Shown here piece by piece: positions 1 through 64,000 of a DNA stretch of 64,000 nucleotides. The notes below the pieces were generated by a model. That model had not been told where the DNA came from and made no database searches. It worked only from the letters and a program-made list of their open reading frames with translations. The stretch is from Candidatus Latescibacterota bacterium (GTDB taxonomy: Bacteria; Latescibacterota; UBA2968). The position numbers were made by a program, and so were the translations under genes. The first letter of the stretch is position 1. Every line of letters begins with the position of its first letter. The stretch covers positions 416,001-480,000 of the forward strand of contig OZ220741.1 of the NCBI GenBank assembly GCA_965116885.1. Direction: 5' to 3'.

Positions 1-276
1 CGCAAATGAAACGCCCTTTTCCAAACAAGTCTCAACAACCACATTGCCGCGAACACGCCTTTTATTACCACTGGCAAACCCACCCCCGTGAATAAAAATC
101 AAAACAGGTGCTGGCGCATCCGACTCTGCCCTCCAAAAATCCAGCACATTGCGCTCATAAGGTCCATACGCCACATTCTCCAGCGTGGGCGGCGTCCCTT
201 TTCTCTCAGCCTCCTGAGCACATACACCTGTTGTCCCGATTAAAATGAAGCATAAAAACCATCTCCCAACGCGCAT
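1..276 (-). CDS. Secreted alpha/beta hydrolase (esterase/lipase, HGGG type), 5' part only; runs off the window
   Basis: Manual translation MRVGRWFLCFILIGTTGVCAQ...YGPYERNVLDFW...PVLIFIHGGGF; GGAGG RBS upstream; absent from the ORF track because it is truncated. Confidence 0.8.
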   Translation of the reverse strand, partial: MRVGRWFLCFILIGTTGVCAQEAERKGTPPTLENVAYGPYERNVLDFWRAESDAPAPVLIFIHGGGFASGNKRRVRGNVVVETCLEKGVSFA

Positions 277-302
277 TGCTTCCTCCTCTTTCTATATTCT
301 GA

Positions 303-340
303 CCCCTCCCCCGACCCCTCCCCGACACGGGGAGGGGAGA
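303..340. repeat. CCCCTCCCC/GGGGAGGGG palindromic intergenic element; related element at about 17258-17294
   Basis: cccctcccc-gacac-ggggagggg hairpin preceded by a duplicated half-site. Confidence 0.55.
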
Positions 341-373
341 CATAACCCCACCTTCGCATAATCCGGTCTATTC

Positions 374-1210
374 CTAAACTTCAACCGTCCATGGAACCTG
401 CTCCGGCGTCACCCCGTGCTCCTCTGCCCAATCAGCGAGCGGATACGTATTTGGCCTCGCGCTCAAGTTGGGATTATCGCTTAACTGCACATCCAGAAGT
501 TGCTTTTCAATATCGCTCAAATCTGCGATCACGTCATCATCTAAATTCTCCAGATAAAAACCATTCCGAATCCACTTATAACTGTACCCAAAAATAACCA
601 CCCTGGACGTGCGACCGCTCAAATTTGGCGACTTGGTGTGAAAAATGCGATTCTCAAAAAACAGCGCATCCCCCGCCTTACACACCGGTTGCACCACCTC
701 GGGTGGATCCACTTCACCTCTCGGAATACCCAGCGGCTCATTGAGTACATGACTCCTCCTCGCAAACCGCGTAATCCCCGAATCCGGTCCTGGAAAATCC
801 GTCAAACAATAACACACCTTAATCCCAACACGCGGCTGATACGCATGCCCGATCTCCTGCGTAATCCCGATATCCCGATGCCAGGAACGCATCGGCTCCG
901 TCGTCTCGGCATCTTCTGGATCCTTGTAAATAACCGCCGTATTCTGCAAATGAATATCCGGACTCAAAAGCTGAACCACCAGAGGCACTGTCCCCGAATG
1001 GGCAATCAAAGAGCGAAAAACAGGCGCCTCCACAATCCCGTCTCGAAACTGCTTATACGCCCTTCCCCGATCATCATACGACGCCATCATCGCATCACAC
1101 ACCTCTGTCAACCGCGCAATTTCCTCAGCCCCCAGAACATCCTCCACCACCAGATACCCCTCCGCATCAAAAAACGCCCGCTGCTCATCGCTCAACTTTA
1201 CAAAATCCAT
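374..1210 (-). CDS. Phytanoyl-CoA dioxygenase (PhyH) family Fe(II)/2OG dioxygenase
   Basis: LSDEQRAFFDAEGYLVVEDVL N-terminus, WHRD and distal FH metal ligands; start moved to MDFVKL (1210). Confidence 0.85.
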   Translation of the reverse strand: MDFVKLSDEQRAFFDAEGYLVVEDVLGAEEIARLTEVCDAMMASYDDRGRAYKQFRDGIVEAPVFRSLIAHSGTVPLVVQLLSPDIHLQNTAVIYKDPEDAETTEPMRSWHRDIGITQEIGHAYQPRVGIKVCYCLTDFPGPDSGITRFARRSHVLNEPLGIPRGEVDPPEVVQPVCKAGDALFFENRIFHTKSPNLSGRTSRVVIFGYSYKWIRNGFYLENLDDDVIADLSDIEKQLLDVQLSDNPNLSARPNTYPLADWAEEHGVTPEQVPWTVEV

Positions 1211-1288
1211 TGTCTTTCGCCTTTCATCTGCGTCCATCTGCGTCCATCTGCGAAAAACGCTCAAATTACTCGCGTTTTTTTCTGCGGA

Positions 1289-2029
1289 TCACACTTCCCA
1301 ATACTCCCACATATTATCCGGCGTCTCAAACTGCAACAGATTCCAATTTTTTGTGCTCATGCGACTCACCAGCGCCATCCGTATCTGATCGCTGCAATTC
1401 GACGTACCGCTATGAACCATATACCCGTGCCAGATACACGCAGTACCCGCCTGCCCAATCAACTCAACAGGTTCATTCAGATCAAAAATGCGGGTCATAT
1501 CGCGCTCGACAATACCGCCGGGATGATGCATATTGAGACCCAGCAGGGAATGCGACTTGAAAAATTCTGCCACCGTCTTATGACTACCGGGCCACAGTGT
1601 AAAACCCCCGCCACGCGGAGCCACATCACTCAAATAAACCGTCACCCCAATCGTGAACCCCACGGTAGCACGCTCGCTCTTGTTATATCCATCCAGATGT
1701 GGCAACTTAATCGCCCACTCATCGCTGCCACTCGGATACACCAGAATCGTCGAAGGATCGGCATCATCGCTCAAATCGCCAGCCAATTCCCTGCACATCG
1801 CAAACAAATCCGTTTCGTAAAGCGTTGCGCGAATCGCCGGATGATCCCCACAATCTGGACTCCGCGGCCCGGCATCTACCCAGGTCTGCGGATCATCGCG
1901 ATCTGCTTCAATATAACGCCAAAGTGTATCGACCGCCTCTTGAATTTGACCCTCACGCAACATATTGTGTCGAATGAGATAGCCATTTTCCACAAAAAAA
2001 GCTTTATCCTCAACCGTCAAAAGTGACAT
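1289..2029 (-). CDS. PhyH-family dioxygenase
   Basis: LTVEDKAFFVENGYL, PHLD, WPGSH, HGYMVH; start MSLLTV at 2029 (the longer ORF overlaps the sulfatase). Confidence 0.85.
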   Translation of the reverse strand: MSLLTVEDKAFFVENGYLIRHNMLREGQIQEAVDTLWRYIEADRDDPQTWVDAGPRSPDCGDHPAIRATLYETDLFAMCRELAGDLSDDADPSTILVYPSGSDEWAIKLPHLDGYNKSERATVGFTIGVTVYLSDVAPRGGGFTLWPGSHKTVAEFFKSHSLLGLNMHHPGGIVERDMTRIFDLNEPVELIGQAGTACIWHGYMVHSGTSNCSDQIRMALVSRMSTKNWNLLQFETPDNMWEYWEV

Positions 2030-2053
2030 ACCAACCCCTTCCGGAGACTCACA

Positions 2054-3373
2054 ATGACCAAACAACCCAACATCCTCTTTTCCATGTGCGACGACCAGCG
2101 ACACGACTGCATGGGATGTGCGGGACATCCCTTCATCGACACACCTGCTATGGACCGCCTCGCCCGTGAAGGCATCCGCTTTGCCAATGGCTTCACCGCC
2201 ATACCCCTTTGCGCGCCCAGCCGAGCCAGCCATCTTTCCGGTGTTTATCCTCACACCCATCAGGCAGCGCACAACCGCGCGCCGATACGCTCCGACCTCG
2301 CAACCTGGCCCGAACAATTACAAAAATCGGGCTATCGCACGGGCTTCTTTGGAAAAATACACTACGGAACCGAAGGCATTGACCTGCCCGGTGGCGACCC
2401 CAAACCCGGCTTTGAACGCTGGGTCAGCTTTCGCGGCCAGGGCGACTACGAAGACCCCATCTTTATCATCGACGGTGAAGAAGTCAAACACCAGGGATAC
2501 AACACCGACCTCCTCGCCGATTACGTCGAACAATTTCTCGACCAAGACGACGACCGCCCCTGGGCAATCTGCCTGTGGTACAAAGCCCCTCATGGCCCCT
2601 TCACCCCACCGCCGCGTCATGCCCATGCCTATTCCGACGACGAACTGCCCAAACCCAATGCCCTGGGCGCGTCTCGCGACGGCAAAGCCAGAACTCTCCG
2701 CGAACGCCCTCACAGCTTCGAAGACAACGAACGCTACGACACCTTTATGCGCAACTACGTACGCACCGTACGCGGCGTCGATGATGCCCTGGGCCGGGTA
2801 CTCGACAAAATCGACGCCATTGGACAAACCAACAACACACTCGTCGTACACACCAGCGACCACGGCTACTTCCACGGCGAATTTGGCCTCGGCGACAAAC
2901 GCTGGATGTATGACCCATCCATCCGCGTCCCCTATCTCATGCGCTATCCCGACCTCATCGCCAACCCCGGGCGCGTAGAACACACCGACGCAATCAGCCT
3001 CGACATCCCGGCAACCATCATGGACGTATCCGGTCTCGGCGTACCCGATCACTACCACGGCCACTCCCTGCGACCACTTCTAACCAACACAGGCGAAATA
3101 CCTCGAGAAGACCTCTTCTTCGAATACTTCGAAGACCCGCCCTATCCCTATTTCCCAACAATGGTCTGCCTGAGAACCCAAACCGAAAAACTCATCCACT
3201 ACATCCGCGAAGGCGAAGGCGACGAATATTACGACCTCGTCAACGACCCCCACGAATACACCAACGCCATCGCCGACCCCGCTTATGCCCATCGCGTGGC
3301 CGACATGCAAAAACGGCTTTCAGACGCCCGGGAACGCTTTGCATTCACCGTTCCAGACCTGTCGGGCTACTAA
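2054..3373 (+). CDS. Sulfatase (formylglycine type, Cys)
   Basis: PNILFSMCDDQR, CAPSRAS (CxPxR), GYRTGFFGKIH, SDHG. Confidence 0.92.
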   Translation: MTKQPNILFSMCDDQRHDCMGCAGHPFIDTPAMDRLAREGIRFANGFTAIPLCAPSRASHLSGVYPHTHQAAHNRAPIRSDLATWPEQLQKSGYRTGFFGKIHYGTEGIDLPGGDPKPGFERWVSFRGQGDYEDPIFIIDGEEVKHQGYNTDLLADYVEQFLDQDDDRPWAICLWYKAPHGPFTPPPRHAHAYSDDELPKPNALGASRDGKARTLRERPHSFEDNERYDTFMRNYVRTVRGVDDALGRVLDKIDAIGQTNNTLVVHTSDHGYFHGEFGLGDKRWMYDPSIRVPYLMRYPDLIANPGRVEHTDAISLDIPATIMDVSGLGVPDHYHGHSLRPLLTNTGEIPREDLFFEYFEDPPYPYFPTMVCLRTQTEKLIHYIREGEGDEYYDLVNDPHEYTNAIADPAYAHRVADMQKRLSDARERFAFTVPDLSGY

Positions 3374-3385
3374 GCGAATTAAGTT

Positions 3386-3417
3386 AAAAGCAACCACAGA
3401 TGAACACAGATGAACAC
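3386..3417 (+). repeat. Decamer tandem repeat element (ACAGATGAAC)n; identical 32-nt copy at 6829-6860
   Basis: aaaagcaaccacagatgaacacagatgaacac occurs twice; variant (GCAGATGGAC)n on the minus strand at about 1224-1252. Confidence 0.8.
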
Positions 3418-3443
3418 AGAGTAAAAAACTAAAAGGAATACCC

Positions 3444-4943
3444 ATGATCGAACACCCCAACCTCCTGCTCATCACAACAGACACCCAGCGCTGGGACACC
3501 CTCAACTGCATGGGCAGTCCCTTTGCACATTCACCTCATGCAGATCGCCTCGCGGCCGAAGGCGTCATGTTCACACAGGGACACACGCCCTCACCGGTAT
3601 GCAACCCCTCGCGCAGCAGCCTCATCACCGGCCTGCACACCCCCATACACGGCGTATGGGAAAACGGCATGACCCGCCTCACCCACTTCCCAACCCTACC
3701 CGACCTCCTCAAAGAACAGGGCTACACCAACATCATGGTCGGCAAACAACACTTTGGACAAACCCCCGACACTTTTGACATCATCATCGGCCAGGACGAT
3801 TACAGAAAATACATCCCAAAACATGGATTCACACCCCGGGACTGCCACAAACAACCCACACCCGTACCCGAAGAACACTTCCTCGACACCTTTTTCGCCA
3901 AACAAACCATCGAACAAATTGACCAGGTCGTCAAGCGCGATTCGGGTCCCTTTTTCGCCTTCTGCTCATTCCCCGCGCCACACCCACCCGAATGTCCACC
4001 GGGAGACTGGCTCACCTTTTACGACAACTGCGACAACCTGCCCGACCTCAATTACACCCACCGCGAAGAACAAAACCAGCCCGCACACACCAAACGCCTC
4101 CTCGGCATCAAACCCGAAAACGAATGCCATCCAGGCGAAGACCCAAACACCATCACATACTGGCGAGAAGCCATTGGCCGCATCTACGACCCGCAATACC
4201 GCGACACCATCATGGAACTCCGCAAAATCTATTATGCCTATGCCGCGTACTGCGACGCTCTCCTCGGCCGCATCCTGAACTACCTCGACCAGAATAACCT
4301 TAGGGAAAACACCCTGATCGTCTTCACATCCGATCACGGACAACAATTCTTCGACCACGGCTTTAATGACAAACACAACTTCTACGATGAATCCTGGCGC
4401 GTCCCCTTTATCATGAGCATGCCAGGCACCCTTCCGCAAGGAGAAACGCGCGACTTCGCCATCTGGAACGACATCACCACCACCCTCCTCGCGGCTGCCG
4501 GCACCGAATGCCCCTCCATGCAGGGCTTCGACCTCTTCACCCCACTCGCCAGAGGCGAACAATCCCCCCGCCGCTGCGCCGTTGCCACCCTCTACAAATC
4601 CTGCGCCGTCGCCACAAAACGCTGGAAACTCGATTACTTTTTTGAAGAAGACGAAGGCCGTCTCTTTGACCGCATCAACGACCCCCAGGAACAAAACGAC
4701 CTCTACCACCATCCAGACCATCTCGAAATCCGCAACGAACTGCGCCACGCCCTCTTATCCTGGCGCGGCGACATCGCCGACCTCAAAACCGCACTGGAAG
4801 GCACAACCAAAAACAGGGGACCAAACGCCCGGGGATACACCACCGTAGCCCCTCGCATTGCCCCACACACCCATCAAATGCGCGGCACCGACGCCGAACA
4901 GCGCCTGAATGAAAAATGTGAACGGATAGACGAGATGGGGTAA
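3444..4943 (+). CDS. Sulfatase (choline-sulfatase-like family)
   Basis: PNLLLITTDTQR, CNPSRSS, GKQH, SDHG. Confidence 0.9.
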   Translation: MIEHPNLLLITTDTQRWDTLNCMGSPFAHSPHADRLAAEGVMFTQGHTPSPVCNPSRSSLITGLHTPIHGVWENGMTRLTHFPTLPDLLKEQGYTNIMVGKQHFGQTPDTFDIIIGQDDYRKYIPKHGFTPRDCHKQPTPVPEEHFLDTFFAKQTIEQIDQVVKRDSGPFFAFCSFPAPHPPECPPGDWLTFYDNCDNLPDLNYTHREEQNQPAHTKRLLGIKPENECHPGEDPNTITYWREAIGRIYDPQYRDTIMELRKIYYAYAAYCDALLGRILNYLDQNNLRENTLIVFTSDHGQQFFDHGFNDKHNFYDESWRVPFIMSMPGTLPQGETRDFAIWNDITTTLLAAAGTECPSMQGFDLFTPLARGEQSPRRCAVATLYKSCAVATKRWKLDYFFEEDEGRLFDRINDPQEQNDLYHHPDHLEIRNELRHALLSWRGDIADLKTALEGTTKNRGPNARGYTTVAPRIAPHTHQMRGTDAEQRLNEKCERIDEMG

Positions 4944-4952
4944 ACCAAACGC

Positions 4953-4988
4953 AAAAGACTCGAGTACCCTTCGGCACCCGAGTCTTTT
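4953..4988. terminator. Bidirectional intrinsic terminator between convergent genes
   Basis: aaaagactcgagt...acccgagtctttt hairpin with A/T tails. Confidence 0.65.
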
Positions 4989-5010
4989 CACTTGAAACCA
5001 GCGCATCTAT

Positions 5011-6813
5011 CTACCGGTATTGGAACTCCGGCGACCCGATCAACATACTCACCACCTGTATATCTTTGCGCTGAGCATCTGCGGGAACCATCTCTTTGAC
5101 CTCTGATGCAATAGCACTGGTATCCTGTGCTGGCAACAGCAACTTGCTATACATCGCCAATGCCTCTTCAGTCGTTGGCGTATGCTCGCTCTGCCTGGGC
5201 AACTGCTTCAGTACAACCCCCCCAATCCTGCCCATCGCCAGACGCACGCCAAAATTCAATCGCGCAATCAGCGTACCCGAATTTGCCCACGACTCGGCAT
5301 AATCCGGAAAACCCGTAGGCGGCTCATAACCATACAGCGGCTCGCCCATGCGGTAAAACCAGCCCATCAGCGGCTGTGGATTCCGTACATCGGCTTCCAA
5401 TGCACGAAGAGAACTCACCACCAGTTCTAACGGCGACTTCATCTTGCTCCGATTCTTAGCCTCTGCCCAAAACTCACGCGACTGCGCCAGCGTAGCCATC
5501 ACAGCAGCGATATCCCCATCCGTCTTGCTAAATGTCTTCGCCATCCGCACAACCAGCGCCTCGGGAGGACTGTCGTTCACAAACCGACGCGCCAACTTCG
5601 TAGAAATAAAACGCGCAGTTGAAGGGTGTTTGGTCAGCATATCCAGAACGCGCTCGCCCTCTTCTATACCACCCCCTGCCGGGAACTGCTCACCCAACAC
5701 CACCTTGGCCTTTTTATCGTGCCAGGCATTGCGGAACAGAAATTCACCCTGGCGAACGAGATTCTTATTGCCATTGGCGATTGCCTTATCGGTATTCTTG
5801 CGCCCATTGCCATAAGGCATCGCAGTCCACCCCGTCAACACACGCGCAACCTCGGTAACATCCCGCTGCGTGTATCCACCATCCACACCCAGCGTGTGCA
5901 ACTCCATCAACTCGCGGGCATAATTCTCATTCAAACCATACTTGCGTCTTGGAGGCGTCTTCGGCTTCGCAACAGCCTTCGGCGGAGCCTTCGCCATCTC
6001 GCCACCCATCATCTCACCACCCATCATACCGCCATCCATACCGCCATCCATACCCATCTCGCCCATTGCCACTTCCTTCTTTGGCTCAGGCTTTGCCTGA
6101 TTCTGCTGTGGCGTAGCCATACGCGACTGTGCATTATCCAGATAATGCAACATCGCCGGATGCTTTGCCGTCGCGCCCAAAATCACGCGGAACTTACCCA
6201 GCACATTGGGACGAATGGCATCGCGCTCATAGGTAAGCACGCGACTGCGCGCCCCACCATCGCGCGTGGTCACATTGAAGTGATTAAACCAGAAATCCGT
6301 CAACACCTCGGCGAGTTGGTTCTCGCTATACACAGCCCGCATCACCTTCTGACTCCGAAGCTCCTGATTAAAAAGCGCGTAATAAGGACGCAACCCGTGC
6401 TCCTCGCGATACGCTTTCATCTTTTCCCGCATCTCTTTGAGAGGCGTCGTCGCCGGATCCATCACCCCTTCTCTTTTCATCTGATTGCGAAGTTGACCAT
6501 CTGGCATATAGATTTCGGCTATTTGTAACTGCGTCATTTTCAACGCCGGAAACGCTTCCAATCGCTTGTCCAGCTCAGCATCTGGCAAATTGCCCTTCAA
6601 CTGCTGAGCCAGCCACTTCTCGGGACCCATCTGCGCCACTCTTTCCACTTCACCTGGCCGCGCACCAAAGGCAAAACGCTCTAAGAGATACGCCGTAGCC
6701 TGCTCCTTGCTCAGCCCTTCTTTTTTATAGGGCAATTTCAACCCGGCATCCGCCGTAGCCCCAGAAAGCAACGCACCACAGCACAAAACAATAAGTGAAA
6801 AACGAAATATCAT
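5011..6813 (-). CDS. DUF1800 family exported protein, paralog 3
   Basis: DFWFNHFNV, HPAMLHYLDN, NENYARELMELHTLGVDGGYTQ, SPEFQYR; signal peptide; start MIFRF with AGGAGG RBS. Confidence 0.9.
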   Translation of the reverse strand: MIFRFSLIVLCCGALLSGATADAGLKLPYKKEGLSKEQATAYLLERFAFGARPGEVERVAQMGPEKWLAQQLKGNLPDAELDKRLEAFPALKMTQLQIAEIYMPDGQLRNQMKREGVMDPATTPLKEMREKMKAYREEHGLRPYYALFNQELRSQKVMRAVYSENQLAEVLTDFWFNHFNVTTRDGGARSRVLTYERDAIRPNVLGKFRVILGATAKHPAMLHYLDNAQSRMATPQQNQAKPEPKKEVAMGEMGMDGGMDGGMMGGEMMGGEMAKAPPKAVAKPKTPPRRKYGLNENYARELMELHTLGVDGGYTQRDVTEVARVLTGWTAMPYGNGRKNTDKAIANGNKNLVRQGEFLFRNAWHDKKAKVVLGEQFPAGGGIEEGERVLDMLTKHPSTARFISTKLARRFVNDSPPEALVVRMAKTFSKTDGDIAAVMATLAQSREFWAEAKNRSKMKSPLELVVSSLRALEADVRNPQPLMGWFYRMGEPLYGYEPPTGFPDYAESWANSGTLIARLNFGVRLAMGRIGGVVLKQLPRQSEHTPTTEEALAMYSKLLLPAQDTSAIASEVKEMVPADAQRKDIQVVSMLIGSPEFQYR

Positions 6814-6995
6814 TGCAAACCTCCTTGAAAAAGCAACCACAGATGAACACAGATGAACACGGATAAAAGGCAACTGCATGCAGCTATCATAAAAGTTAAA
6901 AACCCCCATTCTGGCTGGACGCCTGCTTAAAGCATATAGGCGTGACAAGATTACTGACGTTGTACCTTGCTTCACATAGGTACCCATCCACCAGT

Positions 6996-8735
6996 TTATC
7001 GGTATTGAAACTCCGGCGACCCCAGCAGCATGCTGACCACCTGAACCTCTTTGCGTTTGGCATCATCTGGAATCGTCTCTTTCACCTCTGACGCAATAGC
7101 ACTCGTATCCTGAGCTGGCAACAGCAACTTGCCATAAACCGCCAGTGCCTCATCCGTTGTCAGACCGCTATCCCGGGACAAGCGCTTCAATTCAATCCCT
7201 CTAATTTTGCCCGCAGCCAGATGAACGCCAAAATTCATTCGCGCAATCAGCGTACCCGCATTCGCCCACGACTCGGCATAATCCGGATAACCCGTAGGCG
7301 GCACATAACCATACAGCGGCTCACCCATGCGGTTAAACCAGCCCATCATAGGCTGTGGATTCTTCACATCGGCTTCCAATGCGCGAAGAGAACTCACCAC
7401 CAGTTCTAACGGCGACTTCATCTTGCTGCGCTTCTTCGCCTCTGCCCAAAATTCCCTGGACTGTGCCAACGTAGCCACCACAGCAGCGATATCTCCATCG
7501 GTTTTGGTAAATATCTTCGCCATCCGCTCGACCAGCGCCTCGGGAGGACTATCGTTTATAAACCGACGCGCCAACTTTGTAGAAATAAAACGCGCGGTCG
7601 AAGGGTGTTCGGACAGCATATCCAGAACGCGCTCGCCCTCTTCCATGCCACCACCTGCCGGGAACTTCTCACCCAACACCACCTTGGCTTTTCTGTCGTG
7701 CCAGTCTCTGCGGAACACAAATTCGCCCTCGCGAACGAGTTTATTACTTCCTTTTGCGATTTGCTTCTCGAGATTTTTCCGCGCATTTTTATACGGCATC
7801 GCAGCCCAACCCGTCAACACGCGCGCGACCTCGGTAACATCCTCCTGCGTATATCCACCATCCACGCCCAGCGTGTGCAACTCCATCAACTCCCGGGCGT
7901 AATTCTCATTCAAACCATACTTGCGTCTGTTTTTTGGAGGGGGCTGCGCCATAGCCTCACCGCCCATCATACCACCATCCATACCCATCTCGTCCGATGC
8001 CACCTTCTGCCCGGGTTGATTCCGCTCTGAGGGCGGTGCCATACGCGACTGTGTATTGTCCAGATAATACAACATCGCCGGATGCTTCGCCGTCGCACCC
8101 AAAATCACGCGGAACTTGCCCAACACATTGGGACGAATGGCATCGCGCTCATAAGAGAGCACATAACCGCGCGCCCCACCATCGCGCGTGGTCACATTGA
8201 AATGATTAAACCAGAAATCCGTCATCACCTCAGTGAGCTGATTCTCGCTATACACAGCCCGCATCACTTTCTGGCTCTGAATTTCATGATTAAAAAGCGC
8301 GTTGTAAGAACGCAACCCGTGCTCCTTGCGATACGCCCTTATCTTCTGAAACATCTCTTTGCGATCCATCTTTGCGGCATCAACCACGCCCTGTCTCTCC
8401 AGTATTCGGCGAATCCGCCCACTCTGCACATAAGTTTCAGACATTTCAAACTGCGTCATTTTCAACGCGGGAAACGCTTCCAAGCGTTTGTCCAACTCGG
8501 CATCTGGCAAATTGCCAGCCAACTGTTGAGCCAGCCACTTCTCGGGCCCCATCTGCGCCACCTTTTCCACCTCACCTGGGCGCGCACCAAAAGCAAAACG
8601 CTCTAAGAGATACGCTGCAGCCTGCTCCTTACTCAACCCCTCTGCCTTGTAGGGCAGTTGCAACTCAGCATCCGCCGTAGCCCCAGAACGCAAAGCACCA
8701 CAGCACAAAACAACGAGTGAAAAACGCAATATCAT
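6996..8735 (-). CDS. DUF1800 family exported protein, paralog 2
   Basis: Same motifs; start MILRF with GGAGG RBS. Confidence 0.9.
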   Translation of the reverse strand: MILRFSLVVLCCGALRSGATADAELQLPYKAEGLSKEQAAAYLLERFAFGARPGEVEKVAQMGPEKWLAQQLAGNLPDAELDKRLEAFPALKMTQFEMSETYVQSGRIRRILERQGVVDAAKMDRKEMFQKIRAYRKEHGLRSYNALFNHEIQSQKVMRAVYSENQLTEVMTDFWFNHFNVTTRDGGARGYVLSYERDAIRPNVLGKFRVILGATAKHPAMLYYLDNTQSRMAPPSERNQPGQKVASDEMGMDGGMMGGEAMAQPPPKNRRKYGLNENYARELMELHTLGVDGGYTQEDVTEVARVLTGWAAMPYKNARKNLEKQIAKGSNKLVREGEFVFRRDWHDRKAKVVLGEKFPAGGGMEEGERVLDMLSEHPSTARFISTKLARRFINDSPPEALVERMAKIFTKTDGDIAAVVATLAQSREFWAEAKKRSKMKSPLELVVSSLRALEADVKNPQPMMGWFNRMGEPLYGYVPPTGYPDYAESWANAGTLIARMNFGVHLAAGKIRGIELKRLSRDSGLTTDEALAVYGKLLLPAQDTSAIASEVKETIPDDAKRKEVQVVSMLLGSPEFQYR

Positions 8736-8749
8736 TGGCAAACCTCCAC

Positions 8750-8789
8750 AAAAAAACTCGAGTGCCATACTTCGACACTCGAGTTTTTT
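8750..8789. terminator. Intrinsic terminator-like hairpin between DUF1501 and DUF1800 paralog 2
   Basis: aaaaaactcgagtg...cactcgagtttttt. Confidence 0.65.
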
Positions 8790-8863
8790 CTTGCAGCGGT
8801 GTAAACTGCACACGCGCAACACAACGTGTCAGTACAGCATCAAATGAGTGGTTAAAAATGACT

Positions 8864-10132
8864 TTACGTCATCACCTTAAACCGCTCACCTTCCCAACCC
8901 GGGAACATCGCGATATCGTGGGAACGATCGATATTCAGATGCTTACCAGCCACATCGGCAAACACAGAACGGAAATCCGTCGTCACGGGCAAATCGCGCC
9001 GATCTTCGAGCGCATCTTTCACCAGCTTCTCTGGCACATTCCCGTGGATCTTTCCACCATTCACGTTATTCCCCAGCACAAACAGACACGATCCGCGGCC
9101 GTGATCCGTACCCAGAGAACCGTTCTGATGCACCGTGCGACCAAATTCCGTCATCGTCATCAGCACAACATCGTCCTGATACGTACCCAGATCCGTCCAG
9201 AATGCCGCGATAGACTTAGACATCTCATCTGCTCTGCGCTGGAAAGAACCCGTCGTTGTGCCCTGCTGCACATGCGTATCCCAACCGCCAGTCTCGGTAA
9301 ACGCCACTTCAAGCCCCACATCCGACTTGATCAGCAACGCGATCTGTTGCAGCCTGCGACCCAATGCCGTATTGGGATAGTTCGCGCCTTCAACGGGTTT
9401 GTAATCTCGTACACCGATCTTTTCCAACAACTCAATCGCATCAAAACTCTCCCGGCTCACCCTCTGAACCAGGCGTTTGGCACTCCGCGCATACATCGCC
9501 TCAAACCCTTCCTCCACCTGTTCGGCCCCCTGCGGATTATTCGGCATCTGAATGCCAAAGGAACGCAAATCATCCACTGCAATCGAAGGCTCCTTCCCGT
9601 AAAATGCACGCGGCAAGGCTCTCGTCAATGCCACAGACCGGAAGGGCGTACCCTCGTGACCGAGCAAACCCACAGCCCGATTGAGCCAACCCGTCCGCGT
9701 ACCCTTCACACCGGGCGTCCCATTCTCCATATAATCCTGGGCGTCAAAGTGCGAACGCGTCTTATTCGGCGAACCTACGCCGTGTACAATAGCCAGACGG
9801 CCATCCTTGTACAGCGGTGCCAGATCCGCAAAAGAGGGATGCAATGCAAAGCGACCATCCAGATCTGTCAGTTCGTTTTTCGGATCAGTCAGATGCATAA
9901 ACAAATTGGGGCGTGCCTCGGCAAGGGCGGCATCGTTAAATGGCGTCACCGCCATCAAACCATCCATAGCCCCGCGCTGGAAAATCGTCACCAGCACTTT
10001 GCGACGGCTATGTGCCAGCGGATTATTCGCAGCATCAGCCGCGCGGCTCAAGAACAGCGGCGTCCCCCCAAACGAGGCAGAAAACAATGCCAAACCACTG
10101 CCCTTCATAAATGCTCTTCGAGTCCATTCCAT
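8864..10132 (-). CDS. DUF1501 family protein with Tat signal
   Basis: TRRAFMK, FQRGAMDGL, RSHFDAQ, GGWDTH, EFGRT, GTDHG; usual DUF1800 partner. Confidence 0.92.
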   Translation of the reverse strand: MEWTRRAFMKGSGLALFSASFGGTPLFLSRAADAANNPLAHSRRKVLVTIFQRGAMDGLMAVTPFNDAALAEARPNLFMHLTDPKNELTDLDGRFALHPSFADLAPLYKDGRLAIVHGVGSPNKTRSHFDAQDYMENGTPGVKGTRTGWLNRAVGLLGHEGTPFRSVALTRALPRAFYGKEPSIAVDDLRSFGIQMPNNPQGAEQVEEGFEAMYARSAKRLVQRVSRESFDAIELLEKIGVRDYKPVEGANYPNTALGRRLQQIALLIKSDVGLEVAFTETGGWDTHVQQGTTTGSFQRRADEMSKSIAAFWTDLGTYQDDVVLMTMTEFGRTVHQNGSLGTDHGRGSCLFVLGNNVNGGKIHGNVPEKLVKDALEDRRDLPVTTDFRSVFADVAGKHLNIDRSHDIAMFPGWEGERFKVMT

Positions 10133-10152
10133 AACGCTATCTCCTTTCCGAT

Positions 10153-11943
10153 TTATCGGTATTGAAATTCCGGCGACCCCAGCAACATACTGATCACCTG
10201 AACCTCTTTGCGTTCGGCATCAGCGGGAATCGTCTGTTTAACCTCTGACGCAATAGCACTGGTATCCTGTGCTGGCAACAGCAACTTGCTATACATCGCC
10301 AATGCCTCTTCCGTTGTCAGACCAGCGCTCTCCTCGGGCAATTGCTTCAATTCAATCCCTCTAATTCTGCCCGCAGCCAGATGGATACCAAAATTCATTC
10401 GCGCAATCAGCGTACCCGAATTTGCCCACGACTCGGCATAATCCGGAAAACCCGTAGGCGGCAAATAACCATACAGCGGCTCGCCCATGCGGTCAAACCA
10501 GCGCATTATCGGCTGCGGATTCTTCACATCGGCTTCCAGCGCGCGAAGAGAACTCACCACCACTTCTAACGGCGACTTCATCTTACTCCGCTTCTTCGCC
10601 TCTGCCCAAAACACGCGGGACTGCGCCAGCGTAGCCATCACAGCAGCGATATCCCCATCGGTTTTGGTAAAGGTCGCCGCCATCGCATCAATCACATCAT
10701 CTGACGGTGCATCGTTGACAAACCGACGCGCCAGTTTCGTAGAAATAAAACGCGCGGTTGAAGGATGACTGGTCAGCATATCCAGAACGCGCTCGCCCTC
10801 TTCTATGCCACCACCTGCCGGGAACTTCTCACCCAACACCACCTTGGCCTTGTCGTCGTGCCACGATTTGCGGAACACAAATTCGCCCTGAAGAATGTTA
10901 TTTTGATTCCCATTGGCCATTTGTTTTTTGATATTTTCGCGTCCCCTTCCATAAGGTGCCGCAGCCCATCCGGTCAACACACGCGCAACCTCGGTAACAT
11001 CCTGCTGCGTGTATCCACCATCCACACCCAGGGTATGCAACTCCATCAATTCGCGGGCGTAATTCTCATTCAAACCATACTTGCGCTTGCGTCTTGGCGG
11101 AGTCTGCGCCTTTGCGGGAGCCTTCTCTGGAGCTTTTGCCATCTCACCACCCATATCGCCATCCATCCCACCATCCATACCCATCTCACCCGATGCCATC
11201 TCCTTCACAGGCTCGGGCTTTGCCTGCTCTCTCTCCGATGGCGGCGCCATACGCGACTGTGCATTATCCAGATAATACAACATCGCAGGATGCTTCGCCG
11301 TCGCGCCCAAAATCACGCGGAACTTGCCCAACACATTGGGGCGAATTGCATCGCGCTCATAGGAAAGTGTGCGACTGCGCGCCCCACCATCGCGCGTGGT
11401 CACATTGAAGTGATTGAACCAGAAATCCGTCATCACCTCAGTGAGCTGATTCTCGCTATACACCGCCCGCATCAGCTTCTGTCCCTTCAGTTCCTGATTG
11501 GACAGCATGCCATAGGGACGCAACCCGTGCTCTTTGCGATACGCGTTTATCTTTTCATTCATCTCCTTGCGAGGCGTCTTCGCGGGATCAATCAACCCCG
11601 CTTTCGCCACCATTCTGCGAATCCGCCCATTATTCACATAAACTTTAGACATCTCTTCCTGGGTCATTTTCAGGGCGGGAAACGCCTCCAGCCGTTTCTC
11701 CAACTCGGCATCCGGCAAATTGCCCTTCAACTGCTGAGCCAGCCACTTCTCTGGACCCATCTTTGCCACTTTTTCCACTTCACCTGGACGCGCACCAAAG
11801 GCAAAACGCTCCAGAAGATACGCTGCAGCCTGCTCCTTACTCAGCCCCTCTGCCTTGTAGGGCAGTTGTAAATCGGCATTTGCCGGAGCTACCGCAAGCA
11901 GCGCACCGCAGCACAAAACAGCAAGTGCAACGCGCAATATCAT
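10153..11943 (-). CDS. DUF1800 family exported protein, paralog 1
   Basis: Same motifs; start MILRV with AGGAGG RBS. Confidence 0.9.
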   Translation of the reverse strand: MILRVALAVLCCGALLAVAPANADLQLPYKAEGLSKEQAAAYLLERFAFGARPGEVEKVAKMGPEKWLAQQLKGNLPDAELEKRLEAFPALKMTQEEMSKVYVNNGRIRRMVAKAGLIDPAKTPRKEMNEKINAYRKEHGLRPYGMLSNQELKGQKLMRAVYSENQLTEVMTDFWFNHFNVTTRDGGARSRTLSYERDAIRPNVLGKFRVILGATAKHPAMLYYLDNAQSRMAPPSEREQAKPEPVKEMASGEMGMDGGMDGDMGGEMAKAPEKAPAKAQTPPRRKRKYGLNENYARELMELHTLGVDGGYTQQDVTEVARVLTGWAAAPYGRGRENIKKQMANGNQNNILQGEFVFRKSWHDDKAKVVLGEKFPAGGGIEEGERVLDMLTSHPSTARFISTKLARRFVNDAPSDDVIDAMAATFTKTDGDIAAVMATLAQSRVFWAEAKKRSKMKSPLEVVVSSLRALEADVKNPQPIMRWFDRMGEPLYGYLPPTGFPDYAESWANSGTLIARMNFGIHLAAGRIRGIELKQLPEESAGLTTEEALAMYSKLLLPAQDTSAIASEVKQTIPADAERKEVQVISMLLGSPEFQYR

Positions 11944-11976
11944 AGCAACCCTCCTTGAAAATTCCCCAAAGGGAAT

Positions 11977-12069
11977 GGCATTGTGAATATTTAATATAAA
12001 ATATATCACAATGCCTAATGGTGCAATGCAATTATACAATTATATACAACACTATACAATTTTATACAA
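11977..12069. promoter_or_regulatory. Candidate operator region of the DUF1800/DUF1501 cluster
   Basis: Perfect inverted repeat GGCATTGTGA-N19-TCACAATGCC (11977-12015) and TATACAA x4 at exact 10-bp spacing (12033, 12043, 12053, 12063). Confidence 0.6.
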
Positions 12070-12079
12070 TTCTATTTTC

Positions 12080-13402
12080 TCAGAACAAATCTGCCGGAAC
12101 GGGCCTGACAACAATCGAGTCAACCCCAAAGCCTTCCAACTGCTGGGGATTCAGCGGGGCTTGCCTGTACTGCAGGACATAAGACGAGCCGCCCTGTGTC
12201 AGATTCACCGTCAAAATATCGCCCTCTTTGCTGAAATCCACATCGGACGCCGTCACCTGAGTCACGCTCGTGCCATCTTGTGAACCACCTCCCAATGTGC
12301 CCCTGATCACGGGTACGCCATTTTGAATCACATATCCCGTACGCCTGTTGAAAAACCGGTCTTCATCGGCATGTGTGGAAAACTCGATCGGCCTGGCAAA
12401 CGTGATTTCCACCAGACCGTGTTCTATGACCGGGCCATTCTCTATGAGGGGATCCTCCACACCAGCGGCTGGCACATGACCAGATGGCGCGCGGTGGCGA
12501 GGACTGCGCCGCTCCAGAATAGGTATCCAATTGATGTCCAGTGAAGCCGGAATACTCGGAAATGGGTCTTCGGGATCCATCCATGTACCATTGAGGTGAG
12601 AATCTTGCAAATACCATGTGCCGGAATACGGCATGTCATGGGTATCCAATTCTGCAACCACCTCTGCCGGGGGGGCATAAATGGAATAGCGTATGCCCTG
12701 ACCGTCCTCCACCCACATAACCATCTGATGAGGACGAGGGTCTTCATAGGGCCAGGGGCTATTAAAATAAACAGCCGTTCGGAGATTGCGGTTTTCAAAC
12801 GAGCGGTTATCTGGGCTTTGAGCATTTGGAATACTAATGCGAACGCGCCCATTACCCAGCACTGTCACGCGGCTATCCTCCTCGGCGCCGGGCAGCACGC
12901 GTACCAGAGTATTGGGCTGGTTCAATGCCTGAGTCGCACTCGGCGGTGCCGGGCTTGTATAATTGCCCAAACGATTGGACAATTCACCGAACATCGGCAA
13001 CCTGGGACCGATCAGCCAAATATAAAACGCACCGAGTGACAGTCTGTTACGCTCGTGATTATTGTGATTATATTCAATGCGAAGTTGATCGCGCGAGGCA
13101 TTTACTGAACGCATATAATGCCGCACGGTTTTTTCATACGTCACAGACGCCATCGGCGGTGCTGCAAGGGGAGGATTGTACACAAATACCACCGTGCCAT
13201 AATCCGATGCCGCCGCCGTAAAAATGATATGCCGGGGCGTGCCCTGAGGCGGGTCGGCAACATCTATGGCACTGCCCCCACTCGTCCCGGAAATCAGCCG
13301 ATAGCTGCCGCGCCACTCCTCGGCAGGCTCAGTCGGGATATCTCGGGTACATCCCGCTGTACCCACCATACCAATCAGACAAAGCAATAAAAATTTACGC
13401 AT
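12080..13402 (-). CDS. Hypothetical lipoprotein
   Basis: MRKFLLLCLIGMVGTAG-C lipobox-like signal; AGGAGG RBS; long ORF. Confidence 0.75.
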   Translation of the reverse strand: MRKFLLLCLIGMVGTAGCTRDIPTEPAEEWRGSYRLISGTSGGSAIDVADPPQGTPRHIIFTAAASDYGTVVFVYNPPLAAPPMASVTYEKTVRHYMRSVNASRDQLRIEYNHNNHERNRLSLGAFYIWLIGPRLPMFGELSNRLGNYTSPAPPSATQALNQPNTLVRVLPGAEEDSRVTVLGNGRVRISIPNAQSPDNRSFENRNLRTAVYFNSPWPYEDPRPHQMVMWVEDGQGIRYSIYAPPAEVVAELDTHDMPYSGTWYLQDSHLNGTWMDPEDPFPSIPASLDINWIPILERRSPRHRAPSGHVPAAGVEDPLIENGPVIEHGLVEITFARPIEFSTHADEDRFFNRRTGYVIQNGVPVIRGTLGGGSQDGTSVTQVTASDVDFSKEGDILTVNLTQGGSSYVLQYRQAPLNPQQLEGFGVDSIVVRPVPADLF

Positions 13403-13431
13403 CTTGTGATTCCTCCTGTCGGAAGGTAGTT

Positions 13432-13457
13432 GGGACGGCACAGGGGCCGTCCCCTAC
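13432..13457 (-). repeat. GTAG-type REP palindrome, family A (GTAGGGGACGGCCCCTGTGCCGTCCC)
   Basis: Further copies at 22055-22079, 29018-29043, 46406-46431, 49143-49168, 63221-63246. Confidence 0.85.
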
Positions 13458-13460
13458 GCC

Positions 13461-14468
13461 TTAGAACGTTCCCGAAAGTGTCAAACGCAGCGGGCGCTCT
13501 TTAATCACACCGCCGATATCGCTATACGAAACATCCACACTTATCTTGCGCTCTTCGCTCACATTGAGATTCAAACCCGCGCCCACGCTCCAACTCTCCA
13601 CATCGTACCTGAACTTATAACCGGCGCGGAGTGCCAGCAGATTTTGTATCCACAACTCGCCACCAATGTGATCGCGCTCTCCATAATCGCGGAAGAACAC
13701 ATGCTCATAAGCACCCGTCAAATAAAGCGGATCGCCCTGCTTGCCCAGCAATTCCATCGCGACGGCCAGATTGTAGAAAAATGGCAGGCGATAATCCTCG
13801 GTCAGCACTTCCTTATTGCCGCCCAGGTTGCTGATGGTCATGCCCACGCGCAGGCTCTTGAAACCCGTGTAAAAAATCGTGCCGATATCAAATGTCGTGG
13901 AACTCACATTGATGATATGAAGCTGGGACCGCACATAGCGCAGGCGAAAACCCATCGAAAACTTATCGGTCAACTGCTTGGCAAAAGACGCCGCAACCGA
14001 AAAATCCCCGAGTTTGATGTTGCGCCCCGTGCCATCGGGTTGCATGGGCGTGGTCTCTTCCACATCGGGATAGGTAAACGTGCGAAAAGAGACACCCACA
14101 ACGCCTATGGGAATGCGATAGGCAAAACCCCCAGCCCCCATCTTGGTGCCCACCAGCCACTCGTTATAAGATGCCAGATATGCCATATTGTCGATATGCA
14201 CCAATCCGGCTGCATTCTGGAATATTGCGTGAATGTCGCGCGACGTACCCACATTGGCATCGGCCATGCCTGCCAGGCGCGCAGATGCCGAAATCTTCAA
14301 AAGCGCGAAGCCACTGCGCGCGATGCGGTTGCCCTTATCGCCTTCCGAGCGAAAATGCCCTTCCGCAGCTATGGGTTCCAGATCATCAAAGCCTGCCACA
14401 TCCTGAGCCATGGCACTTTGAGGGCTGAGAAAAAGCGCGATAGCCGCTATCCAAATCAAGTATTTCAT
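13461..14468 (-). CDS. PorV/PorQ family outer-membrane beta-barrel
   Basis: FALLKISASARLAGMADA, AIFQNAAGL, LALRAGY, C-terminal F; signal peptide. Confidence 0.8.
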   Translation of the reverse strand: MKYLIWIAAIALFLSPQSAMAQDVAGFDDLEPIAAEGHFRSEGDKGNRIARSGFALLKISASARLAGMADANVGTSRDIHAIFQNAAGLVHIDNMAYLASYNEWLVGTKMGAGGFAYRIPIGVVGVSFRTFTYPDVEETTPMQPDGTGRNIKLGDFSVAASFAKQLTDKFSMGFRLRYVRSQLHIINVSSTTFDIGTIFYTGFKSLRVGMTISNLGGNKEVLTEDYRLPFFYNLAVAMELLGKQGDPLYLTGAYEHVFFRDYGERDHIGGELWIQNLLALRAGYKFRYDVESWSVGAGLNLNVSEERKISVDVSYSDIGGVIKERPLRLTLSGTF

Positions 14469-14495
14469 AATTTGCTCCTCAATAATGACCAATGA

Positions 14496-17240
14496 TCAAT
14501 TGACAATCACAAACAGACCCTTCTGGATCTGACCCTCACTCGAGGGATGGTGCGACTCAATCGCCCAGATATACGTACCCGCATTCAGACGACCGCGCGT
14601 ATTGGCATTCAAACCCACCGTATGCGTATCCCACTCGATCTCACCGCGCGCCACCGGGTTGCCCCGCTGCGGGTCGAGCGTATCAAAGGTCTGGCGCCAG
14701 GCCAGATCGCCCGTCAGCGTGTAGATATACAGCGTACACCTGCTCGGCACATTGACCCACCGGATGCGAGGCGCACCATAGCTGTGCTCATCCCTGCCCT
14801 GTACCCAGGGATTGGGCACCACCTTGATCGGCAGCGACATGGTTTCGTTTTCATTGTTCAACAAAGCAGAAGTCAGCCGAGGCACAAGGCCATTGGCGGG
14901 GAATAAGTACTGATTGCGCTCATCGGAATGCCCGGTTTCCAATCCCTGCTCATCAAAAGCGCGTATCGAATAGTGATAGATAAAACCGATATCGGGTTCT
15001 GGATCGATAAACCTGTAGGTACCCCAGCGGAAGGGACCATCGACCTCAGCTTCGGCAGGATCTTCCTGACCTTCTGCCCAGGGTTGATTGTCAAAAGAAG
15101 CCCCTGCAGGCGCATCTGAGGGCAACTGGCGTTCTCCCTCGGGTCCCACGGCTTTGGGGATTGTCGCCAGCAATTTCCACGGACCAGCCCGCATAAAATC
15201 AGAGCGATAGATCCGATAACCCAGCACATCGGGACGCCCCAGGTCCGGATCGATCGCCGTATCGGCAATGCCAGACCAGTCCAGTTCGAGATTGCCTTGC
15301 AGGTTTGTAGCCCCATTCACCTTCACATCGGGCGGCTGGTTAAGCCCGTCAAAGCCCAGGTCATATAGCTTTTGCGCCTCATTGCCGTGTGCATAAATCG
15401 CTTCCAGACCCAATTCCAATTCGGGAACCAGACTCTGCTGCTGCCAGTTCCACTCGTAGGGACGCGCGTACCCGCTGGTATCCATGCGATATTTTGCAGA
15501 ATTGGACCCCATACCCCCTACATAGGCGATCACCACTTTGGCTTTGTCGCCGGGACCCAGGATATAAGGACCATAAACCTGTGCATCGATCCACGCACCC
15601 AATTCGTCATTGTCGTGGTACTGCACCATGCGGTCTGTATCATTTTCTCCGAGCACACCAGCGGCATCGCTATAGATGTCGAACAAGTGATTCTCGCCGT
15701 GCGTACCCCCATGCGGATCATCGCCCAGTGCCGAAGAATACATACGCCATCTGAACACAGCGTGAGGCTGTGGACCTTGCGGTGTCACATAACCGCCCCT
15801 TCTATCCAGCGCATTGAAGGGATGATCGGATGTACCCGTCGCAATCGGCATCATCCCGATATACTGCGGAGAAAGCAACGTGCCATCCTTAAAATTGGAT
15901 GTTGACACGTACTGATGCTGTGCGCGGGACCGGGTATAAGGCTCCCCGTAGTCATCCCACAATCGGGCAACCGCATCGCCATCATAGATATAAGTCAGAT
16001 GCATCGGCGAGCCCTTGTAGTTGTAGGCATATTCCGGATGATCGTAATTCTCCGCCTGTGTATAGCGCCAGTAATCGTCTTGCGTGGAGGGCTGCACAAA
16101 ATTCCAGGCATTCGAGTTCGATCCCCCGGCAGGCACCCAGTCAGCACCTGTCTTGCTGGCGATAAACCCATTCTTAACAACGATATAAACTTCGTCGAGT
16201 TGTTTGGGATACCCGGGATCAGTGACGCCATCGCCATCTGTATCGCCATTATTCCAGAATTCCATCTCTGTGATCAAGAAGTCGTCATAATCACCCGTGG
16301 TCATAATCGAAGACTGCTTGCCATCTGGCGTTGGCACCGGGATCATCACGTCATTATCCGTACCCGGCGTGGAATACGCATGCACCATCCGCTTCACCGA
16401 AATGCCCGAAGCCTGCGACCAGCCCGTCACCAGCAGATTTTCGCCGAACAACTCGGGCGACAAACGCGGATCATTGTGACTGACGCCATTTGAACGCATC
16501 TGATTCAACCCGGCGCGCACCCTGTTGTAGGACGACTCCAGCATCTGCTTGAATCCCTCTTTGCTCAGCGGATAAAACCCGTAACCCCAGTTATAATAAT
16601 CTATTGGCTCCACTTTGTCCGGACCAGGCGGAAAACCGCGTTGTCCCAGACCGCCATAGGTGCCGACAGCATACTGGTATTCCACAGGCTCGCCATTCAC
16701 AAAATTGTGCGTGATCCTCATATTTCTCATGCGGGGCCAGTAAAGCGCGGCATTCTGTCCATAATTGAACAGATTAAAAGGACGACCACCAGACCGCCAC
16801 ACAGACCGCCAGATCGCTGCAATGCTCTCGACATTGTTGCGCGGATTGTGCTGGATCGGGAAAATATCTGCGGATGGCTGGCGGGGACCTCCCTGAGACA
16901 CATATTTATGTCCATCGTCTGTGCGCGCCATCACCCACACGCCATTGCCACGCGAACAATCCTGTCGATTAAACCGGTTCACAATACCCGACCGATAAGT
17001 CGAAGTCCACCGTCCGGGATAAGCCATGCCCACTTCGGGACCAAAGATGTTGCCACCATCCAGCGAATGCCCCAGGGTGCCATTATTACGCATCGACAAC
17101 CAGAGCTTCGAGCGATTGGTCGTGCGGCGGCGCGTGCGCTGTTGCGCCTCGGCATCGATTATTGTCCACAATTCCGATGCCCCCCACAGCACCACAAAGG
17201 CGAGCAACACCCGCGTAAATCTCTTAAATATCCGTTGCAT
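14496..17240 (-). CDS. Large secreted protein with FN3-like region and T9SS-like C-terminal domain
   Basis: Signal peptide (AEA); GYRIYRS; IKVVPNP...IYTLTGDL...IEWD...AGTYIWAIE...KGLFVIVN. Confidence 0.75.
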   Translation of the reverse strand: MQRIFKRFTRVLLAFVVLWGASELWTIIDAEAQQRTRRRTTNRSKLWLSMRNNGTLGHSLDGGNIFGPEVGMAYPGRWTSTYRSGIVNRFNRQDCSRGNGVWVMARTDDGHKYVSQGGPRQPSADIFPIQHNPRNNVESIAAIWRSVWRSGGRPFNLFNYGQNAALYWPRMRNMRITHNFVNGEPVEYQYAVGTYGGLGQRGFPPGPDKVEPIDYYNWGYGFYPLSKEGFKQMLESSYNRVRAGLNQMRSNGVSHNDPRLSPELFGENLLVTGWSQASGISVKRMVHAYSTPGTDNDVMIPVPTPDGKQSSIMTTGDYDDFLITEMEFWNNGDTDGDGVTDPGYPKQLDEVYIVVKNGFIASKTGADWVPAGGSNSNAWNFVQPSTQDDYWRYTQAENYDHPEYAYNYKGSPMHLTYIYDGDAVARLWDDYGEPYTRSRAQHQYVSTSNFKDGTLLSPQYIGMMPIATGTSDHPFNALDRRGGYVTPQGPQPHAVFRWRMYSSALGDDPHGGTHGENHLFDIYSDAAGVLGENDTDRMVQYHDNDELGAWIDAQVYGPYILGPGDKAKVVIAYVGGMGSNSAKYRMDTSGYARPYEWNWQQQSLVPELELGLEAIYAHGNEAQKLYDLGFDGLNQPPDVKVNGATNLQGNLELDWSGIADTAIDPDLGRPDVLGYRIYRSDFMRAGPWKLLATIPKAVGPEGERQLPSDAPAGASFDNQPWAEGQEDPAEAEVDGPFRWGTYRFIDPEPDIGFIYHYSIRAFDEQGLETGHSDERNQYLFPANGLVPRLTSALLNNENETMSLPIKVVPNPWVQGRDEHSYGAPRIRWVNVPSRCTLYIYTLTGDLAWRQTFDTLDPQRGNPVARGEIEWDTHTVGLNANTRGRLNAGTYIWAIESHHPSSEGQIQKGLFVIVN

Positions 17241-17321
17241 AAGCTAACTCCTTATTACCTACCCCCCGGCCCCCTTCCTCAAAGGAAGGGGGAGCGGGAT
17301 CTATTGAAGGGTTGGGTTAGA

Positions 17322-20300
17322 TTAGAATCTCATCCTCAAACCAAAGTGAAACTCGCGAGGGGAATCCTGGTGGCGCAGATAATCACCCACATCGCCGTAT
17401 TCGATATATTCGGGGTTGTCCGGCAGTGGCGTGTAAATCACACCCCATTCCACGTATTCAGACCCCACTTCCACCAGCTGATTATCCACGCGATAACTGA
17501 TATGCGGGTCTTTCTGGTTGAAGAGATTAAAGGCTTCGAAGAAAGCTGTCACACTCGCGCGCCTGTTGAACTTAAATGTCTTCTCAAAGTTGAGATCTGT
17601 GCGCGTGTGAATCGGACCATTGTAGAAACCTTCGCCGCCTCTTTCCGGCGGAGAATAGAAGAACCTGCGCCCCGTAAACAGGCGATACACCACATTCAGG
17701 CGCAGATTTTCAAACGGGTTGAAGCCCACAAAGCGCGGACCAAACTTGCTGGGCGACGTAAACATAAATGTCACCGTGCCAAAGTTGGTTCGGTTCAGAT
17801 TGGCGGGCCGGAACTCCTGAGACTGGTTATTGCGCTGCAACCAGGTCGAGGCACCTTTGCCATCCCAGTTGAGCAGGCTGTTTTCCGGATCCAGCGACCA
17901 GTTGTTGCGCCCAACAGCATCTTCGATCAGTTCGAGTTGATTGCGCGTGTTGTTGCCAAAGGCATTTCCCCGTTGCCAGCGCGTAAGACCATCCATGGGC
18001 CGCGGGAACTCTTCGCCCGTATCACTGCCATCGACAATACCGGGACCATAAACACCTTCTTCGGTAAGAAAATCACCGTCGCCATTGGAATCGTGTGTCC
18101 ACTCATACCAGTAATGCGACAGGTAATTGCCCTCGTTGTCGATATAGCCGGCATAATTGCCGAAGTTCGACGGATTCTTGGTCGCCAACCTGTCTGGATT
18201 GACATAGTGATGGCCGCGAACACCCGAGTTGCCATTTTCAACCCACTGCACATTGTAGGCAATCGTGAACGCCGTCATATAGTTGAATTTCTTTTTCACT
18301 GACAACTCAAAACCGCGCGTGTCGCGGTTATTCGTCTGACCCGATCCATTCACCGACCTTTGATGCTGCAAACCCTGAGATTGGTGGCGATAGCTACCAC
18401 CACTGCGGCGGTTGATTTGCTGCTTGTAATACGCAGTCAAACCCGCCGTGTAATCCGTGATGAAATTCCAGTCTGCACCCACTTCAAAACTCGTGGTCAC
18501 CAGCGGCACAATTTTGGGCCATCCCCACTGCCCCGCATCCACGACATCCAGTGTGTTGTTTATCTCAGACTCGTCAATCTGACCATTCTTGTTTACATCC
18601 AGAAATTCCTCTTCGGTGCGGTAGCTGTGTGAGAAAATCCACCAGAACTGCTCAATCTGTTCAAACTTGCCAAAAGTGAAGTGCATCGCGCTGCTCTCCG
18701 TAATCGGATGCGACACACCCACGCGAGGCGACAGCACCTGGATTGCTCCCGGACGATAGGTCGGGATATTCTCTATCTTTGTCGGATCGTGATACTTGTA
18801 CAGAGAAAGAAAATATTCCGATTGCGGCATCTCGGTATTCGGGCTCCAGCGCAAGCCGCGCAAGCCCACATTCACCACAATCCCTTCAAACTCCATCTTG
18901 TCCTGGAAATACACGGCGTATTGACGCGGCACCACGCCGACATTGGGATTGTTGAACTGGCTGTAGTACCGCTCAATCAAACCCCTGAAGTCGTTTTTGT
19001 TGCGAGAGAAACCCCAGTTGTCGTAGAACAAAAAGTCAATACCCGTTTTAATGAAGTGCCCCTTGGTTACCTGGCTGGAATAATCGACTTTGAGCTGATA
19101 GCGGTCGCGCTCCGAATTTGTCCAGTTCACCACCGGGCGGCCAATGTAAAACCAGCCAGAGTCATTGCCAATACCCGGCTCGACATAGGGCTGACCTGTA
19201 TTGAACGGCAGTTCCGTATTCACTTCAGTTGTGCGGGAATACGAGAATCGAATTTCGTAAAAGGTGCGCGCCGACAGCGTGTGCGTCAAAGACGCGTAAT
19301 TCATAAAATCGCGCGTGCGCAACTTGCCCGCCCCCGAGTATTCGGCAGGCACGAAGAGATTGCGACCAGAAGAGTTCATATTCTTGCGCGAACCCTGTTC
19401 AATGCGCCGAATAACGCCCGCATTGTACCGAGAACGCTGATTGAACAGAGAACCGTAGTTAAATCTGATGTTGTTACTCGGTCGATACGTCAGCTTCAAA
19501 TTCGTGCGGTTGTTGAACAATGATACCGCCGTGGGCGCGGGAAAAGAAGACGGATTGCGATTCATCGAAGACGTCACCGTGAAGCCCAGCTTTCTCATAA
19601 TCGGACCACCCAGCATGGCTTCGCCACGACCACCCCACACACCCGTGTAATCCTGGCGCTCGTGAACCTTGCGCTGGACATCGTCGGTGGCAAACTGAGA
19701 ATCGGTTATTTCTCCCGTCTGATTGTCGTGCCCCAGAATACCGTCGGTACCCGGGAACCACGCTTGCAAGTTTTCCCACTCGGGATTGCCCCACTGCATC
19801 CTGCCGCGATGCACGGGCGACTCATACACATTGTTGCCCCAGTGCTTCTGCCCGGGAGGCGTAATGCGATATTCACCCCTGCCCGTGTACCTTTGACCCC
19901 CTTCTTTGGTCACCACCGAAACCACAGAACCCGCATTGCCGTACTCCGCATTCATTCCACCACTCAACACCGTCAGTTCTTGCACGGCACTCGTGTTCAC
20001 ACCCTGAAACCGCGTAAATCCGGCACGCGCATCGTTATTCACCACGCGCACCCCATCGACCATATACGCCGTCTCCCAGAAGTTACCACCGCGAACACTC
20101 TCCTCTTCATCCGGGGTCACGCCCGCCTGCAACTCCACAAAGTCCGACATCTCGCGAACGATCGGCAACGACTCAATCTCTTCTGCCGTAATAACGGATT
20201 TACTCTCCGTCTTGTCGTGCTCCACTGCCGGACGCTCGGCAACGACGATCATCTCGCCCAATTGGAGCGCTTCTTCCTGCATCTCAAAGTTCACCGTCGT

Positions 20301-20600
20301 GGTATGGTCAACATTGACCACCACACCCGTGCGAACAGACTTTGAATACCCCATCATAACGACTTCAACATCATAGGTCCCCGGAGGTATATTGATGATA
20401 AAGTATTCACCCTCTTCATCGGTGATCCCGGCGCGTTTCACGCCATCGATATCGATCACCACATTGGCACCGGGCAGCGGATCACCTGTAATCTCAGTGA
20501 CCTGTCCACTGATTTTACCCCTTGTGGACGCTTCTGTCAATCCGGTGCTGATCACCAGAGCGACCAACAGCCCCAGACAACAAAATAATCGCTTGCTCAT
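17322..20600 (-). CDS. TonB-dependent receptor with N-terminal carboxypeptidase-regulatory-like domain
   Basis: GKISGQV...PLPGANV...GEYFIINIPPGTY; plug SVRGG...YMVDGV...GGMNAEYG; ends GLRMRF. Confidence 0.9.
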   Translation of the reverse strand: MSKRLFCCLGLLVALVISTGLTEASTRGKISGQVTEITGDPLPGANVVIDIDGVKRAGITDEEGEYFIINIPPGTYDVEVVMMGYSKSVRTGVVVNVDHTTTVNFEMQEEALQLGEMIVVAERPAVEHDKTESKSVITAEEIESLPIVREMSDFVELQAGVTPDEEESVRGGNFWETAYMVDGVRVVNNDARAGFTRFQGVNTSAVQELTVLSGGMNAEYGNAGSVVSVVTKEGGQRYTGRGEYRITPPGQKHWGNNVYESPVHRGRMQWGNPEWENLQAWFPGTDGILGHDNQTGEITDSQFATDDVQRKVHERQDYTGVWGGRGEAMLGGPIMRKLGFTVTSSMNRNPSSFPAPTAVSLFNNRTNLKLTYRPSNNIRFNYGSLFNQRSRYNAGVIRRIEQGSRKNMNSSGRNLFVPAEYSGAGKLRTRDFMNYASLTHTLSARTFYEIRFSYSRTTEVNTELPFNTGQPYVEPGIGNDSGWFYIGRPVVNWTNSERDRYQLKVDYSSQVTKGHFIKTGIDFLFYDNWGFSRNKNDFRGLIERYYSQFNNPNVGVVPRQYAVYFQDKMEFEGIVVNVGLRGLRWSPNTEMPQSEYFLSLYKYHDPTKIENIPTYRPGAIQVLSPRVGVSHPITESSAMHFTFGKFEQIEQFWWIFSHSYRTEEEFLDVNKNGQIDESEINNTLDVVDAGQWGWPKIVPLVTTSFEVGADWNFITDYTAGLTAYYKQQINRRSGGSYRHQSQGLQHQRSVNGSGQTNNRDTRGFELSVKKKFNYMTAFTIAYNVQWVENGNSGVRGHHYVNPDRLATKNPSNFGNYAGYIDNEGNYLSHYWYEWTHDSNGDGDFLTEEGVYGPGIVDGSDTGEEFPRPMDGLTRWQRGNAFGNNTRNQLELIEDAVGRNNWSLDPENSLLNWDGKGASTWLQRNNQSQEFRPANLNRTNFGTVTFMFTSPSKFGPRFVGFNPFENLRLNVVYRLFTGRRFFYSPPERGGEGFYNGPIHTRTDLNFEKTFKFNRRASVTAFFEAFNLFNQKDPHISYRVDNQLVEVGSEYVEWGVIYTPLPDNPEYIEYGDVGDYLRHQDSPREFHFGLRMRF

Positions 20601-20677
20601 TTACGACCCTCCATAAAAAATGGTGAGTGGAGATGGTCCAGTTCCCCATACTGGAGAACTGAATCTCTATTTACTCA

Positions 20678-21496
20678 TTACTCAAAATAATATTTAAAAC
20701 TCACACCAGCGTCCGCGGTCCCTATCGGAAACGCCTTGTTCATTCCCCAGGCGGTCAATGGATTGATCTCGCCAAAAATGAGATTGTAGCGCACGCGAAA
20801 ATCAAGCCCATACGAAGAACCCAGCGATCCCTCAAAACCCGCACTTATGGGAATTGTCCACGCTGTCCGCGTATCCTCTGTGGGCACCAACCCGTGCAAC
20901 AACACCTGACCATTGTCAATTATGCCGATGTTATCCCTCTGAGCTTCTGTCAGATTCTTGGTATCCAGGGAGGAATTCGGGTTGCCCGGATACACCAGCG
21001 ATATCTGCACGCCGCCGCGATCTACCTCTACTGGAATATCGCGATTGATCGGGGCAATCAGGCCCTGCACCTTGTGGCTATAATCGTAAAAACCGAGGCC
21101 CAAACCCAGATAAGGCGACCACTTGCGATCGGACATGGTCTCGGCATTTTCCCTGAAAAACCACAGCCAGTTCGAAGCCACGCTATTCCAGGTCATCTCC
21201 GAATCCGCCTCGGGACTCGGGACCTGACGACCTCTATATTCGAACGTGCGCCCGGGAAGATTTGAGTTGCGGAACTTCGAGTAGTGATACTCCACCTCTG
21301 TGGTCAAACGCGGAGAAATCACATAACTCACATTCAAGCCGAACTTCAAATCACCAGCATACCAGCCGCTCAAAGGACCCGTTGGCTGGTGATAGTTCAC
21401 CAATCCGCCAATAGCCCACAGATCTGCATCGCGGGCATCTGCGGAAGATACAGCAAATAAGAAAACCCCGGCGTACAAACTCAGAAATCTTTTCAA
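20678..21496 (-). CDS. Outer-membrane beta-barrel protein
   Basis: TTG start with AGGAGG RBS, signal peptide, SPYLGLGLG, C-terminal AGVSFKYYFE. Confidence 0.75.
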   Translation of the reverse strand: MKRFLSLYAGVFLFAVSSADARDADLWAIGGLVNYHQPTGPLSGWYAGDLKFGLNVSYVISPRLTTEVEYHYSKFRNSNLPGRTFEYRGRQVPSPEADSEMTWNSVASNWLWFFRENAETMSDRKWSPYLGLGLGFYDYSHKVQGLIAPINRDIPVEVDRGGVQISLVYPGNPNSSLDTKNLTEAQRDNIGIIDNGQVLLHGLVPTEDTRTAWTIPISAGFEGSLGSSYGLDFRVRYNLIFGEINPLTAWGMNKAFPIGTADAGVSFKYYFE

Positions 21497-21557
21497 AAGT
21501 GCCTCCTTGGGTTTGGGGTGAGCAAAAAAATGCCTCTTTTTTTATTTCTATTTCTAT

Positions 21558-21596
21558 GGAACACGAGTGCTGACCTCGTGGTCTAATCCTGCGAAA
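21558..21596 (+). promoter_or_regulatory. Candidate ECF-sigma promoter (GGAAC-N18-GTCTAA), antisense to the OMP/TonB operon leader
   Basis: 34/39 nt identical to the element upstream of the ECF sigma gene (31374-31412, minus strand). Confidence 0.6.
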
Positions 21597-21660
21597 TAGA
21601 GCATAGACAAATCAGCGCATAAACAGTACAACTGGTTTCGGGTAAACAAAAAGAGGGGAC

Positions 21661-21689
21661 AGTATAATGCCGAATAATCGGCAAGACAA
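21661..21689 (-). promoter_or_regulatory. Sigma70-type promoter of the OMP/TonB cassette with a spacer palindrome
   Basis: TTGTCT-N17-TATACT; spacer contains TGCCGA-N4-TCGGCA. Confidence 0.6.
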
Positions 21690-22054
21690 GCGTTTTCTAC
21701 AGCATGTACCAAGACAAATTATTCTTCCAAGAAAGCATTCAAGACCGGGTTGAAAATTGAGATTATCTTGCGTTGTTGCATGCAAAAAATAAGCTCAGCA
21801 GATACAGTTTTGCATATATCTCATTAAAAAACAATATTTTATGAAAAATATATATTCAAAAAACTTATTGAATAAAACGTTCAAAATAAGAACTTCTAAA
21901 TTGCTATATTAAAGCGTAAGCAAATAGAAATAAAAGAGTTAAAATAACCTTGTCAACGAAAAGTTTGTTAAAATTTGTAACAGGGCAATTATTCTGATTT
22001 TATAGGACTTACCGATCTTTAAAAAATGACAAGCAAAACCTTCTGGATCGCGCA

Positions 22055-22128
22055 GGACGGCACAGGGGCCGTCCCCTACAACACCTTGCCGCGATGACGG
22101 ACACGGGCGAGGCAGGCCTCGCCCCTAC
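22055..22128 (-). repeat. Two tandem GTAG REP palindromes (family A and GTAGGGGCGAGGCCTGCCTCGCCC)
   Basis: The second type recurs identically at 33599-33622. Confidence 0.8.
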
Positions 22129-22142
22129 ATTGATGTGTAAGG

Positions 22143-23138
22143 TCAACGCATTTTTAACATCCGATTGATCTCTGCCCCATTCAATTTTCTTTCAAAACGC
22201 GGACCGTATTTGGCGACAACGCGCGAGGAAACATAAGTCGCGAGCCTCGCGGCCTGAGCCGCGTCATACCCCCGGGTCACGGCAAACAAATACGCCCCGG
22301 CAAAAGAATCCCCCGCGCCATTGGTATCCACAGCATTGACCACAAAACCCGGCGCGTGAAATACATCACCACCATCGCAGACCCGGGCACCGTCCGCACC
22401 ATACGTCAGAGCCAAACCTCGTACGCGATCGCGCAACGCACCAAAAGCCTCTTCCGTTGTCTCGGCACCTGTAAATATCCTGCCCTCATCCTCATTGCAA
22501 AACAGCATATCCACGCCCGCATCGACCAATGCGGTCATTCTATCCTTAAAAGCAGCCACAATAGACGGATCGCTCAGGGTAAGCGCGACCTTTGTACCGT
22601 GCGCCTGCGCCACCTTTTGCGCCGCCTGTGCCGCTTCAAAGCCATCATCTGCCGCAATTAGATAACCCTCAATATAAATATACTGGCTGTCGGCAATCAC
22701 AGCATCCTCAACCTGCGCCACACCAAACGTACTCGTAATCCCCAAAAATGTATTCATCGTGCGATCTGCATCCTCCGTAATCATCACCAGACACTTACCC
22801 GTAACTCCCTGCTCGCGATGTGACGGATTGCACGCCACCCCCGCGGCGCTGAGATCGCGAAGATAAAACTCGCCATCCGTATCCTCAGCCACCTTGCATC
22901 CGTAATAGCCTCTCCCACCACAATTGGCCAACGCGATCATCGTATTGGCTGCCGAACCACCCGACGAGCGCGCCATCTCCTTCCCGCCCAAAGCATCGAT
23001 CAACGCACGCTGGCGATCTCCGTCAATCAGCGTCATCACACCCTTGTCAATCTCCATCGCCTCAAAAAACGACGGGGCAACCCGAAACTGAATATCCACC
23101 AGCGCATTGCCCAGTCCATATACATCGTATTGACGCAT
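22143..23138 (-). CDS. PfkB family (adenosine kinase-like) carbohydrate/nucleoside kinase
   Basis: YGLGNALVD, SGGSAANT, DTNGAGDSFAG. Confidence 0.88.
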   Translation of the reverse strand: MRQYDVYGLGNALVDIQFRVAPSFFEAMEIDKGVMTLIDGDRQRALIDALGGKEMARSSGGSAANTMIALANCGGRGYYGCKVAEDTDGEFYLRDLSAAGVACNPSHREQGVTGKCLVMITEDADRTMNTFLGITSTFGVAQVEDAVIADSQYIYIEGYLIAADDGFEAAQAAQKVAQAHGTKVALTLSDPSIVAAFKDRMTALVDAGVDMLFCNEDEGRIFTGAETTEEAFGALRDRVRGLALTYGADGARVCDGGDVFHAPGFVVNAVDTNGAGDSFAGAYLFAVTRGYDAAQAARLATYVSSRVVAKYGPRFERKLNGAEINRMLKMR

Positions 23139-23229
23139 AATCTCTCCTATCTCATGTAATACCCATCTCAATCAAAAATTAAAATTAAAAATTGATATTA
23201 CGCAATACTCAAGTACAGAGCGACACAAT

Positions 23230-24537
23230 TCATGGATGCAACCTGTTGGGGGTGCGAGACAAAAAAGTCGTCTCTCGCACAGAGGACAAGCCGAGCATAA
23301 CCATGAGCAGGCGCGACAGGCCAAAACCAAATCCTCCGTGCGGAGGACATCCGTACTTAAAAAAATCGAGATAAAACTGGATAACCTCTAAATCCAGCCC
23401 CTTCTCTCTCGCCTGCGCCCTCAGGACATCGGGACGGTGTTCGCGTTGCGCGCCTGTAGTAATCTCCACACCGCGATAGAGAAGGTCAAAACTCCTGGTC
23501 AACTCAGGATATTCTGAATGACGCATGTGGTAAAATGGTCGCACAGAAACCGGGTAGTCTATCACAAAGACATAATCGCATCCCCTGGTTTTACGGATAT
23601 ATTCACCTATCAGACGCTCACCCTTTGGATCGAGATCGCCTTCCCGATCTGGCATGTGGCCCTGTTCGGACAACACCGCCAATGCCTCGGCCATCGCGAT
23701 CCGCGGAAAAGGCAGCACTGGCACCGCGAGTTCAACACCGTAATTTTCGGCAATAGCGTCACCATATTTTTCTCGCACTGTATAAATGACATGTTGCAGC
23801 CATTGTTCTTCAAATGCCATCACATCCTCGTGACCATCAATCCAGGCGATCTCGACATCCACACTCGTAAACTCCGTCGTATGACGCGAAGTAAATGAGG
23901 GATCGGCGCGAAAAACGGGCGCAATTTCAAACACGCGATCAAAACCAGACGCCATTGCCATCTGCTTGTAAAACTGGGGTGATTGCGCCAGATAGGCCGT
24001 AGAATTAAAATACGGCAACGCGAACAACTCAGCCCCCGATTCACTGGCTGTACCCATCAGTTTGGGAGAGTGGATCTCGATAAAATGATTTTGCATCCAG
24101 TACTCGCGCATCGCCATTTCAACAGCAGTCTGTATCTCAAAAATCAACCGATTGCTCGGAACGCGAAGATCGAGATGCCGCCAATCCAGCCGATGGTCAA
24201 TACCCGATGCATTTTCGGAAAATGGATCCAGAGGCAACGGCGCTTCAGCTACATTGACAACACTCAGTTCCGCAAGCTGAATCTCAACACCCCCCAGACG
24301 AACACCTGGATTTTCGACAACGTGTCCGCTTATGGATATCGCCGATTCTCGCGTAAGAGCAGAAACCCGCTCTGCCAACGCCCCTGTCTTTTCGTGAACA
24401 ACCTGTACACTTCCCGTGCGATTTCTCAAAATGAGAAACTGGACATGTTTTTGGTCGCGCAGGGCATGCACCCATCCGTGAAGCGTAACGGTTTGGCCGA
24501 TATATTTGGACAGTTCAGATATTGCAATGTATTTCAT
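23230..24537 (-). CDS. aspS: Aspartate--tRNA ligase, short archaeal-genre, probably non-discriminating (Asp/Asn)
   Basis: 435 aa, OB fold GWVHALRD, AYLAQSPQFYKQ, FRAD...RH, GAQREH, PPHGGFGFGLSR; no bacterial GAD insertion. Confidence 0.92.
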   Translation of the reverse strand: MKYIAISELSKYIGQTVTLHGWVHALRDQKHVQFLILRNRTGSVQVVHEKTGALAERVSALTRESAISISGHVVENPGVRLGGVEIQLAELSVVNVAEAPLPLDPFSENASGIDHRLDWRHLDLRVPSNRLIFEIQTAVEMAMREYWMQNHFIEIHSPKLMGTASESGAELFALPYFNSTAYLAQSPQFYKQMAMASGFDRVFEIAPVFRADPSFTSRHTTEFTSVDVEIAWIDGHEDVMAFEEQWLQHVIYTVREKYGDAIAENYGVELAVPVLPFPRIAMAEALAVLSEQGHMPDREGDLDPKGERLIGEYIRKTRGCDYVFVIDYPVSVRPFYHMRHSEYPELTRSFDLLYRGVEITTGAQREHRPDVLRAQAREKGLDLEVIQFYLDFFKYGCPPHGGFGFGLSRLLMVMLGLSSVRETTFLSRTPNRLHP

Positions 24538-24565
24538 GACAGACTCCTTTTTGAATTCCAGAAAT

Positions 24566-24601
24566 AAAAAAAGCCCGTTGTCGAAAAATACGACAACGGG
24601 C
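24566..24601 (-). terminator. Attenuator terminator upstream of aspS
   Basis: Perfect 11-bp stem GCCCGTTGTCG/CGACAACGGGC followed by T7. Confidence 0.85.
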
Positions 24602-24631
24602 ACTTTACTCTACATACTGGCACAAGACGAC

Positions 24632-24730
24632 CTATGCCGGTCCAGCCCGTCGCCGGATCGGATTATTATCGTCATTATTATTGCCAGTGAACTGAGCGAT
24701 TTGGAAATAGCGTATATGCATAGTATTCAT
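24632..24730 (-). CDS. aspS leader peptide MNTMHIRYFQIAQFTGNNNDDNNPIRRRAGPA (alternative start 24721)
   Basis: Seven consecutive Asn/Asp codons, followed by an antiterminator strand at 24645-24655. Confidence 0.8.
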   Translation of the reverse strand: MNTMHIRYFQIAQFTGNNNDDNNPIRRRAGPA

Positions 24731-24837
24731 CCAAAAAATTATTAGATATTGGGGTGGCTTGGTGGGGTTCGTCTATTCGTCTATGAACTGGCCTGAGAGG
24801 CGGCCAGTTGTACCCCGTTCCGTCTATTCGTGATTTT

Positions 24838-25572
24838 TTAAACTTTTCTCCCGCCAAAAACAGCCAGTTCAAACAGCTTGAAATAACAATCTACATCTGA
24901 AAACCCAATGGCTCTGAGCCATTCGCATTGGTCTTCAACAGACGCGAGAATATTCGCCTGCTTATCATCGCGATAATAATAAGCCCGCGCGATTTCATCG
25001 CGAGAAGCATTTGGATCTCGCCGGGTAACAGAATTGTAAAGCGCGTCAATAAAACGATCTGCAAAACGCGACTCAACCCACTTTGTCGGAGAGCGAACAT
25101 GCTCGACATTGACAAACACACCATTGGGAGAAAGCAGATCAAAAATCTCGCCATAAACCTCGCGCTTGCGTTCATCGCTCTGGTGATGAATTGAAAAACC
25201 CGACACAATCGCATCATAAGGCGCATCATCTGCAACCAGACTGAGCCAATCGGACGTCGCATAATCCCCAATAACAAAACGATGCTGTGAAACCGTTTCC
25301 CCAAACCGTTTCCGCGCAGCCTCGATCATAGCCTCAGAAAAATCCACAAAAACGCCGCGTGCATCCGGGTGGTATTCAATAACCGCAGCACCGAGGATGC
25401 CATCGCCACACCCCAGATCCAGCACAGTATTGACCCTGTGATCATCCGCATTGATCACCCGGCACATAACGGCAATCTGCTCATCGGACAGCGGAATTGC
25501 CTGCCGAATATTTTTCAAATATTTCTGCGCCAGATCCCGCGCCTGCCAGGCAGTGTCTTTGCGTTTGCTCAT
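24838..25572 (-). CDS. Class I SAM-dependent methyltransferase
   Basis: VLDLGCGDG, VDFSEAMI, SGFSIHH; start MSKRK. Confidence 0.88.
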   Translation of the reverse strand: MSKRKDTAWQARDLAQKYLKNIRQAIPLSDEQIAVMCRVINADDHRVNTVLDLGCGDGILGAAVIEYHPDARGVFVDFSEAMIEAARKRFGETVSQHRFVIGDYATSDWLSLVADDAPYDAIVSGFSIHHQSDERKREVYGEIFDLLSPNGVFVNVEHVRSPTKWVESRFADRFIDALYNSVTRRDPNASRDEIARAYYYRDDKQANILASVEDQCEWLRAIGFSDVDCYFKLFELAVFGGRKV

Positions 25573-25576
25573 GATT

Positions 25577-27157
25577 TCAATACCCCACTGCCAGACCATC
25601 CTTGCGAGGATCAGAAGCCGCGCAATAACCGTCATCCAATTTATAAATAAGCTGCCCCCCGCCATATCCAATAGTCGGCGGAATTTGGATATCGTGCCCG
25701 CGGGCGCGAAGATCGTCCAGCACGCCGGCATCCACGCCGGGTTCAATCCCCACACTCAAACCCCCAAAAACCTGCCATCGGGGCGCATCGCACGCAGCCT
25801 GCGGATTTTGACCATAAGCAAAAATCCGGATCATCATCTGCGCGTGACCTTGCGGCTGCATATGCCCTCCCATAACGCCGAAAGACATCACCGGTTGGCC
25901 CTCTCGGGTCGCAAACGCCGGAATAATCGTATGATACGGTCGCTTGCCCCCATCCACGCGATTGGGATGGCCCTCCGCCAGAACAAAGCCCGCGCCCCGG
26001 TTCTGCATGCTAATACCCGTATCCGGAATCACAATCCCAGATCCAAAACCCATATAATTCGACTGAATAAACGAAACCATCATCCCATCTTCATCCGCAG
26101 CCGTGAGATAAACCGTATCCCCACGCGGCATGCCAAAAGTGGGTATCCCCGCCCTTTTCAGATCAATCAACCTCGCGCGTTGAGTTAGATAATCCGGATC
26201 GAGCAAATGCGCGAACTCAACATCCCGCGTATTCGGATCAGACACATACCTGTGCGTATCCGCATACGCCAACTTCATCGCCTCAATCTGAAGATGCATA
26301 CTATCCGCCGAATCAACAGCATACCCGGACAAATCCCAATTCTCCAATATCCCCAGTGCAATCAGCGCCGCAATACCCTGACCATTTGGCGGAATCTCGT
26401 GCAGCGTATAATCCCCAAAATCCACCGTCATCGTATCCACCCAATCTGCCCGATGCTCCGCCAGGTCTTCTTCTGTCATCGCACCGCCAGCGCGTCTGGC
26501 ATGCACAGCGATCTTCTCTGCCAGATCACCCGAATAGAACGCCTCTCCTCTCGTCTCCGCAATGCGTTCAAGAGTACACGCCTGCGCTTCACACACAAAT
26601 TTCTCCCCAATTTTCGGCGCGCGACCCTCCGGTGCAAAAGTCGCCATCCAATCGGGCATATCGCCGTAATTATACACAGCCTGCGCCCAGCTATGCCCCG
26701 TAATAGGCGAAACCACAAAACCATCGCGGGCATAGTGAATCGCGGGTTCAAACAACGCCTCGAACGGCAACACGCCAAACCGCTCTGAAACCTCGGCCCA
26801 CGCCGAAACACAACCGGGCACAGTCACGGCATCCCAACCGCTCTGGGGCATCACCGCGTGCTCGGCAAATAATTCGGGCGACCACGCCTTTGGGGAACGC
26901 CCCGATGCATTGAGACCATGTATTTGCTCACCATCCCACAAAATGCAAAACGCATCGCTACCTATACCATTCATATTGGGTTCAACAACCGTAAGCGCCA
27001 TCGCTGTCGCCAGAGCCGCATCTGCTGCATTGCCACCTTTGAGCAACATCCGCAACCCCGCCTGAGCGGCCAGCGGTTGAGACGTCGCAACCACATTGCG
27101 CGCCATAACCGGCATGCGTTGTGAAGCATACGGAAAAGACCAGGACAATTCGGGCAT
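25577..27157 (-). CDS. ggt: Gamma-glutamyltransferase family (YwrD/HpxW-like)
   Basis: VATSQPLA, GGNAADAA, GD-TVYL autocleavage Thr, KRPYHTIIP, SDPRKDG. Confidence 0.9.
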   Translation of the reverse strand: MPELSWSFPYASQRMPVMARNVVATSQPLAAQAGLRMLLKGGNAADAALATAMALTVVEPNMNGIGSDAFCILWDGEQIHGLNASGRSPKAWSPELFAEHAVMPQSGWDAVTVPGCVSAWAEVSERFGVLPFEALFEPAIHYARDGFVVSPITGHSWAQAVYNYGDMPDWMATFAPEGRAPKIGEKFVCEAQACTLERIAETRGEAFYSGDLAEKIAVHARRAGGAMTEEDLAEHRADWVDTMTVDFGDYTLHEIPPNGQGIAALIALGILENWDLSGYAVDSADSMHLQIEAMKLAYADTHRYVSDPNTRDVEFAHLLDPDYLTQRARLIDLKRAGIPTFGMPRGDTVYLTAADEDGMMVSFIQSNYMGFGSGIVIPDTGISMQNRGAGFVLAEGHPNRVDGGKRPYHTIIPAFATREGQPVMSFGVMGGHMQPQGHAQMMIRIFAYGQNPQAACDAPRWQVFGGLSVGIEPGVDAGVLDDLRARGHDIQIPPTIGYGGGQLIYKLDDGYCAASDPRKDGLAVGY

Positions 27158-27175
27158 GGATCTGCATCTCCTATA

Positions 27176-27637
27176 TCAGTTCAAAGTAATTTCCTTTTTA
27201 ATCCCATCCATCACATCATCGTCATCAACAGGTGCGCGCAGAGGCTCTGTAAAATTCAACCGATACCCATTGGGATCCATCACAATAACCTCGCGCGCAT
27301 TCCACGGGCGGTCGTGCGGACCGGAAATCTGGACATTGCCGTCGCGCCGCACCCGTTCGGCAATCGCATCAACCGACTCGCGCAACACCGTAAAATTGAG
27401 CGTAACACCCGCACCCCGGGTGCTTGCAATCAAAACATTTGGTCCCTCCTCCATCAGAATCAAATCCGCATGGGGTGCCCACCGCAAATGCGACATAATC
27501 GGATCGCCATTCGCACCCGGCATCTGTGAAATTAGAGAAAAACCGAGCGTATCGCAATACCACCGCGTAGATATATTGAGATCATGAACCATCAGAGTTG
27601 TATAGGACGGCATCTGGTAGTCGAAATCGGATTCCAC
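27176..27637 (-). CDS. VOC (glyoxalase/bleomycin-resistance) family protein
   Basis: LMVHDL...WYCDTLGF, GPHDRPWNARE...DPNGYRLNF. Confidence 0.85.
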   Translation of the reverse strand: MESDFDYQMPSYTTLMVHDLNISTRWYCDTLGFSLISQMPGANGDPIMSHLRWAPHADLILMEEGPNVLIASTRGAGVTLNFTVLRESVDAIAERVRRDGNVQISGPHDRPWNAREVIVMDPNGYRLNFTEPLRAPVDDDDVMDGIKKEITLN

Positions 27638-27679
27638 CTCGCATGTCCTTTCTCCCCAAAGGGGTAGATAGCCACCAAC

Positions 27680-27712
27680 AAAAAAACCCGCCGAAGATGC
27701 TTCGGCGGGTTC
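27680..27712 (-). terminator. Terminator in the leader of the VOC gene
   Basis: AACCCGCCGAAG-N3-CTTCGGCGGGTT followed by a T run. Confidence 0.85.
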
Positions 27713-27742
27713 GTTTTTGCAAGACTATTATGTACTGTAAGT

Positions 27743-27925
27743 CTATCGTCTCATTTTGAACCCGCCAATAATATTTTTGTCATTACCCGTGAAAACCGCG
27801 AGATTCAGTCCACTTTCCGGGCACACATGGCCAGTAGCACGGACAAATGACATCTGCACGGATGCACTGATAGCGCAGTCATCCATTATCTGTTGGGTAT
27901 TATACTGGTGGGTTACAAAAATCAT
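27743..27925 (-). CDS. Putative 60-aa leader peptide (MIFVTHQ...NIIGGFKMRR)
   Basis: Lies between a promoter and the terminator; its last codons contain an antiterminator strand (27758-27768). Confidence 0.55.
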   Translation of the reverse strand: MIFVTHQYNTQQIMDDCAISASVQMSFVRATGHVCPESGLNLAVFTGNDKNIIGGFKMRR

Positions 27926-27970
27926 ACTTATACTCTCAACTATATCTGCGAACAAAACTGAACGGTGCAG

Positions 27971-27999
27971 AAGATATATCGGGGACACAGTAAAGTCAA
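27971..27999 (-). promoter_or_regulatory. Sigma70-type promoter
   Basis: TTGACT-N17-TATCTT. Confidence 0.7.
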
Positions 28000-28013
28000 G
28001 CGGGTTTTTCGCG

Positions 28014-28802
28014 CTAAGGTCGCTTTCGGTGAAAAACGAGATCTGCAAACGCGCCTGTCACCTTACTCCCCGTATTATCTGAATCGGACATAAGATACAC
28101 GCGCACAATTTCTGCGGGTTCTTCATCGGGATAAAAGCGCTTGAAATCCCTGTAAAAATTGCGCGACTCTCCAACCCATTGATTCACATTTTGATCCCCA
28201 CTCTCGGCAACAATGCGATACCACTTAAATTTGAAAAATCCCAGAACAGACGTCACCTGCGTCAGCGAAGTCTCCTCGGGAATGGTCCGCGTCCAGAGAT
28301 AGGCAACCTCCCGCAGCTTCCCTCTGGTACTGAGAACCGAAATACCGATCTTAGCTGCAAAATCATCGCCCGACTTTTGAATCTTGCCTTTGTGATCCGC
28401 CGTATCGCTATCATCAATCGTATTGCTGACCCGCCACCGCCATGAAACATAGGGATACTCAGTTGCCGATATGAGATCATATTGCCCCTGCGCCTGTTCG
28501 CGGACATCCTTCCCAAAGCTCCTGGGTGGTCGGTCACAGCGCCTGATCCAATCCTGACTGCGATCAACAGCCAACGCCGCGCCACTCTTCGTCGGCACCT
28601 GCCAGAAAAGTGCCGCCGCATGATCGCTGCGAATCGCAAACACCCCATCTCGGTGTTGCCCCGTAACATTTTCTCCGCAATCGTCCCAATCGCGCCGCAG
28701 CCAATCGCCTCCCATATCCACGGCAACGCGATCCTGCGCTTGCACAATACATGGAAAAATGACAAAAATAAATAAGCCTATACTAAAAATAATGCGAATC
28801 AT
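28014..28802 (-). CDS. DUF3047 family exported protein
   Basis: YPYVSWRWRV, GDDFAA, RNFYRDFKRFY, MSDSDNTG; signal peptide. Confidence 0.8.
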   Translation of the reverse strand: MIRIIFSIGLFIFVIFPCIVQAQDRVAVDMGGDWLRRDWDDCGENVTGQHRDGVFAIRSDHAAALFWQVPTKSGAALAVDRSQDWIRRCDRPPRSFGKDVREQAQGQYDLISATEYPYVSWRWRVSNTIDDSDTADHKGKIQKSGDDFAAKIGISVLSTRGKLREVAYLWTRTIPEETSLTQVTSVLGFFKFKWYRIVAESGDQNVNQWVGESRNFYRDFKRFYPDEEPAEIVRVYLMSDSDNTGSKVTGAFADLVFHRKRP

Positions 28803-28951
28803 ATCTACCTTTTGTTGAAATGTTGAAAGCCGATTAGAACCACGCTTCGCATGTGAATCAAATTCACACCTGTAGCGAAAACGCCACATGCAAGCGCGGT
28901 TTTAGCAGGGATTTTATTCATTATACGCACAAATGCAATTTTCATACCAAC

Positions 28952-28986
28952 AAAAAAAGCGCGACGGGAAAAAACCCGTCGCGCTT
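28952..28986 (-). terminator. Intrinsic terminator of the ECF/Spy operon
   Basis: AAGCGCGACGGG/CCCGTCGCGCTT stem with T tail. Confidence 0.75.
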
Positions 28987-29062
28987 ATGCGATCAAATGA
29001 TAAACTGGATTGAAAACGGGACGGCACGGGGGCCGTCCCCTACAACATCAGACCGCGCTGCA

Positions 29063-29668
29063 CTACATCTCCGATGACTCTTCGCTTTGCTCGGACTTCT
29101 CCTGCGTCTCAGATTCCTTTTTCATCTGATCGCGATCTCCCCCACGGCGACCGCGAAACCAGCCGCGACCTCTGAACCGGGGACCATCGCCATCTCTGAA
29201 ACCCGGACCACGGCCTCTAAACCCAGGACCACCGCGACCGCGAAACCCCATGCGACCGCCTCGTTTGCCGCGCATCTCACCGAGCTTCTCCTTTTGTTCA
29301 GCAGTCAGCAAATTTTTAACATCAATATTGTGCTGAATCTCGCGCGCCATAATTTTTCCTTGCGCCGCCGTCACCGCATCGACCTTAGCCTGAATATCCG
29401 AAGCCGATGGATTGTCCTGCTTCCGAACCTCACCCAAATCGATCCGCGCCTTCTGGTGTGCCGCACGCAAATCGACCATCGCCTTTTGATAGGCAGAACG
29501 CAGATCAGACATCTTTTCCTTCTGCTCATCCGTCAGTTCCAGCGCCGCCATACCGCGCATACCGCGGCGTTTGGACCTCTGGGCATCTGCATGTTTCACA
29601 AAAGCGACACTGCCAATCACGCCAATAATGAAAACACCGATAACTGCGTAGATAATTTTGCGTTTCAT
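29063..29668 (-). CDS. Spy/CpxP family periplasmic chaperone
   Basis: LELTDEQKEK and LLTAEQKEK (LTxxQ x2); RG-rich tail. Confidence 0.85.
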   Translation of the reverse strand: MKRKIIYAVIGVFIIGVIGSVAFVKHADAQRSKRRGMRGMAALELTDEQKEKMSDLRSAYQKAMVDLRAAHQKARIDLGEVRKQDNPSASDIQAKVDAVTAAQGKIMAREIQHNIDVKNLLTAEQKEKLGEMRGKRGGRMGFRGRGGPGFRGRGPGFRDGDGPRFRGRGWFRGRRGGDRDQMKKESETQEKSEQSEESSEM

Positions 29669-29817
29669 TGCATGACTCCTTTGTTTAAACAGTCGGGGAA
29701 AAATTTCCCTCCTACGGTTGGAGCGGCATCCTTGCCGCGATTACCTGAATATTTACAAATCGAACAACCCTCGGTTGTGTTCAGGCCGGCATCTGCTCAC
29801 AACGCGAAAGTCACGAC

Positions 29818-30267
29818 TTATGGTGGTCCTCGGCGGGAACCGGGTGGGCGGTCTCCCGGGGGACCTCGGCGGCCGCCACCTCGGCCGCGGAATCCTTGAC
29901 GTCTATTTTTTTCCTCAAATTTTGCAAACTGCTCAGGCGTGAGAATCGTCTTCAGTTCCTCGCGCAATTTTTGCACCTGCGACCGCATATCTTCGCCAAT
30001 TTTTCGGCGCATCGTATCGATCTCGCGCCGATATTCCTGAAATGCAGCCCGCACAGCACTCTCTTGCTCATCCGACAAATCGAGATCGCGACCCATTCGA
30101 TCAATCATGCGATTGTAGTCATAAGAACGCCCGCGCGCCCCAGGTGGACCGGGGGGGCCGGGTGAGCGCAAAAACTTGCGCTCGACAATAGTACCACACA
30201 CCAGCCCCAGAGCAAAAATGCCCATAAATAGAAGAACGGCCTGTGTGCGAGGAGAAAAAGAAAACAT
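29818..30267 (-). CDS. Membrane-anchored Spy/heavy-metal-resistance-like periplasmic protein
   Basis: N-terminal TM segment, LDLSDEQ and ILTPEQ motifs. Confidence 0.75.
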   Translation of the reverse strand: MFSFSPRTQAVLLFMGIFALGLVCGTIVERKFLRSPGPPGPPGARGRSYDYNRMIDRMGRDLDLSDEQESAVRAAFQEYRREIDTMRRKIGEDMRSQVQKLREELKTILTPEQFAKFEEKNRRQGFRGRGGGRRGPPGDRPPGSRRGPP

Positions 30268-30287
30268 GATAGTCCCTTTGCAGTCGT

Positions 30288-30686
30288 TTACTCGGGATAG
30301 ATAATCAGGCTATCGGCTTGCACCTCCGACAGCACCATCTCGGTTTGCGAATCTAAATAATCCGACACCGTATTTGCCTCGGTATCTCCATTATCTATTA
30401 ACACCATAAAAATAACAGCAGCGGCAGCGGCCAATGGCACGAGGCGTTTACCCGCCCATACCAGGCTATTCCATAAACTCTCTTCCCGAATCTGTGCCTG
30501 AACGCCATCCCACAACCCCGGCGAAGACGCCATCGGACGCTGGCGCAGGCGTCTCTGCACATGGCGAAGCAAATCGTATTCCGCGCGAAACTCTGCATCC
30601 TCTGCTATTCGCGCCTCAATTTCGCACACATGCTCCGCAGACAAATTACCGTCAACATAGAGCAACAATTTATCGCGATCAGTCAT
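30288..30686 (-). CDS. Putative anti-sigma factor
   Basis: LLLYVDGNLS, single TM segment; ATGA overlap with the sigma stop codon. Confidence 0.78.
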   Translation of the reverse strand: MTDRDKLLLYVDGNLSAEHVCEIEARIAEDAEFRAEYDLLRHVQRRLRQRPMASSPGLWDGVQAQIREESLWNSLVWAGKRLVPLAAAAAVIFMVLIDNGDTEANTVSDYLDSQTEMVLSEVQADSLIIYPE

Positions 30687-31276
30687 ATCTCCTCCCCTTG
30701 CCATTCGCGGTACAGCGGCAAAAGCAAATCGCGTAAACGCGCCCGCGCCCGCGAAAGCCTCGACTTAACAGTACCGACCGATACATCCAAAACATCGGCA
30801 ATTTCTTCTTGAGAAAAACCCTCTATATCCTTGAGAACCACCACCGCGCGATGCTCGGGCGAAAGGTAATCGAGCACCTTCTGAATCTCCTCGCGCAAAC
30901 CAATGCGCTCAATATCATTTTGCGGTTCATCCGTACCCAAAAACCGATCCAGCGTCATATCGCTCGCCTCCTGCATCCCCTCGATAGAAACACGATCGGG
31001 CCGTCGTTGCTCGCGCTGGGCAAACGTGAGACAAACATTGGTGGTAATGCGATACAAATACGTGTAAAAACTCGACCGACCCTCAAAATTTCCCAGTGCT
31101 CTATACACTCTAATAAACGCCTCTTGCGCCGCATCCTTTGCCACCTCGCTATCGCCGAGAATCGAACACGCCAGACCGTAAATTCGGTCTTCATAACGTT
31201 CAACCAACTGGCGGAAAGCCTGCACATCGCCCTTTTGGCATTGACGAATCAGATCTCGTTCATCAAAATCAGCCAT
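30683..31276 (-). CDS. ECF RNA polymerase sigma factor (RpoE/SigW-like)
   Basis: GDVQAFRQLVERY, DAAQEAF, FYTYLYRI, EEIADVL...GTVKSRLSRAR. Confidence 0.93.
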   Translation of the reverse strand: MADFDERDLIRQCQKGDVQAFRQLVERYEDRIYGLACSILGDSEVAKDAAQEAFIRVYRALGNFEGRSSFYTYLYRITTNVCLTFAQREQRRPDRVSIEGMQEASDMTLDRFLGTDEPQNDIERIGLREEIQKVLDYLSPEHRAVVVLKDIEGFSQEEIADVLDVSVGTVKSRLSRARARLRDLLLPLYREWQGEEI

Positions 31277-31325
31277 TTATTTTTATTCCTATGAGTATGA
31301 ATAGACATCCGATCTTATCTTTTTG

Positions 31326-31370
31326 TCTATTCGCTGATTCGTCTATTCGTCTATTCGCTGATTCGTCTAT
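31326..31370. repeat. Octamer tandem repeat (ATTCGTCT/ATTCGCTG)n; shorter copies near 24768-24784 and 24821-24830
   Basis: tctattcgctgattcgtctattcgtctattcgctgattcgtctat. Confidence 0.7.
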
Positions 31371-31373
31371 CCG

Positions 31374-31412
31374 TTTCGCAGGATTAGACCATCATATCAG
31401 CACTCGCGTTCC
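31374..31412 (-). promoter_or_regulatory. Candidate autoregulatory ECF promoter
   Basis: GGAAC-N18-GTCTAA, sigmaE-like, about 100 nt upstream of the sigma start. Confidence 0.7.
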
Positions 31413-31472
31413 CTATAAAACAAAAAAATGGACATCGCATTCAGAGATGTCCAGGGTTGGCGGGATCGAGAT

Positions 31473-31550
31473 GGGCGACCACGAGGATCGCCCCTACATT
31501 ATGATTTTCCATCTGCACATACATCGGGCAACCACGAGGGTTGCCCCTAC
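31473..31550 (-). repeat. Two tandem GTAG REP palindromes; the second overlaps the ilvB stop codon
   Basis: GTAGGGGCGATCCTCGTGGTCGCCC and GTAGGGGCAACCCTCGTGGTTGCCC. Confidence 0.8.
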
Positions 31551-33313
31551 TCCGTAATAATATCGGCAAACGTCATACCCGAGGGAATCATGGGCAACAC
31601 ATGCTCTTGATACGGCACAACCACATCGAGCAAATAGGGACCATTGGAAGAAATCATGCGGTCAATAGCCGGCACGAGATCCTCCTTGCGTTCCGCCCGT
31701 TCGGCGGGCACGCGAAAACCCTTTGCTATCGTCACATAATCGGGAAAAATCGCGTGACTCGGCGGAATATTCATATCTTCATGCGCCTGTGCCGCTTCCG
31801 GATCACCAATAAACGTATGCCCGCGATTGCTCTTGTAAAAACGATCCTCCCACTGCACCACCATACCCAGATGCTGATTGTTGAGAATCATAGTCTTAAC
31901 GGGAATCTTCTCCGCATACAGCGTCGCCAACTCCTGTACATTCATCGCAAAACTGCCATCGCCATCAATATCAACAACCAGCGCATCGGGAAACGCCAAT
32001 TGCGCTCCCAGCGCAGCGGGCAAACCAAAACCCATCGCTCCCAAACCGCCCGACGTAAGCCAACGGCGCGGCTCATCAAAAGGATAAAATTGTGCCGCCC
32101 ACATCTGATGTTGTCCCACCCCTGTAGATATAATGGCCTTCCCGTCTGTCATCTTATACAGCATCTCAATCGCATACTGGGGCAAAATAACATCTTCCAC
32201 ATCCTTGTAATTGAAGGGATATTTCTCTCGCCACGTTTCAATCTCATCACACCAGACCTGATAATCGCCCGGCACAACAACACTATTCAGCTCTTGCAGG
32301 GCATATTTGATATCGCTCACAATCGGCAAATGAGCAACCTTGTTTTTATTAATCTCAGAAGGATCAATATCTATATGCACAATGCGACCGTGTTTGCAAA
32401 ACTCTTCGAGCTTACCCGTCACCCGATCATCAAAACGCACCCCAAATGCCAGCAACAAATCGGCGTGATTGATGGCGTAATTGGCGTAAACCGACCCGTG
32501 CATGCCCAGCATCTGCAAAGACTGGGGATCTGTTTGCGGAAAAACCCCCAGCCCCATCAACGTCTGCGCCACGGGAATACGTGTTTTCCGAGCAAACTCG
32601 CGAAGCTCTTCCGACGCATCTGCAGTCACAATCCCTCCACCTGCATAAATGAGCGGGCGTTTGGATTCTAAAATCGCCTGCGCAACCTCTTGAATTTGCG
32701 CACGGCTGGCGTGCAAATGATTGGGGGTATAGCTGCGAATAGAAACCGTCTCGGGAAAATCGGGCACACAAACACTTTGCTGCACATTTTTGGGAATATC
32801 GACCAGCACAGGACCGGGCCGCCCAGACGAGGCAATAAAAAACGCCTCTTTGACAACGCGGGGAATATCTTCAATGCGATCCACGAGATAATTGTGCTTC
32901 GTAATCTGCCGCGTAACCTCAATAATCGGAGTCTCTTGAAAAGCATCGCGACCAATAACAGCAGTGGGGACCTGCCCCGTGATGGCAACAAGTGGCACAG
33001 AGTCCATTTTGGCATCGGCCAGCCCCGTGACCAGATTGGTAGCACCTGGTCCAGACGTTGCCATACACACCCCAACTTTGCCCGAGGCTTTGGCATATCC
33101 CTCAGCAGCGAAAATTTCGCCCTGTTCGTGCCGGCACAATACAACCTGGATATTGGAACGCGTGAGGGACTGGTGCATTTCCATACTGGCCCCTCCGGGA
33201 TAGCCAAAAAGAACTTCGACCCCCTCGCGGATGAGACTTTCAACCAGAATATCGGCACCGCTCATTTCGCCAGGAGTGGAACCAGATGCCAGAGTCTGGG
33301 GATTGCTCGCCAT
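31547..33313 (-). CDS. ilvB: Acetolactate synthase large subunit
   Basis: [37 protein letters not shown]...[11 protein letters not shown]. Confidence 0.95.
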
Positions 33314-33367
33314 TGCAAAAATCTCCTTGATATAGGAGCACACCTGCGCGTGCGTCCTTTGTCAGAC

Positions 33368-33404
33368 AAAAAAAAACCGCCATTGCATTGTAGCGATGAC
33401 GGGA
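33368..33404 (-). terminator. ilvB attenuator terminator
   Basis: CCGTCATCGC/GCAATGGCGG stem followed by T9. Confidence 0.8.
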
Positions 33405-33440
33405 CAAGATGTTTTTTCGATACGATCATCAATCCCATCA

Positions 33441-33521
33441 TCACATGGGTACAAGTACTACAACACGGCCTACAACAGCCGTTGTAATTGCAATGTGGGA
33501 TGTGGTGATCTGATGTGTCAT
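33441..33521 (-). CDS. ilvB leader peptide MTHQITTSHIAITTAVVGRVVVLVPM
   Basis: Ile/Val/Leu/Thr-rich; antiterminator GATGATGGGA (33433-33442) pairs with TCCCGTCATC. Confidence 0.85.
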   Translation of the reverse strand: MTHQITTSHIAITTAVVGRVVVLVPM

Positions 33522-33551
33522 AACTCTGCACTCTCTTTCGGTGAGGAAAAA

Positions 33552-33580
33552 AAGATACAGGCTTAGTCCAGTTCTGTCAA
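33552..33580 (-). promoter_or_regulatory. Sigma70 promoter of the ilvB leader
   Basis: TTGACA-N17-TATCTT. Confidence 0.75.
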
Positions 33581-33598
33581 GAAAACTCGTCAAAAGCA

Positions 33599-33657
33599 GG
33601 GCGAGGCAGGCCTCGCCCCTACATGGCATTGGCGGGCGAAAAATTTTTCGCCCCTAC
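33599..33657 (-). repeat. Two tandem GTAG REP palindromes
   Basis: GTAGGGGCGAGGCCTGCCTCGCCC and GTAGGGGCGAAAAATTTTTCGCCC. Confidence 0.8.
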
Positions 33658-33660
33658 ATA

Positions 33661-34425
33661 TCACGTATCTTCCATCGTATTAATCCGGTCTCGCAGTTCG
33701 GCAGCGCGTTCAAACTCCTCGTTGTCAATTGCTTCCAGCAATTCTTTTTGCAGACGTTCAGATTCCGTGAGGGGGCGCTGTTGCTCAAGCTCGTTGAGCA
33801 ATTCGTTCAGAGATTCAATAGAGCGTTTTTTTTCAACGGCAAATTCTTCTGCTTCTACTTCTTCCAGATTTTCGATCTTGTCGAGCACATCGCGGATAAT
33901 GCGCATGCCCTCCGTAAAATTGTTCTTTTGCGATTCAATCATCACGCGCGCAATCGCGTGGATTCGCAAAACATAAGGCCACCATTTTTCGAGATTGAGA
34001 CGATCGTTTTCCGCAGCAGCGTATTGGTTGACAAAACGAAACAGCCTCATGTTGCGCTCTGTATCTCGAATAACGCGGTCATAATCTCGTATTTGAAGTA
34101 AAAAAACATACCGCTCGTAGAGCAGTCGGCTTTCATCAAAAAGCTCACGACAGTGCGCCTTTTTCAGTGAAAAACCATCTGATGTACCGTGTTCTTCAAT
34201 GAAATGATGAAGCCTATCAGTAAAATGATCCAGCACAAACACACTACTGTGCGGTTTGCGCCCATCGGGACGCCCGTCGAGCTCCATCTGTAGAATGCCT
34301 TGAAATGGACCCTGATCTATGCGCACCTGAATTTTTTCAACACCTTTGGACGAGAAAATTTTGCGAATGCTGTTTTTGGGATCATAGGGCCAGTGCTTCA
34401 GCAAAGGGCCAATATCTTCGGTCAT
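33661..34425 (-). CDS. UvrB/UvrC-motif-containing conserved protein
   Basis: GILQMELDGRPDG, VIRDTERN, C-terminal AIDNEEFERAAELRDRI (UVR motif). Confidence 0.8.
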   Translation of the reverse strand: MTEDIGPLLKHWPYDPKNSIRKIFSSKGVEKIQVRIDQGPFQGILQMELDGRPDGRKPHSSVFVLDHFTDRLHHFIEEHGTSDGFSLKKAHCRELFDESRLLYERYVFLLQIRDYDRVIRDTERNMRLFRFVNQYAAAENDRLNLEKWWPYVLRIHAIARVMIESQKNNFTEGMRIIRDVLDKIENLEEVEAEEFAVEKKRSIESLNELLNELEQQRPLTESERLQKELLEAIDNEEFERAAELRDRINTMEDT

Positions 34426-34575
34426 GGCAAGTTCCCCTGATGTGTGGGAGAGACCTCTCTTGAACTGCTAATACCCGAACCTGTTGTGCCATAGGTTTCA
34501 ATCTAATTGCATTTGATGGCAGACGCAAGTATCATGTAAGGCGGGTAAGAAGTAAGATGTGAGAAAGGAAAAAAA

Positions 34576-35907
34576 ATGGGAACAGAAAAAAACACAGGAT
34601 CAATCGCAGAGTTTTTCAAATTTAACGCGCAAAACACAGATTGGCGCGCTGAAACAACAGGTGGTATAACGACATTTGTGACAATGGCTTATATCGTAGC
34701 CGTAAACCCGGGCATCTTGTCCGACGCATTGGGCAAAGATTTATTTCCCGAACTGCTATTCGCAACATGTGCTGCTGCAGCCATCGCAACAATACTTATG
34801 GGACTTCTGGCAAATTATCCCTTTGCCCTGGCGCCGGGCATGGGCCTCAATGCGTTTTTTACCTACACAATTGTACTGGGTATGGGCGTACATTGGAAAT
34901 TGGCCCTGGGCGTAGTCCTCGCCTCCGGACTCTTGTTTTTATTATTAACTGTATTGCGCGTGCGCGAGGCCATTATCACAGCAGTGCCCCAACCTCTCAA
35001 GCTCGCCGCTGCCGCGGGCATTGGACTATTCATTGCATTCATCGGATTTAAGAATGCGGGTTTTATTGTCGATGATCAGGCCACGTTGATCAGCCTGGGC
35101 AATGTACGCACGGGACCTGTTGGATTGGCACTGGTGGGACTTTGGGGCACGGCCATCATGCTGGCGCGCGGCATCCGCGGTGCAATTTTACTCGGCGTAC
35201 TCGGCGTCACCTTATTATCCATGATCACGGAACTCACGCCCTGGCCAACAGGTATCATAAGCCTGCCTGTCTGGCCCACCCATCTCTTTGGAGAAGCCAT
35301 CTATCATCTGCCCCTCGCATTTCACACCGCAGTAATAGAACTCGTCTTTGCATTTCTCTTTGTCGATCTATTTGATACCATGGGCACGCTGGTGGGATTA
35401 TCCGAACGCGTGGGATACCTGGATAAGCGAGGACAATTGCCGCGCGCCAACAAAGCACTGCTATCAGACTCTATTGGAACCGTATGCGGCAGCGTATTGG
35501 GCACCTCAACAGTAACGACCTATATCGAAAGCGCCGCTGGCATATCTTCGGGCGCACGCACGGGCTTTGCCAGCCTGGTAACCGGCGGCCTATTCATCTG
35601 CGCCTTATTTTTCACACCTCTGGTACAGGCCATACCGTCCTTTGCCACAGCACCCGCGCTCATCGTCGTAGGCGTCATGATGATGGCCCCGGCTGCTCGC
35701 ATTGCCTGGGATGATATGTCGGACGCCGTACCCGCTTTTTTAACACTGATAGCCATTCCCTTAACATTCAGCATTGCCGATGGATTAGCACTCGGATTTA
35801 TAGCCTATCCCATAATCAAAAGATTGAGCAAAAAAGGCTCCGAAGTACATTTTTTTATAGATGTATTGGCCATCACATTTATTCTCAAATATGTCTTTAT
35901 GGCGTGA
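34576..35907 (+). CDS. NCS2/AzgA family purine permease
   Basis: TTFVTMAYIVAVNP, LAPGMGLNAFF, DLFDTMGTL, TYIESAAG...GARTG. Confidence 0.92.
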   Translation: MGTEKNTGSIAEFFKFNAQNTDWRAETTGGITTFVTMAYIVAVNPGILSDALGKDLFPELLFATCAAAAIATILMGLLANYPFALAPGMGLNAFFTYTIVLGMGVHWKLALGVVLASGLLFLLLTVLRVREAIITAVPQPLKLAAAAGIGLFIAFIGFKNAGFIVDDQATLISLGNVRTGPVGLALVGLWGTAIMLARGIRGAILLGVLGVTLLSMITELTPWPTGIISLPVWPTHLFGEAIYHLPLAFHTAVIELVFAFLFVDLFDTMGTLVGLSERVGYLDKRGQLPRANKALLSDSIGTVCGSVLGTSTVTTYIESAAGISSGARTGFASLVTGGLFICALFFTPLVQAIPSFATAPALIVVGVMMMAPAARIAWDDMSDAVPAFLTLIAIPLTFSIADGLALGFIAYPIIKRLSKKGSEVHFFIDVLAITFILKYVFMA

Positions 35908-36019
35908 GAGGCGGGGTTCTGATCGCTGCTTTTGTTCGTGACATTTGTATTTTTTTTCTCTATTATTTCAAAATAATTGTGGTAGCTATTAAAAGCTAAA
36001 AAAACATTAGGGAGGCGTT

Positions 36020-38878
36020 ATGCGTACATCGTGGATCATTTTTCTCTTACTATGGAGTACTTGCTCGGTCGTAGCTCAGGATCTCGGTAGCTTGGCTGGA
36101 AAAGTGGAAGATGAAACGGGAGAAGCATTATTCGCGGCCAATATCACAGTCAAAGGACCGGCTATTGAAGGCGTAAGAGGCGCAATCACCAACGACCAGG
36201 GGAACTATCGCATCGACCGCTTGCCACCGGGCATTTACGAAATCACCATCAGTTATATCGGATATGAAACCCTGGTGGCAACCGGCGTAGAAATCCGCGC
36301 TGGCGAAAGCATGACGCGAGATTTCAAACTGACCGCCGTAGCCCTCATCGGTCAACAAGTGGTCGTATCAGCATCGCGCAAACAGGAAAAAGCCCTGGAC
36401 GCACCCGCTTCAATAGCAACGATCGAAGCAGCCGAAATCAGAGATCGGGGGGTCTTGTCGCCAAGTGAGCATATCAAAGCCCTGCCCGGTGTTGACTTTT
36501 CCAAAACGGGCATCTCACAAAGCAACGTGGTGGTTCGCGGATTCAACAATGTATTTTCCGGTGCATTGCTCACACTTGTTGACAACCGCATTGCCCGCGT
36601 CCCTTCCCTGCGTTTCAATGCCTTTGATATGATCCCCGTTACCGGTGAAGACATTGAGCGCATTGAAGTGGTTTTGGGACCCGGATCCGCGCTTTACGGT
36701 CCCAACACCTCCAGTGGCGTGATGCACATTATCACCCGCTCCCCATTTGAATCAGAAGGCAATGCAATTTCCATATCTGGCGGCCAGCGCAGTGTGCGAA
36801 AATTATCACTGCGGCACGCCAGCAGCCTCAACGACAAAATTGGGATCAAAATTTCGGTTGGGCAAAGTTCAGCCCATGACTGGGAGTACATCGATCCCCT
36901 GGAAGTAGAAACGCGCGGTTTTAATCCACGCGATTACAACTCGAAAAAGACATTGGGAGAACTGAGACTCGATTTTCGACCAACAGATGACCTGACGATC
37001 ATAGGATCAACGGGTTATACAAAAACAAGCGGTATTGAATTGACGGGTTTGGGCGCGGGTCAGGCAAAAGACTGGACCTATAATTTTTATCAAGGTCGCC
37101 TGCTATATCGCGAGTGGTTCGCACAAATTTTCTACAACGCGAGTAATGCAGGTCAAACGAGAATGATCGCAGCCGACGACCCAATTGTGGATAATTCATA
37201 TTTGATGGTCATGCAATTGCAACACAATGCCAGCCTGGGAGAAAAACAACACTTTGCTTATGGTGCTGATGTACTGCTCACCCGACCCAAAACAGGGGGC
37301 ACCATAAATGGCATGCACGAAGACATTGATAACATCGATGAATACGGGATCTATTTGCAAAGTGAAACCAGCCTGAGCGATCAAATCGAGATGGTCTTGG
37401 CCGGACGCATCGACAAACACAGCCATATCGAAGACCCGTTTTTCTCACCCCGCGCGGCACTGGTCATCAAACCCAGACCGCTCAACACCCTGCGCTTGAC
37501 GTATAACCGCGCATTTAGCACGCCTTCGACCACCAACTTATTTTTAGACCGGATCGGCGTCCCCGACCCCTTTGGGTTCGGCGCATTGCAACCGTCATTG
37601 GGATTTAATCCAGCAATTGACGTTCGCGCACAGGGCACCGCCGGTACCGGGTTCACATTTCGCAGAGACGGCAATGGACTGCCCATGTATCGGACGCCCT
37701 TTGCGCCCATAGCGGGATTGTCAAAAGAACACTACTTCGCTCTGCACGATCCGCAAGGCACCAATTTGATGTGGGGCGCTGCCAGATCAATAATAATGGG
37801 TATCCTCCTGGCCGAATTGGAACCTCTCGCAACAGGGCTTTTCGTAGATCGGCTTGGACTACCACAAGATCAAGCGGCTGCGGTAGCCGCACAACTGGTT
37901 GCAGACTTCCCCGGGATTATCCCAGAACAACTGCCGGGTTTGCAAAATACGGCCGGGACACTGAATACGGCAACGGCGAGTTTTGATCCCGTGCCCAGCC
38001 TCGCCAATGCAGTGGCAGACATAAACAAAATCGAATCGACCATCTCAGAAACCTTTGAAGTGGGATACAAAGGCGTCATCAACAACAAACTCATTCTCGC
38101 AGCCGATGTCTATCTAAGCAGAAAAAGAAATTTCACCAGCCCGTTGCGGATTGTAACACCCAGTGTATTTCTCGCAGCCGGTCCCATGAGCGAAGCTCTG
38201 GAAAACGGAATTACCGAGAACTTGAAAGACCCGGCCAATGCAAGTCTCGCAATTGCCATCGGTCTTTTAGATCAACTCAACCTGCCGGATCTGGGCCTAA
38301 TTGGCAATGGCAATGGCACAGGCATAGATGAATTGACGCAGTTATTTGTATCCAACGCCGCGGGGATTCCCTTTGGCACCATGTCTGCCGAACAGGCATC
38401 GGACCCCACTGCGGTGATGGTCGCATATCGCAATTTTGGTCGCATAACGCTCTACGGTGCCGACCTATCTTTTGCGTATTATCCAAACGAAATATGGACT
38501 TTTACGGGCAATTACTCCTATGTCAGCGATGATTGGTTCCCCAATTTAGACAACATCGGCGACATAGCCCTCAATGCCCCCCGGCACAAATTTAACATCG
38601 GTATCGATTGCCAACTGCCCAATACACCGCTCACCATCCGCGGGAAATTGAGCTATCGCGATGGTTTTCCCATGCAATCGGGTGTATATGTCGGCGATGT
38701 AGATGCTTATACTGTTTTGGACCTGAGTACCTCATATCAGTTGCCTATTTCACATGATCGCTTCAAGATCACCTGGAATGTGGAAGCCAGCAACGTGTTA
38801 AACCAGGAATATCGATCATTTATCGGTGCGCCATTTATTGGACGCCTGGTCTTAACGGGCCTGAATATTCGATTCTAA
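36020..38878 (+). CDS. TonB-dependent receptor, paralog 1
   Basis: VVVSASRK, IERIEVVLGPGSALYG, C-terminal F. Confidence 0.92.
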   Translation: MRTSWIIFLLLWSTCSVVAQDLGSLAGKVEDETGEALFAANITVKGPAIEGVRGAITNDQGNYRIDRLPPGIYEITISYIGYETLVATGVEIRAGESMTRDFKLTAVALIGQQVVVSASRKQEKALDAPASIATIEAAEIRDRGVLSPSEHIKALPGVDFSKTGISQSNVVVRGFNNVFSGALLTLVDNRIARVPSLRFNAFDMIPVTGEDIERIEVVLGPGSALYGPNTSSGVMHIITRSPFESEGNAISISGGQRSVRKLSLRHASSLNDKIGIKISVGQSSAHDWEYIDPLEVETRGFNPRDYNSKKTLGELRLDFRPTDDLTIIGSTGYTKTSGIELTGLGAGQAKDWTYNFYQGRLLYREWFAQIFYNASNAGQTRMIAADDPIVDNSYLMVMQLQHNASLGEKQHFAYGADVLLTRPKTGGTINGMHEDIDNIDEYGIYLQSETSLSDQIEMVLAGRIDKHSHIEDPFFSPRAALVIKPRPLNTLRLTYNRAFSTPSTTNLFLDRIGVPDPFGFGALQPSLGFNPAIDVRAQGTAGTGFTFRRDGNGLPMYRTPFAPIAGLSKEHYFALHDPQGTNLMWGAARSIIMGILLAELEPLATGLFVDRLGLPQDQAAAVAAQLVADFPGIIPEQLPGLQNTAGTLNTATASFDPVPSLANAVADINKIESTISETFEVGYKGVINNKLILAADVYLSRKRNFTSPLRIVTPSVFLAAGPMSEALENGITENLKDPANASLAIAIGLLDQLNLPDLGLIGNGNGTGIDELTQLFVSNAAGIPFGTMSAEQASDPTAVMVAYRNFGRITLYGADLSFAYYPNEIWTFTGNYSYVSDDWFPNLDNIGDIALNAPRHKFNIGIDCQLPNTPLTIRGKLSYRDGFPMQSGVYVGDVDAYTVLDLSTSYQLPISHDRFKITWNVEASNVLNQEYRSFIGAPFIGRLVLTGLNIRF

Positions 38879-38922
38879 AAGCTTTCCCAAAAAATCCGAA
38901 TTATTGCGATAAGGAGGATTTG

Positions 38923-41784
38923 ATGCGCGTATTATATATCCTTGCTTTCGTACTGTGGAATGCTTACTCGGTCATAGCTCAGGATTTCGGCAGCTTGACT
39001 GGAAAAGTGAAAACAGAGGACGGAGTAATTTTATTCGGTGCCAATATCATAGTCAAAGGACCGGCCATTGAAGGCATCCGGGGCGCAATCACCAACGACC
39101 AGGGAAACTATCGCATAGACCGCTTGCCACCGGGCATTTACGAAATCACCATCAGTTATATCGGATATGAAACGGTGGTTGTATCGAATGTAGAAATCCG
39201 CGCTGGCGAAAGTATGACGCGAGATTTCAAACTGACCGCTGTAACCCTCATTGGTCAACAAGTCGTGGTATCGGCATCGCGCAAACAGGAAAAAGCCCTG
39301 GACGCGCCCGCCTCAATTGCAACAGTCGATGCATCTGAAATCAGAAATCGAGAAGTCTTGACAATGAGTGAATATGTCAAGACTCTGCCCGGCGTTGACT
39401 ATGCTCAAACAGGCATATCGCAAGGCAGCATGGTCGTTCGCGGATTCAACAAAGTATTTTCTGGCGCACTGCTCACACTCGTTGACAATCGCATTGCCCG
39501 CATCCCATCCCTGCGCCTCAATGCTTATGATTTGATCCCCCTTACCAGTGACGACATTGAGCGCATCGAAATCGTTCTGGGACCCGGATCCGCGCTTTAC
39601 GGTCCCAACAGTGCCAATGGCGTGATGCACATTATCACCCGATCCCCGTTTGGATCAGAAGGCAATACAATTTCTATATCTGGCGGCCAGCGCAGTGTGC
39701 GAAAATTATCGCTGCGGCACGCCAGCAGCCTCAACAACAAGATCGGGATCAAAATTTCAGGTGGATATGTTGCAACCCATGACTGGGAATATGTCGATTC
39801 CCTGGAAGTGGAAGCACGCGGATTTAATCCACGCGATTATAGCACAGAAAGGACAAGTGGGGAGTTCAGACTCGATTTTCGACCAACAGACGACCTGACG
39901 CTGATAGGGTCGGTGGGCTATTCAAAAATGAGCGGCCTTCAACAGACGGATTTGGGTGCGGGCCAGGCGAAAGACTGGATCTATAATTTTTATCAAGGCC
40001 GCCTGCTCTATCGCGGGTGGTTCGCACAAGTCTTCTACAACACCAGTAATGCGGGCGAAACGGAACTGATCACAGCCGGCGACCCAATTGTAGATAATTC
40101 ACATTTAATAGTCTTGCAACTGCAACACAATGCCAGTTTGGGAGAGAAACAACACTTTGCTTATGGTGCTGACGTGCTGCTCACCCGGCCCAAAACACAG
40201 GGCACAGTACACGGCATGCATGAAAACAATGACGATATCGATGAATACGGGATCTATCTACAAAGCGAAACCAACCTGAGCGATCAAATCAATCTGATAC
40301 TGGCCGGACGCATCGACAAACACAGCCATATCGAAGATCTGTTTTTTTCTCCTCGCGCGGCACTGGTCATCAAACCTACGCCGGAAAACACCCTGCGATT
40401 GACATATAACCGCGCATTTAGCACGCCCTCAACCCCCGACTTGTTTGTAGATCGAGTCGGCGTTCCCGACGTCTTTATGCTGGGGACAAATTTCAGTCCG
40501 GTATTGGGATTTAGTCCAGCAATTGACCTTCGCGCACAGGGCACCGCCGGTACCGGATTCACATTTCGCAGAGACGACAATGGGCTCCCCATGTTTCGGA
40601 CGGCTTTCGCGCCCATAGCGGGCTTGTCAAAAGATCACTACTTCTCTATGCACGACCCCCAGGCCACCAATTTGATGTGGCGCGCTGCCAGAGAGGCAAT
40701 ACTGGACGGCTTTCTATCTGAACTGGAACCTCTCGCAACGGAGCTTATCGCAGGCGGGCTTGGGCTACCACCAGATCAAGCGGTTGCGCTGGTCGAAAAA
40801 CTCGTCGAGATCTTTCCCGGAACTATCCCAGAACAACTGCCGGGCTTGCAAAATACGGCTGCGACACTGAATGCAGAAACGCAGGGTTTCGATCCCATAC
40901 CCGACCTCGCCAATGCAGTGACAGACATAGAAAAACTCGGCCCCACCATCACAGAAACCTTTGAATTGGGATACAAAGGCGTCATCAAAAACAAACTGAT
41001 CCTGGCAGCCGATGTCTATCAAACCAGAATCAAAAATTTCGTCAGCCCGTTGCGGATTGAAACGCCCAACGTATTTCTCGCACCCGGTCCCTTAAGCGAA
41101 GCCCTGACAGACGCGCTTACCGAGAACCTGAAAGACCCTGCCAATGCAAGCCTCGCAATTGCCCTTATTTTTTTAGACCAACTCAACGAGCCAGAGTTGG
41201 GTTTGGTTGGCAATGGCAATGGAACAGGCGTGGATGAATTGACGGCGTTATTCGTAGCCAACGCAGCGCTGATCCCATTTGGTACCATAGTGCCCGAACA
41301 GGCGGCAGACCCCAATGCAGTGATCGTCGCACCCCGCAACTTTGGCAACATAACGCTCTACGGTGCTGACCTATCATTTGCTTATTATCTAAACGAAATA
41401 TGGGCTTTTACCGGCAATTATTCCTACGTCAGCAAGGACTTGTTCCCCAATTTAGACAACATCGGCGACATTGCCCTCAATGCTCCCCGGCACAAATTTA
41501 ACATCGGAGTCGATTGCCAACTGCCCAATATACCGCTCACGATCCGAGGAAAATTGCGCTACCGTGACGGCTTTCCAATGCAATCGGGTATATATGTCGG
41601 CGATGTAGATGCCCATACGGTTCTGGACTTGAATCTCACCTATCAATTGCCACTTTCAAATGATCGCTTCACCACCACCTTGAGTTTGGATGCCAGCAAT
41701 TTGCTAAACCAGGGATATCAATCACTTGTCGGTGCGCCCTGGATCGGACGCCTGATTACAAGCAGCTTGCATGTTCGATTCTAA
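38923..41784 (+). CDS. TonB-dependent receptor, paralog 2
   Basis: Collinear near-copy of paralog 1; AGGAGG RBS. Confidence 0.92.
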   Translation: MRVLYILAFVLWNAYSVIAQDFGSLTGKVKTEDGVILFGANIIVKGPAIEGIRGAITNDQGNYRIDRLPPGIYEITISYIGYETVVVSNVEIRAGESMTRDFKLTAVTLIGQQVVVSASRKQEKALDAPASIATVDASEIRNREVLTMSEYVKTLPGVDYAQTGISQGSMVVRGFNKVFSGALLTLVDNRIARIPSLRLNAYDLIPLTSDDIERIEIVLGPGSALYGPNSANGVMHIITRSPFGSEGNTISISGGQRSVRKLSLRHASSLNNKIGIKISGGYVATHDWEYVDSLEVEARGFNPRDYSTERTSGEFRLDFRPTDDLTLIGSVGYSKMSGLQQTDLGAGQAKDWIYNFYQGRLLYRGWFAQVFYNTSNAGETELITAGDPIVDNSHLIVLQLQHNASLGEKQHFAYGADVLLTRPKTQGTVHGMHENNDDIDEYGIYLQSETNLSDQINLILAGRIDKHSHIEDLFFSPRAALVIKPTPENTLRLTYNRAFSTPSTPDLFVDRVGVPDVFMLGTNFSPVLGFSPAIDLRAQGTAGTGFTFRRDDNGLPMFRTAFAPIAGLSKDHYFSMHDPQATNLMWRAAREAILDGFLSELEPLATELIAGGLGLPPDQAVALVEKLVEIFPGTIPEQLPGLQNTAATLNAETQGFDPIPDLANAVTDIEKLGPTITETFELGYKGVIKNKLILAADVYQTRIKNFVSPLRIETPNVFLAPGPLSEALTDALTENLKDPANASLAIALIFLDQLNEPELGLVGNGNGTGVDELTALFVANAALIPFGTIVPEQAADPNAVIVAPRNFGNITLYGADLSFAYYLNEIWAFTGNYSYVSKDLFPNLDNIGDIALNAPRHKFNIGVDCQLPNIPLTIRGKLRYRDGFPMQSGIYVGDVDAHTVLDLNLTYQLPLSNDRFTTTLSLDASNLLNQGYQSLVGAPWIGRLITSSLHVRF

Positions 41785-41864
41785 CGCTGGTGGAAAAGAT
41801 GCTTCGGCTCCGTTCCACTCCGCTCAGCATGACAAAACGCCTGACATGCGTAACATCAAAAATG

Positions 41865-41898
41865 AAAAAATCCGAATCGCAATGATTCGGATTTTTTT
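41865..41898. terminator. Bidirectional terminator
   Basis: aaaaaatccgaatc-N5-gattcggattttttt between convergent genes. Confidence 0.75.
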
Positions 41899-41910
41899 AT
41901 TCTCAGCGAT

Positions 41911-43101
41911 CTACCCAAGCGGCTGATACGACCGGGATTCTGGATCGCGTTCGGGAAGCCCCAAACTATCCCAAAAAATTGTGTGTTCAAATGGCGTGAG
42001 GCGAAAATCCGGAATGGGAACTGGCGCACCGCCCAACTCGGCGGATTTATTTGCCAAAATCCCCGGCAGACAGTATTCAATGGCGCGATACACATCAATC
42101 GGCGATGGCTTGCCAGCGAGAATAGACTGTGTAAAATGTCGGGCGAGTTTTAAGTCCGCACCGCCGTGACCTGCAGAAGTATCATCGCCATGTGCGCCAA
42201 GACCAACAGGTAAAACCTCCCAACCACTGCGATGATCTGCCCCTCGAGAAAAGCGCCGAGCGTGTTTTTCATAGCTAAACCATTCGGCACCGCCCTCAAC
42301 GCCAAAAATGCGATAGCGGTGTTCAGAAGGACGGGCCGTATTCAGTGTAACCATAATCTTGATAAGCGCGCCCTTGGCTGTTTCGAACACCGCGATCTGG
42401 CCGTCGGAACGCAGAGGTGCGTCGGCACTTCGGAACGGCGCACTGCGGCAAGAAACAGAAACACAGCGATCATCAATCACTTCGAGCAATGGCCCCAGGT
42501 CATGCGTCAGATATTGAATAGGAGGTTGATCGGCACGCCAGATCGGCATTGTATCCGCATAACCGGCTGCTCGCGCTCGCGTCGGCGTATGACGCGAACT
42601 ATCCGGGCGAAAAAGCGTACCCGGCAAATGGTGAATATACTCGCCTTCAGCAATGGAAATAGGGCCAAAACGATCTTCGGCAACCCACTTGCGAAAATAG
42701 CGAAAAAAATCCCAATAACAGGTATTTTCTCCCAGCATATACGTTTTGCCCGTGTACTCAACGGTTTGCCGCAAATTCATACACTCTTCCTGCGTATAAG
42801 CCCCCGGCACTTCCGAAAGCACATGACACCCCGCGCGCATCGCCTCACATCCGTGTTCCACCTGCAATTTCCCATTCGTAGCAACCACAATAGCATCGGG
42901 TTTGAGATCGAGCAAATCGTCAAACTCGGGCAAAATCGGAGCCGATGCACCAACCGATGTCAGGTGTTGCTCGGCGCGTTCTCTCAAACGCGGAAAGCGG
43001 TCACAAGCACCAATAACCTCAGCCTCTTCCAGAGCGAGGAAATTTCTAAAATGCGTAAAACCGCGACCGAGGCCCAGGATACCAACTTTGAGTTTATCCA
43101 T
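41911..43101 (-). CDS. Gfo/Idh/MocA family oxidoreductase
   Basis: KVGILGLGRG, HVLSEVP, YMLGEN, EGEYIH, GHGGAD. Confidence 0.88.
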   Translation of the reverse strand: MDKLKVGILGLGRGFTHFRNFLALEEAEVIGACDRFPRLRERAEQHLTSVGASAPILPEFDDLLDLKPDAIVVATNGKLQVEHGCEAMRAGCHVLSEVPGAYTQEECMNLRQTVEYTGKTYMLGENTCYWDFFRYFRKWVAEDRFGPISIAEGEYIHHLPGTLFRPDSSRHTPTRARAAGYADTMPIWRADQPPIQYLTHDLGPLLEVIDDRCVSVSCRSAPFRSADAPLRSDGQIAVFETAKGALIKIMVTLNTARPSEHRYRIFGVEGGAEWFSYEKHARRFSRGADHRSGWEVLPVGLGAHGDDTSAGHGGADLKLARHFTQSILAGKPSPIDVYRAIEYCLPGILANKSAELGGAPVPIPDFRLTPFEHTIFWDSLGLPERDPESRSYQPLG

Positions 43102-43116
43102 AATAAAACCTCACAA

Positions 43117-44802
43117 TCAAGCAGACACAATGCGGATATCAACCTCAAATGTACTGACGGGATAATTTATACCCCAGATTTCGAGAACGCCGGGATGAAC
43201 TTCGCCAATAAGCCCGTAAACGCGCTCGCCTACGCAGATCTCGCCACTGCGACCGGGTAAAAATGTGGGATGCTCAATCGGCGCAATAGTATATTCAAAG
43301 TCAAAATAATAAGATAATACCTCCAGATAGCTCTGAATACCAGACAAATTGGCCTCGTCACTCGCTTCGAGCGCGCAAAGATGAATATCTGTGCGCGTAC
43401 CGTAATCTTCTCCCGACGCGAGAACCCCCACCTCACCCACTTCAAAAATCCGATGCGGGTACAACGCGCGGCGGCTTGTCGCTTCGGTCTTCAACAAACC
43501 GGGCAGCAGTGCCCCCCGAATCGCGCTGTAATTTTCGGACATGGGATTTGAAATCGAGACAATCTTTGCATCTGGATTATTCATATCCACGGTCTGTTCT
43601 TTTTTAGAACAGAGAATCGGCAAAAAGACCTCTTGAAATCCGCTCCCAACCATGAGATTGCGAAATCGGTCTGCAAGATCCTCTTCTGGTGCGGCTTTGC
43701 CAATCGTAAAATCCCGGGGCATCTCGGGTTCAAAAGCCTCGTACCCCACACCGATCACAACATCTTCCACCACATCGACGGGATGCAAAATATCGTCGCG
43801 ATAAGGTGCTGGACGCACTTTAATAATCCGGTCTCGTACATCAACATCCCGATAACCCATCGCGTTGAGCGCGGTCTGAATCTGCCCTATCGAAATATGT
43901 GACCCAACCACTTTGTAAATCTCATCTATATCGACTTGCAATGGCTCGGTCATATCATACGGACACGTCACAACCTGTCCCCTCGGCGTGTGAAATGGAT
44001 ACCGCACCGTCACGGGATAAATGCGACCGCCCCGGTCAGCCATATTGACCGCCATAATCGCCATAGACAAAAGAATAGCGTCGAGTTCAGGACCCGTTGC
44101 TTCGCAAAACAAAAACGTATCCCCCACTTCAACGCGCCCCAGGCTCTGACTATTAATAACAGGAGGCATCGAAAGAACCTCGCCGCGCGAATCGCGGATC
44201 AGGGGAAACTTATCCTTCCCCTCGAGAAGATGTGCATACATCCTGCCCGTGGGATGATCGGACAAAATCTGTCGCAAAGACATCTCATCTTCAAACTCCA
44301 GAGGAACAAAAGCCGTCACATCGGGATCAACCGCATCGTATCGCACCGGATACACAATATCGGACGCATCGTAAATCCCAATCGCAACAACGCTGCGCCC
44401 GCGCCCATATCCATCGGCGAGTTTTTCCTGCGCCTCGATAAGCGCATCCAGTGCCGCATCATCAATCGCAATACCCTCACACGCAAAAGCGGCAATATAG
44501 GGACGGATATTTCGCAAGCCGGGATCGACAATAACCTCCCGTTCCTGCGATACGCCAGACGCATCAAAAAAAGAATAATCCGGCTTCACATTCTCCCGAT
44601 GGCTTTTGAGCAATCGCGCAAGCCCCTCTCCCGACCACAAATCGGGGCGGTTGGTATCCTTGAGTTGAATGCGAAGCGTATCGCCCTCTTCCGCATCGAT
44701 CTCAGCCTTCGCCGTTTCAAGCGCAACACTCAAACTCTCCGAAGAATAAACCTGCCCTGCGAGACGTTCAAAATCGGGTTTATTAACTGTAATCGTTGGC
44801 AT
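43117..44802 (-). CDS. pheT: Phenylalanine--tRNA ligase beta subunit, short archaeal/eukaryotic genre
   Basis: 561 aa, MPTITV, TNRPDLWS, LSMPPVINS, YRDDILHPVDVVED. Confidence 0.92.
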   Translation of the reverse strand: MPTITVNKPDFERLAGQVYSSESLSVALETAKAEIDAEEGDTLRIQLKDTNRPDLWSGEGLARLLKSHRENVKPDYSFFDASGVSQEREVIVDPGLRNIRPYIAAFACEGIAIDDAALDALIEAQEKLADGYGRGRSVVAIGIYDASDIVYPVRYDAVDPDVTAFVPLEFEDEMSLRQILSDHPTGRMYAHLLEGKDKFPLIRDSRGEVLSMPPVINSQSLGRVEVGDTFLFCEATGPELDAILLSMAIMAVNMADRGGRIYPVTVRYPFHTPRGQVVTCPYDMTEPLQVDIDEIYKVVGSHISIGQIQTALNAMGYRDVDVRDRIIKVRPAPYRDDILHPVDVVEDVVIGVGYEAFEPEMPRDFTIGKAAPEEDLADRFRNLMVGSGFQEVFLPILCSKKEQTVDMNNPDAKIVSISNPMSENYSAIRGALLPGLLKTEATSRRALYPHRIFEVGEVGVLASGEDYGTRTDIHLCALEASDEANLSGIQSYLEVLSYYFDFEYTIAPIEHPTFLPGRSGEICVGERVYGLIGEVHPGVLEIWGINYPVSTFEVDIRIVSA

Positions 44803-44822
44803 TTTTTATTCCTGATATTTAT

Positions 44823-46364
44823 CTACCGCGTATTCCTGACCAGATCCAAATCCGTACTGAACAAATCGCGAATATCGTTAATACCCAGCGCGACCATCGC
44901 CATTCTATCAACCCCCAGACCCCAGGCAATAACTGGCACATCCACACCCAGAGGTCGTGTAAGTTCAGGCCGAAAAAGACCCGCGCCACCAAGTTCGATC
45001 CATCCCAGAACGGGATGCTTCGCCTGAAGTTCGACCGAAGGCTCGGTAAAAGGAAAATAATCGGGCACATAGCGCACATCTTCGGCCTGCGCGATCTCAA
45101 GGGCGAACAGCTTGAGCAAACCGAGCAAACTGCGAAAATTTATCTCCTCGCCCAAAACAATACCCTCAGCCTGAAAAAAATCTGCCGCGTGCGTGGCATC
45201 GACATCATCCGGACGAAAACAACGCGCAAGAGCGAAATACTTACCCGGGATATTCGGTTCTGAAGCGAGCGCACGCGCCGAAAGCGCAGTGCCCTGACTC
45301 CGCAAAATAAGGCGGCGCGACTGTTCGGGATTAAATTCATATCGCCACCCGCGCGACCCCGTATCGCCCCCATTTTGATGCGCCTCAGCCACCCGGGAAA
45401 AATGGGGTTCCTCTGCCTCTCGGGATTGCGTTGGCTCCGTAACATAATACGCATCGTGAATATTGCGCGCCGCGTGAAACTGCGGCATAAAAAGGGCATC
45501 CATATTCCAGAACTCGGTCTCCACCAGAGAACCTTTCAACTCTTCAAAACCAAGCGCCATCAACCGGCGCCGCACATTATCGAGATACGCCCGATAGGGA
45601 TGGTGCTTCCCAATAAGCACGCGCGGCGGCTTAATCGACAAATCATATCGGCGAAAAGATGCGCCCTGCCATGTACCTTTCTGAATCATTTCCGGCGTAA
45701 GCCGAGAAACTTCATCACCCGTAAGATTGGCTTTGACAACCTCCACAAGCACGCGCCGCCCTTCTTCCGTAAGACAATAAACCCGCTCTGTGCGCTCGTC
45801 CAAACGAACAGGCGCCCTGCCCCCGCCGCGCTTGCGGGCATTGGCTTCAATATATTGGACAACATCACCGGGAAAATTATCAATCTCAATTCCCGTATCG
45901 GAAAATTTGTCAAACAATTCTGGCATAAGTCGATCAATAAAAAAAGAAGCCCGATCTGCATCGACAATAACAACAGCCCCCTTATCCAGATCGATAATCC
46001 CATCCTTTTTCAAACCGCCAAAAGCACTGCCCCAGGCACCTCTGTCAAAACGCTCGTCGGCTTGCAAATCTTGAATCCCAACGCGCTCTGCACTCGCCCG
46101 GGTCAAAAGTGCCGTCTCTGGCGTCGCGCCCTTTGTTGCAAAATCCCGTCCCACTTCCGTAAGCGAAACTGTTGCGCGCGTATTTTCCCCGGTAACTTCG
46201 AGCAACTGCTTGGAAATCAGCCACTCAACCGCGCGTCTAACCTGTCCTTCGCCAATGCCTGCCCCCTTTTGAAGTTGTGCATCGGACTGCTCGGCACTGG
46301 CATTATTCTCATATACACGCAAAATGCGAATTTCGAGCGCATGTAAAGAAGCGAGATCCATCAA
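44823..46364 (-). CDS. pheS: Phenylalanine--tRNA ligase alpha subunit, long archaeal/eukaryotic genre
   Basis: 513 aa, FWNMDALFMPQFHAAR, YFPFTEPS, WGLGVDR; start TTG 46364 or ATG 46361. Confidence 0.93.
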   Translation of the reverse strand: MMDLASLHALEIRILRVYENNASAEQSDAQLQKGAGIGEGQVRRAVEWLISKQLLEVTGENTRATVSLTEVGRDFATKGATPETALLTRASAERVGIQDLQADERFDRGAWGSAFGGLKKDGIIDLDKGAVVIVDADRASFFIDRLMPELFDKFSDTGIEIDNFPGDVVQYIEANARKRGGGRAPVRLDERTERVYCLTEEGRRVLVEVVKANLTGDEVSRLTPEMIQKGTWQGASFRRYDLSIKPPRVLIGKHHPYRAYLDNVRRRLMALGFEELKGSLVETEFWNMDALFMPQFHAARNIHDAYYVTEPTQSREAEEPHFSRVAEAHQNGGDTGSRGWRYEFNPEQSRRLILRSQGTALSARALASEPNIPGKYFALARCFRPDDVDATHAADFFQAEGIVLGEEINFRSLLGLLKLFALEIAQAEDVRYVPDYFPFTEPSVELQAKHPVLGWIELGGAGLFRPELTRPLGVDVPVIAWGLGVDRMAMVALGINDIRDLFSTDLDLVRNTR

Positions 46365-46405
46365 GAGAAACTCCTTATGTAGCGATCAACACTCTACTGA
46401 CTGTC

Positions 46406-46522
46406 GGGACGGCACAGGGGCCGTCCCCTACGGGCGGGCACGAGGCACCGCCCCTACGGTGATATTGTGATTTTTTGTAGGGACAACCCCCTGTGGTTGT
46501 CCTTCGCCCCCTGTGGTCGCCC
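46406..46522. repeat. Cluster of REP palindromes in the pheS 5' UTR
   Basis: Copies at 46406-46431 and 46432-46457 (minus), 46477-46502 (plus), plus a partial copy. Confidence 0.8.
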
Positions 46523-46531
46523 ATTGACAAC

Positions 46532-46800
46532 AAAAAAGCCCCTTCGTCATCATATAGGGACGAAAGAGCTTCTCCGCGGTACCACCCTATTTGCGCTAAA
46601 AAGCACCACTCAGCGGATGGCCATCACCATCCTGTCCATTATCGGTGGACCCACCGGCTCGGCTTAATAGGAAACTGTCTCTCCATTCGGCTTTGCAGCT
46701 CGGGAGGGAACTTCGCCTGTGCATCCTGCAGATGTGCTTTCAGCCCAGGACACATCCTCTCTATGCAGTTGGGAACAGGCTACTTTTCTCCGTCATAGCT
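46532..46800 (-). ncRNA. T-box riboswitch (Phe specifier), transcriptional type
   Basis: AGGGTGGTACCGCG T-box (46575-46588); stem I AGTA, AGAGA and GCTGAAA motifs; GAAG-TTC specifier (46708-46710); terminator 46532-46570. Confidence 0.9.
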
Positions 46801-46810
46801 TTAAAGGCAA

Positions 46811-46839
46811 AACATAGAAATTTGCGCTACAAGTGTCAA
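46811..46839 (-). promoter_or_regulatory. Sigma70 promoter of the pheST leader
   Basis: TTGACA-N17-TATGTT. Confidence 0.75.
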
Positions 46840-46855
46840 GCCGAAAGTCGCAAAT

Positions 46856-49108
46856 CTATCCGCCAACCGATTTTCCAAAGGCACTCACAAACAGAAGAAA
46901 ATCGGGAAAGTCAACAGTACCGTTCCTATCGATATCATATTGGGCCTCGGACGATCCAAATGCCCCTACAAACAGGAGAAAATCAGCAAACTCGATTACG
47001 CCATTGCCGTCAAAATCCGATTTGGCTTCCACAGAAAGCGGCTGGACAACGCCAGAAATCGTCAGCATAAACCTTGCGCGATCCGGATCATTACTCAAAA
47101 TATTGATACTACCCGAAAACTCGCCCTCCATGGGTTTGGGAAACGTAATCGTAATCGTCGCCGAACTATCCGGAGATAGTGTAAACATAGAAGGCTCAAA
47201 CGTCAAACCCGACACATCGCTCTCAATACCCGTAATCTCCAGAGGCGCAGTACCCGTATTCGTAATCGTAAAAGTCTGCTGAGCTGTCTTCTCAGCATCA
47301 ATACTCCCAAAATCAATCGCCGGTTCACCCACAACAAGCACAGGCGCAGGTGCCGCCTGCACAATCACAGAAACGGATAAAGTCCGCGTCGCACGATCAG
47401 GATCATTACTCGAAATCGTGATATTACCCGAAAATGTGCCTTCCACAGAACTCGGAAATGTCACCGTCACCGTGCGCGAACCGCCAGGTTCCAATGTGAA
47501 CATCGTAGTATCAAACGTCAAACCCGACACATCGCTCTCAATACCCGTTATCTCCAGCGGTGCTGTCCCCGTGTTCTCAATCGCAATCGTCTGTTGACCT
47601 GTTTGACCTGCCTCAATAGCACCGAAATTAACAGCCGTTTGCTGAACCGCAATCACCGGCACAGGTGCCGCCTGCACAATCACAGAAATAGATAATATCT
47701 GCGTTGCACGATCCGGATCATTACTCGAAATCGTGATATTCCCTGAAAATGTGCCTTCCACAGAACTCGGAAACGTAATTGTCACCGTCTGTGAACCATT
47801 GGGTGCCAGGGTGAACATCGTAGTATCAAACGTCAAACCCGACACATCGCTCTCAATACCCGTAATCTCCAGCGGTGCAGTACCCGTGTTCATAATCGCA
47901 ATCGTCCGTTGACCTGTTTGGCCTGCCTCAATAGTGCCAAAATCAACTGCCGTTTGCTGAACCGCAATCACCGGCGCAGGTGGCGGCTGGACAATCACAG
48001 ACACGGATAAAGTCCGCGTTGCGCGATCAGGATCATTACTCGAAATCGTGATATTACCCGAAAACGTGCCCTCCACAGAACTCGGAAACGTCACCGTCAC
48101 CGTCTGTGAACCATTGGGAGCCAGTGTAAATGTAGAAGGCGTAAACGTCAAACCCGACACATTACTCTGAATACCCGTAATCTCCAGCGGTGCAGTACCT
48201 GTATTCCTGATCGTAATCGTCTGTTGACCTGTCTGCCCTGCCTCAATAGTACCGAAATTAACTGCCGTTTGCTGCACAGCAATCGCTGGTGCAGGGGGCG
48301 GTTGAACAATCACAGAAACGGATAATGTCTGTGTTGCACGATCCGGATCATTACTCGAAATCGTGATATTACCCGAAAACGTGCCCTCCACAGAACTCGG
48401 AAATGTCACCGTCACCGTCTGAGAACCGTTGGGCGCCAGTGTGAACATTGTAGTATCAAACGTCAAACCCGACACATCGCCCTCACCCTTAATCCCCGTT
48501 ATCTCCAAATCCGCTGTACCCGTGTTTGTAATCGTAATCGTTTGTTCACCTGTTTGACCGGCGTCAATAGTCCCGAAATCAATAGCTGTTTGCTGCACAG
48601 AGATCGCTGGCACAGGCGCGGGTATTTGTGCCAACAACTCATCAACCACCTTTGCCGCGTTACTACGTGCAGTGGAATTCGTCAAACTGCTTGATGCAAA
48701 AAAGCGCACAATTCCATCGGGACCAACGACAATGAGATCCTCAAGGCCGAATGGGCTACCTGCGTTTCGGAGCACAGGAAAAGTGACACTTGCGGCAGTG
48801 CGAAAACTATTAACTTGACCCGGATTACCATTCCAAACATCGAGACCCAACATGGCAAAATTATCGGAATCTTTATACTTACCCCAAATTTCGCTTTCGA
48901 GAGACGGACCCGCCTCTCTACAGCGCGTTCAACTCCACCCAATGACCGCAAGCACGAGTACTTTGCCTTCATAGTCAGAGGCCTTATGTGTAGTGCCGCT
49001 GGGATCTGGGAAAGAAAAATTAACAATCGGTTGCCCAACCGTTTGTGCAGAAGCAGCCCCAACGAGCAAAAGTAGAATCATCGGGATGGACAATAGATAT
49101 TTACGCAT
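46856..49108 (-). CDS. Exported selenoprotein: thioredoxin-fold (AhpC/TSA-like, UxxC) domain + 5 Ig-like repeats + EF-hand/dockerin-like tail; 750 aa with Sec60
   Basis: In-frame TGA at 48929-48931 in GKVLVLAVIGWS-U-TRC joins two track ORFs; SECIS-like hairpin follows. Confidence 0.85.
47050..48615 (-). repeat. Five intragenic 315-bp (105-aa) tandem repeats
   Basis: acaatcacag recurs at 47361, 47676, 47991, 48306; repeating motif DFG...ITNTGTAPLEITGI...ISSNDPD; boundaries approximate. Confidence 0.9.
48892..48925 (-). promoter_or_regulatory. Bacterial SECIS element candidate
   Basis: GAGAGGCG-GGTC-CGTCTCTC upper stem, CGCT/AGCG lower stem; loop starts 18 nt after the UGA. Confidence 0.8.
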
Positions 49109-49263
49109 GGCATTTATCCTTATATATTGGTGAAAGAAAGACGGGACGGCACGGGGGCCGTCCCCTACAACAACATGCTGCAATGACGGCTCTCCTGTCC
49201 TAAAGGTATCAACGCTTCAATCTAACAGAAGTTTCTCCACGGGTCAACCACAAGGAGCGAGCG

Positions 49264-50102
49264 ATGGACATCCTCACCGAACAAAAAAATCGTTTTTTGA
49301 CACCTTTGGATTTCTCGCATTTCCGGGGTTATTGGCAGATTGCATCGACGAAATTATCGATGCATTTGAAACGATATGGACACAACGGGGTGGTGGACAC
49401 AACGGACAACCGCACGACGGCATCCGTCGATCGTGCATTGTGCCATTTATCGACCAGCACGAACGACTGTGCGCCCTCTTGGATGATCCGCGAATAAAAG
49501 AAATCCTGGTCGGATTACTGGGTGAAAACTTCAACTACATGGGATCAGACGGAAATTATTATGCCGGAGATACGCAATGGCATTCGGATGGCTGGGGCAA
49601 GGAAATTCGATTTGTAAAAATAGCCCTGTATCTGGATCCCCTAACGCGCGACACGGGCTGTCTGCGCGTCATCCCCGGGAGTCACCATCTCAAAGATCAA
49701 TATGCAAATAATGTCGAAAACACCGTCCGAAATTCTCCAGATCAATGGGGCATTCACGGACCGGATGTCCCTGCACTACCACTGGAAACCAATCCGGGCG
49801 ACGTCGTCCTATTCAACCACAACCTCAAACACGCGGCCTTTGGAGGCAGTCCGCGTCGGCGCATGTTCACCATCAACTGCAGCGAACGCTTCCCTGAAGA
49901 TGAAGAACACATAGAACTGTTAAAAACACAGATTGCCGCACGCGCGCGGTTCTGGAATGATCGCGCATACGGAAAAATCATGCTCGCAACTGCTGGCCCC
50001 AAACGCAAAAAACATCTGGAACAAGTCATGGCGCACGACGACCACCTCGCCGAACTCTCCGCACGCGCAAGAGAAGAAATGCCCGAGCCATCGCGAGGAT
50101 AA
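49264..50102 (+). CDS. PhyH-family dioxygenase with a -1 frameshift near codons 8-12 (sequencing error, pseudogene or recoding)
   Basis: RBS + MDILTEQ in one frame; FFDTFGFLAFPGLL...WHSD...IPGSH in the -1 frame; A7 and T6 runs at the junction. Confidence 0.8.
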
Positions 50103-50124
50103 CGCGGACACTATCAAAACCCAC

Positions 50125-50159
50125 AAAGCCCTGTAATCTTGAATCGCAGGGCTTTTTTT
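50125..50159 (+). terminator. Intrinsic terminator
   Basis: aaagccctg...cagggcttttttt. Confidence 0.7.
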
Positions 50160-50241
50160 ATTTAGGAATCCGCGCTTTTGGGTCACATATATATAGCGAG
50201 CGGAAAAACAAGCGGTCAAAAATCGTCTATCCGGAGTTACA

Positions 50242-51471
50242 ATGAGCAAACGCGATGCAGAGCAAGTTCAAAAAGTATTGTCTGGCGACCAGGCTGCTTA
50301 CGAACCGCTGGTTGAGGCGTATCAAGGGCGCATCTTTGCCTTTGTAGCTGGTCGAATCCGCAACTTTTCCGCAACAGAAGACATCGTACAAAATGCGTTT
50401 GTGGAGGCATACATGCACCTCAAGTCTCTAAAATCGCCCGAAAAATTCTCAGGTTGGCTGCGGGGAATTGCACTCAATCTATCGAACAAATGGATTCAAC
50501 AAAAGCGCCCCGCCGTCTCAATAGACGAAACATCACAAGATGTGACACCTGAAATATCAGAATTTCCACTGCCGGACTTACCCGACGAAGCACTGGAAAA
50601 AACCGAAACAGAAGAAGTCGTTATAGCCGTCGTTGATGCATTACCAGACATTTATCGGGAATCAGTACTGCTCCACTACATGGAAGGCATGACCTATCCC
50701 GAAATCGCAGCCTTTCTCGACATCCCCGAAAGCACAGTAACCGGACGCCTTCAGGTCGCGCGCAATCGCTTGCGCGACGAATTGATGCCGCTGGTAGAAG
50801 ACACGCTCCGCGAAAAACGTCCAACACCTCAACTGACGCGCAAAATAATGGCCGCATTACCCCCGCTATTGTACGCAGTACCAACACAGGCGAGTCTGCT
50901 CGCAAAACTGAAAGGAACGGGCATGATTAAAATAACGGGTATCATCGGCGCAGGAATCGCGGGAACGGGATTGTATTTTGGTGGGATTTCGGCAGTATGG
51001 AATTTAGGACAAGAAAACACTGAGCCATCCCAGGTGCCCCAAATACAGCTCGAATTGGAAAACCTCGCTCAAAATGAGCAATCCGTTCCTGAGAAAACTA
51101 ACGAAACAGAGGGCGTAGAATCTTCGCCACAAGAAGTCCAATCCGATTCCAATACAAGTGGCGAAACACAAACAGAAAAACTGGACTTCAAAATGGAAAC
51201 TTCGCCACAAGATTCACTGGTAAAAATAGTGTACTGGATACCAGAGACGGTCTATTCAGACTCCGTCTTTATAGAACTCGAATGCTACAATAATATGGGC
51301 ATGATAGTAGCCAGACCGATCAATAAAACACACGCACCGGGTTCTTATACGACGTTCTTATCTAAACAAGGACTTCCCGACGGAATATACTTCGTGCAAT
51401 TAGAAGCAAATCAATCCAAAAAAAATGCCCAGATACGGAAATTAAATCTAATTTGGACAGACAGAAAGTGA
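50242..51471 (+). CDS. ECF sigma factor with a long C-terminal extension (TM segment + Ig/FlgD-like domain)
   Basis: GDQAAYEPLV, EDIVQNAF, FSGWL, YPEIAAFL...TVTGRL; then IIGAGIAGTGLYFGG and LPDGIYFVQLEA. Confidence 0.85.
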   Translation: MSKRDAEQVQKVLSGDQAAYEPLVEAYQGRIFAFVAGRIRNFSATEDIVQNAFVEAYMHLKSLKSPEKFSGWLRGIALNLSNKWIQQKRPAVSIDETSQDVTPEISEFPLPDLPDEALEKTETEEVVIAVVDALPDIYRESVLLHYMEGMTYPEIAAFLDIPESTVTGRLQVARNRLRDELMPLVEDTLREKRPTPQLTRKIMAALPPLLYAVPTQASLLAKLKGTGMIKITGIIGAGIAGTGLYFGGISAVWNLGQENTEPSQVPQIQLELENLAQNEQSVPEKTNETEGVESSPQEVQSDSNTSGETQTEKLDFKMETSPQDSLVKIVYWIPETVYSDSVFIELECYNNMGMIVARPINKTHAPGSYTTFLSKQGLPDGIYFVQLEANQSKKNAQIRKLNLIWTDRK

Positions 51472-51478
51472 GGTCAGC

Positions 51479-52762
51479 ATGTATTTCAACAAGTGCAAAC
51501 TGGTAGCAAGTCTGGCAATATGTCTAATTGCATATTCTCTGTGTTTTGCACAACAGCCAACCCATTCCAAAGAAGAAATGAAGCGATTTCGCCAATTTGC
51601 GTCCGGATACCTCCCCAAGACCCCAGATCAGTATTGGGAGGGCATTCTGGGACTGGAGCAACTGCTTGCGGATTATCCCAATACCTTTTTGAAAGGCGAC
51701 ATCTCCATCACCCTGTTGGGTTATTACCAACACGTCACCGATGATCCACACCTGTTGATTGAACTCTCTGAAAAAATGCTCGCATTGCGAAGGCACACCA
51801 ATGGTGCTTATGAAACGGCTGCTCGGGCACTCGTAGATAAGAAAGTTCGGTCTGATAAAACGCTTCTATATGCACAAAACGCATTAAAAGAAGCATTGCA
51901 GAACCAGGAAAAATGGGAAAATTACGGTAAAAGAGAATTAATCTGCCGGGATCTATTGGCGCGTGCTCATCAACTCCTTGGACAACACGACCGTGCTGTC
52001 CAAGAAATAAAAACCGCGCTACGCGGTTGGCAAACCCGAGAAGATTTAGGCGACCTGGAACTGGCATCTCGGCAGGCGTCAGTAGATAGGGCAAAGACCC
52101 ACTTGCTTCGAATCTATATCGACCAAAAAGCATGGACAGAGGCTTATGAACTCGCCTCAGAACTATTGCTAACCTCAGTCATACGCCAGGATATAGCAGA
52201 ACTGTGGAGCCAAGCTTATGCTGGCAAACACGGCTCAGGTGCGGGGATGAGCAAAGCATACGCTGCCTTAAAATCCGAGCGGAAGGAAAAAATCATCCAA
52301 AGCGTCGAAAAAGAACGCATTTTACGCTCTGCACCGGCCTTTGAAGTCCAGAAGTTAGACGGTGAAAAAATCACGTCAGCAGACTTAAAAGGCAAAGCTG
52401 TGGTACTAACATTTTGGGCGGGATGGTGCAGCCCGTGCATTGAAGAACTGCCCTATCTCCAAAACCTCAACGCGCAATTTCTCAAGCAAAATGTCGAATT
52501 TTTAGCTGTAAATATCGACCAGGACAGCTCAATGCGCCGGGATATGGTCGCCAGCTTTCGGTACCAGAGCGCACCGCTCTTAACCTTTGCATTGGGCGAT
52601 CTGGAAATGCGAAAAGCGTTTGGCTCCGACGAGATTCCCTATACCTGCATCATCGACCAGAACGGACAAATTCGGTATGAGCGCAAGGGATTAGGTGCAG
52701 ATTTCAGCGTGGCAATGGCGCATCAATTGCAATGGGTCATCGGAATGAACGAGGCACCGTAA
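51479..52762 (+). CDS. Exported TlpA-like thiol-disulfide oxidoreductase with an N-terminal helical/TPR-like region
   Basis: LKGKAVVLTFWAGWCSPCIEELP, IPYTCIIDQNG. Confidence 0.85.
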   Translation: MYFNKCKLVASLAICLIAYSLCFAQQPTHSKEEMKRFRQFASGYLPKTPDQYWEGILGLEQLLADYPNTFLKGDISITLLGYYQHVTDDPHLLIELSEKMLALRRHTNGAYETAARALVDKKVRSDKTLLYAQNALKEALQNQEKWENYGKRELICRDLLARAHQLLGQHDRAVQEIKTALRGWQTREDLGDLELASRQASVDRAKTHLLRIYIDQKAWTEAYELASELLLTSVIRQDIAELWSQAYAGKHGSGAGMSKAYAALKSERKEKIIQSVEKERILRSAPAFEVQKLDGEKITSADLKGKAVVLTFWAGWCSPCIEELPYLQNLNAQFLKQNVEFLAVNIDQDSSMRRDMVASFRYQSAPLLTFALGDLEMRKAFGSDEIPYTCIIDQNGQIRYERKGLGADFSVAMAHQLQWVIGMNEAP

Positions 52763-52781
52763 CGAAAGTCCCCGATAAAAC

Positions 52782-52817
52782 AAAACGGGCTGTGAGCAGA
52801 TTGCACAGCCCGTTTTT
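52782..52817 (+). terminator. Intrinsic terminator
   Basis: aaaacgggctgtg...cacagcccgttttt. Confidence 0.75.
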
Positions 52818-52857
52818 ATATGGCACACAGAATAAACATAAAAAAATAATTTTAACC

Positions 52858-52886
52858 TTGCTTGTGTACAAGTAAAGTTGTACAAT
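52858..52886 (+). promoter_or_regulatory. TA promoter with overlapping palindromic operator
   Basis: TTGCTT-N17-TACAAT; TGTACAA-N6-TTGTACA (52865-52884). Confidence 0.7.
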
Positions 52887-52891
52887 TAAAT

Positions 52892-53278
52892 ATGCCTGAT
52901 CAAGAATACATCTTATTTCAAGGTGAAAAATACACTATTGAATGGTATTATGGATCAAATGGTAGAAGTCAGGCTCTAACATATTTTAATCGCTTAGACC
53001 GGAGACAAAAAATAAAACTTATCAAGCTGGTCGAGATAATGGGAACGATAGGTGTTATTAGAAATAAGCAACAGTTTAACTATGAGGGGAATGGTATTTA
53101 TGCTTTTAAGCCTCAGCCCAATCGTTTCCTTTGTTTTTTTTATTCAGGAAAGAAAATTATTGTAACCAGTGCCTTTCAGAAGAAAACTCAGAAACTGCCA
53201 ACAGGGGAAAAGGAAAGAGCTTTGCGGGCGAAAGCAGATTATGCGCAGCGGGTTAAGAGGAGATGCTATTATGAATAA
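52892..53278 (+). CDS. RelE/ParE-superfamily (HigB/Gp49-like) toxin
   Basis: GIYAFKPQPNRFLCFF...IIVTSAFQKKTQKLP; toxin-first gene order. Confidence 0.8.
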   Translation: MPDQEYILFQGEKYTIEWYYGSNGRSQALTYFNRLDRRQKIKLIKLVEIMGTIGVIRNKQQFNYEGNGIYAFKPQPNRFLCFFYSGKKIIVTSAFQKKTQKLPTGEKERALRAKADYAQRVKRRCYYE

Positions 53279-53570
53279 AAAACCGATATCTACTTACGAG
53301 CGACTGATGCAAGATCCGGAATTTAAAGAAGAATACGAAAAGGAATACAAAGAATTTGCCCTTTCGGAATTGCTTCTGGCACTCATGGACGGGGATGACA
53401 AATCGGTTCGAAAGCTGGCAAAAGAAGCTGGCTTATCCGCCAATACAATTCAAAATATCCGATCTGGAAGACAAAAAGACATCCGTCTGCAGAGCTTTAA
53501 GAACATCGTACAAGCCTACGGTTTTCGGATCATTCTGGAAAAAGATGGAGAGCGGATACCTGTTGCCTGA
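53271..53570 (+). CDS. XRE-type HTH antitoxin (HigA-like)
   Basis: DPEFKEEY, SVRKLAKEAGLSANTIQNIRSG; overlaps the toxin stop codon. Confidence 0.8.
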   Translation: MNKKPISTYERLMQDPEFKEEYEKEYKEFALSELLLALMDGDDKSVRKLAKEAGLSANTIQNIRSGRQKDIRLQSFKNIVQAYGFRIILEKDGERIPVA

Positions 53571-53637
53571 TACCAAATCTTCGACTGCTTAAAATAGAAA
53601 AGGGACACAAAATACTTCGCATTTTTTTTATTTTTTA

Positions 53638-54561
53638 TTAGAGAATCTCATCAATCTCCGCCATCTCCTCATCACTGAGGTCCCAGCCAATAGTCGCGGC
53701 ATTTGCCGTGACCTGCTCGGGCGTGGTAGCTCCGGCAATCACAGAACACACACAGGGATTGGCGAGAAGCCATGCAAAAGCCAGATCGAGAATCGTGTGA
53801 TCGCGTTCCCGTGCAAATTCTTCCAGCGCTTCCAGAACATCAAAATTCTTATCCGTAAACATACCGCGGTCTCTCTCTGCCAACCGCGTGCCCTCGGGTG
53901 CTGGTTCATCCCGGCGATATTTACCCGTAAGAAAACCGCTGGCAAGGGGATAATAGGGTAAAATGCCAATACCATAAGATTTGCAAAACGGCACAAGCTC
54001 TGCTTCAACCTCGCGGTCCAGCATACTGTAGCGGGGTTGCACAGTCGAAAACGCAACCAGATTCTTCGCACGCGAAGTCCATAAGGCCTCACACACCTCC
54101 CACGCCATAAAATTGGAACAACCGATATAGCGCACCTTGCCCTGAGCAACGAGATAGTCAAGCGCGTGCAAAGTCTCCTCAATAGGCGTATTGGCGTCCG
54201 TCTGGTGAATCTGATACAGATCGATATAATCCGTATTGAGACGTCTGAGACTCTCCTCCACCTCTTTGAGAATATGGTAACGCGAATTGCCGCTCATATT
54301 CGGCCCATCCCCCATACTCATCGACACCTTAGTCGCCAGAATAAACGCATCGCGCTTGCCTCTAATCGCCCGACCAATATAAGACTCCGATAGCGACCCC
54401 CCGTACATATTAGCCGTATCGATCAACGTAACACCCTCATCCAGCGCCCGATCCATAACACGCGCCGTACCCCTCGCATCGAGACGCCAGCCAAAATTAT
54501 TCGTACCCAACCCAATGGCCGAAACCTGAAGCCCTGAATTGCCGAGTTGTCGATATTCCAT
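53638..54561 (-). CDS. Aldo/keto reductase
   Basis: LGNSGLQVSAIGLGT, IDTANMY, DYIDLYQIH, GKVRYIGCSN. Confidence 0.93.
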   Translation of the reverse strand: MEYRQLGNSGLQVSAIGLGTNNFGWRLDARGTARVMDRALDEGVTLIDTANMYGGSLSESYIGRAIRGKRDAFILATKVSMSMGDGPNMSGNSRYHILKEVEESLRRLNTDYIDLYQIHQTDANTPIEETLHALDYLVAQGKVRYIGCSNFMAWEVCEALWTSRAKNLVAFSTVQPRYSMLDREVEAELVPFCKSYGIGILPYYPLASGFLTGKYRRDEPAPEGTRLAERDRGMFTDKNFDVLEALEEFARERDHTILDLAFAWLLANPCVCSVIAGATTPEQVTANAATIGWDLSDEEMAEIDEIL

Positions 54562-54575
54562 TTTAAAACTCCTCC

Positions 54576-55757
54576 TCAAAAAATATCACCCTGATACAAC
54601 TGCTGCAAAAACTCTGCAACGGGCAAAACATCCACACCATCAAAATGATAGCTCCGCTTACCCGTATAAACCCCCACCATGCGATCAACGCGAATCTGTG
54701 GAGATTGACTCATACCGCGCATCTGGCGTTCCCAGCGCCTATCCCACCGCTCAGACAGCTTAACTTCGAGACACACCACATGCGCCCGAGAAGATACCGT
54801 TCGCTTCCGCGTTTCAATAATAAAATCGATTTCTCCCCCTGTAGCCGTGCGATAAAATGCAATAGAACGGTGTTTTTCTCGCGTGTGATTGTACACGCGC
54901 AATTCGTGATAAATTAAAGTTTCTAACGCCGTTCCCAACCAGACGCGGTCAAGCGGATCATCGAGCAATCCCGCGGCTGCACGCGCAACCCCCGGATCGA
55001 ACCAGTAGAATTTGGGTCGGGTCTGCTCTCGAACTTTAATATTTGGACGATAAGCCAACAGTTTGTGCCCCAAAAGCGTATCTTCCAGAATCGAAAAATA
55101 GATATCGATACTACTGCGAGAAACCGCCGCGTCTCGCGCCAGACTTTGCGCGTTAACCTGCTGGGCATTAATCTGGCCAGCAATGCTTAAAAATCGGAGA
55201 AAAGGAGGCAGATTGCGCACAACCCCCTCTTCTTTAATCTCTTCTCTAATATAGGTATTAACATAAGCATCCAGAATATCGCGGGCATACTTGCGGTCTA
55301 ATTGCACCGTGGGCAACATGCCGTATTGCAGTGAAAAATCGAGATCAAAAAGCGCACCGAGTTCTGCACTACTAAACGATTCCATGTGGCGAGTAATTGC
55401 GCGACCAGCAAGCAAATTAGTACCGCCCCGTCGCAACTTGCGCGCAGAAGAACCGCAAAGCACGAACCGCCATCGTTTATTTTCAATCAACCGATGAACC
55501 TCATCCAGCAAAGCGGGAATCTTTTGAACTTCATCCAGAACAACCCAGGTCTGCTCTGGACGATTGCCGATCAGAGCCTCGAGATGATGGGGCGACTGAG
55601 AGAGCGCGAAATAAAGTGAAGAATCGAGCAAATCGAGATACATCGCACCGGGCAAAACCTGGCGCAAATAGGTACTCTTGCCTGTTGAGCGCGGTCCAAA
55701 AAGAAAAAACGAGCGATCAGGCAAGGCCAAAAGGCGTTTTAATAAAGTATCTTCCAT
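54576..55757 (-). CDS. AAA_14 ATPase with DUF4143 domain
   Basis: GPRSTGKS, LDEVQK, CGSSAR, PKFYWFDPG, EIDFI...EVK. Confidence 0.88.
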   Translation of the reverse strand: MEDTLLKRLLALPDRSFFLFGPRSTGKSTYLRQVLPGAMYLDLLDSSLYFALSQSPHHLEALIGNRPEQTWVVLDEVQKIPALLDEVHRLIENKRWRFVLCGSSARKLRRGGTNLLAGRAITRHMESFSSAELGALFDLDFSLQYGMLPTVQLDRKYARDILDAYVNTYIREEIKEEGVVRNLPPFLRFLSIAGQINAQQVNAQSLARDAAVSRSSIDIYFSILEDTLLGHKLLAYRPNIKVREQTRPKFYWFDPGVARAAAGLLDDPLDRVWLGTALETLIYHELRVYNHTREKHRSIAFYRTATGGEIDFIIETRKRTVSSRAHVVCLEVKLSERWDRRWERQMRGMSQSPQIRVDRMVGVYTGKRSYHFDGVDVLPVAEFLQQLYQGDIF

Positions 55758-55758
55758 A

Positions 55759-55823
55759 TTGCAAATTTACAAAACTATTGTAAAAAAACAATACAAATTT
55801 ACAAAACTATTGTAAATTTGCAA
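55759..55823. promoter_or_regulatory. Two 23-bp direct repeats, each palindromic, abutting the ATPase start
   Basis: CAAATTTACAAAACTATTGTAAA at 55762 and 55794; core TTTACAA-N5-TTGTAAA. Confidence 0.7.
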
Positions 55824-55853
55824 TCCAAGGGGCTAAAAAATATAGACAATCAA

Positions 55854-56672
55854 TTAAAAAGAATAAGAAGCAGAGAGGGACAAAGGCGTGTGAGAGCGGT
55901 TGAATTTGAGGCGATCCAATGGGATAGACTGCCAGGTCTCATAGCTGGCAAGTTTGCCAATAACACTACCGATACCGGCACCGACCCCAGAAATAACAAC
56001 CGTTTTGGGACTCAGAACAATATTGGCAAGAGCTGACCATCCCGTCTCGGTACTCCTGTTCAAATCGGACGAGGAAAAAATAACACCAATACAGAAACCC
56101 GTAACCAGACCGGCTTTGAAACCCTTCCCGATATGGGATGTCTTGCTCAGATTAATCGACAGTTGATCCAGTTCCGAAGCCGTCAGGATTTTATACTCAT
56201 CGCGATTATGTGTATCCGCCAAAACGATCAAAGAATCGCTCACACTCGCAATAACACCCTCAAACCGGCTATCTGCCGTCTCCAAAACGCCAATAACAGC
56301 CCGGTGCCCGGGTATGACGCTGGACCGGGTCAAAAATCGCCGCGCCTGGGGATTGAACTGCACGGCAATTCTTTTCGTCTTCTTTACGCGCAAATGATCA
56401 ATAGATCGGTAAGGAATGCGGCGTCTATAGGGCAATTGATTTGTGACAATTGTAACCACATAACCCTGCGTGCGATTGACATAGCCTCGAAAACGCTTTT
56501 TTTGCGCGCCGGAAAAATACGCACCCTCGACATACGTCCCAATATCGAGTTCTTTTACTCTTTCACTCACATCACTCGCATAACTCTGCGTACAAAGCTG
56601 TCCCAGCAGAAATATCAGAAATATCGAACAGGTCTTAAAAGCGCGAAAAAAAAAGAAAGACAAGATAGGCAA
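55854..56672 (-). CDS. Hypothetical exported/membrane protein
   Basis: Hydrophobic N-terminus, Gly-rich GVGAGIGSVIG segment, C-terminal F; start uncertain. Confidence 0.65.
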   Translation of the reverse strand: MPILSFFFFRAFKTCSIFLIFLLGQLCTQSYASDVSERVKELDIGTYVEGAYFSGAQKKRFRGYVNRTQGYVVTIVTNQLPYRRRIPYRSIDHLRVKKTKRIAVQFNPQARRFLTRSSVIPGHRAVIGVLETADSRFEGVIASVSDSLIVLADTHNRDEYKILTASELDQLSINLSKTSHIGKGFKAGLVTGFCIGVIFSSSDLNRSTETGWSALANIVLSPKTVVISGVGAGIGSVIGKLASYETWQSIPLDRLKFNRSHTPLSLSASYSF

Positions 56673-56689
56673 TCCGTGAATGGAAAATA

Positions 56690-57052
56690 TTACGTTTTGT
56701 CTTTGGATGGAATATAGCGGTTGGCAAGCGCGACATAATCCTCGCGAATCGGCGAAAAAATATCGAGCGCCACACAGGGACCATCTACTGCCTCAGCCCG
56801 GTGCGGCACATGGGCGGGAATAAGAAAAGCTTCGCCGGGTTCAACCGTGCGAGTCTCCCCATCAATCGTGAACTTCATCTTCCCCTCAAGCATCATACCT
56901 CCCTGCTCGTGGGGATGGCTGTGCATCGGCACAACAGCACCCGCGTCAAATTCAACGCGAGAGAGCATCAAATTTTCGCCATAAGGCGTCCGAATGCGTA
57001 CGCCCGGCGCGACTTCATTAGCTGGATATTTATCCCAATCAATAAATGACAT
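56690..57052 (-). CDS. Cupin domain protein
   Basis: HSHPHEQ, IPAHVPH, DIFSPIREDY. Confidence 0.9.
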   Translation of the reverse strand: MSFIDWDKYPANEVAPGVRIRTPYGENLMLSRVEFDAGAVVPMHSHPHEQGGMMLEGKMKFTIDGETRTVEPGEAFLIPAHVPHRAEAVDGPCVALDIFSPIREDYVALANRYIPSKDKT

Positions 57053-57099
57053 TTTACACAGCTCTCGAAAAATGGGCAACGGGGATATTTTCTGTCCTC

Positions 57100-57543
57100 T
57101 CAGGAGACTGCACGCGCCTCCGCGTCAATCGCGCCAAAGAGTTGCCGCGTCATCAAACGGGCTGCACTGGCGTGCATGCGTTGTCCCACAGCAGCGATTG
57201 GCCCGCCGATTTGCACATCGCCCTCAAACGAAATCCGCGTATTCTCGCCCTCAGGGGCAAGTTCCACAACGCCCTGCCCCTTGACAAACCCGGTCGTGCC
57301 CTTGATATCGACCACCATCGTATAGCGCTCGGGCGGTTGAATATCTGAAAGCGTGACACTACCCGTGTATTTGCCGCGAACGGGACCAATCCCTGCGGAA
57401 ACAGCCATATCGTAAACCCCATCTTCCCTGTGTTCCAGCTTGTCGCAGCCGGGCATACAACGAGCGAGCACCTCGGGATCGATAAGCAACTCAAAAGCGC
57501 GCTCAACCGGCGCGCCAATCGTGTGTGTACCAGAAAGTTTCAA
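57100..57543 (-). CDS. coxG: CoxG (SRPBCC) protein
   Basis: DPEVLARCMPGC, GIGPVRGKY, GGPIAAVGQR; TTG start with AGGAG RBS. Confidence 0.85.
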   Translation of the reverse strand: MKLSGTHTIGAPVERAFELLIDPEVLARCMPGCDKLEHREDGVYDMAVSAGIGPVRGKYTGSVTLSDIQPPERYTMVVDIKGTTGFVKGQGVVELAPEGENTRISFEGDVQIGGPIAAVGQRMHASAARLMTRQLFGAIDAEARAVS

Positions 57544-57553
57544 AACGTCTCCT

Positions 57554-57595
57554 AAAAAAATACAGCCCCCTTCCCCGAAAGAGAAGAGGGCTGTA
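57554..57595 (-). terminator. Terminator-like hairpin between coxM and coxG
   Basis: TACAGCCC...GGGCTGTA followed by T7. Confidence 0.6.
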
Positions 57596-57598
57596 AAA

Positions 57599-58456
57599 TC
57601 AAGCTGCGCGTTCAATTGCCCGGCTCAATGCCCGTTGGGCAAACACGCATGCCAAATGGGCGCGGTAATCGCCAGAAGCGTGGTGATCTTCCTGAAATTC
57701 CTCTACGCCATCAGCCGCATGGGCCGCCGCATCGGCAACAGCGTCAATACCCTGACCCACAAGCGCGTCTTCGACCGCCTGTGCGCGGTACGCCGCAGGC
57801 GCAACACCTGTAACACCTACAGCCACAGAAGCGCAGTTGCCCGCATCATCCAGCGTCACCTGAGCCGCAACGCCTGCAAGGGCAAAACCGGACGCAGATT
57901 GTCGCATCTTGACATACGCACCACCCGAATTCTCGGGCGGAGTGGCAATGCGAATACCTGTAAGGACCTCGTCGGGTTGCAAATCTGTAATAAAGAGATC
58001 CACAAAAAAATCAGACGCAGCAACCGCGCGTTCACCATTGGGACCGGCAATATCCAATTGTGCATCGAGGGCGAGCATAGTCGCCGGCCAATCCGCAGCC
58101 GGGTCGGCATGGGCAATACTCCCGCCCACAGTGCCCCGATTCCGCACCTGCGCATCGCCAATCTCTGCTGCAGTCTCGGGCAAAAGGGAACATTTTGAAG
58201 GCAACAGGCGATGGCTTTCCACAGCATAATGCGTGGCCAGAGCGCCAATGGTAATGGTCTCATTGCCCGCCGTCACTCTTTTTAAGCCGGCAACGCCACC
58301 CAGATCAATAACGACCGAAGGCGCAGCAAGACGCAATTTCATAGACGGAATCAGACTGTGACCGCCCGCCAGTACTTTGGCATCGTCGCCGAACTCCTGC
58401 ACCAGACGCATCGCGCTTCTCAGAGTTTTGGGTGCGTGGTAATCAAAGGGAGTCAT
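57599..58456 (-). CDS. coxM: Molybdenum hydroxylase FAD subunit
   Basis: AGGHSLIP, QVRNRGTVGGSIAHADPAAD. Confidence 0.9.
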   Translation of the reverse strand: MTPFDYHAPKTLRSAMRLVQEFGDDAKVLAGGHSLIPSMKLRLAAPSVVIDLGGVAGLKRVTAGNETITIGALATHYAVESHRLLPSKCSLLPETAAEIGDAQVRNRGTVGGSIAHADPAADWPATMLALDAQLDIAGPNGERAVAASDFFVDLFITDLQPDEVLTGIRIATPPENSGGAYVKMRQSASGFALAGVAAQVTLDDAGNCASVAVGVTGVAPAAYRAQAVEDALVGQGIDAVADAAAHAADGVEEFQEDHHASGDYRAHLACVFAQRALSRAIERAA

Positions 58457-58459
58457 TGT

Positions 58460-60793
58460 TCAGATCTCCTGCATGAGTTTCCAGAGTTTTTCAGGACGCA
58501 AAGGCAGATCGATATGTCGCACGTCAAAAGGTTTTAGCGCGTCAATCACCGCATTGGCTATCGCGGGCGTAGAACCAATCGTACCCGCTTCGCCCACACC
58601 TTTGACACCCATCGGATTAACGGGTGAAGGCGTAACCGTATTTGCCAATTCAAAGCGCGGGAAATTGTGCGCTTTTGGCAAGGCATAATCCATAAATGAA
58701 CCGGTGATCATCTGCCCGCTTTCATCGTAAATAGCTTCCTCGTAAAGGGCCTGTCCCACACCCTGTGCAATACCGCCGTGTACCTGGCCCTCAACAATCA
58801 ACGGATTGATAATATTCCCGCAATCGTCAACGGCGATATAACGCTGTATCTCGACCTCACCCGTATCGGCATCCACCTCAACCACGGCGATGTGCGTACC
58901 GAAGGGATAGGTAAAGTTTGGCGGCTCAAAAAAGTGCGATTCGGCGAGACCGGGTTCTGTACCCTCGGGAAGTTCCACACCCACATGGGCCACCATCGCG
59001 ATCTCACCCAAAGTGAGACCCGACTCAGGCGCGCCCTGAACGCAGTATTTGCCGTCTTCAATCACAATATCCTGCGGATTGCTCTCCAGCAGATGCGCGG
59101 CAATATTGATCACTTTGTCTTTCACTTTACCCATCGCGTGAACCATCGCCGTACCACCCACAGCCGTCGCGCGACTGCCAAATGTACCAATACCGTATTG
59201 CACAGTATCCGTATCGCCGTGGATAATGCGAATATCGTCGATATCAACGCCCAGACCATCGGCAATAAGCTGGGCAAACGTGGTCTCCTGTCCCTGTCCG
59301 TGAGGCGATACACCCGTGAGCACAGTAACCTTACCCGTGGGATCTACGCGCACAGTGCTGCTTTCCCATCCACCAGCGGGCATCGCAGCAGAAGGACCCA
59401 TCCCACAAATCTCCACATAAGTGGAAAATCCAATACCGAGGTATCGTCCCTCTTCGCGCAAATTGGCCTGCTGCTCGCGCAAAGCCTCGTAATCGGCGAT
59501 CTTGAGCGCCTTATCGAGCGCGGCCGTATAGTCGCCACTGTCATAAGCCAGAGCAGTCCCCGTTTCAAAGGGAAAAGCATCTTTGCCGATAAAGTTTTTG
59601 CGCCGAACCTCCAGAGGATCGAGATCCAGATCGTGCGCCACCACATCGATCATGCGCTCGATGAGATACGTGGCCTCGGGACGTCCCGCACCCCGATAAG
59701 CATCCGTCGCCATCTTATTCGTAAAAGCGGCTGTGAGATTCATCTGCACATTTTTAAATGTGTAAGAACCGCACAACATCAATCCCGTAAGCGTGGGAAT
59801 GGCCGGCGTGAGCAACTGATAATAAGCCCCCACATCCGCCGTAACCGTGTATTTGAGACCGAGGATCGTACCGTCGTCTTTCACCGCAAGCTCGACATCT
59901 CCGGTCTGATCGCGTCCGTGAATCGTGTGCACAAAATTTTCACGCCGCCCCTCAATCCACTTCACGGGCTGCCCGAGATATTTTGCCATATGCCCGAGCA
60001 GGGCTTCTTCGGCGTACACATTGAGCTTGCAACCAAAGCCCCCGCCCACTTCGGGCGCAATAACGCGCACATGATTTTCGGCCATACCCAGCATAACGGA
60101 TATTTGCGTGCGCAACAGATGGGGAATTTGCGTAGAGGACCACAAGTTGAGCTGGTCTTTGCCGGGCAGATATTGGGCAACCACCCCCCGCGTCTCCATT
60201 GGATTGGGAACCAGACGTTGATGGTCAATCCGCTGACTGACGACATGATCGGCTTCGGCAAAAGCCGCATCAATATCGCCCCCGGCAATGCTCCAGGTAA
60301 AAGCCATATTATCGTCCCAATCTTCGTGAATAACAGGCGCGTCATCGGCAAAAGCAGCCTCAGCCGAATTGATGGCATCGAGAGGTTCGTAATCAACCTC
60401 AATCAAATCCAGTGCATCCTGAGCAATGTACGCATCGGTCGCTGCAACAGCGGCGACAGGCTCGCCAACAAAACGCACCTTTCCAGTTGCAAGCACGGGA
60501 TGATGGGGCACCTTAATGCCCGGAAATCCCTCCGGATCTGTAGCCGCACAGGGAATTCCACCAATGACATCTTTGACATCATCGCCAGTGACCACGGATT
60601 TCACTCCGGACAAATTTTGCGCCGCATCGGTATTAATACCATTGATGCGCGCATGGGCATAAGGGCTTCGCAAAATCGCGACATGCAACAAATTGGGCAG
60701 CTTAATGTCATCGACATAATGTGCAAGGCCCTGAATCAATCGAGGGTCTTCTCGGCGCTTAATACGGGCGCCAACAGATTTGCTAACAGGCAT
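58460..60793 (-). CDS. coxL: Molybdenum hydroxylase large subunit, form II CoxL-like
   Basis: VGGGFG, AYRGAGRPE, HGQGQET, GQVHGG, KGVGEAG. Confidence 0.9.
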   Translation of the reverse strand: MPVSKSVGARIKRREDPRLIQGLAHYVDDIKLPNLLHVAILRSPYAHARINGINTDAAQNLSGVKSVVTGDDVKDVIGGIPCAATDPEGFPGIKVPHHPVLATGKVRFVGEPVAAVAATDAYIAQDALDLIEVDYEPLDAINSAEAAFADDAPVIHEDWDDNMAFTWSIAGGDIDAAFAEADHVVSQRIDHQRLVPNPMETRGVVAQYLPGKDQLNLWSSTQIPHLLRTQISVMLGMAENHVRVIAPEVGGGFGCKLNVYAEEALLGHMAKYLGQPVKWIEGRRENFVHTIHGRDQTGDVELAVKDDGTILGLKYTVTADVGAYYQLLTPAIPTLTGLMLCGSYTFKNVQMNLTAAFTNKMATDAYRGAGRPEATYLIERMIDVVAHDLDLDPLEVRRKNFIGKDAFPFETGTALAYDSGDYTAALDKALKIADYEALREQQANLREEGRYLGIGFSTYVEICGMGPSAAMPAGGWESSTVRVDPTGKVTVLTGVSPHGQGQETTFAQLIADGLGVDIDDIRIIHGDTDTVQYGIGTFGSRATAVGGTAMVHAMGKVKDKVINIAAHLLESNPQDIVIEDGKYCVQGAPESGLTLGEIAMVAHVGVELPEGTEPGLAESHFFEPPNFTYPFGTHIAVVEVDADTGEVEIQRYIAVDDCGNIINPLIVEGQVHGGIAQGVGQALYEEAIYDESGQMITGSFMDYALPKAHNFPRFELANTVTPSPVNPMGVKGVGEAGTIGSTPAIANAVIDALKPFDVRHIDLPLRPEKLWKLMQEI

Positions 60794-60803
60794 GGGGCGC
60801 CTC

Positions 60804-61268
60804 CTATGTGGTCATTTTTTTCGATGCGTACTGAACCGCATCGACAATATGTTGGTACCCTGTACAGCGGCACAGATTGCCTTCTATACCGCGACGAATA
60901 TCGGCTTCACTGGGTTTGGGATTGCGTTCTAAAAGCTGGTGCGCGGCAATAATCATGCCCGGGGTGCAAAAACCGCACTGCAATCCGTGACACTCCCAGA
61001 AGCCCTCCTGAATAGGGTGCAATTCACCATTTTGGGCCAGGCCCTCAATGGTAGTAATTTCAGCACCATCGGCTTGCACTGCCAAAACCGTACACGATTT
61101 GACAGCATCTCCATTGAGCATCACACTGCACGCGCCACAAAGGCTGGTCTCACAGCCCACGTGCGTGCCAGTAAGCCCGACGACATCGCGCAAAAAATGC
61201 ACGAGCAACATCCGCGGTTCGACATCGTAACTTTGATGCTCCCCGTTCACAGTGACTTCAATTTTCAC
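60804..61268 (-). CDS. coxS: 2Fe-2S small subunit
   Basis: [26 protein letters not shown]. Confidence 0.92.
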
Positions 61269-61393
61269 GCAAGCCTCCTTTGAAAAGGGGGAAGAAAAAA
61301 TAGACTTACACTCTATCGCAAGATATGGCGCATGGCAACGCCATGCAAACAGTTTCTCTAACGCACAGGTGAACCGTCTTGGGATACGACCCG

Positions 61394-62539
61394 TTATTTA
61401 TTTTTTTCTTTATCTAATTTTTCAAGTGCTTTTCGGGCAGATTCTTGTTTGGGCCTCCACTTGAGAGCTGTTTGGAACGCTTCGCGAGCCTTTTGGATTT
61501 CGTTTTGATGAAGATAAATTTCCCCTATCCGGTTATATGCGTTACCTCTTGTCCGGTCTGAACCTGGCGGTAAAATTTGCAGACACGCTTTGAAGTATTC
61601 AAGACCGAGGTCAAGTCTGTCTCCAGATTCCGCCAATATGCGTCCCAAAGCGTATAATGCATTCATTTTACGTGCTTGAAATGTTATTATCTTTTCAAAT
61701 GATGAAATAGTTGTATCGCGCCTTACCGATAGGGAATCGGTCGTTATTTGGAGACATTGTTCCGCAGTGCGATATGCTCGATCAAGTTGTTTGAAACTCA
61801 GCAAATAGGTACGGAGCGCACTTAAGGCACGACTGGAAAAAGGGTGTTGTTGCACATAAGATTCGAGCAACTCAACGGCTTCTTCAAGGCGTTCTGTTCG
61901 ACTGAGATACCCGCTAAGCTGTAAAACGGGTAATTCACTGGATGGGTCTTTTTCTAACGCGGCCCTCAATTCTCGTTCGGCTTTATCCAACTCATCTTTT
62001 CTGCGATAAATTGTAGCTTGTGCTAAATGCCCCCTGATGGGATCGCGCATCTTAATCTGATCAGCCTGATTTTGGGCTTCTTTTTTCTTTCCCCCAAAAA
62101 TACCCGGTGCATAGAGGTGATATCCCATCAAGCGAAATCGCGCCTCAATGTGATCCGGGTCTAAGGCAATGGCTTTTTCAAGAGATTTTTTTGTATTGCG
62201 GGCGTGTCCGGGCTTCCTGAAAATGCTGGCTTTCATCGCTTTTTGACCATAAATTTGCGCCAGCCACCAGTAATAATCGGCATTTTGGGAATCGGATTTA
62301 GTGGCTTTCTCAAAATGGTCAAAAGCATCATCTGTTCTGCCATCCCAAGCTGCTAATCGCCCCAAAAAGAAGTGTATCTCGCCTTTATCCGACGATGTTT
62401 TTAAGAGCGTTTGTAAATGCGCCTCTGCTTCCTCATAGTGCCCGGCAATAAATGCGTCAAAAACCTGGCGCAACGACGCCTCGGCCTTTCCCATCGAGAG
62501 CAGAACCCACAGAACCAGAATTAAATATCTCAAACGCAT
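61394..62539 (-). CDS. Exported TPR-repeat protein
   Basis: Signal peptide (AEA), multiple TPR-like helices, APGIFGG. Confidence 0.85.
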
Positions 62540-62602
62540 TATTTTTTACCCCTTTCGCAATTTGGCGAGAAAGCAACTGCCCATTATACAACAGGAGAAA
62601 CA

Positions 62603-63211
62603 ATGAAAACACTTTACTACGTCGCCGACCCCATGTGTTCCTGGTGCTGGGGATTTCAACCAGTATTGGAAAAAGTAAAAGAAGCCGTACCCGAAGAATT
62701 GGCACCCGTATATATCATGGGTGGATTGGCGCGAGACACCGATGACCCCATGCCCGATGTGATGCGGGCGCATATCCAGCGCGCCTGGCGCGAAGTCGCA
62801 GCCATAACAGGTGCGAGTTTCAACTGGGACTTTTGGGAAAAATGCAAACCGAGGCGATGCACATATCCATCTTGCAGGGCATTTTATGCGGCTCAAAATC
62901 AGGGAGCGGGAACTGAGATGTTCGAGGCGACTCAACGCGCCTATTACCGGGAAGCCCGCAATCCATCAGATACAGAGATCCTCGTCGCATTGGCGGGTGA
63001 AATCGGGTTAGACACGCAGCGATTTGCTCAAGATCTATCCTCACCCGAAACAGAACAGCAGATGCAGGATGGATTTAACATCAGGCGATCGATGAATGCC
63101 AATCAATTTCCAAGTCTCGTCGTAAGAAACAATGCGTCTGTAACCTTCATCACCAGAGGGTATAACAACGCGGAAAACGTATTGGCCTACCTGCACGCCG
63201 CACTAAAATAG
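62603..63211 (+). CDS. DsbA family protein (cytoplasmic, FrnE-like)
   Basis: YVADPMCSWCWGF, MGGL, FPSL. Confidence 0.88.
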   Translation: MKTLYYVADPMCSWCWGFQPVLEKVKEAVPEELAPVYIMGGLARDTDDPMPDVMRAHIQRAWREVAAITGASFNWDFWEKCKPRRCTYPSCRAFYAAQNQGAGTEMFEATQRAYYREARNPSDTEILVALAGEIGLDTQRFAQDLSSPETEQQMQDGFNIRRSMNANQFPSLVVRNNASVTFITRGYNNAENVLAYLHAALK

Positions 63212-63220
63212 ATAACCGCT

Positions 63221-63295
63221 GGGACGGCACAGGGGCCGTCCCCTACAATGATTGGTTAATCCGGTTTTTGTAGGGGCGACCCCCTGTGGTCGCCC
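63221..63295. repeat. Inverted pair of GTAG REPs (REPIN-like) between convergent genes
   Basis: Family A REP on minus (63221-63246) and GTAGGGGCGACCCCCTGTGGTCGCCC on plus (63270-63295). Confidence 0.78.
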
Positions 63296-63308
63296 ACTGA
63301 CCGCTAAC

Positions 63309-63914
63309 CTATTCCCAGAGCCTGCGGACATCGAGTTCAAAATCGGGCAACACGGGATCGCCAGAAATGGTTTCCGGATCGGACAGACAAACGACCTCTT
63401 CACCTGGACGATAGACATAAACATTTCGCTCTCTCGGATCAATGAGCCAACCGAGTTGTGCGCCGTTATCGATATATTCCTGCATCTTATCTTTTATGGT
63501 ATCAAGGCGATCTTTACGAGAAAGCAGTTTGACGACAAAATCGGGACAAATTGGGGCAAACTCCTCCTGTTCATCTTCTGAAAGCACCTCCCACCGCTCT
63601 TTTCGAATCCACGCCAGATCGGGAGCACGAACAGCGCCATTGGGAAGGGTAAAACCCGCGGATGAATCAAAGCCAAAACCCGTTTCATCAGATTGCATCC
63701 AAATACCAAATTGGACAAGAAGTCCAAAATTCCGCTGCCCAGATTTGCTCCCCGTTGGTGGCATAATAATTATATCTCCATCGCAATTAAGTTCCATTCT
63801 CAAATCGGGATTGGCCTGACAAAATTCAAAAAACTCATGCCTGTCCATGTGCAATACAGGCCCGAAATGAATCGTAAGCGCATCCTGGTCTGTTTGTAAT
63901 GCAACCGCACTCAT
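63309..63914 (-). CDS. Uma2 family endonuclease-like protein
   Basis: FDSSAGFTLPNGAVRAPD, KMQEYIDNGAQLGWLIDP. Confidence 0.9.
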   Translation of the reverse strand: MSAVALQTDQDALTIHFGPVLHMDRHEFFEFCQANPDLRMELNCDGDIIIMPPTGSKSGQRNFGLLVQFGIWMQSDETGFGFDSSAGFTLPNGAVRAPDLAWIRKERWEVLSEDEQEEFAPICPDFVVKLLSRKDRLDTIKDKMQEYIDNGAQLGWLIDPRERNVYVYRPGEEVVCLSDPETISGDPVLPDFELDVRRLWE

Positions 63915-64000
63915 GGAAAATCCTCCGAATGCAAAAATTAAGAGGGCCTTTTCTACTTATTTTAAAAAATACTCACAATCAAAATTTTGTGCAACCCGAT

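Follow-up and report, generated by a model that had tools for sequence, protein, structure and literature searches.

The question raised by this locus was what governs the expression of an aspartyl-tRNA synthetase gene (aspS) that is preceded by a short Asn/Asp-rich open reading frame (uORF) and an intrinsic terminator. The DNA analyzed was a stretch of 64,000 nt (hereafter the window) from Candidatus Latescibacterota bacterium (UBA2968), assembly GCA_965116885.1, contig OZ220741.1, positions 416,001-480,000 of the forward strand. The Latescibacterota are a candidate phylum of uncultured bacteria known only from metagenomes. The element is, with high probability, a ribosome-mediated (leader-peptide) transcription attenuator that governs read-through into aspS with Asn(+Asp) specificity. 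An earlier note on this DNA had proposed ribosome-mediated attenuation, and conservation, covariation, the null result in Rfam, geometry and enzyme type all favored it.

Results

Organization of the aspS Locus

The uORF, terminator and antiterminator segment described in the earlier note were found at the same positions, all on the minus strand (Table 1). The order on that strand was uORF, 11-bp terminator with U7, 28 nt and archaeal-type aspS. The 28 nt from the end of the T-run to the aspS ATG (24537) are too short for a separate promoter, indicating that aspS transcription must cross the terminator. The 304-nt leader folded with a z of -4.5, and none of 100 shuffled sequences was as stable. 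The tRNA scan of the 64-kb window returned zero tRNA genes. The sole sigma-70-like promoter match near the leader covered the AT-rich N run of the uORF (24691-24662); it was rejected as chance because the number of such matches was not above that in shuffled sequences.

Table 1. Features of the aspS leader and gene in the window.
Feature	Positions	Strand	Basis or remark
Leader uORF, 29 codons plus stop, MHIRYFQIAQFTGNNNDDNNPIRRRAGPA	24632..24721	-	ORF reading; kept in L001-L011
Regulatory codon run AAT AAT AAT GAC GAT AAT AAT (N N N D D N N)	24662..24682	-	
Codons CGG GCT GGA CCG for R-A-G-P, SecM-type arrest tetrapeptide	24638..24649	-	putative function
Antiterminator 5' strand CGGCGACGGGC, in codons for R R R A	24645..24655	-	
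Protector (anti-antiterminator) of the untranslated leader	24616..24688	-	predicted fold
Intrinsic terminator, 11-bp stem, 7-nt loop, U7 tail	24566..24601	-	folding and covariation
aspS Shine-Dalgarno AAGGAG	~24549-24544	-	
aspS, archaeal-type AspRS, 435 aa	23230..24537	-	NF003483 and TIGR00458 profile matches

Distribution of the Element and Tandem Copies

The comparison set comprised the window, 13 Latescibacterota loci (9-kb loci) and 67 loci from other phyla; complete chromosomes with the Latescibacterota loci include OZ242320.1, OZ244028.1, OZ252100.1 and CBDCJO010000002.1. An N/D-rich open stretch preceded aspS in the window and in 13/13 Latescibacterota loci, including two at 63-64% AspRS identity; the earlier note had suggested looking for such a uORF before orthologues, and its conservation was borne out. 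The element did not occur before aspS in any locus of the other phyla (67 loci, 3 of them with at most 82 nt of upstream sequence); the two N/D-rich matches there (L061 and L063) were unrelated and lay within long open frames. A hairpin followed by a T-run within 250 nt upstream was found in 12 of the 13 Latescibacterota loci vs 1 of 64 others. L011 failed the strict hairpin rule, yet it carried a hairpin. The two loci at 63-64% identity (L028 and L036) had different upstream genes and two tandem units each. Every tandem unit had its own N/D-rich uORF, antiterminator and terminator, and the peptides ended, directly before the stop, in SNPNPNRDNSGTQRRDRL, LNPNPNSNFDNCAIRRRAGPWF, FNPDSNPNNYGIQWRDLVLP and LNLNPNPNDDNNPIQRRAGPWFGS. 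The distal terminators of both loci contained a C-A mismatch, and the terminator scan did not report them on the expected strand.

The Leader uORF and Its Asn/Asp Codons

The uORF stop was TAG at 24634-24632, and the candidate starts were ATG 24730 and ATG 24721. The former would prepend MNT, giving (MNT)MHIRYFQIAQFTGNNNDDNNPIRRRAGPA before the stop. The earlier note had carried both starts; ATG 24721 was kept in 12/12 close sequences, whereas the upstream ATG was not conserved. In L001, L002, L005 and L010 the upstream-ATG position was occupied by the stop codon of the preceding gene. The Shine-Dalgarno sequence of the uORF was weak (GGAT/TGGA) in the close group, absent in L006 and AAGGAG in L036. 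In 6 of 11 close loci the stop of the preceding gene was at most ~21 nt (mostly ~7 nt) from the uORF ATG, so ribosomes may reach the uORF by coupling.

Asn and Asp codons made up 7 of 10 codons in the window uORF, with P ~9e-6 against a 10.0% N+D background (18,817 window codons). The four diverged elements had 5-7 such codons out of 10, and over the elements P ranged from 9e-6 to 1.6e-3 each. The Asn:Asp ratio per 10-codon window was 5:2, 4:1, 5:1, 4:1 and 5:2 in the five elements. Each of the five independent elements had an Asn excess of 2.5:1 to 5:1 and at least one Asp codon. The excess marks the leader as a sensor chiefly of Asn.

Terminator, Antiterminator and Protector Helices

The terminator stem GCCCGTTGTCG-TATTTTT-CGACAACGGGC (24601-24573) had 11 perfect pairs and was followed by T7 at 24572-24566; its folding energy was -20.2 kcal/mol. 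All 11 positions of the antiterminator strand paired with the terminator 5' arm (2 G-U, -19.6 kcal/mol), so that folding reproduced the 11-bp pairing with two G-U pairs claimed earlier. The antiterminator and terminator helices were mutually exclusive, competing for the terminator 5' arm. In the protector, ACUGGCA at 24688-24682 was predicted to pair with 24622-24616 and GACGAU at 24673-24668 with 24631-24626, and an inner hairpin, CCG/UCCGGC with GCUGGA/CGG (24661-24637), hid the antiterminator strand. Over 24690-24591, the protector fold reached -32.6 vs -30.2 kcal/mol for the antiterminator fold. The protector fold, which would mean termination without translation, came out of the predictions for the window, L011 and the proximal L028 unit. 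For both L036 units and the distal L028 unit it did not, and there the antiterminator formed in the absence of a ribosome. When the full-length leader was folded, the terminator was in every minimum-free-energy fold, whatever the ribosome placement, so the switch must be kinetic, like those of known attenuators. Because equilibrium folds of the whole leader did not discriminate, they were replaced by folds of the transcript cut before the 3' arm.

Ribosome-Footprint Simulation

The simulation used a thermodynamic model with an assumed ribosome footprint of -12 to +14 nt. When the A site was placed on codons 9-19 of the window uORF, the full 11-bp antiterminator was free; 8 bp were left at codon 20, 5 bp at codon 21 and 0 at later codons. 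An antiterminator of 10-11 bp formed with the A site at or before the N/D run in 6/6 simulated elements and was lost 2-3 codons past the run, also in 6/6. The N/D run therefore held the last codons whose stalled ribosome still frees the antiterminator in all six, in agreement with the attenuation geometry that the earlier note had recognized. The antiterminator-terminator spacing was 48-55 nt in the simulated elements, and in 4 of 5 elements the alignment placed a GAT-AAT pair at the stall-window edge. With upstream RNA free to fold, the terminator arm of the proximal L028 unit bound far-upstream RNA, which left no antiterminator pairs at any codon. When the RNA upstream of the ribosome was held unpaired, this unit behaved in the same way as the other elements.

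Covariation and Coding Signal

With its 10 close and 4 diverged rows, the alignment offered few independent changes, and the tested structures came from the window sequence. In the terminator, 97.4% of 152 cells were paired and 5 of 11 pairs had changed on both sides; 0/500 shuffles reached its covariation score, and slid controls were 30-55% paired. In the antiterminator, 96.8% of 154 cells were paired (slid controls, 30-61%); both sides had changed in 2 of 11 pairs and one side in 3, and L011 had one uncompensated G-G mismatch. The stem covariation for which the earlier note had suggested looking was accordingly present in both helices. Over the stretch that begins with the N run and ends with the stop, 3 sites varied among the 12 close sequences; all were synonymous third-position C/T changes (N, N, D), and aspS third positions in the matching genomes had 13-23% differences. 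The 36 nt after the first N/D codons were invariant in 12 species, silent sites included. The invariance of silent sites shows a constraint at the RNA level, and selection on the peptide vs selection on the structure is inseparable from it.

The AspRS Type

The AspRS scored 500.6 bits against NF003483 (NCBIfam aspartate--tRNA(Asn) ligase; cut-off 353) and 403 bits against TIGR00458 aspS_nondisc (cut-off 368.4). The 435-aa protein aligned end to end with archaeal-type structures (438 aa and 422 aa; 1b8a/3nel and 1n9w) and was without the bacterial GAD insertion. At the position of Trp26 of T. kodakarensis, the query read GWVH, 1b8a read GWVW and 1n9w (T. thermophilus ND AspRS2) read GFLH. Trp at this position, as in the discriminating T. 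kodakarensis AspRS, vs His is a marker of discrimination; the second determinant, K85P, had no clear alignment in the query. The exceeded NCBIfam cut-offs and the His at the Trp26 position support an AspRS that is archaeal-type and probably non-discriminating, as the earlier note had supposed. Neither gatCAB nor asnS was inside the 64-kb window.

Comparison With Known Regulatory Families

Rfam gave no aspS-leader match for the whole window at the gathering score, for the leader (24450-24950) at E up to 10, or for 16 loci at the gathering score; the comparison with Rfam that the earlier note had advised thus turned up no family covering the leader. Weak matches to mir-BART, sok and STnc220 (13-16 bits vs cut-offs of 43-100) were dismissed as chance. 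The same scan detected a T-box (RF00230) with 106.5 bits at 46553-46805 elsewhere in the window. A literature search retrieved no Asn or Asp leader peptide and no aspS attenuator; a survey of attenuation at aminoacyl-tRNA synthetase operons that was outside its reach (Lopatovskaya et al. 2010, Mol Biol 44:128) could hold a precedent. One aspS match was retrieved: in PMC2659441, which also describes the general mechanism of leader-peptide attenuation, a structured 'tRNA synthetase leader' is predicted in Shewanella without a peptide.

Discussion

In the proposed mechanism, a ribosome would follow RNA polymerase along the leader, translating the uORF. With ample Asn-tRNA(Asn) and Asp-tRNA(Asp), the ribosome would pass NNNDDNN onto the RRRAGPA codons and cover 24655-24645; with the antiterminator covered, the terminator would form and halt transcription 28 nt short of aspS. 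A shortage of either charged tRNA would stall the ribosome on the N/D codons; the stall would melt the protector, whose 5' strands are the N/D codons, and expose the antiterminator strand. The exposed strand would then capture the emerging terminator 5' arm, and the polymerase would read into aspS. Without translation, the protector would hold the antiterminator strand and termination would be the default. Three parts of this model are inferred: translation of the uORF, transcription-translation coupling in this phylum, and a response of expression to charging. The products of a non-discriminating enzyme would feed both pools read by the leader, Asp-tRNA(Asp) directly and Asn-tRNA(Asn) after amidation.

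Other explanations of the element were weighed against this one. It is hardly credible that the hairpin is the terminator of an upstream methyltransferase operon and the uORF a chance frame. In several relatives the uORF did begin at most 10 nt after the methyltransferase stop; however, the distance to aspS is too short for a promoter of its own, the antiterminator covaries, the N/D codons are enriched (P ~9e-6 in the window), and in L028 and L036 the unit accompanies aspS although the genes upstream differ, and is duplicated there. A switch made of RNA only, in which the ORF is incidental and the RNA binds a tRNA, a metabolite or AspRS itself (T-box-like or as an autoregulatory operator), would account for the silent sites that are invariant over 36 nt in 12 species, and a T-box is used before pheST in the same genome. 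We consider it very improbable, as neither a T-box nor any other Rfam match was found at E up to 10, the frame, start and N/D enrichment persist where the nucleotide sequence has diverged, changes in the N/D codons are synonymous only, and the footprint boundary falls on the N/D run in 6/6 elements. A sensor for Asn alone appears unlikely, but less so. The AspRS would then be a second enzyme for tRNA-dependent Asn synthesis, like AspRS2 of Deinococcus/Thermus, and the Asp codons would be incidental. The excess of Asn over Asp in every 10-codon window fits that proposal, and extra archaeal-type AspRS genes serving Asn synthesis are documented in other bacteria (PMC4206432); against it, an Asp codon is kept in all five elements and GAT-AAT is at the edge of the stall window in 4/5.

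A further proposal supplements the classical model and is compatible with it. The leader may contain a built-in arrest peptide, a suggestion we hold as tentative and on balance doubtful. At RRAGP the ribosome would pause while Gly occupies the P site and Pro the A site, its footprint starting exactly at the first antiterminator base, and this arrest, not pausing at the stop codon, would enforce termination when Asn and Asp are sufficient. RRAGP was kept in the window and in 13/13 aspS-proximal Latescibacterota leaders over three lineages, in which the stop drifted to 2, 3 and 5 codons beyond Pro. The Gly codon began 12 nt past the first antiterminator base in the window, L028 and L036, and the I-R/Q-R-R-A-G-P codons had 3 synonymous changes vs 1 replacement over the three lineages. 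In L036, a ribosome at the stop no longer masked the antiterminator, of which 10 bp re-formed if upstream RNA folded. RAGP is the arrest core of SecM and YwcI and is depleted from proteomes, according to PMC12992588 and PMC10987492. On the other hand, CGG-CGN-CGG-GC is the antiterminator strand itself and CCG is in the predicted protector hairpin; because the RRAGP codons overlap RNA helices, RNA constraints may explain the residues. The distal tandem units, if functional, operate without AGP (QRRD and QWRD), and the independent lineages are only three. As in the RAGP-type SecM and YwcI and the RAPP-type ApdA and ApdP, R-A-G-P is placed near the C-terminus of a small uORF before the controlled gene (PMC12992588, PMC10987492). 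Unlike SecM, ApdA and ApdP, the downstream gene is aspS and not secA, secDF or yidC, there is no secretion signal, the arrest is putative, and the motif overlaps an RNA helix that may explain its conservation. YwcI indicates that a location upstream of protein-localization genes, as a monitoring substrate, is not universal among RAGP peptides (PMC10987492). The leader could in that case be a two-part device, speculative as this is, in which hungry Asn/Asp codons sense charging and the RAGP arrest parks the ribosome on the antiterminator.

The preferred reading, attenuation by a ribosome-read leader peptide, shares features with known systems, which are compared with it here. The E. coli pheST attenuator (pheM leader peptide) and the trp, his, leu, thr and ilv attenuators form the classical set. 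Like them, the element has a short uORF rich in cognate codons and an intrinsic terminator right before the gene, and its antiterminator and terminator helices exclude each other; a protector helix is predicted in some of the copies. An aminoacyl-tRNA synthetase is also the target of attenuation in E. coli pheST, and the thr and ilv leaders also read more than one amino acid in a single leader. The element differs from the classical attenuators in that Asn and Asp would be read, the target is an AspRS of the archaeal, probably non-discriminating type, and the host belongs to the Latescibacterota; moreover, two tandem units are present in two lineages and no similarity to Rfam leader families was detected.

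In Clostridium acetobutylicum, a T-box riboswitch reportedly controls tRNA-dependent Asn formation (ND-AspRS/GatCAB; Saad et al. 2012, JBC; Saad et al. 2013, PNAS). The title of the 2013 PNAS paper refers to one leader reading two tRNAs. In both systems, expression of the indirect Asn-tRNA pathway would be tied to tRNA charging through a terminator/antiterminator switch. However, the T-box binds uncharged tRNA directly and does not need translation, whereas the leader here would be read by a ribosome and matches no T-box model. With the ribosome as reader, only Asn-tRNA(Asn) that EF-Tu can deliver, the end product of both pathway steps, would count as charged.

A T-box precedes pheST in the same genome, which raises the question of why a ribosome-read sensor is used at aspS. 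A possible reason is that a peptide leader would sense two tRNA species together; alternatively, such a leader would count finished Asn-tRNA(Asn) and not the Asp-tRNA(Asn) intermediate.

To our knowledge, the known leader-peptide sensors are for Trp, His, Leu, Thr/Ile, Ile/Val/Leu and Phe, and almost all are from Proteobacteria and Actinobacteria. The element would add an Asn(+Asp) sensor, a second aminoacyl-tRNA synthetase class under such control, and a candidate phylum represented by metagenomes only. If the arrest is real, it would be the first arrest peptide inside a classical amino-acid attenuator and would explain why RRAGP is fixed while the stop drifts 2-5 codons downstream among lineages. 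The tandem units and RRAGP are leads on the dynamic range of attenuators and on a firm default-off state. An Asn-dominated leader before AspRS argues that the enzyme feeds the Asn-tRNA pool, that is, the indirect GatCAB-dependent route, and would offer a readout of the physiology of these bacteria from sequence only.

Organization of the aspS leader

The uORF, the antiterminator strand and the terminator of the earlier note were all present in the minus-strand sequence, with correct coordinates and base-pair counts. However, its start at ATG 24730, an MNT extension, was not conserved; ATG 24721 was conserved among relatives. The antiterminator strand and the terminator 5' arm paired at 11/11 positions, with a duplex energy of -19.6 kcal/mol versus -20.2 kcal/mol for the terminator hairpin. 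The 304-nt intergenic leader had a folding z of -4.5, and none of 100 shuffles was equally stable. The gap from U-tail to aspS start was only 28 nt, indicating that transcription of aspS, presumably an essential gene, would have to pass the terminator. In L001, L002, L005, L007, L009 and L010 no more than about 21 nt (mostly 7 nt) separated the methyltransferase stop from the uORF ATG, suggesting that the leader is probably co-transcribed with the upstream genes and that ribosomes may arrive by coupling.

Two insertions were seen around the leader. The ~100-nt one, which carries direct repeats of ACGAATAGACG as well as a hairpin (ACAACTGGCC...GGCCAGTT), was missing in most relatives. L003 and L008 had it at the matching site, and L003 and L007 had it in reverse on the downstream side of aspS; it resembles a small mobile repeat. 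The ~80-nt one (...GTCATGCTGAGCGGAGTGAAACGGAGTCGAAGCATC...) stretched the gap between terminator and aspS Shine-Dalgarno sequence from 25-28 to 104-106 nt.

Positions of the aspS leader and of other elements (window coordinates unless a locus is named)
Feature	Position	Strand	Remarks
Methyltransferase-like gene	3' end 24838	minus	precedes aspS leader
Spacer with repeats, ~100 nt	between methyltransferase-like gene and uORF	minus
uORF	ATG 24721 to TAG 24634-24632	minus	encodes MHIRYFQIAQFTGNNNDDNNPIRRRAGPA, then stop
Antiterminator strand CGGCGACGGGC	24655-24645	minus	RRRA codons
Spacer, 30 nt	between uORF and terminator hairpin	minus
Terminator hairpin	24601-24573	minus	perfect, 11 bp
T7 tail of terminator	24572-24566	minus
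28 nt with AAGGAG Shine-Dalgarno sequence	between T7 and aspS ATG	minus
aspS start ATG	24537	minus
~100-nt insertion	24735-24838	minus	between methyltransferase stop and uORF
~100-nt insertion, relatives	L003 3745-3774 and 5648-5677; L007 5724-5753; L008 3659-3688
~80-nt insertion	L006 3895-4000; L007 3895-4000; L008 3897-4000		between terminator and aspS Shine-Dalgarno sequence
Distal tandem units	L028 3549-3745; L036 3541-3727
Second attenuator-like unit	27677-27925	minus	~3 kb upstream of aspS leader
Second unit uORF, 60 codons	27925-27743		MIFVTHQYNTQQ...NLAVFTGNDKNIIGGFKMRR, then stop
Second unit antiterminator UUGGCGGGUU	27768-27759		10 bp
T-box leader RF00230	46553-46805	minus	106.5 bits
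pheS, archaeal-type	44826-46364
pheT	43120-44802
Three DUF1800 genes and a DUF1501 gene, in series	5011-12039	minus
Two sulfatase genes	2054-4943

Conservation in Latescibacterota

A genome scan with AspRS gave 80 loci: 11 from close Latescibacterota (L001-L011), two from distant ones (L028 and L036, AspRS 63-64% identical to that of the window) and 67 from other phyla. Conservation of the N/D-rich uORF, a check proposed earlier, was borne out: the window and 13/13 Latescibacterota loci had, upstream of aspS, a stop-free stretch with at least 5 N/D per 10 codons. In other phyla it occurred at 2/67 loci (L061 and L063, unrelated and within long open frames), and for three of the 67 no more than 82 nt upstream were available. 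Within 250 nt upstream of aspS, 12/13 Latescibacterota loci had a strong hairpin with a T-run, versus 1/64 others; the one missed, L011, carries a 9-bp version. The covariance model of the leader element (R1) scored 84-141 bits on the window, L001-L011 and two matches each in L028 and L036, although its 14 training elements match by construction (L005 and L007 were outside the training set). No other scanned locus had a match adjoining aspS, and a search of Rfam, also proposed earlier, returned no family for the leader.

Both stems covaried. The helices were defined on the window sequence and followed through 14 rows, ten of them close relatives, so that independent events were few. The terminator was paired in 97.4% of 152 cells (slid controls, 30-55%), with changes on both sides at 5/11 pairs; the antiterminator was paired in 96.8% of 154 cells (slid controls, 30-61%), with both-side changes at 2/11 pairs and one-side changes at three. 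Neither covariation score was reached by any of 500 shuffles. A single uncompensated G-G in the L011 antiterminator fell at the second position of an Arg codon, where coding constraint may block its repair.

Over 51 nt, from the first Asn codon as far as the stop, the 12 close sequences had only three variable sites, all third-position C/T changes keeping N, N and D. The last 36 nt were fully invariant, silent sites included, showing that RNA structure is selected there as well. By comparison, aspS third positions differed by 13-23% (nine loci of equal length), and the N-terminal 13 uORF codons varied more freely, by both replacements and silent changes.

Simulated switching

Transcripts cut before the terminator 3' arm were folded with a ribosome at each codon in turn (27 nt held single-stranded, -12 to +14 around the P site). 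The untranslated window leader was predicted to form a protector, in which ACUGGCA (Thr-Gly codons) and GACGAU (Asp codons) pair with sequences just past the uORF stop and an inner hairpin sequesters the antiterminator strand. With the A site at codons 9-19, a range ending N N N D D N, the protector was removed and the full 11-bp antiterminator formed; eight pairs were left at codon 20, five at codon 21 and none from codon 22 to the stop. This masking boundary lay 2-3 codons past the last N/D codon in 6/6 simulated elements, whose antiterminator-terminator spacing was 48-55 nt. The protector and antiterminator folds were nearly isoenergetic (-32.6 vs -30.2 kcal/mol). On full-length RNA the terminator always won at equilibrium, indicating that the choice must be kinetic. 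Known attenuators also choose kinetically.

In each of five elements, 5-7 of the 10 codons preceding the boundary coded for N or D (P from 9e-6 to 1.6e-3 against a 10.0% background), with 4-5 Asn and 1-2 Asp codons per element. A ribosome on these codons would monitor both end products, Asp-tRNA(Asp) and Asn-tRNA(Asn), with OR logic.

Tandem units and the RRAGP motif

L028 and L036, which have different upstream genes, each carried two complete units in series, and every unit had a separate antiterminator and a separate terminator with U-run. The four tandem elements and the close group make five largely independent instances of the design. Distal uORFs, farther from aspS, ended in SNPNPNRDNSGTQRRDRL and FNPDSNPNNYGIQWRDLVLP, and proximal ones in LNPNPNSNFDNCAIRRRAGPWF and LNLNPNPNDDNNPIQRRAGPWFGS. 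In L036 AAGGAG stood at both uORFs, and a promoter-like site (TTGACT-16-GATTAT) lay 45 nt 5' of the distal ATG. The distal terminator stems had a C-A mismatch (-14.4 and -15.0 kcal/mol) and no protector fold was predicted for these units, so the distal copies may be leakier than the proximal ones.

RRAGP occurred in the C-terminal end region of all 13 aspS-proximal peptides and the window peptide. According to PMC12992588 and PMC10987492, RAGP forms the core of arrest in SecM and B. subtilis YwcI and is depleted in bacterial proteomes, but the majority of RAGP segments tested gave no arrest. An arrest built into the leader peptide would mask the antiterminator: in all three lineages the Gly codon begins 12 nt past the first antiterminator base, and a ribosome held there would cover that strand exactly. 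The uORF stop follows Pro by 2, 3 or 5 codons depending on lineage, and in L036 a simulated ribosome at the stop left the antiterminator unmasked, a problem that arrest would solve. However, the antiterminator strand itself consists of the Arg-Arg-Ala codons, the predicted protector hairpin includes the Pro codon, and the distal tandem units lack AGP. We regard built-in arrest as rather unlikely.

Other elements in the window

A second attenuator-like unit, detected by R1 at 31.8 bits, lay on the same strand before the glyoxalase-family, gamma-glutamyltransferase and methyltransferase genes leading into the aspS leader. Its antiterminator faced a 12-bp terminator with U-run, with the same spacing of 57 nt. 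Its stall window ended G-N-D, and the nearby T, N, D, K, N, I and I are all aspartate-family amino acids. It was conserved in eight loci (L002-L006, L008-L010) and not found in L001, L007 or L011. A T-box with UUC at the specifier place preceded pheS and pheT, so that one genome has a T-box as well as a probable peptide attenuator on synthetase genes. A TonB-dependent-receptor-like gene and a PorV-like gene lay near the DUF1800/DUF1501 genes, beside which stood the sulfatase genes. GC skew was negative in 31/32 2-kb bins across the window (minimum -0.32), regardless of gene strand.

AspRS type and class of the leader

The 435-aa AspRS exceeded the cut-offs of NF003483 (500.6 bits) and TIGR00458 (403 bits), both named aspartate--tRNA(Asn) ligase, and archaeal-type AspRS structures aligned with it end to end. 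It has His at the position of Trp26 of the discriminating T. kodakarensis enzyme, as does the non-discriminating AspRS2 of T. thermophilus; by the general rule for this residue, the His would broaden tRNA recognition. Its nearest relatives (84-95% identical) were all from Latescibacterota assemblies. No gatCAB, asnS or second aspS was found within the 64-kb window. In C. acetobutylicum a T-box reportedly controls the ND-AspRS/GatCAB genes, the nearest physiological analogue; a T-box identity was rejected for the aspS leader, which had no T-box match.

Every computational check run supported the earlier attenuator interpretation, and the predicted folds and sequence make a ribosome-mediated leader-peptide attenuator highly probable. 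The testable structural features of the trp, his, leu, thr and pheST attenuators, of the same mechanism class, were found in the aspS leader; the protector pairing is a weaker case, predicted for the window but not for three diverged units. The literature searched, a comparison outside which the survey of Lopatovskaya et al. (2010) falls, described neither a leader peptide for Asn or Asp nor an aspS attenuator of the peptide type. We class the element with leader-peptide attenuators, to which it would add an amino-acid specificity, a target and a phylum, all new; its tandem arrangement and RAGP motif may mark a variant. A non-discriminating AspRS makes Asp-tRNA(Asp) and Asp-tRNA(Asn), the latter turned into Asn-tRNA(Asn) by GatCAB (see also PMC4206432 and PMC2494555). 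If the window AspRS is non-discriminating, the dual N/D readout would report both end products, and the dominance of Asn codons fits a cell in which this AspRS is the gateway to Asn-tRNA.

Follow-up and report, generated by a model that had tools for sequence, protein, structure and literature searches.

A probable ribosome-mediated attenuator lacking control codons ahead of a VOC, GGT-like hydrolase and methyltransferase operon in sponge-associated Latescibacterota

We describe a conserved leader in a 64,000-nucleotide stretch of Latescibacterota DNA (the whole of which is called the window below), and consider it probable that this leader is a ribosome-mediated (leader-ORF) transcription attenuator that works without control codons and controls three genes, encoding a VOC protein, a hydrolase resembling gamma-glutamyltranspeptidase (GGT) and a methyltransferase. 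The module has its own promoter in all 22 copies found, together with a predicted translatable ORF that carries a start codon and a candidate ribosome-binding site. In 22 of 22 a terminator lies between the ORF and the first gene, with no promoter-like site after it in the three genomes scanned (the window, G016 and G001). A predicted 11-bp antiterminator is mutually exclusive with this terminator and comparable to it in predicted energy, the support for it being mostly invariance. From this layout we infer regulated readthrough, its direction of control and its signal. Most likely the leader is a new form of an established type of control, one in which transcription enters the operon only when ribosomes are slowed. 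Its present status, which is well supported, is that of a regulatory-element annotation that introduces no new principle.

Results

All of the features described here lie on the minus strand. The module begins with a promoter (27971-27999), for which a promoter scan placed the -35 element (TTGACT) at 27999-27994 and the -10 element (TATCTT) at 27976-27971, separated by a 17-nt spacer. These hexamers match at 9 of 12 positions, and the match alone is not above chance because the number of promoter-like sites returned by the scan (4 in 2 kb) falls within the range seen in shuffles (2.6 +/- 1.8). They are nonetheless kept in all 21 genomes of the genus, whatever the upstream neighbour, and the copy from another family (G106), which has a divergent gene upstream, carries TTGACC-N17-TATCTT; it is this conservation among relatives that raises the elements of the leader above chance. 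A purine-rich GAGAG motif (27931-27938), 4-9 nt 5' of the start codon, is the putative ribosome-binding site. When the 14 nt preceding each start codon are compared, most copies show a similar motif, and it is weak in G010.

The 60-codon leader ORF (MIFVTHQYNTQQ...IIGGFKMRR*) occupies 27743-27925, from an ATG at 27925 to a TAG at 27745-27743. Region 1 (AACCCACCAG, codons 4-7, 27905-27914) is predicted by RNAalifold to be a candidate anti-antiterminator that pairs with region 2 (TTGGCGGGTTC, 27758-27768), and the resulting 1:2 helix would enclose the middle of the ORF (27769-27904), in which RNA folding gave two conserved stems. Region 2 is at the same time a candidate antiterminator strand, since TTGGCGGGTTC (27768-27758) can pair over 11 nt, with one G-U, with the 5' arm of the terminator, GAACCCGCCGA (27712-27702). 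A small AGACT...AGTCT hairpin (27722-27745) starts at or beside the stop codon; 95.5% of its cells are paired across 22 sequences and its loop is variable. The intrinsic terminator (regions 3 and 4, 27680-27712) consists of a stem at 27712-27684 with 13 pairs, 8 of them G-C, a 3-nt loop and a T run that reaches 27680. An earlier note on this DNA had proposed the promoter, the 60-codon ORF, the complementarity of region 2 and the terminator, and each was found where it had been placed, on the strand given above; only the stem length of 12 bp that it reported needs correcting. At 27645-27666, downstream of the terminator, a CCCC-loop-GGGG hairpin is followed by AGAAAGGA, which serves the first structural gene as its ribosome-binding site. 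All 21 genomes of the genus keep this hairpin, as does G106, where it stands ahead of a different gene.

The first gene (27176-27637, GTG start) encodes a member of the VOC (glyoxalase/bleomycin-resistance) superfamily (Pfam PF00903, E 2.9e-11). It is followed by a gene for a cytoplasmic gamma-glutamyltranspeptidase-like Ntn hydrolase (25577-27157; Pfam PF01019, E 2.5e-147), whose best solved relative is 2nlz, a 'cephalosporin acylase' (E 3.8e-149), and by a class I SAM methyltransferase gene (24838-25572), the start of which overlaps the end of the GGT-like gene and for which 3dtn is the nearest solved structure (E 4.9e-30). As a set, the controlled genes look suited to handling xenobiotics. 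The earlier note had named a separate promoter downstream of the terminator as evidence that would count against its reading, and the interval from the terminator to VOC is free of promoter-like sites both in the window, where the gap is 38 nt, and in the two genomes with the longest such gaps, G016 (387 nt) and G001 (495 nt).

The module is present in all 21 genomes of one sponge-associated Latescibacterota genus and in one genome of another family, G106. A DNA search recovered it from each of the 20 other genus genomes and from none of 20 genomes outside the genus, and a profile of the leader peptide matched 22 of 168 genomes of the phylum, with G106 as the only match outside the genus. The leader lies directly upstream of VOC in every genus genome (21/21), and its own upstream neighbour varies, a DUF3047 gene being adjacent in 10 loci and 0.6-0.9 kb off in 7, with none found in the other 4. 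The G106 unit of promoter, ORF, terminator and CCCC hairpin precedes an MFS transporter and a methyltransferase, not the VOC-GGT-methyltransferase set, so that the methyltransferase is the gene common to both leader-bearing operons. As the unit is fused to another operon there, the module behaves as a portable control cassette.

A pattern scan of the genome collection returned 34 stretches, of which 18 are Latescibacterota records (the genus and G106) and 16 come from other phyla. These 16 were rejected as chance or coding matches: the terminator is missing after the match, and most of them resemble one conserved protein-coding stretch. The same kind of scan on metagenome contigs gave 0 matches and is uninformative on habitat. 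With an nhmmer profile of the leader, the genome under study yielded no second copy besides the locus itself, and the surroundings of 8 methyltransferase homologues from other genera, among them the 89% identical one of G107, gave nothing. A protein database search with the peptide profile retrieved 31 clusters, all from close relatives and, where named, called 'hypothetical protein'. Against Rfam at gathering thresholds the sole match in the whole window is a T-box at 46553-46805, with none at the leader; at E up to 10, the interval 27600-28100 gave 13 sub-threshold matches, mostly to terminator-driven leader or small-RNA models, the best leader model being His_leader with 23.9 bits against a threshold of 49. 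Among the papers listed by a literature search on Latescibacterota, sponges and attenuation, none mentions an attenuator.

Comparison of the copies indicates which properties of the leader ORF are maintained. The ORF is open in 22 of 22 (start ATG in 21, GTG in 1), with the other two frames of the leader carrying 0-6 stops across the copies, and its stop falls 10-19 nt after the GGGTT of region 2 (GGCGGGTT) and 24-34 nt before the terminator arm in every copy, frameshifted ones included. Interior indels amount to +3, -6, +3 and +51 nt, the last in G001, and one +7/-4 pair that restores the frame. In G106 two 1-nt deletions shift the frame and a new TGA lies 18 nt past region 2, while in the database variant P0031 about 26 middle codons are read in another frame before the original one is regained; a further variant, P0027, carries an additional in-frame insertion. 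Openness of the ORF under substitutions alone is, however, no more than mildly unlikely (P about 0.2 per divergent lineage). In frame its dN/dS is 0.38, whereas out-of-frame values are 1.0-1.5 and VOC has 0.14; the distribution of variable sites over codon positions (10/12/18) is not clearly non-uniform, and Pfam gave no family for the ORF. Codons 40-57 have a synonymous diversity of 0.086, compared with 0.202 in VOC, which argues for constraint at the nucleotide level.

Judged from these alignments, selection appears to act on translation up to the stop site and not on the protein product, the leader peptide itself being only weakly constrained. The conservation of the ORF in relatives, which the earlier note had proposed as a check, divides into an open frame and a stop position that are kept, and a peptide that is under weak constraint and varies in length through indels. 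Its observation that a control-codon run is absent holds throughout, as there is no run of any codon type in any of the 22 peptides. An arrest motif like that of ErmCL (IFVI) was considered and rejected: the peptide start MIFV resembles it, but neither the far group nor G106 conserves this start.

The three alternative pairings, 1:2, 2:3 and 3:4, are possible in all copies, mostly via invariance. Over the 22 sequences, 88% (1:2), 96.7% (2:3) and 98.6% (3:4) of cells are paired, and sliding a partner by 1-3 columns reduces this to 29-56%. All 22 copies carry GCGGGTT unchanged, in two different reading frames, the longer block being GGCGGGTT in 21 copies and AGCGGGTT in G016. Loss of complementarity between region 2 and the terminator arm was another outcome that the earlier note had set against its proposal, and this complementarity is kept in all 22 copies, with the terminal 2:3 pair lost in G010 and G018; region 1 has a conserved A-C mismatch in 21 of 22. 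The stem covariation that the note had proposed as a check is sparse, with one compensatory pair in 1:2 and one in 2:3 (C-G to G-C, G106). RNAalifold likewise gave a compensatory change in 4 of 55 predicted pairs, slight covariation in the inner stems and a covariation term of -1.65 out of -50.39 kcal/mol, and a measure of pairs with change on both sides was reached by 95 (1:2) and 122 (2:3) of 500 shuffles. Support for the predicted pairings comes chiefly from invariance in a narrow clade, and since region 2 is approximately a copy of the 3' arm of the terminator, its complementarity to the 5' arm is automatic once it is conserved.

In the predicted folds, 1:2 belongs to the minimum free energy structure before region 3 exists in 19 of the 22 copies (it is missing in G016, G001 and G106), and 2:3 outcompetes 1:2 in all 22 once region 3 is present. 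Predicted energies in 6 copies were -17 to -23 kcal/mol for the terminator and -14 to -21 kcal/mol for the antiterminator plus hairpin. The 296-nt leader as a whole has a fold z-score of -2.13, and the block GTGG....AATCTCGCG is conserved in G106 despite the different reading frame there.

Transcription of the locus was followed in metatranscriptome contigs from four runs of one study (X1-X4); such contigs cannot show ends or strand. The leader is 3- to 9-fold deeper than VOC in three of the four runs, with leader depths of 32.8, 10 and 17.2 in X2, X3 and X4 against 3.8, 2.2 and 4.7-5.1 downstream, and in three of the four the contigs break off between 27761 and 27696, at the terminator stem or shortly before it. 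One X4 contig covers 27702-27958, approximately from the predicted start to the terminator, and in the same run the contig upstream of 27950 has a depth of 2.8 compared with 17.2 on the leader. In X1 a single contig of one depth extends across DUF3047, leader and VOC. The excess of leader RNA over VOC fits an attenuator and a constitutive small RNA or small protein alike.

Discussion

We propose a model in which transcription would start at the conserved promoter and a ribosome would translate the 60-codon ORF, with region 2 pairing either with region 1 or with region 3, the latter combination being the antiterminator. A ribosome keeping pace with the polymerase would have reached the stop codon while the terminator is being made. 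Since the stop lies between regions 2 and 3, the terminating ribosome would stand between them and the antiterminator could not form; the terminator would then fold and transcription would end, giving an abundant short leader RNA. Conversely, a ribosome lagging anywhere in the ORF would leave region 2 free as region 3 emerges, whereupon the nearly iso-energetic antiterminator would form and the polymerase would enter the operon. Because the leader has no control-codon run, such a switch would report a general slowing of translation, or a specific arrest by a drug or metabolite, and not one amino acid.

The leader-ORF attenuator architecture had been suggested in the earlier note and stands, whereas its idea that a ribosome at the stop masks the antiterminator applies only in part. 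As GGGTT ends 10-19 nt before the stop, the terminating ribosome would often be beside region 2 and not on it. The stop is 15-19 nt past region 2 in 10 of the 22 copies, and in these the physical cover of region 2 by a terminating ribosome may fail. It is more plausible that this ribosome would block 2:3 pairing sterically.

In Bacillus subtilis, the bmrB (yheJ) leader of the bmrBCD operon has a 162-bp leader ORF, alternative stem-loops and an intrinsic terminator; its readthrough increases when antibiotics target the ribosome and depends on the leader being translated (Reilman et al. 2014, PMC4191407). The leader described here is similar in its long ORF (183 bp, compared with 162 bp in bmrB), in having no amino-acid control-codon run, in its alternative stem-loops and terminator before the structural genes, and in the drug-handling-type genes downstream. 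The terminator of bmrB is inside the coding sequence, whereas here the ORF stops 24-34 nt before the arm and the terminator is outside it. Region 1 is also placed differently, at codons 4-7 and about 150 nt upstream of region 2, so that the two enclose a structured domain. The two leaders come from different phyla, and their likeness is one of layout.

With the amino-acid leader attenuators (trp, his, thr, leu, ilv and pheA; RF00513, RF00514, RF00506, RF00512, RF01859) the module shares the logic of 1:2, 2:3 and 3:4 pairing, a stop just past region 2 and a terminator immediately ahead of the first gene. Unlike them, it has no regulatory codon run in any of the 22 peptides and matches the Rfam leader models only below threshold; its ORF is two to four times longer, and regions 1 and 2 are far apart. 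The antibiotic-responsive uORFs of vmlR, lmo0919, msrD, erm and cat are short, ranging from a few codons to about 20, contain defined arrest motifs and precede ABCF or rRNA-methylase genes; a slowed or arrested ribosome redirects RNA folding and the stress-handling gene is turned on. Our model is analogous to these, in that slowing of a ribosome on an upstream ORF would refold the RNA and activate a stress gene, and it differs in the 60 codons of the ORF and in the genes concerned, which are VOC, GGT-like hydrolase and methyltransferase or an MFS transporter.

It is conceivable, though we think it unlikely, that the ORF is an independent small gene for a small protein or precursor-like peptide, with its own promoter and a strong but leaky terminator, in which case the downstream genes would be served by constitutive leak-through and the pairings would be incidental. 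Conservation of the N-terminal 37 residues can be recognised as far as G106 (E 9.3e-9) and dN/dS is less than 1, a highly expressed gene with a partial terminator would give the same 3-9x leader depth in three of four runs, and a conserved N-terminus joined to a variable C-terminus resembles precursor peptides; the methyltransferase also has weak matches to RiPP methyltransferases, far below the cut-off. However, the C-terminal half is read in differing frames among the copies while its nucleotides are conserved, the middle of P0031 is in another frame, and the otherwise invariant Cys17 is Arg in P0030. Synonymous sites are constrained, the ORF belongs to no Pfam family, and there is neither room nor signal for a separate VOC promoter. 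The genes that follow match only VOC, GGT, methyltransferase or MFS families, with no maturase family in Pfam or NCBIfam, so that the selected peptide and dedicated maturase typical of a RiPP system are not seen together here.

If, on the other hand, a ligand or protein stabilised 1:2 as the P1 stem of a riboswitch-like or factor-binding RNA, region 3 would be left free and termination would follow, with the ORF incidental. A structured domain of about 150 nt closed by helix 1:2 is what such an RNA would present, the standard expression platform of riboswitches has a P1 that shares a strand with an antiterminator and lies ahead of a terminator, the blocks GTGG....AATCTCGCG and GCGGGTT survive frame changes, and the fold is somewhat stabler than shuffles with synonymous sites constrained. 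Against this, no Rfam family reaches its gathering threshold and no Rfam riboswitch matches 27600-28100 even at E up to 10, leader-peptide families alone appearing, weakly; compensatory change affects few of the predicted pairs; the domain tolerates the 51-nt insertion of G001 and the in-frame insertion of P0027; and a start codon, open frame and stop position kept across frameshifts would go unexplained. We regard this reading as decidedly improbable. The chance seems close to negligible that the stretch simply belongs to the upstream DUF3047 gene, as its long 3' untranslated region with a terminator, and plays no part in regulating VOC. No terminator lies between the DUF3047 stop (28014) and the leader, and one X1 RNA contig joins DUF3047, leader and VOC, but the leader has its own conserved promoter and stays with VOC at the 7 loci where DUF3047 is 0.6-0.9 kb away. 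It also accompanies VOC in G016, G010 and G018, which have no DUF3047 within 1.5 kb, the upstream gene in G106 is divergent, and the X4 depth differs sharply between the upstream contig and the leader.

A ribosome-mediated attenuator thus remains our preferred reading. It would extend control-codon-free attenuation, studied mainly in Firmicutes resistance genes, to uncultivated sponge-associated Latescibacterota, in an unusual layout where a 60-codon ORF contains a structured domain and its first and last parts pair together. The comparative data also provide a clean example of selection on where translation ends and not on what is translated. Should the operon respond to translation inhibitors, this would point to chemical warfare in the sponge microbiome and offer a compact sensor part. 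It is distinctly unlikely, in our view, that the leader goes further and is dedicated to sensing one specific natural product or metabolite that targets translation and comes from the sponge holobiont, switching on a resistance-like cassette moved between bacterial families. Such a sensor would act through drug- or ligand-dependent arrest on the conserved nascent N-terminus M-I/V/T-F-V/A-T-H-Q, which overlaps region 1, or through a ligand-binding structured RNA inside the ORF. Its cassette would comprise either an MFS pump or a VOC binder together with a methyltransferase and a hydrolase resembling cephalosporin acylase. If correct, this would add a new class of sensor, based on a nascent peptide or on RNA, from an uncultivated phylum, and would help in tracing the compound detected.

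The region beyond the operon also bears on the earlier note, which had seen no promoter belonging to the aspS leader itself. Our scan agrees, as it places no promoter-like site before the aspS leader ORF, and downstream of the methyltransferase the scan ahead of aspS gave no T-run terminator. The two attenuators may act in series, as the note had suggested. The two leaders that the note had used for comparison, those of aspS and ilvB, exist in the window and carry codon runs for Asn/Asp and Ile/Val/Thr, respectively. They are classical leader-peptide attenuators, and the lineage therefore uses attenuation of this kind.

Results

The leader ahead of the VOC-GGT-methyltransferase genes is best read as a ribosome-mediated transcription attenuator, a reading in which we place moderate confidence. 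The whole module and its controlled genes occupy the minus strand of the window. Immediately after the end of a DUF3047 gene (28014; Pfam E 1.3e-22), a promoter scan detects TTGACT (27999-27994) and, across a 17-nt spacer, TATCTT (27976-27971). A purine-rich GAGAG (27938-27934) precedes a 60-codon ORF that extends from an ATG at 27925 to a TAG at 27745-27743 and encodes MIFVTHQYNTQQIMDDCAISASVQMSFVRATGHVCPESGLNLAVFTGNDKNIIGGFKMRR. Beyond it lie an AGACT...AGTCT hairpin (27745-27722; identified from sequence and pair counts), a scan-predicted terminator of 13 pairs, eight of them G-C, with a 3-nt loop (27712-27684), and a T run reaching 27680. A hairpin formed by CCCCTTTGGGG fused to AGAAAGGA (27666-27645) then precedes the VOC gene, assigned by Pfam, with a GTG start at 27637. 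A cytoplasmic GGT-like hydrolase (27157-25577) follows, then a class I methyltransferase (25572-24838) whose start overlaps the hydrolase stop and, after a 297-nt spacer on the same strand, a non-discriminating aspartyl-tRNA synthetase. The parts described in the earlier note were all confirmed in the sequence, including the pairing of TTGGCGGGTTC (27768-27758) with GAACCCGCCGA (27712-27702) over 11 nt with one G-U. The scans returned four promoter-like sites (2.6 +/- 1.8 in shuffles) and four terminator-like sites (2.1 +/- 1.5), neither above chance alone, so the weight of the case rests on comparison with relatives.

The 374-nt spacer was matched in 21 of 41 related genomes including its own, comprising all 20 other members of this sponge-associated, uncultivated genus and none of the 20 genomes outside it, with identities of 86-94% in 16 copies and 66-69% in four (G016, G001, G018, G010). 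With a profile of 21 peptides, the ORF was found in 22 of 168 phylum genomes, the only match outside the genus being G106 (E 9.3e-9), from another family of the same class; the leader's own genome carries one copy. Scanning one genome per species for a pattern of conserved motifs recovered the module in Latescibacterota records only (18 of 34 stretches), the remaining 16 matches having no terminator and resembling coding sequence, and a stricter pattern gave no match in metagenome contigs. A peptide search of 5.8 billion proteins yielded 31 clusters, all close relatives. As these searches match only the genus, G106 and close relatives, the leader family is real but narrow.

Conservation of the ORF, which the earlier note had proposed as a check, holds in all 22 copies: it is open from a constant start position (ATG in 21, GTG in one), the other two frames contain 0-6 stops, and the stop keeps its place despite changes of frame, 10-19 nt past GGGTT and 24-34 nt ahead of the terminator arm. 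Interior length changes preserve the frame in G003 (+3), G010 (-6) and G001 (+3 and +51), and in four far genomes a +7/-4 pair shifts it across the GGCGGGTT motif only. In G106, two 1-base deletions place the last 24 codons in another frame, with a new TGA 18 nt past region 2 (the strand near the ORF end that pairs with the terminator 5' arm), where genus copies have TTA. Among database variants of the peptide, P0031 leaves the usual frame for about 26 codons in the middle and regains the normal C-terminus, P0027 carries an insertion that keeps the frame, and P0030 has Arg in place of the otherwise invariant Cys17. Across 16 near genomes (G003 was excluded owing to its 3-nt insertion), the in-frame dN/dS of the ORF was 0.38, compared with 1.0 and 1.5 when it is read in the alternative frames and with 0.14 in VOC. 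Synonymous diversity drops to 0.086 in ORF codons 40-57, versus 0.202 in VOC. Against this, variable sites by codon position (10/12/18) show no clear skew, and the probability that the frame stays open under random substitution alone is about 0.2 per divergent lineage. Taken together, counter-points included, these comparisons seem to indicate that selection maintains translation between a constant start and a constant end as well as the nucleotide sequence itself, and bears only weakly on the peptide. The in-frame dN/dS could also be that of a small gene whose terminator leaks, an explanation we consider unlikely beside the frame changes the peptide has undergone.

The predicted fold of the 296-nt leader has an energy of -86.4 kcal/mol (z -2.13), with 5 of 200 shuffles as stable. 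From 21 copies, RNAalifold predicts five elements. In the first, a long-range helix, AACCCACCAG at codons 4-7 (region 1) pairs with TTGGCGGGTT (region 2); the others are a pair of inner stems, the AGAC hairpin and the terminator. Compensatory change affects just 4 of 55 pairs, and covariation contributes -1.65 of -50.39 kcal/mol. In the 22 copies, paired cells amount to 88.2% for helix 1:2 (the putative anti-antiterminator), 96.7% for helix 2:3 between region 2 and the terminator 5' arm (region 3; the putative antiterminator), 95.5% for the AGAC hairpin and 98.6% for the terminator (3:4), falling to 29-56% when partner strands are slid by 1-3 columns. Helix 1:2 has a compensatory A-U to C-G change in G001 and helix 2:3 a C-G to G-C change in G106, with none in the other two. 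The earlier note had proposed stem covariation as a check: the pairing is kept, and compensatory pairs are no more numerous than in shuffles (reached by 95 and 122 of 500). Predicted energies in six copies run from -17 to -23 kcal/mol for the terminator and from -14 to -21 for the antiterminator with its hairpin. Without region 3, the MFE fold joins regions 1 and 2 in 19 of 22 copies; when region 3 is present, 2:3 beats 1:2 in all 22, by 0.4-17.6 kcal/mol. GCGGGTT is identical in every copy while being read in two different frames, and its conservation is thus no by-product of coding. Conserved pairing of this kind might also be expected of a riboswitch-like RNA, which we hold to be quite improbable beside an ORF whose extent appears to be selected.

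The terminator loop (27695-27699; alignment columns 343-345) reads CAT in some genomes (GAAG-CAT-CTTC) and the reverse complement, ATG, in others (GAAG-ATG-CTTC), and it looks as if this palindromic tip has flipped repeatedly. The CCCC-loop-GGGG hairpin (27645-27666), 3' of the terminator, abuts the ribosome-binding site and is shared by every genus copy and by G106 (locus L035, about 2865-2890), in which it stands ahead of a different gene; there a 20-codon ORF begins at the hairpin and ends in an ATGA overlapping the MFS start codon.

Metatranscriptome contigs, which reveal neither ends nor strand, were available from four runs of one study. Depth over the leader and downstream was 32.8 (27761-27926) and 3.8 (27386-27696) in X2, and 10 (27732-28009) and 2.2 (27591-27741) in X3, upstream sequence being uncovered in both; in X4 it was 17.2 (27702-27958), 4.7-5.1 downstream and 2.8 upstream. 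In X1 a single contig (27405-28122, depth 12.6) spans all three. Steps of this kind would be expected from a strong leader promoter combined with a terminator that is efficient yet leaky, and DNA carry-over hardly accounts for them. The gap between the T run and the VOC start codon is just 38 nt. A separate promoter 3' of the terminator, which the earlier note had named as evidence against attenuation, was not found by a scan for sigma-70-type consensus sites in the window, nor in the gaps of 387 and 495 nt that insertions have produced in G016 and G001.

Discussion

In our model, a ribosome in step with polymerase would reach the stop and stand between regions 2 and 3, blocking the antiterminator so that the terminator forms. 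Delay anywhere in the 60 codons would leave region 2 free to capture region 3, and polymerase would read through. Untranslated RNA might terminate if 1:2 forms first or read through if the more stable 2:3 prevails; folding fits both. As the leader lacks a run of control codons, it would respond to a general slowing of translation or to a specific arrest. The earlier note's interpretation along these lines is partly supported, by the conserved architecture and by the scans for a second promoter. The xenobiotic-handling flavour of the controlled genes would fit a stress or drug input: the nearest solved relatives of the VOC protein are 'glyoxalase/bleomycin resistance' proteins (E 2e-7), the best solved relative of the hydrolase is 2nlz, a 'cephalosporin acylase' (E 3.8e-149), the methyltransferase appears to have small-molecule substrates, and in G106 an MFS pump replaces VOC and hydrolase.

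Of the described cases, the closest one documented is bmrB, the leader of the B. subtilis bmrBCD operon. This ORF of 162 bp has alternative stem-loops as well as an intrinsic terminator, and its translation is required for induction by ribosome-targeting antibiotics (PMC4191407). As far as that account describes bmrB, the Latescibacterota leader differs in having its terminator outside the ORF and region 1 at the very start of it; it also belongs to a different phylum. With classical amino-acid attenuators it shares the 1:2, 2:3, 3:4 logic but, as the earlier note had observed, not their defining codon run, and it matches none of the Rfam leader models. By analogy, it would work like bmrB and the amino-acid attenuators while apparently belonging to no described family.

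Both amino-acid attenuators cited in the earlier note are found on the minus strand of the window. The aspS attenuator (24570-24730), ahead of the non-discriminating aspartyl-tRNA synthetase, comprises the ORF MNTMHIRYFQIAQFTGNNNDDNNPIRRRAGPA (24730-24632; ending in a stop), with the Asn/Asp codon run NNNDDNN, and an 11-bp terminator (24601-24573) followed by a T run. The ilvB leader (33370-33590) has the promoter TTGACA-N17-TATCTT, sharing its -10 hexamer with the VOC-operon leader, then a 26-codon ORF, MTHQITTSHIAITTAVVGRVVVLVPM (33521-33441; likewise stop-terminated), in which Ile, Thr and Val are frequent; a hairpin with a T run comes after it. The hairpin 3' of the methyltransferase stop has no T run, and the only promoter-like match ahead of aspS lies inside its leader ORF; co-transcription of methyltransferase and aspS, with two attenuators in series, is therefore possible. 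A T-box leader (46553-46805, minus strand; Rfam RF00230, 106.5 bits) indicates that the genome uses T-box riboswitches besides leader-peptide attenuators.

VOC directly follows the module in all 21 genus genomes, and the upstream side is variable: the DUF3047 end adjoins the promoter in 10 loci, lies 0.6-0.9 kb away in seven, and was not found within the flank compared in four (G016, G010, G018 and one short contig). G016, G010 and G018 carry leader-VOC-GGT, and a search with the window's methyltransferase as query found none there. In G106, TTGACC-N17-TATCTT, a 61-codon ORF, the GGCGGGTT motif, AGAC hairpin, terminator and CCCC hairpin precede an MFS transporter, with weak, sub-threshold likeness to Tet-type efflux pumps, and then a methyltransferase 83% identical to that of the window. 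The leader thus travels as one cassette, joined to VOC in the genus and to the MFS gene in G106.

In other families of the order (G029, G081 and G082; loci L071, L074 and L076), a methyltransferase of 51-54% identity comes right after ilvB, ECF sigma factor, anti-sigma factor and LTXXQ genes, which in the window lie upstream of DUF3047 (28014-33343). Because the same row occurs there without them, DUF3047 and leader-VOC-GGT look like insertions ahead of an older methyltransferase gene in the genus. The methyltransferase is 83-89% identical between the genus and a genus of another family (G106, L035 894-1628; G107, L070 533-1264) but shares just 38-56% identity with copies from the genus's own order and class, which points to lateral transfer among sponge-associated lineages; in G107 no leader accompanies the gene. 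In G036 (L075 574-2575) a homologue (47% identity) lies behind genes for a VOC protein and a GNAT acetyltransferase, so the VOC-methyltransferase pairing recurs without the leader. The module's parts are kept where about 190 nt are inserted between promoter and ORF, in the 5' leader of G014 (L016), and where 40-390 nt are inserted between terminator and VOC in six genomes (L014, L018, L019, L020, L021, L022).

Follow-up and report, generated by a model that had tools for sequence, protein, structure and literature searches.

On the minus strand of a 64-kb window (a stretch of 64,000 nucleotides from an uncultured Candidatus Latescibacterota bacterium, analysed here as a whole), two open reading frames, 48929..49183 and 46856..48853, appear in the ORF list in a common frame and are separated by a TGA at 48929-48931 plus 75 nt, equivalent to 25 sense codons. 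The question raised by this locus is whether the TGA terminates a small gene or is decoded as selenocysteine (Sec) within a larger one. Such a read-through had been proposed in the first-pass annotation, and its arrangement of two ORFs in one frame agrees with the coordinates and with the 750 codons that result. When the frame is read from the ATG at 49108 with TGA as U, a protein of 750 residues is obtained, in which U60 lies within GWS-U-TR-C. The gene and the elements around its start are the following.

46856..49108, minus strand: the whole gene, 750 codons followed by a TAG stop, with a single in-frame TGA.
49219..49247, minus strand: promoter-like site, TTGACC, 17 nt and TAGATT, with TG, a consensus match only.
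49117..49121, minus strand: ribosome-binding site AAGGA, separated from the ATG by 8 nt and part of a block that is kept in 8/8 loci.
49046..49108, minus strand: predicted signal peptide, residues 1-21, with a basic start, a hydrophobic core and A-S-A before Q22, as read from the sequence.
48929..48931, minus strand: TGA, putatively read as selenocysteine (U60), the first position of U-x-x-C.

The ATG at 49108 is the likely start codon, since it is preceded by AAGGA and by a stretch of about 25 nt that is almost invariant among all eight loci compared. The promoter-like block is conserved in the window and in three related loci (L002, L006 and L007), being partly kept in L001, while the signal peptide is near-identical in 8/8 loci, with a pN of 0.05. 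The suggestion that standard annotation splits the gene is borne out by the protein database, where all eight long relatives begin at a Met downstream of the break. The present reading corrects a systematic annotation error, by which the signal peptide and the catalytic site are missing from these eight entries.

Comparison with related sequences bears directly on the coding status of the TGA. It is found at the identical codon in 7/7 related Latescibacterota loci from six other genomes (two of the seven, L003 and L007, are paralogues in one chromosome), the frame is open on both sides, and the indels that occur among the loci preserve it. The eight sequences, window gene included, differ from one another at 36-50% of residues, and in each of them a frame of 424-1686 codons around the TGA is open, with no other stop or frameshift. 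Remote homologues were taken as the best 150 of 1006 representatives with E <= 0.001, of which 145 cover the site: Cys stands at the U position in 144 of these and both Cys are present in 143, with the remaining 5 of the best 150 being fragments that end or begin exactly at the break. A C-P-x-C motif occurs in 101 of the 145, L008 and L009 read W-C-x-P-C, and the only invariant columns in a 70-sequence alignment are F31, the U/C site and C63. An alignment of homologues had been suggested at the outset as a check, and its outcome places the TGA, as claimed, at the first Cys of a thioredoxin-fold CxxC site. Two marks of a bacterial selenoprotein are thus found here, namely a UGA aligned with the Cys of homologues and the conservation of both UGA and frame in orthologues. 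TGA is also the ordinary stop of 8 of the 23 well-supported genes in the window, and therefore the codon is not reassigned genome-wide.

A third mark of such proteins, a stem-loop 3' of the UGA with a G in its apical loop at the right distance, was likewise located where it had been claimed, although it forms the minimum-free-energy fold in only 3/8 sequences and a competing hairpin is present.

48899..48918, minus strand: SECIS-like hairpin with a stem of 8 bp and GGUC as its apical loop (48907-48910), recognised by conserved pairing and spacing.

The hairpin starts 10 nt after the UGA, with the GGUC loop 18 nt after it, and it is present in the minimum-free-energy fold of the window sequence, where the fold of this single sequence is within chance (z = -1.66; 13/200 shuffles fold as well). 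Across the alignment of eight sequences, which has a column identity of 88%, 81.3% of cells are paired, as opposed to 22-45% with the partner slid; the 81.3% is attained by 5/500 shuffles. The covariation sought in homologues was found in two pairs with compensatory changes. As judged from this alignment, conservation across the eight sequences puts the hairpin above chance. In the 11 codons that follow the UGA, synonymous divergence amounts to 0.154, compared with 0.28-0.43 elsewhere in the domain, and it is lowest over the hairpin. One pair in the lower stem is a C-A mismatch in 6/8 sequences and another is broken in 2/8. RNAalifold settles on another consensus, a weak one of -5.11 kcal/mol that lacks compensatory pairs, and in the competing hairpin, which joins columns 6-12 to 19-25, pairing reaches 89.3% with zero covariation; the SECIS-like hairpin is preferred over the RNAalifold consensus because of its geometry and covariation. 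Rfam was searched with the whole window at gathering score and with 500 nt surrounding the site at E <= 10, and neither matched a SECIS or other relevant family. The E. coli fdhF SECIS, read from L010, also has its GGUC apical loop 18 nt after the UGA, whereas its stem sequence is unrelated and the C-A mismatch of the candidate's lower stem sets the two apart.

No selA, selB, selC or selD was seen within the 64-kb window and the 20-kb loci, and a tRNA search of the window and L001-L007 found none. A strict scan for TGA plus hairpin over the window and nine loci returned the target gene and two weak 5-bp cases that have no redox context, and hence no second selenoprotein candidate; other in-frame TGA sites with a redox-like context were rejected, as they lie only in antisense or noise frames. 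Considering these comparisons together, the locus is probably one gene for an exported selenoprotein, with a redox head carrying an active-site Sec, an Ig-like stalk and a dockerin-like tail (rough probability 0.85), the insertion of Sec itself being predicted from alignment and hairpin.

The catalytic site of this protein belongs to its N-terminal head.

48629..49039, minus strand: redoxin domain (AhpC/TSA, TlpA/ResA-like thioredoxin fold), residues ~24-160, from PF00578, AlphaFold and Foldseek.
48920..48922, minus strand: Cys63, the putative resolving partner and sole Cys of the protein, at the invariant column C63.

Searched alone, the domain matches PF00578 with 35.0 bits against a cut-off of 26, while PF08534 gives 18.6 bits, under its cut-off of 26.6. 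The AlphaFold model of the head (pLDDT 92.9) shows a strand at 50-56, residue 60 and a helix at 61-78, which places the CxxC-type site where the first long helix begins, as in thioredoxin folds. The best Foldseek structure is 2LS5 (E 4.3e-12, TM 0.76, rmsd 2.0) and ResA is next nearest. The NCBIfam ResA/TlpA models NF002854 and NF047696 score 24.4 and 24.5 bits against cut-offs of 170 and 230, and by sequence the head is a relative, not an orthologue, of ResA/TlpA proper. Apart from the Sec and a single Cys, 7 of the 8 proteins (424-1686 residues long) contain no residue of either kind. The head also evolves rapidly, having a pN/pS of 0.63 as opposed to 0.12-0.14 in the flanking pheS and PhyH genes, a rate that would equally fit relaxed constraint.

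The AhpC/TSA-like UxxC head of the first-pass annotation thus stands as regards the Pfam family, but its affinities lie with thiol-disulfide oxidoreductases of the TlpA/ResA type more than with peroxiredoxins proper. In the best of the competing explanations, the protein is a true selenoprotein with a head that serves as a peroxidase, or as a module binding selenium or metal, and not as a disulfide oxidoreductase. The AhpC/TSA identity of the Pfam match would agree with it, as would the Bcp, PrxQ and AhpE peroxiredoxins and glutathione peroxidase that occur lower in the fold search, and no extracytoplasmic reductant is evident. It nonetheless seems rather unlikely, given that ResA-type oxidoreductases and a putative disulfide isomerase lead both the sequence and the fold searches, that C-P-x-C prevails among the homologues, and that the motif is U-x-x-C and not the T-x-x-C listed for peroxiredoxins in Table 1 of PMC13188914. 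A peroxiredoxin proper was rejected on the same grounds, as T-x-x-C is absent from a site that reads U-T-R-C.

Decoding of the UGA as Cys, Trp or Gly, through near-cognate or suppressor read-through, would restore the same protein without Sec, and the Cys that nearly all homologues carry at the site would speak for the first of these residues. Such decoding is improbable in view of the GGUC loop at SelB spacing and of the genes that TGA terminates in the window, and it leaves the synonymous-site conservation of the hairpin unexplained. Still harder to sustain is a real stop, which would leave a 59-residue exported peptide and a separate 665-residue protein starting at ATG 48853; this is what gene callers have produced for the eight long relatives and for the 59-residue fragment P0061, and TGA does serve other genes of the window as an ordinary stop. 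However, the break would then fall inside one thioredoxin fold, modelled with high confidence as a single domain, protein-level conservation extends over the 25 codons that separate the TGA from that ATG, the downstream piece has no signal peptide despite its secreted-type domains, and the homologues run uninterrupted through the site, where they have Cys. That the gene encodes a fast-evolving surface protein and is decaying through a nonsense mutation, for which the pN/pS of the head might be cited, is the least credible of all, since the TGA is retained in eight otherwise intact and strongly diverged sequences, both paralogues of one genome included, while the active-site Cys, signal peptide and hairpin are all conserved.

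With the selenoprotein reading preferred, the remainder of the gene can be considered, for which a five-repeat Ig-like stalk and an EF-hand/dockerin-like C-terminal module had been claimed. Profile searches recovered both.

47042..48619, minus strand: five tandem Ig-like repeats (choice-of-anchor D / DUF1573 / HYDIN-VesB type), ~105 residues each, from NF012200, PF22544 and PF07610.
46859..47023, minus strand: dockerin-like C-terminal module, two repeats of Ca-loop plus helix, from an orthologue profile against 2Y3N_B and EF-hand_1.

The choice-of-anchor D model NF012200 matches with 305.7 bits (cut-off 45) in 5 stretches, as many as are found by PF22544 and PF07610, and the repeat region has a period of 315 nt in 4.8 copies. 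The repeats contain neither Cys nor Sec. NF041425, which describes the OS_HP2 / DUF1573 (seleno)protein, scores 138.6 bits against 100 across the five repeats, but this identity was rejected, as the UGC-type Sec/Cys motif is absent from them and the fold alone is shared. Between species the number of repeats ranges from 2 to 11, and the layout of the window gene recurs in its orthologues, which are 424-1686 residues long. For the tail, a profile of 7 orthologues matches dockerin 2Y3N_B with an E of 9e-9 over positions 12-66, covering both repeats, whereas calmodulins match one loop only, and EF-hand_1 scores 31.7 bits. Pfam Dockerin_1 (18.1 bits, cut-off 22.9) and NF041540 (23.9 against 29) stay below threshold, and the structural model of the module is poor (pLDDT 65.6), its best Foldseek E of 0.37 giving no significant structural match. 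By its sequence the module is accordingly termed dockerin-like. Pfam searches of the 14 window proteins of unassigned family contained no cohesin, and neither a route across the outer membrane nor a cohesin partner was found. The layout is consistent with display at the surface, with the stalk possibly acting as a spacer arm and the tail as an anchor.

A mechanism can be proposed on this basis. The UGA at codon 60 would be decoded as selenocysteine under the direction of the downstream hairpin, with the geometry that SelB uses in E. coli fdhF. The product would carry, in order, a cleavable signal peptide, a TlpA/ResA-like head, five Ig-like repeats and a Ca-binding dockerin-like tail, and the predicted sole redox pair of the head would be Sec60-x-x-Cys63, at the N-terminus of the first long helix. 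The head would most likely be a selenol/thiol-disulfide oxidoreductase outside the cytoplasm, in which Sec60 attacks the disulfide of a substrate, or else an oxidant, and the intermediate is then resolved by Cys63 as a selenenylsulfide, while stalk and tail may keep the head at a distance from the binding partner of the tail. More tentatively, and as a doubtful extension, the protein may be an extracellular selenoenzyme held in a surface scaffold by its dockerin-like tail, with a Sec-Cys head on a stalk of variable length (2-11 repeats), the head diversifying about 5 times faster than its neighbours because the partners it meets outside the cell vary, for instance substrate proteins, a host or phages. 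The invariant U-x-x-C within a fast-changing head offers a lead on the targets of extracellular redox proteins of this subfamily. If this extension is correct, Latescibacterota would show Sec decoding for the first time, in a selenoprotein that would also be the first to be borne on a dockerin; the phylum is a candidate to join the selenocysteine users if the Sec machinery is confirmed. The protein would also be an example from nature of Sec within a secreted, modular protein of large size, for which the E. coli-like hairpin geometry makes heterologous expression a realistic test.

As regards known systems, redoxin-fold selenoproteins with UxxC have already been catalogued, and Table 1 of PMC13188914 includes a Prx-like thiol:disulfide oxidoreductase and Redoxin (PF00578 / PF08534). 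The families in that table resemble the window head in their AhpC/TSA-Redoxin thioredoxin fold, in having Sec first in U-x-x-C and in having been predicted from UGA/Cys alignment and a downstream hairpin. By their catalogue description they are single families, whereas here the domain is the head of a secreted modular protein of 750 (up to 1686) residues. The phylum is nowhere named in that review, and a literature search pairing Latescibacterota or Latescibacteria with selenoprotein or selenocysteine, at the level of the records retrieved, returned no treatment of such a protein.

Among Cys proteins, ResA/TlpA/DsbE (PDB 1SU9, 1ST9, 3C71; 1JFU) share the fold and the active-site position and are likewise exported, with Foldseek E of ~1e-10 to 1e-9, TM of 0.65-0.69 and profile E of 1e-14 to 1e-16. 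They differ in reading W-C-x-x-C, as opposed to G-[WY]-x-U-x-x-C with Sec for Cys in the window head, and the window protein has no membrane anchor; cytochrome c maturation genes showed no link in its gene neighbourhood. The closest match by profile (E 1.9e-27) as well as by structure is 2LS5, a putative protein disulfide isomerase of Bacteroides thetaiotaomicron, which is however a Cys protein of 159 residues with 23% identity and a putative function. Etrx1 and Etrx2 of Streptococcus pneumoniae (PDB 4HQZ, 2YP6; Foldseek E ~2e-8) are surface-exposed thioredoxin lipoproteins that also display a TlpA-like fold outside the cytoplasm, but they are lipid-anchored Cys proteins of a Gram-positive bacterium. 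They have a role with methionine sulfoxide reductase.

Counterparts in architecture are the Cys homologues with sorting or anchoring tails, in which a signal peptide and the same redoxin subfamily (F-G-[YN]-x-C-P-x-C) occur with optional Ig-like spacers. Of 20 homologues scanned for domains, 13 carry a type IX secretion sorting domain (P0015 and P0016 included) and 3 a dockerin-like tail, which by these domains marks them as secreted proteins. P0017 and P0059 combine the redoxin domain with two Ig-like domains and an EF-hand/dockerin-like tail, with two Ig-like domains in place of the five to eleven of the Sec form; the Cys homologues differ from the window protein in having Cys instead of Sec and, in most (13 of the 20), a type IX sorting domain. 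The architecture had been put forward as one not recognised as described; Cys versions of it exist in P0017 and P0059, and what is new here is the phylum, the Sec form of the architecture and the very fast evolution of the head.

The two open reading frames listed on the minus strand of the window at 48929..49183 and 46856..48853 lie in a common frame and are separated only by a TGA codon (48929-48931) and 25 sense codons, the first-pass annotation having been correct in these coordinates and details. Translation from the ATG at 49108, with the TGA read as selenocysteine (U60), yields a protein of 750 residues, in which the previously claimed signal peptide and five repeats are present, followed by a two-segment tail:

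46856..49108, minus strand: complete target gene
N-terminus: signal peptide, read from the sequence, with a basic start, a hydrophobic core and A-S-A before Q22
After the signal peptide: redoxin domain (head) containing G-W-S-U-T-R-C
After the redoxin domain: stalk of five similar repeats
Tail: two D-x-D-x-N-G...D-F-L-L-F segments

This ATG, also the start chosen earlier, is likely correct, since it is preceded by AAGGA and the approximately 25 nt on its 5' side are nearly invariant across eight sequences, namely the window and the related Latescibacterota loci L001-L007.

Homologues had been expected to align either Cys or TGA at the in-frame stop, and both have been observed. When representative genomes were scanned once using the head domain as query, nine loci were obtained. 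Seven of these belong to metagenome-assembled genomes of Latescibacterota, and five of the seven lie on complete chromosomes. Each of the seven has TGA at the codon aligned with that of the target, the reading frame continues uninterrupted before and after it, and indels occur only in threes. Their heads are only 50-64% identical to that of the window, which indicates that the TGA has outlived much sequence change; L003 and L007, two copies on one chromosome, both retain it. The other two loci (Bacteroidota, Ignavibacteria) have W-C-x-P-C at this site. An exhaustive profile-free homologue search returned 1006 proteins at E <= 0.001, and the site was counted on the best 150, of which 145 span it. 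Among these, Cys occurs at the U position in 144, three residues further on in 144, and at both in 143, the exceptions being the remote homologues P0098 and P0134. The remaining five of the 150 are fragments: a 59-residue piece stops just short of the break, and the other four begin at the Met that follows it. Across 70 aligned sequences, no column is invariant apart from F31, the U/C site and C63. A changed genetic code at TGA can be ruled out, given that 8 of 23 well-supported window genes, aspS and pheT among them, use TGA as a normal stop, which points to local recoding.

The SECIS-like hairpin described 3' of the UGA was located at 48899..48918, in the minimum-free-energy fold of the window sequence. 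Its GGUC loop starts 18 nt past the UGA, the same distance as in Escherichia coli fdhF (K-12 record). Covariation, proposed as a check, was found over the eight sequences: the hairpin is paired in 81.3% of cells vs 22-45% with slid partners, compensatory changes occur at two pairs, and the paired fraction was matched by 5 of 500 shuffles. Synonymous divergence reaches its minimum, 0.154, over the 11 codons that follow the UGA, vs 0.28-0.43 in the rest of the domain, as expected if RNA shape is under selection. Taken alone, the hairpin does not stand out (z -1.66, with 13 of 200 shuffles folding equally well). Three of the eight sequences have it as their minimum-free-energy fold, six of the eight show a C-A mismatch at one of its pairs, and L004 and L005 have lost a second pair. 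RNAalifold favoured a different weak structure, and a competing hairpin burying the GGUC is 89.3% paired, without covariation, its loop beginning just 9 nt past the UGA. Rfam gave no family at the hairpin site and none of relevance in the window.

Four lines of sequence evidence (orthologues, remote homologues, the RNA and TGA as an ordinary stop) thus support the target TGA as a selenocysteine codon. The central claim of an exported selenoprotein split by annotation was real as a finding, and its interpretation is supported by the TGA, the Cys homologues and the hairpin; the gene is mis-annotated everywhere it was found. Neither Sec machinery nor any tRNA gene was seen in the window or in L001-L007, and the window and the nine loci yielded no second selenoprotein candidate.

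The head matches AhpC/TSA (PF00578) with 35 bits (cut-off 26) and the ResA and TlpA models weakly, with 24 bits against 170-230. An AlphaFold model from the 70-sequence alignment (pLDDT 92.9) places residue 60 after strand 50-56 and ahead of helix 61-78, where the active site of a thioredoxin fold classically lies. The nearest solved structure is 2LS5, a putative disulfide isomerase of Bacteroides thetaiotaomicron (E 4.3e-12, TM 0.76), followed by ResA, with glutathione peroxidases and Bcp/PrxQ/AhpE-type peroxiredoxins further down the ranking. The motif of the subfamily reads F-G-[YN]-x-C-P-x-C, with Pro after the first Cys in 101 of the 145 site-spanning sequences among the best 150 homologues; at this site the window reads U-T-R-C, and U-P-x-C occurs in six of the seven loci. 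C-P-H-C is also the DsbA motif.

The stalk consists of five choice-of-anchor D/DUF1573/HYDIN-type Ig-like domains, and the DNA encoding them repeats a 315-nt unit 4.8 times. Repeat number ranges from 2 to 11 among the window, L001, L002 and L004-L007, and the S-N-D-P motif, present once per repeat, occurs 5, 11, 5, 0, 4, 2, 2 and 10 times in the eight proteins, the zero being L003. The tail matches the cellulosomal dockerin 2Y3N_B across both repeats (E 9e-9), whereas calmodulins match one loop only; Pfam and NCBIfam dockerin models score below their cut-offs, and the tail fold model is poor. Sec and one Cys are the sole such residues in seven of the eight orthologues (424 to 1686 residues). 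L003 (10001..13357) is a non-syntenic paralogue on the chromosome of L007, sharing its leader, TGA and hairpin, with a distinct C-terminal body of 1118 residues that holds 6 Cys and ends at a second TGA, which may be a stop or a further Sec codon.

Among 20 homologues scanned with Pfam, 13 combine a signal peptide, a redoxin domain and a type IX secretion sorting domain, four have tandem redoxins and three a dockerin-like tail. Two of these last three, P0017 and P0059, have Cys and comprise exactly a redoxin domain, two Ig-like domains and an EF-hand/dockerin-like tail, so the architecture, earlier thought unrecognised, is already known with Cys, the Sec form found in the window being new. A PorV/PorQ-family protein is also encoded in the window, but the target lacks a type IX sorting domain.

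Six loci keep the order PhyH-like gene, target, T-box, pheS and pheT, and identity among the flanking proteins is 81-98%. With the non-syntenic L003 omitted, pN/pS is 0.12 for pheS and 0.14 for PhyH, and 0.63 for the head at similar synonymous divergence, which indicates that the head evolves at roughly five times the rate of its neighbours, with U-x-x-C retained. For the signal peptide the value is 0.17, and its sequence remains conserved. The fast change of the head may reflect diversifying selection, or constraint that is loose everywhere but at the active site.

Several other features have been observed in the window:

46553..46805, minus strand: T-box leader (RF00230, 106.5 bits vs 93), directly downstream of the target
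44823..46364: archaeal-type pheS, downstream of the T-box
43117..44802: archaeal-type pheT (pheT_arch, 484 bits), likewise
49143..49165, 46406..46428, 13432..13454, 22054..22076, 29018..29040 and 63221..63243, all minus strand: copies of a 23-nt GC-rich hairpin element
50242..52762, plus strand: ECF sigma factor followed by a 427-residue protein
5011..12039, minus strand: a row made up of one DUF1501 protein and three DUF1800 proteins, the latter scoring about 440-450 bits each
13461..14492: PorV/PorQ-family gene, adjoining this row
2054..4943: two arylsulfatase-like genes, also adjoining
36020..41784, plus strand: a tandem pair of TonB-dependent receptors (~950 residues), sharing roughly 75% identity as judged from cross-matches in the loci

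In this Latescibacterota genome, a T-box thus heads an operon for a Phe-tRNA ligase of archaeal type. The 23-nt element (8-bp stem, 6-nt loop; six copies with <=2 mismatches, 0 expected by chance) could be a shared terminator or REP-like element; one copy, with a T-rich run after it, lies in the target 5' leader between a promoter-like site and the ATG, and is missing there in L002 and L007. The 409-residue sigma factor is extended at its C-terminus by a long stretch with weak similarity to a type IX sorting domain, and the 427-residue protein combines a ResA-like W-C-S-P-C domain with a TPR-like region. This pair adjoins the target in L001, L002, L005 and L007, partly in L004, and was not found in L006 or at the L003 locus.

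With the single frame, conserved recoding site, fold and domain order of the target established, its working may be proposed by analogy. As in SelB-dependent decoding, SelB and Sec-tRNA would bind the GGUC hairpin as the ribosome arrives at the UGA. The product would probably be exported via the Sec pathway and its leader cleaved, and Sec60 would serve as an exposed nucleophile, with Cys63 resolving the mixed intermediate as in TlpA/ResA-type enzymes. More speculatively, the tail might dock with calcium onto a cohesin-like partner, the stalk setting the reach.

Cellulosome-like modules have reportedly been found in Latescibacteria in an in-silico study. Literature searches combining Latescibacteria with dockerin gave unrelated papers only, and those combining dockerin with selenocysteine no such protein by title and abstract start. 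In the literature searched, no paper combined Latescibacterota with a selenoprotein, and in passages of one paper that mentions both Latescibacteria and selenocysteine the phylum figures only as a genome bin; it is a phylum not yet tied to selenocysteine. Term searches of a 2026 review (PMC13188914) and of the BSepDB paper gave no mention of Latescibacteria, signal peptides or secretion. The selenoprotein families catalogued in section 7 and Table 1 of the review include a 'Prx-like thiol:disulfide oxidoreductase' (PF00578; UxxC, UxxU), a 'Redoxin family protein' (PF08534; UxxC), a 'Thiol-disulfide isomerase-like protein', a UGC-type TlpA family and a DUF1573 selenoprotein. Under this scheme, the head belongs to a known selenoprotein kind, and sequence comparison supports the target as a new Sec-bearing variant of that redoxin kind.
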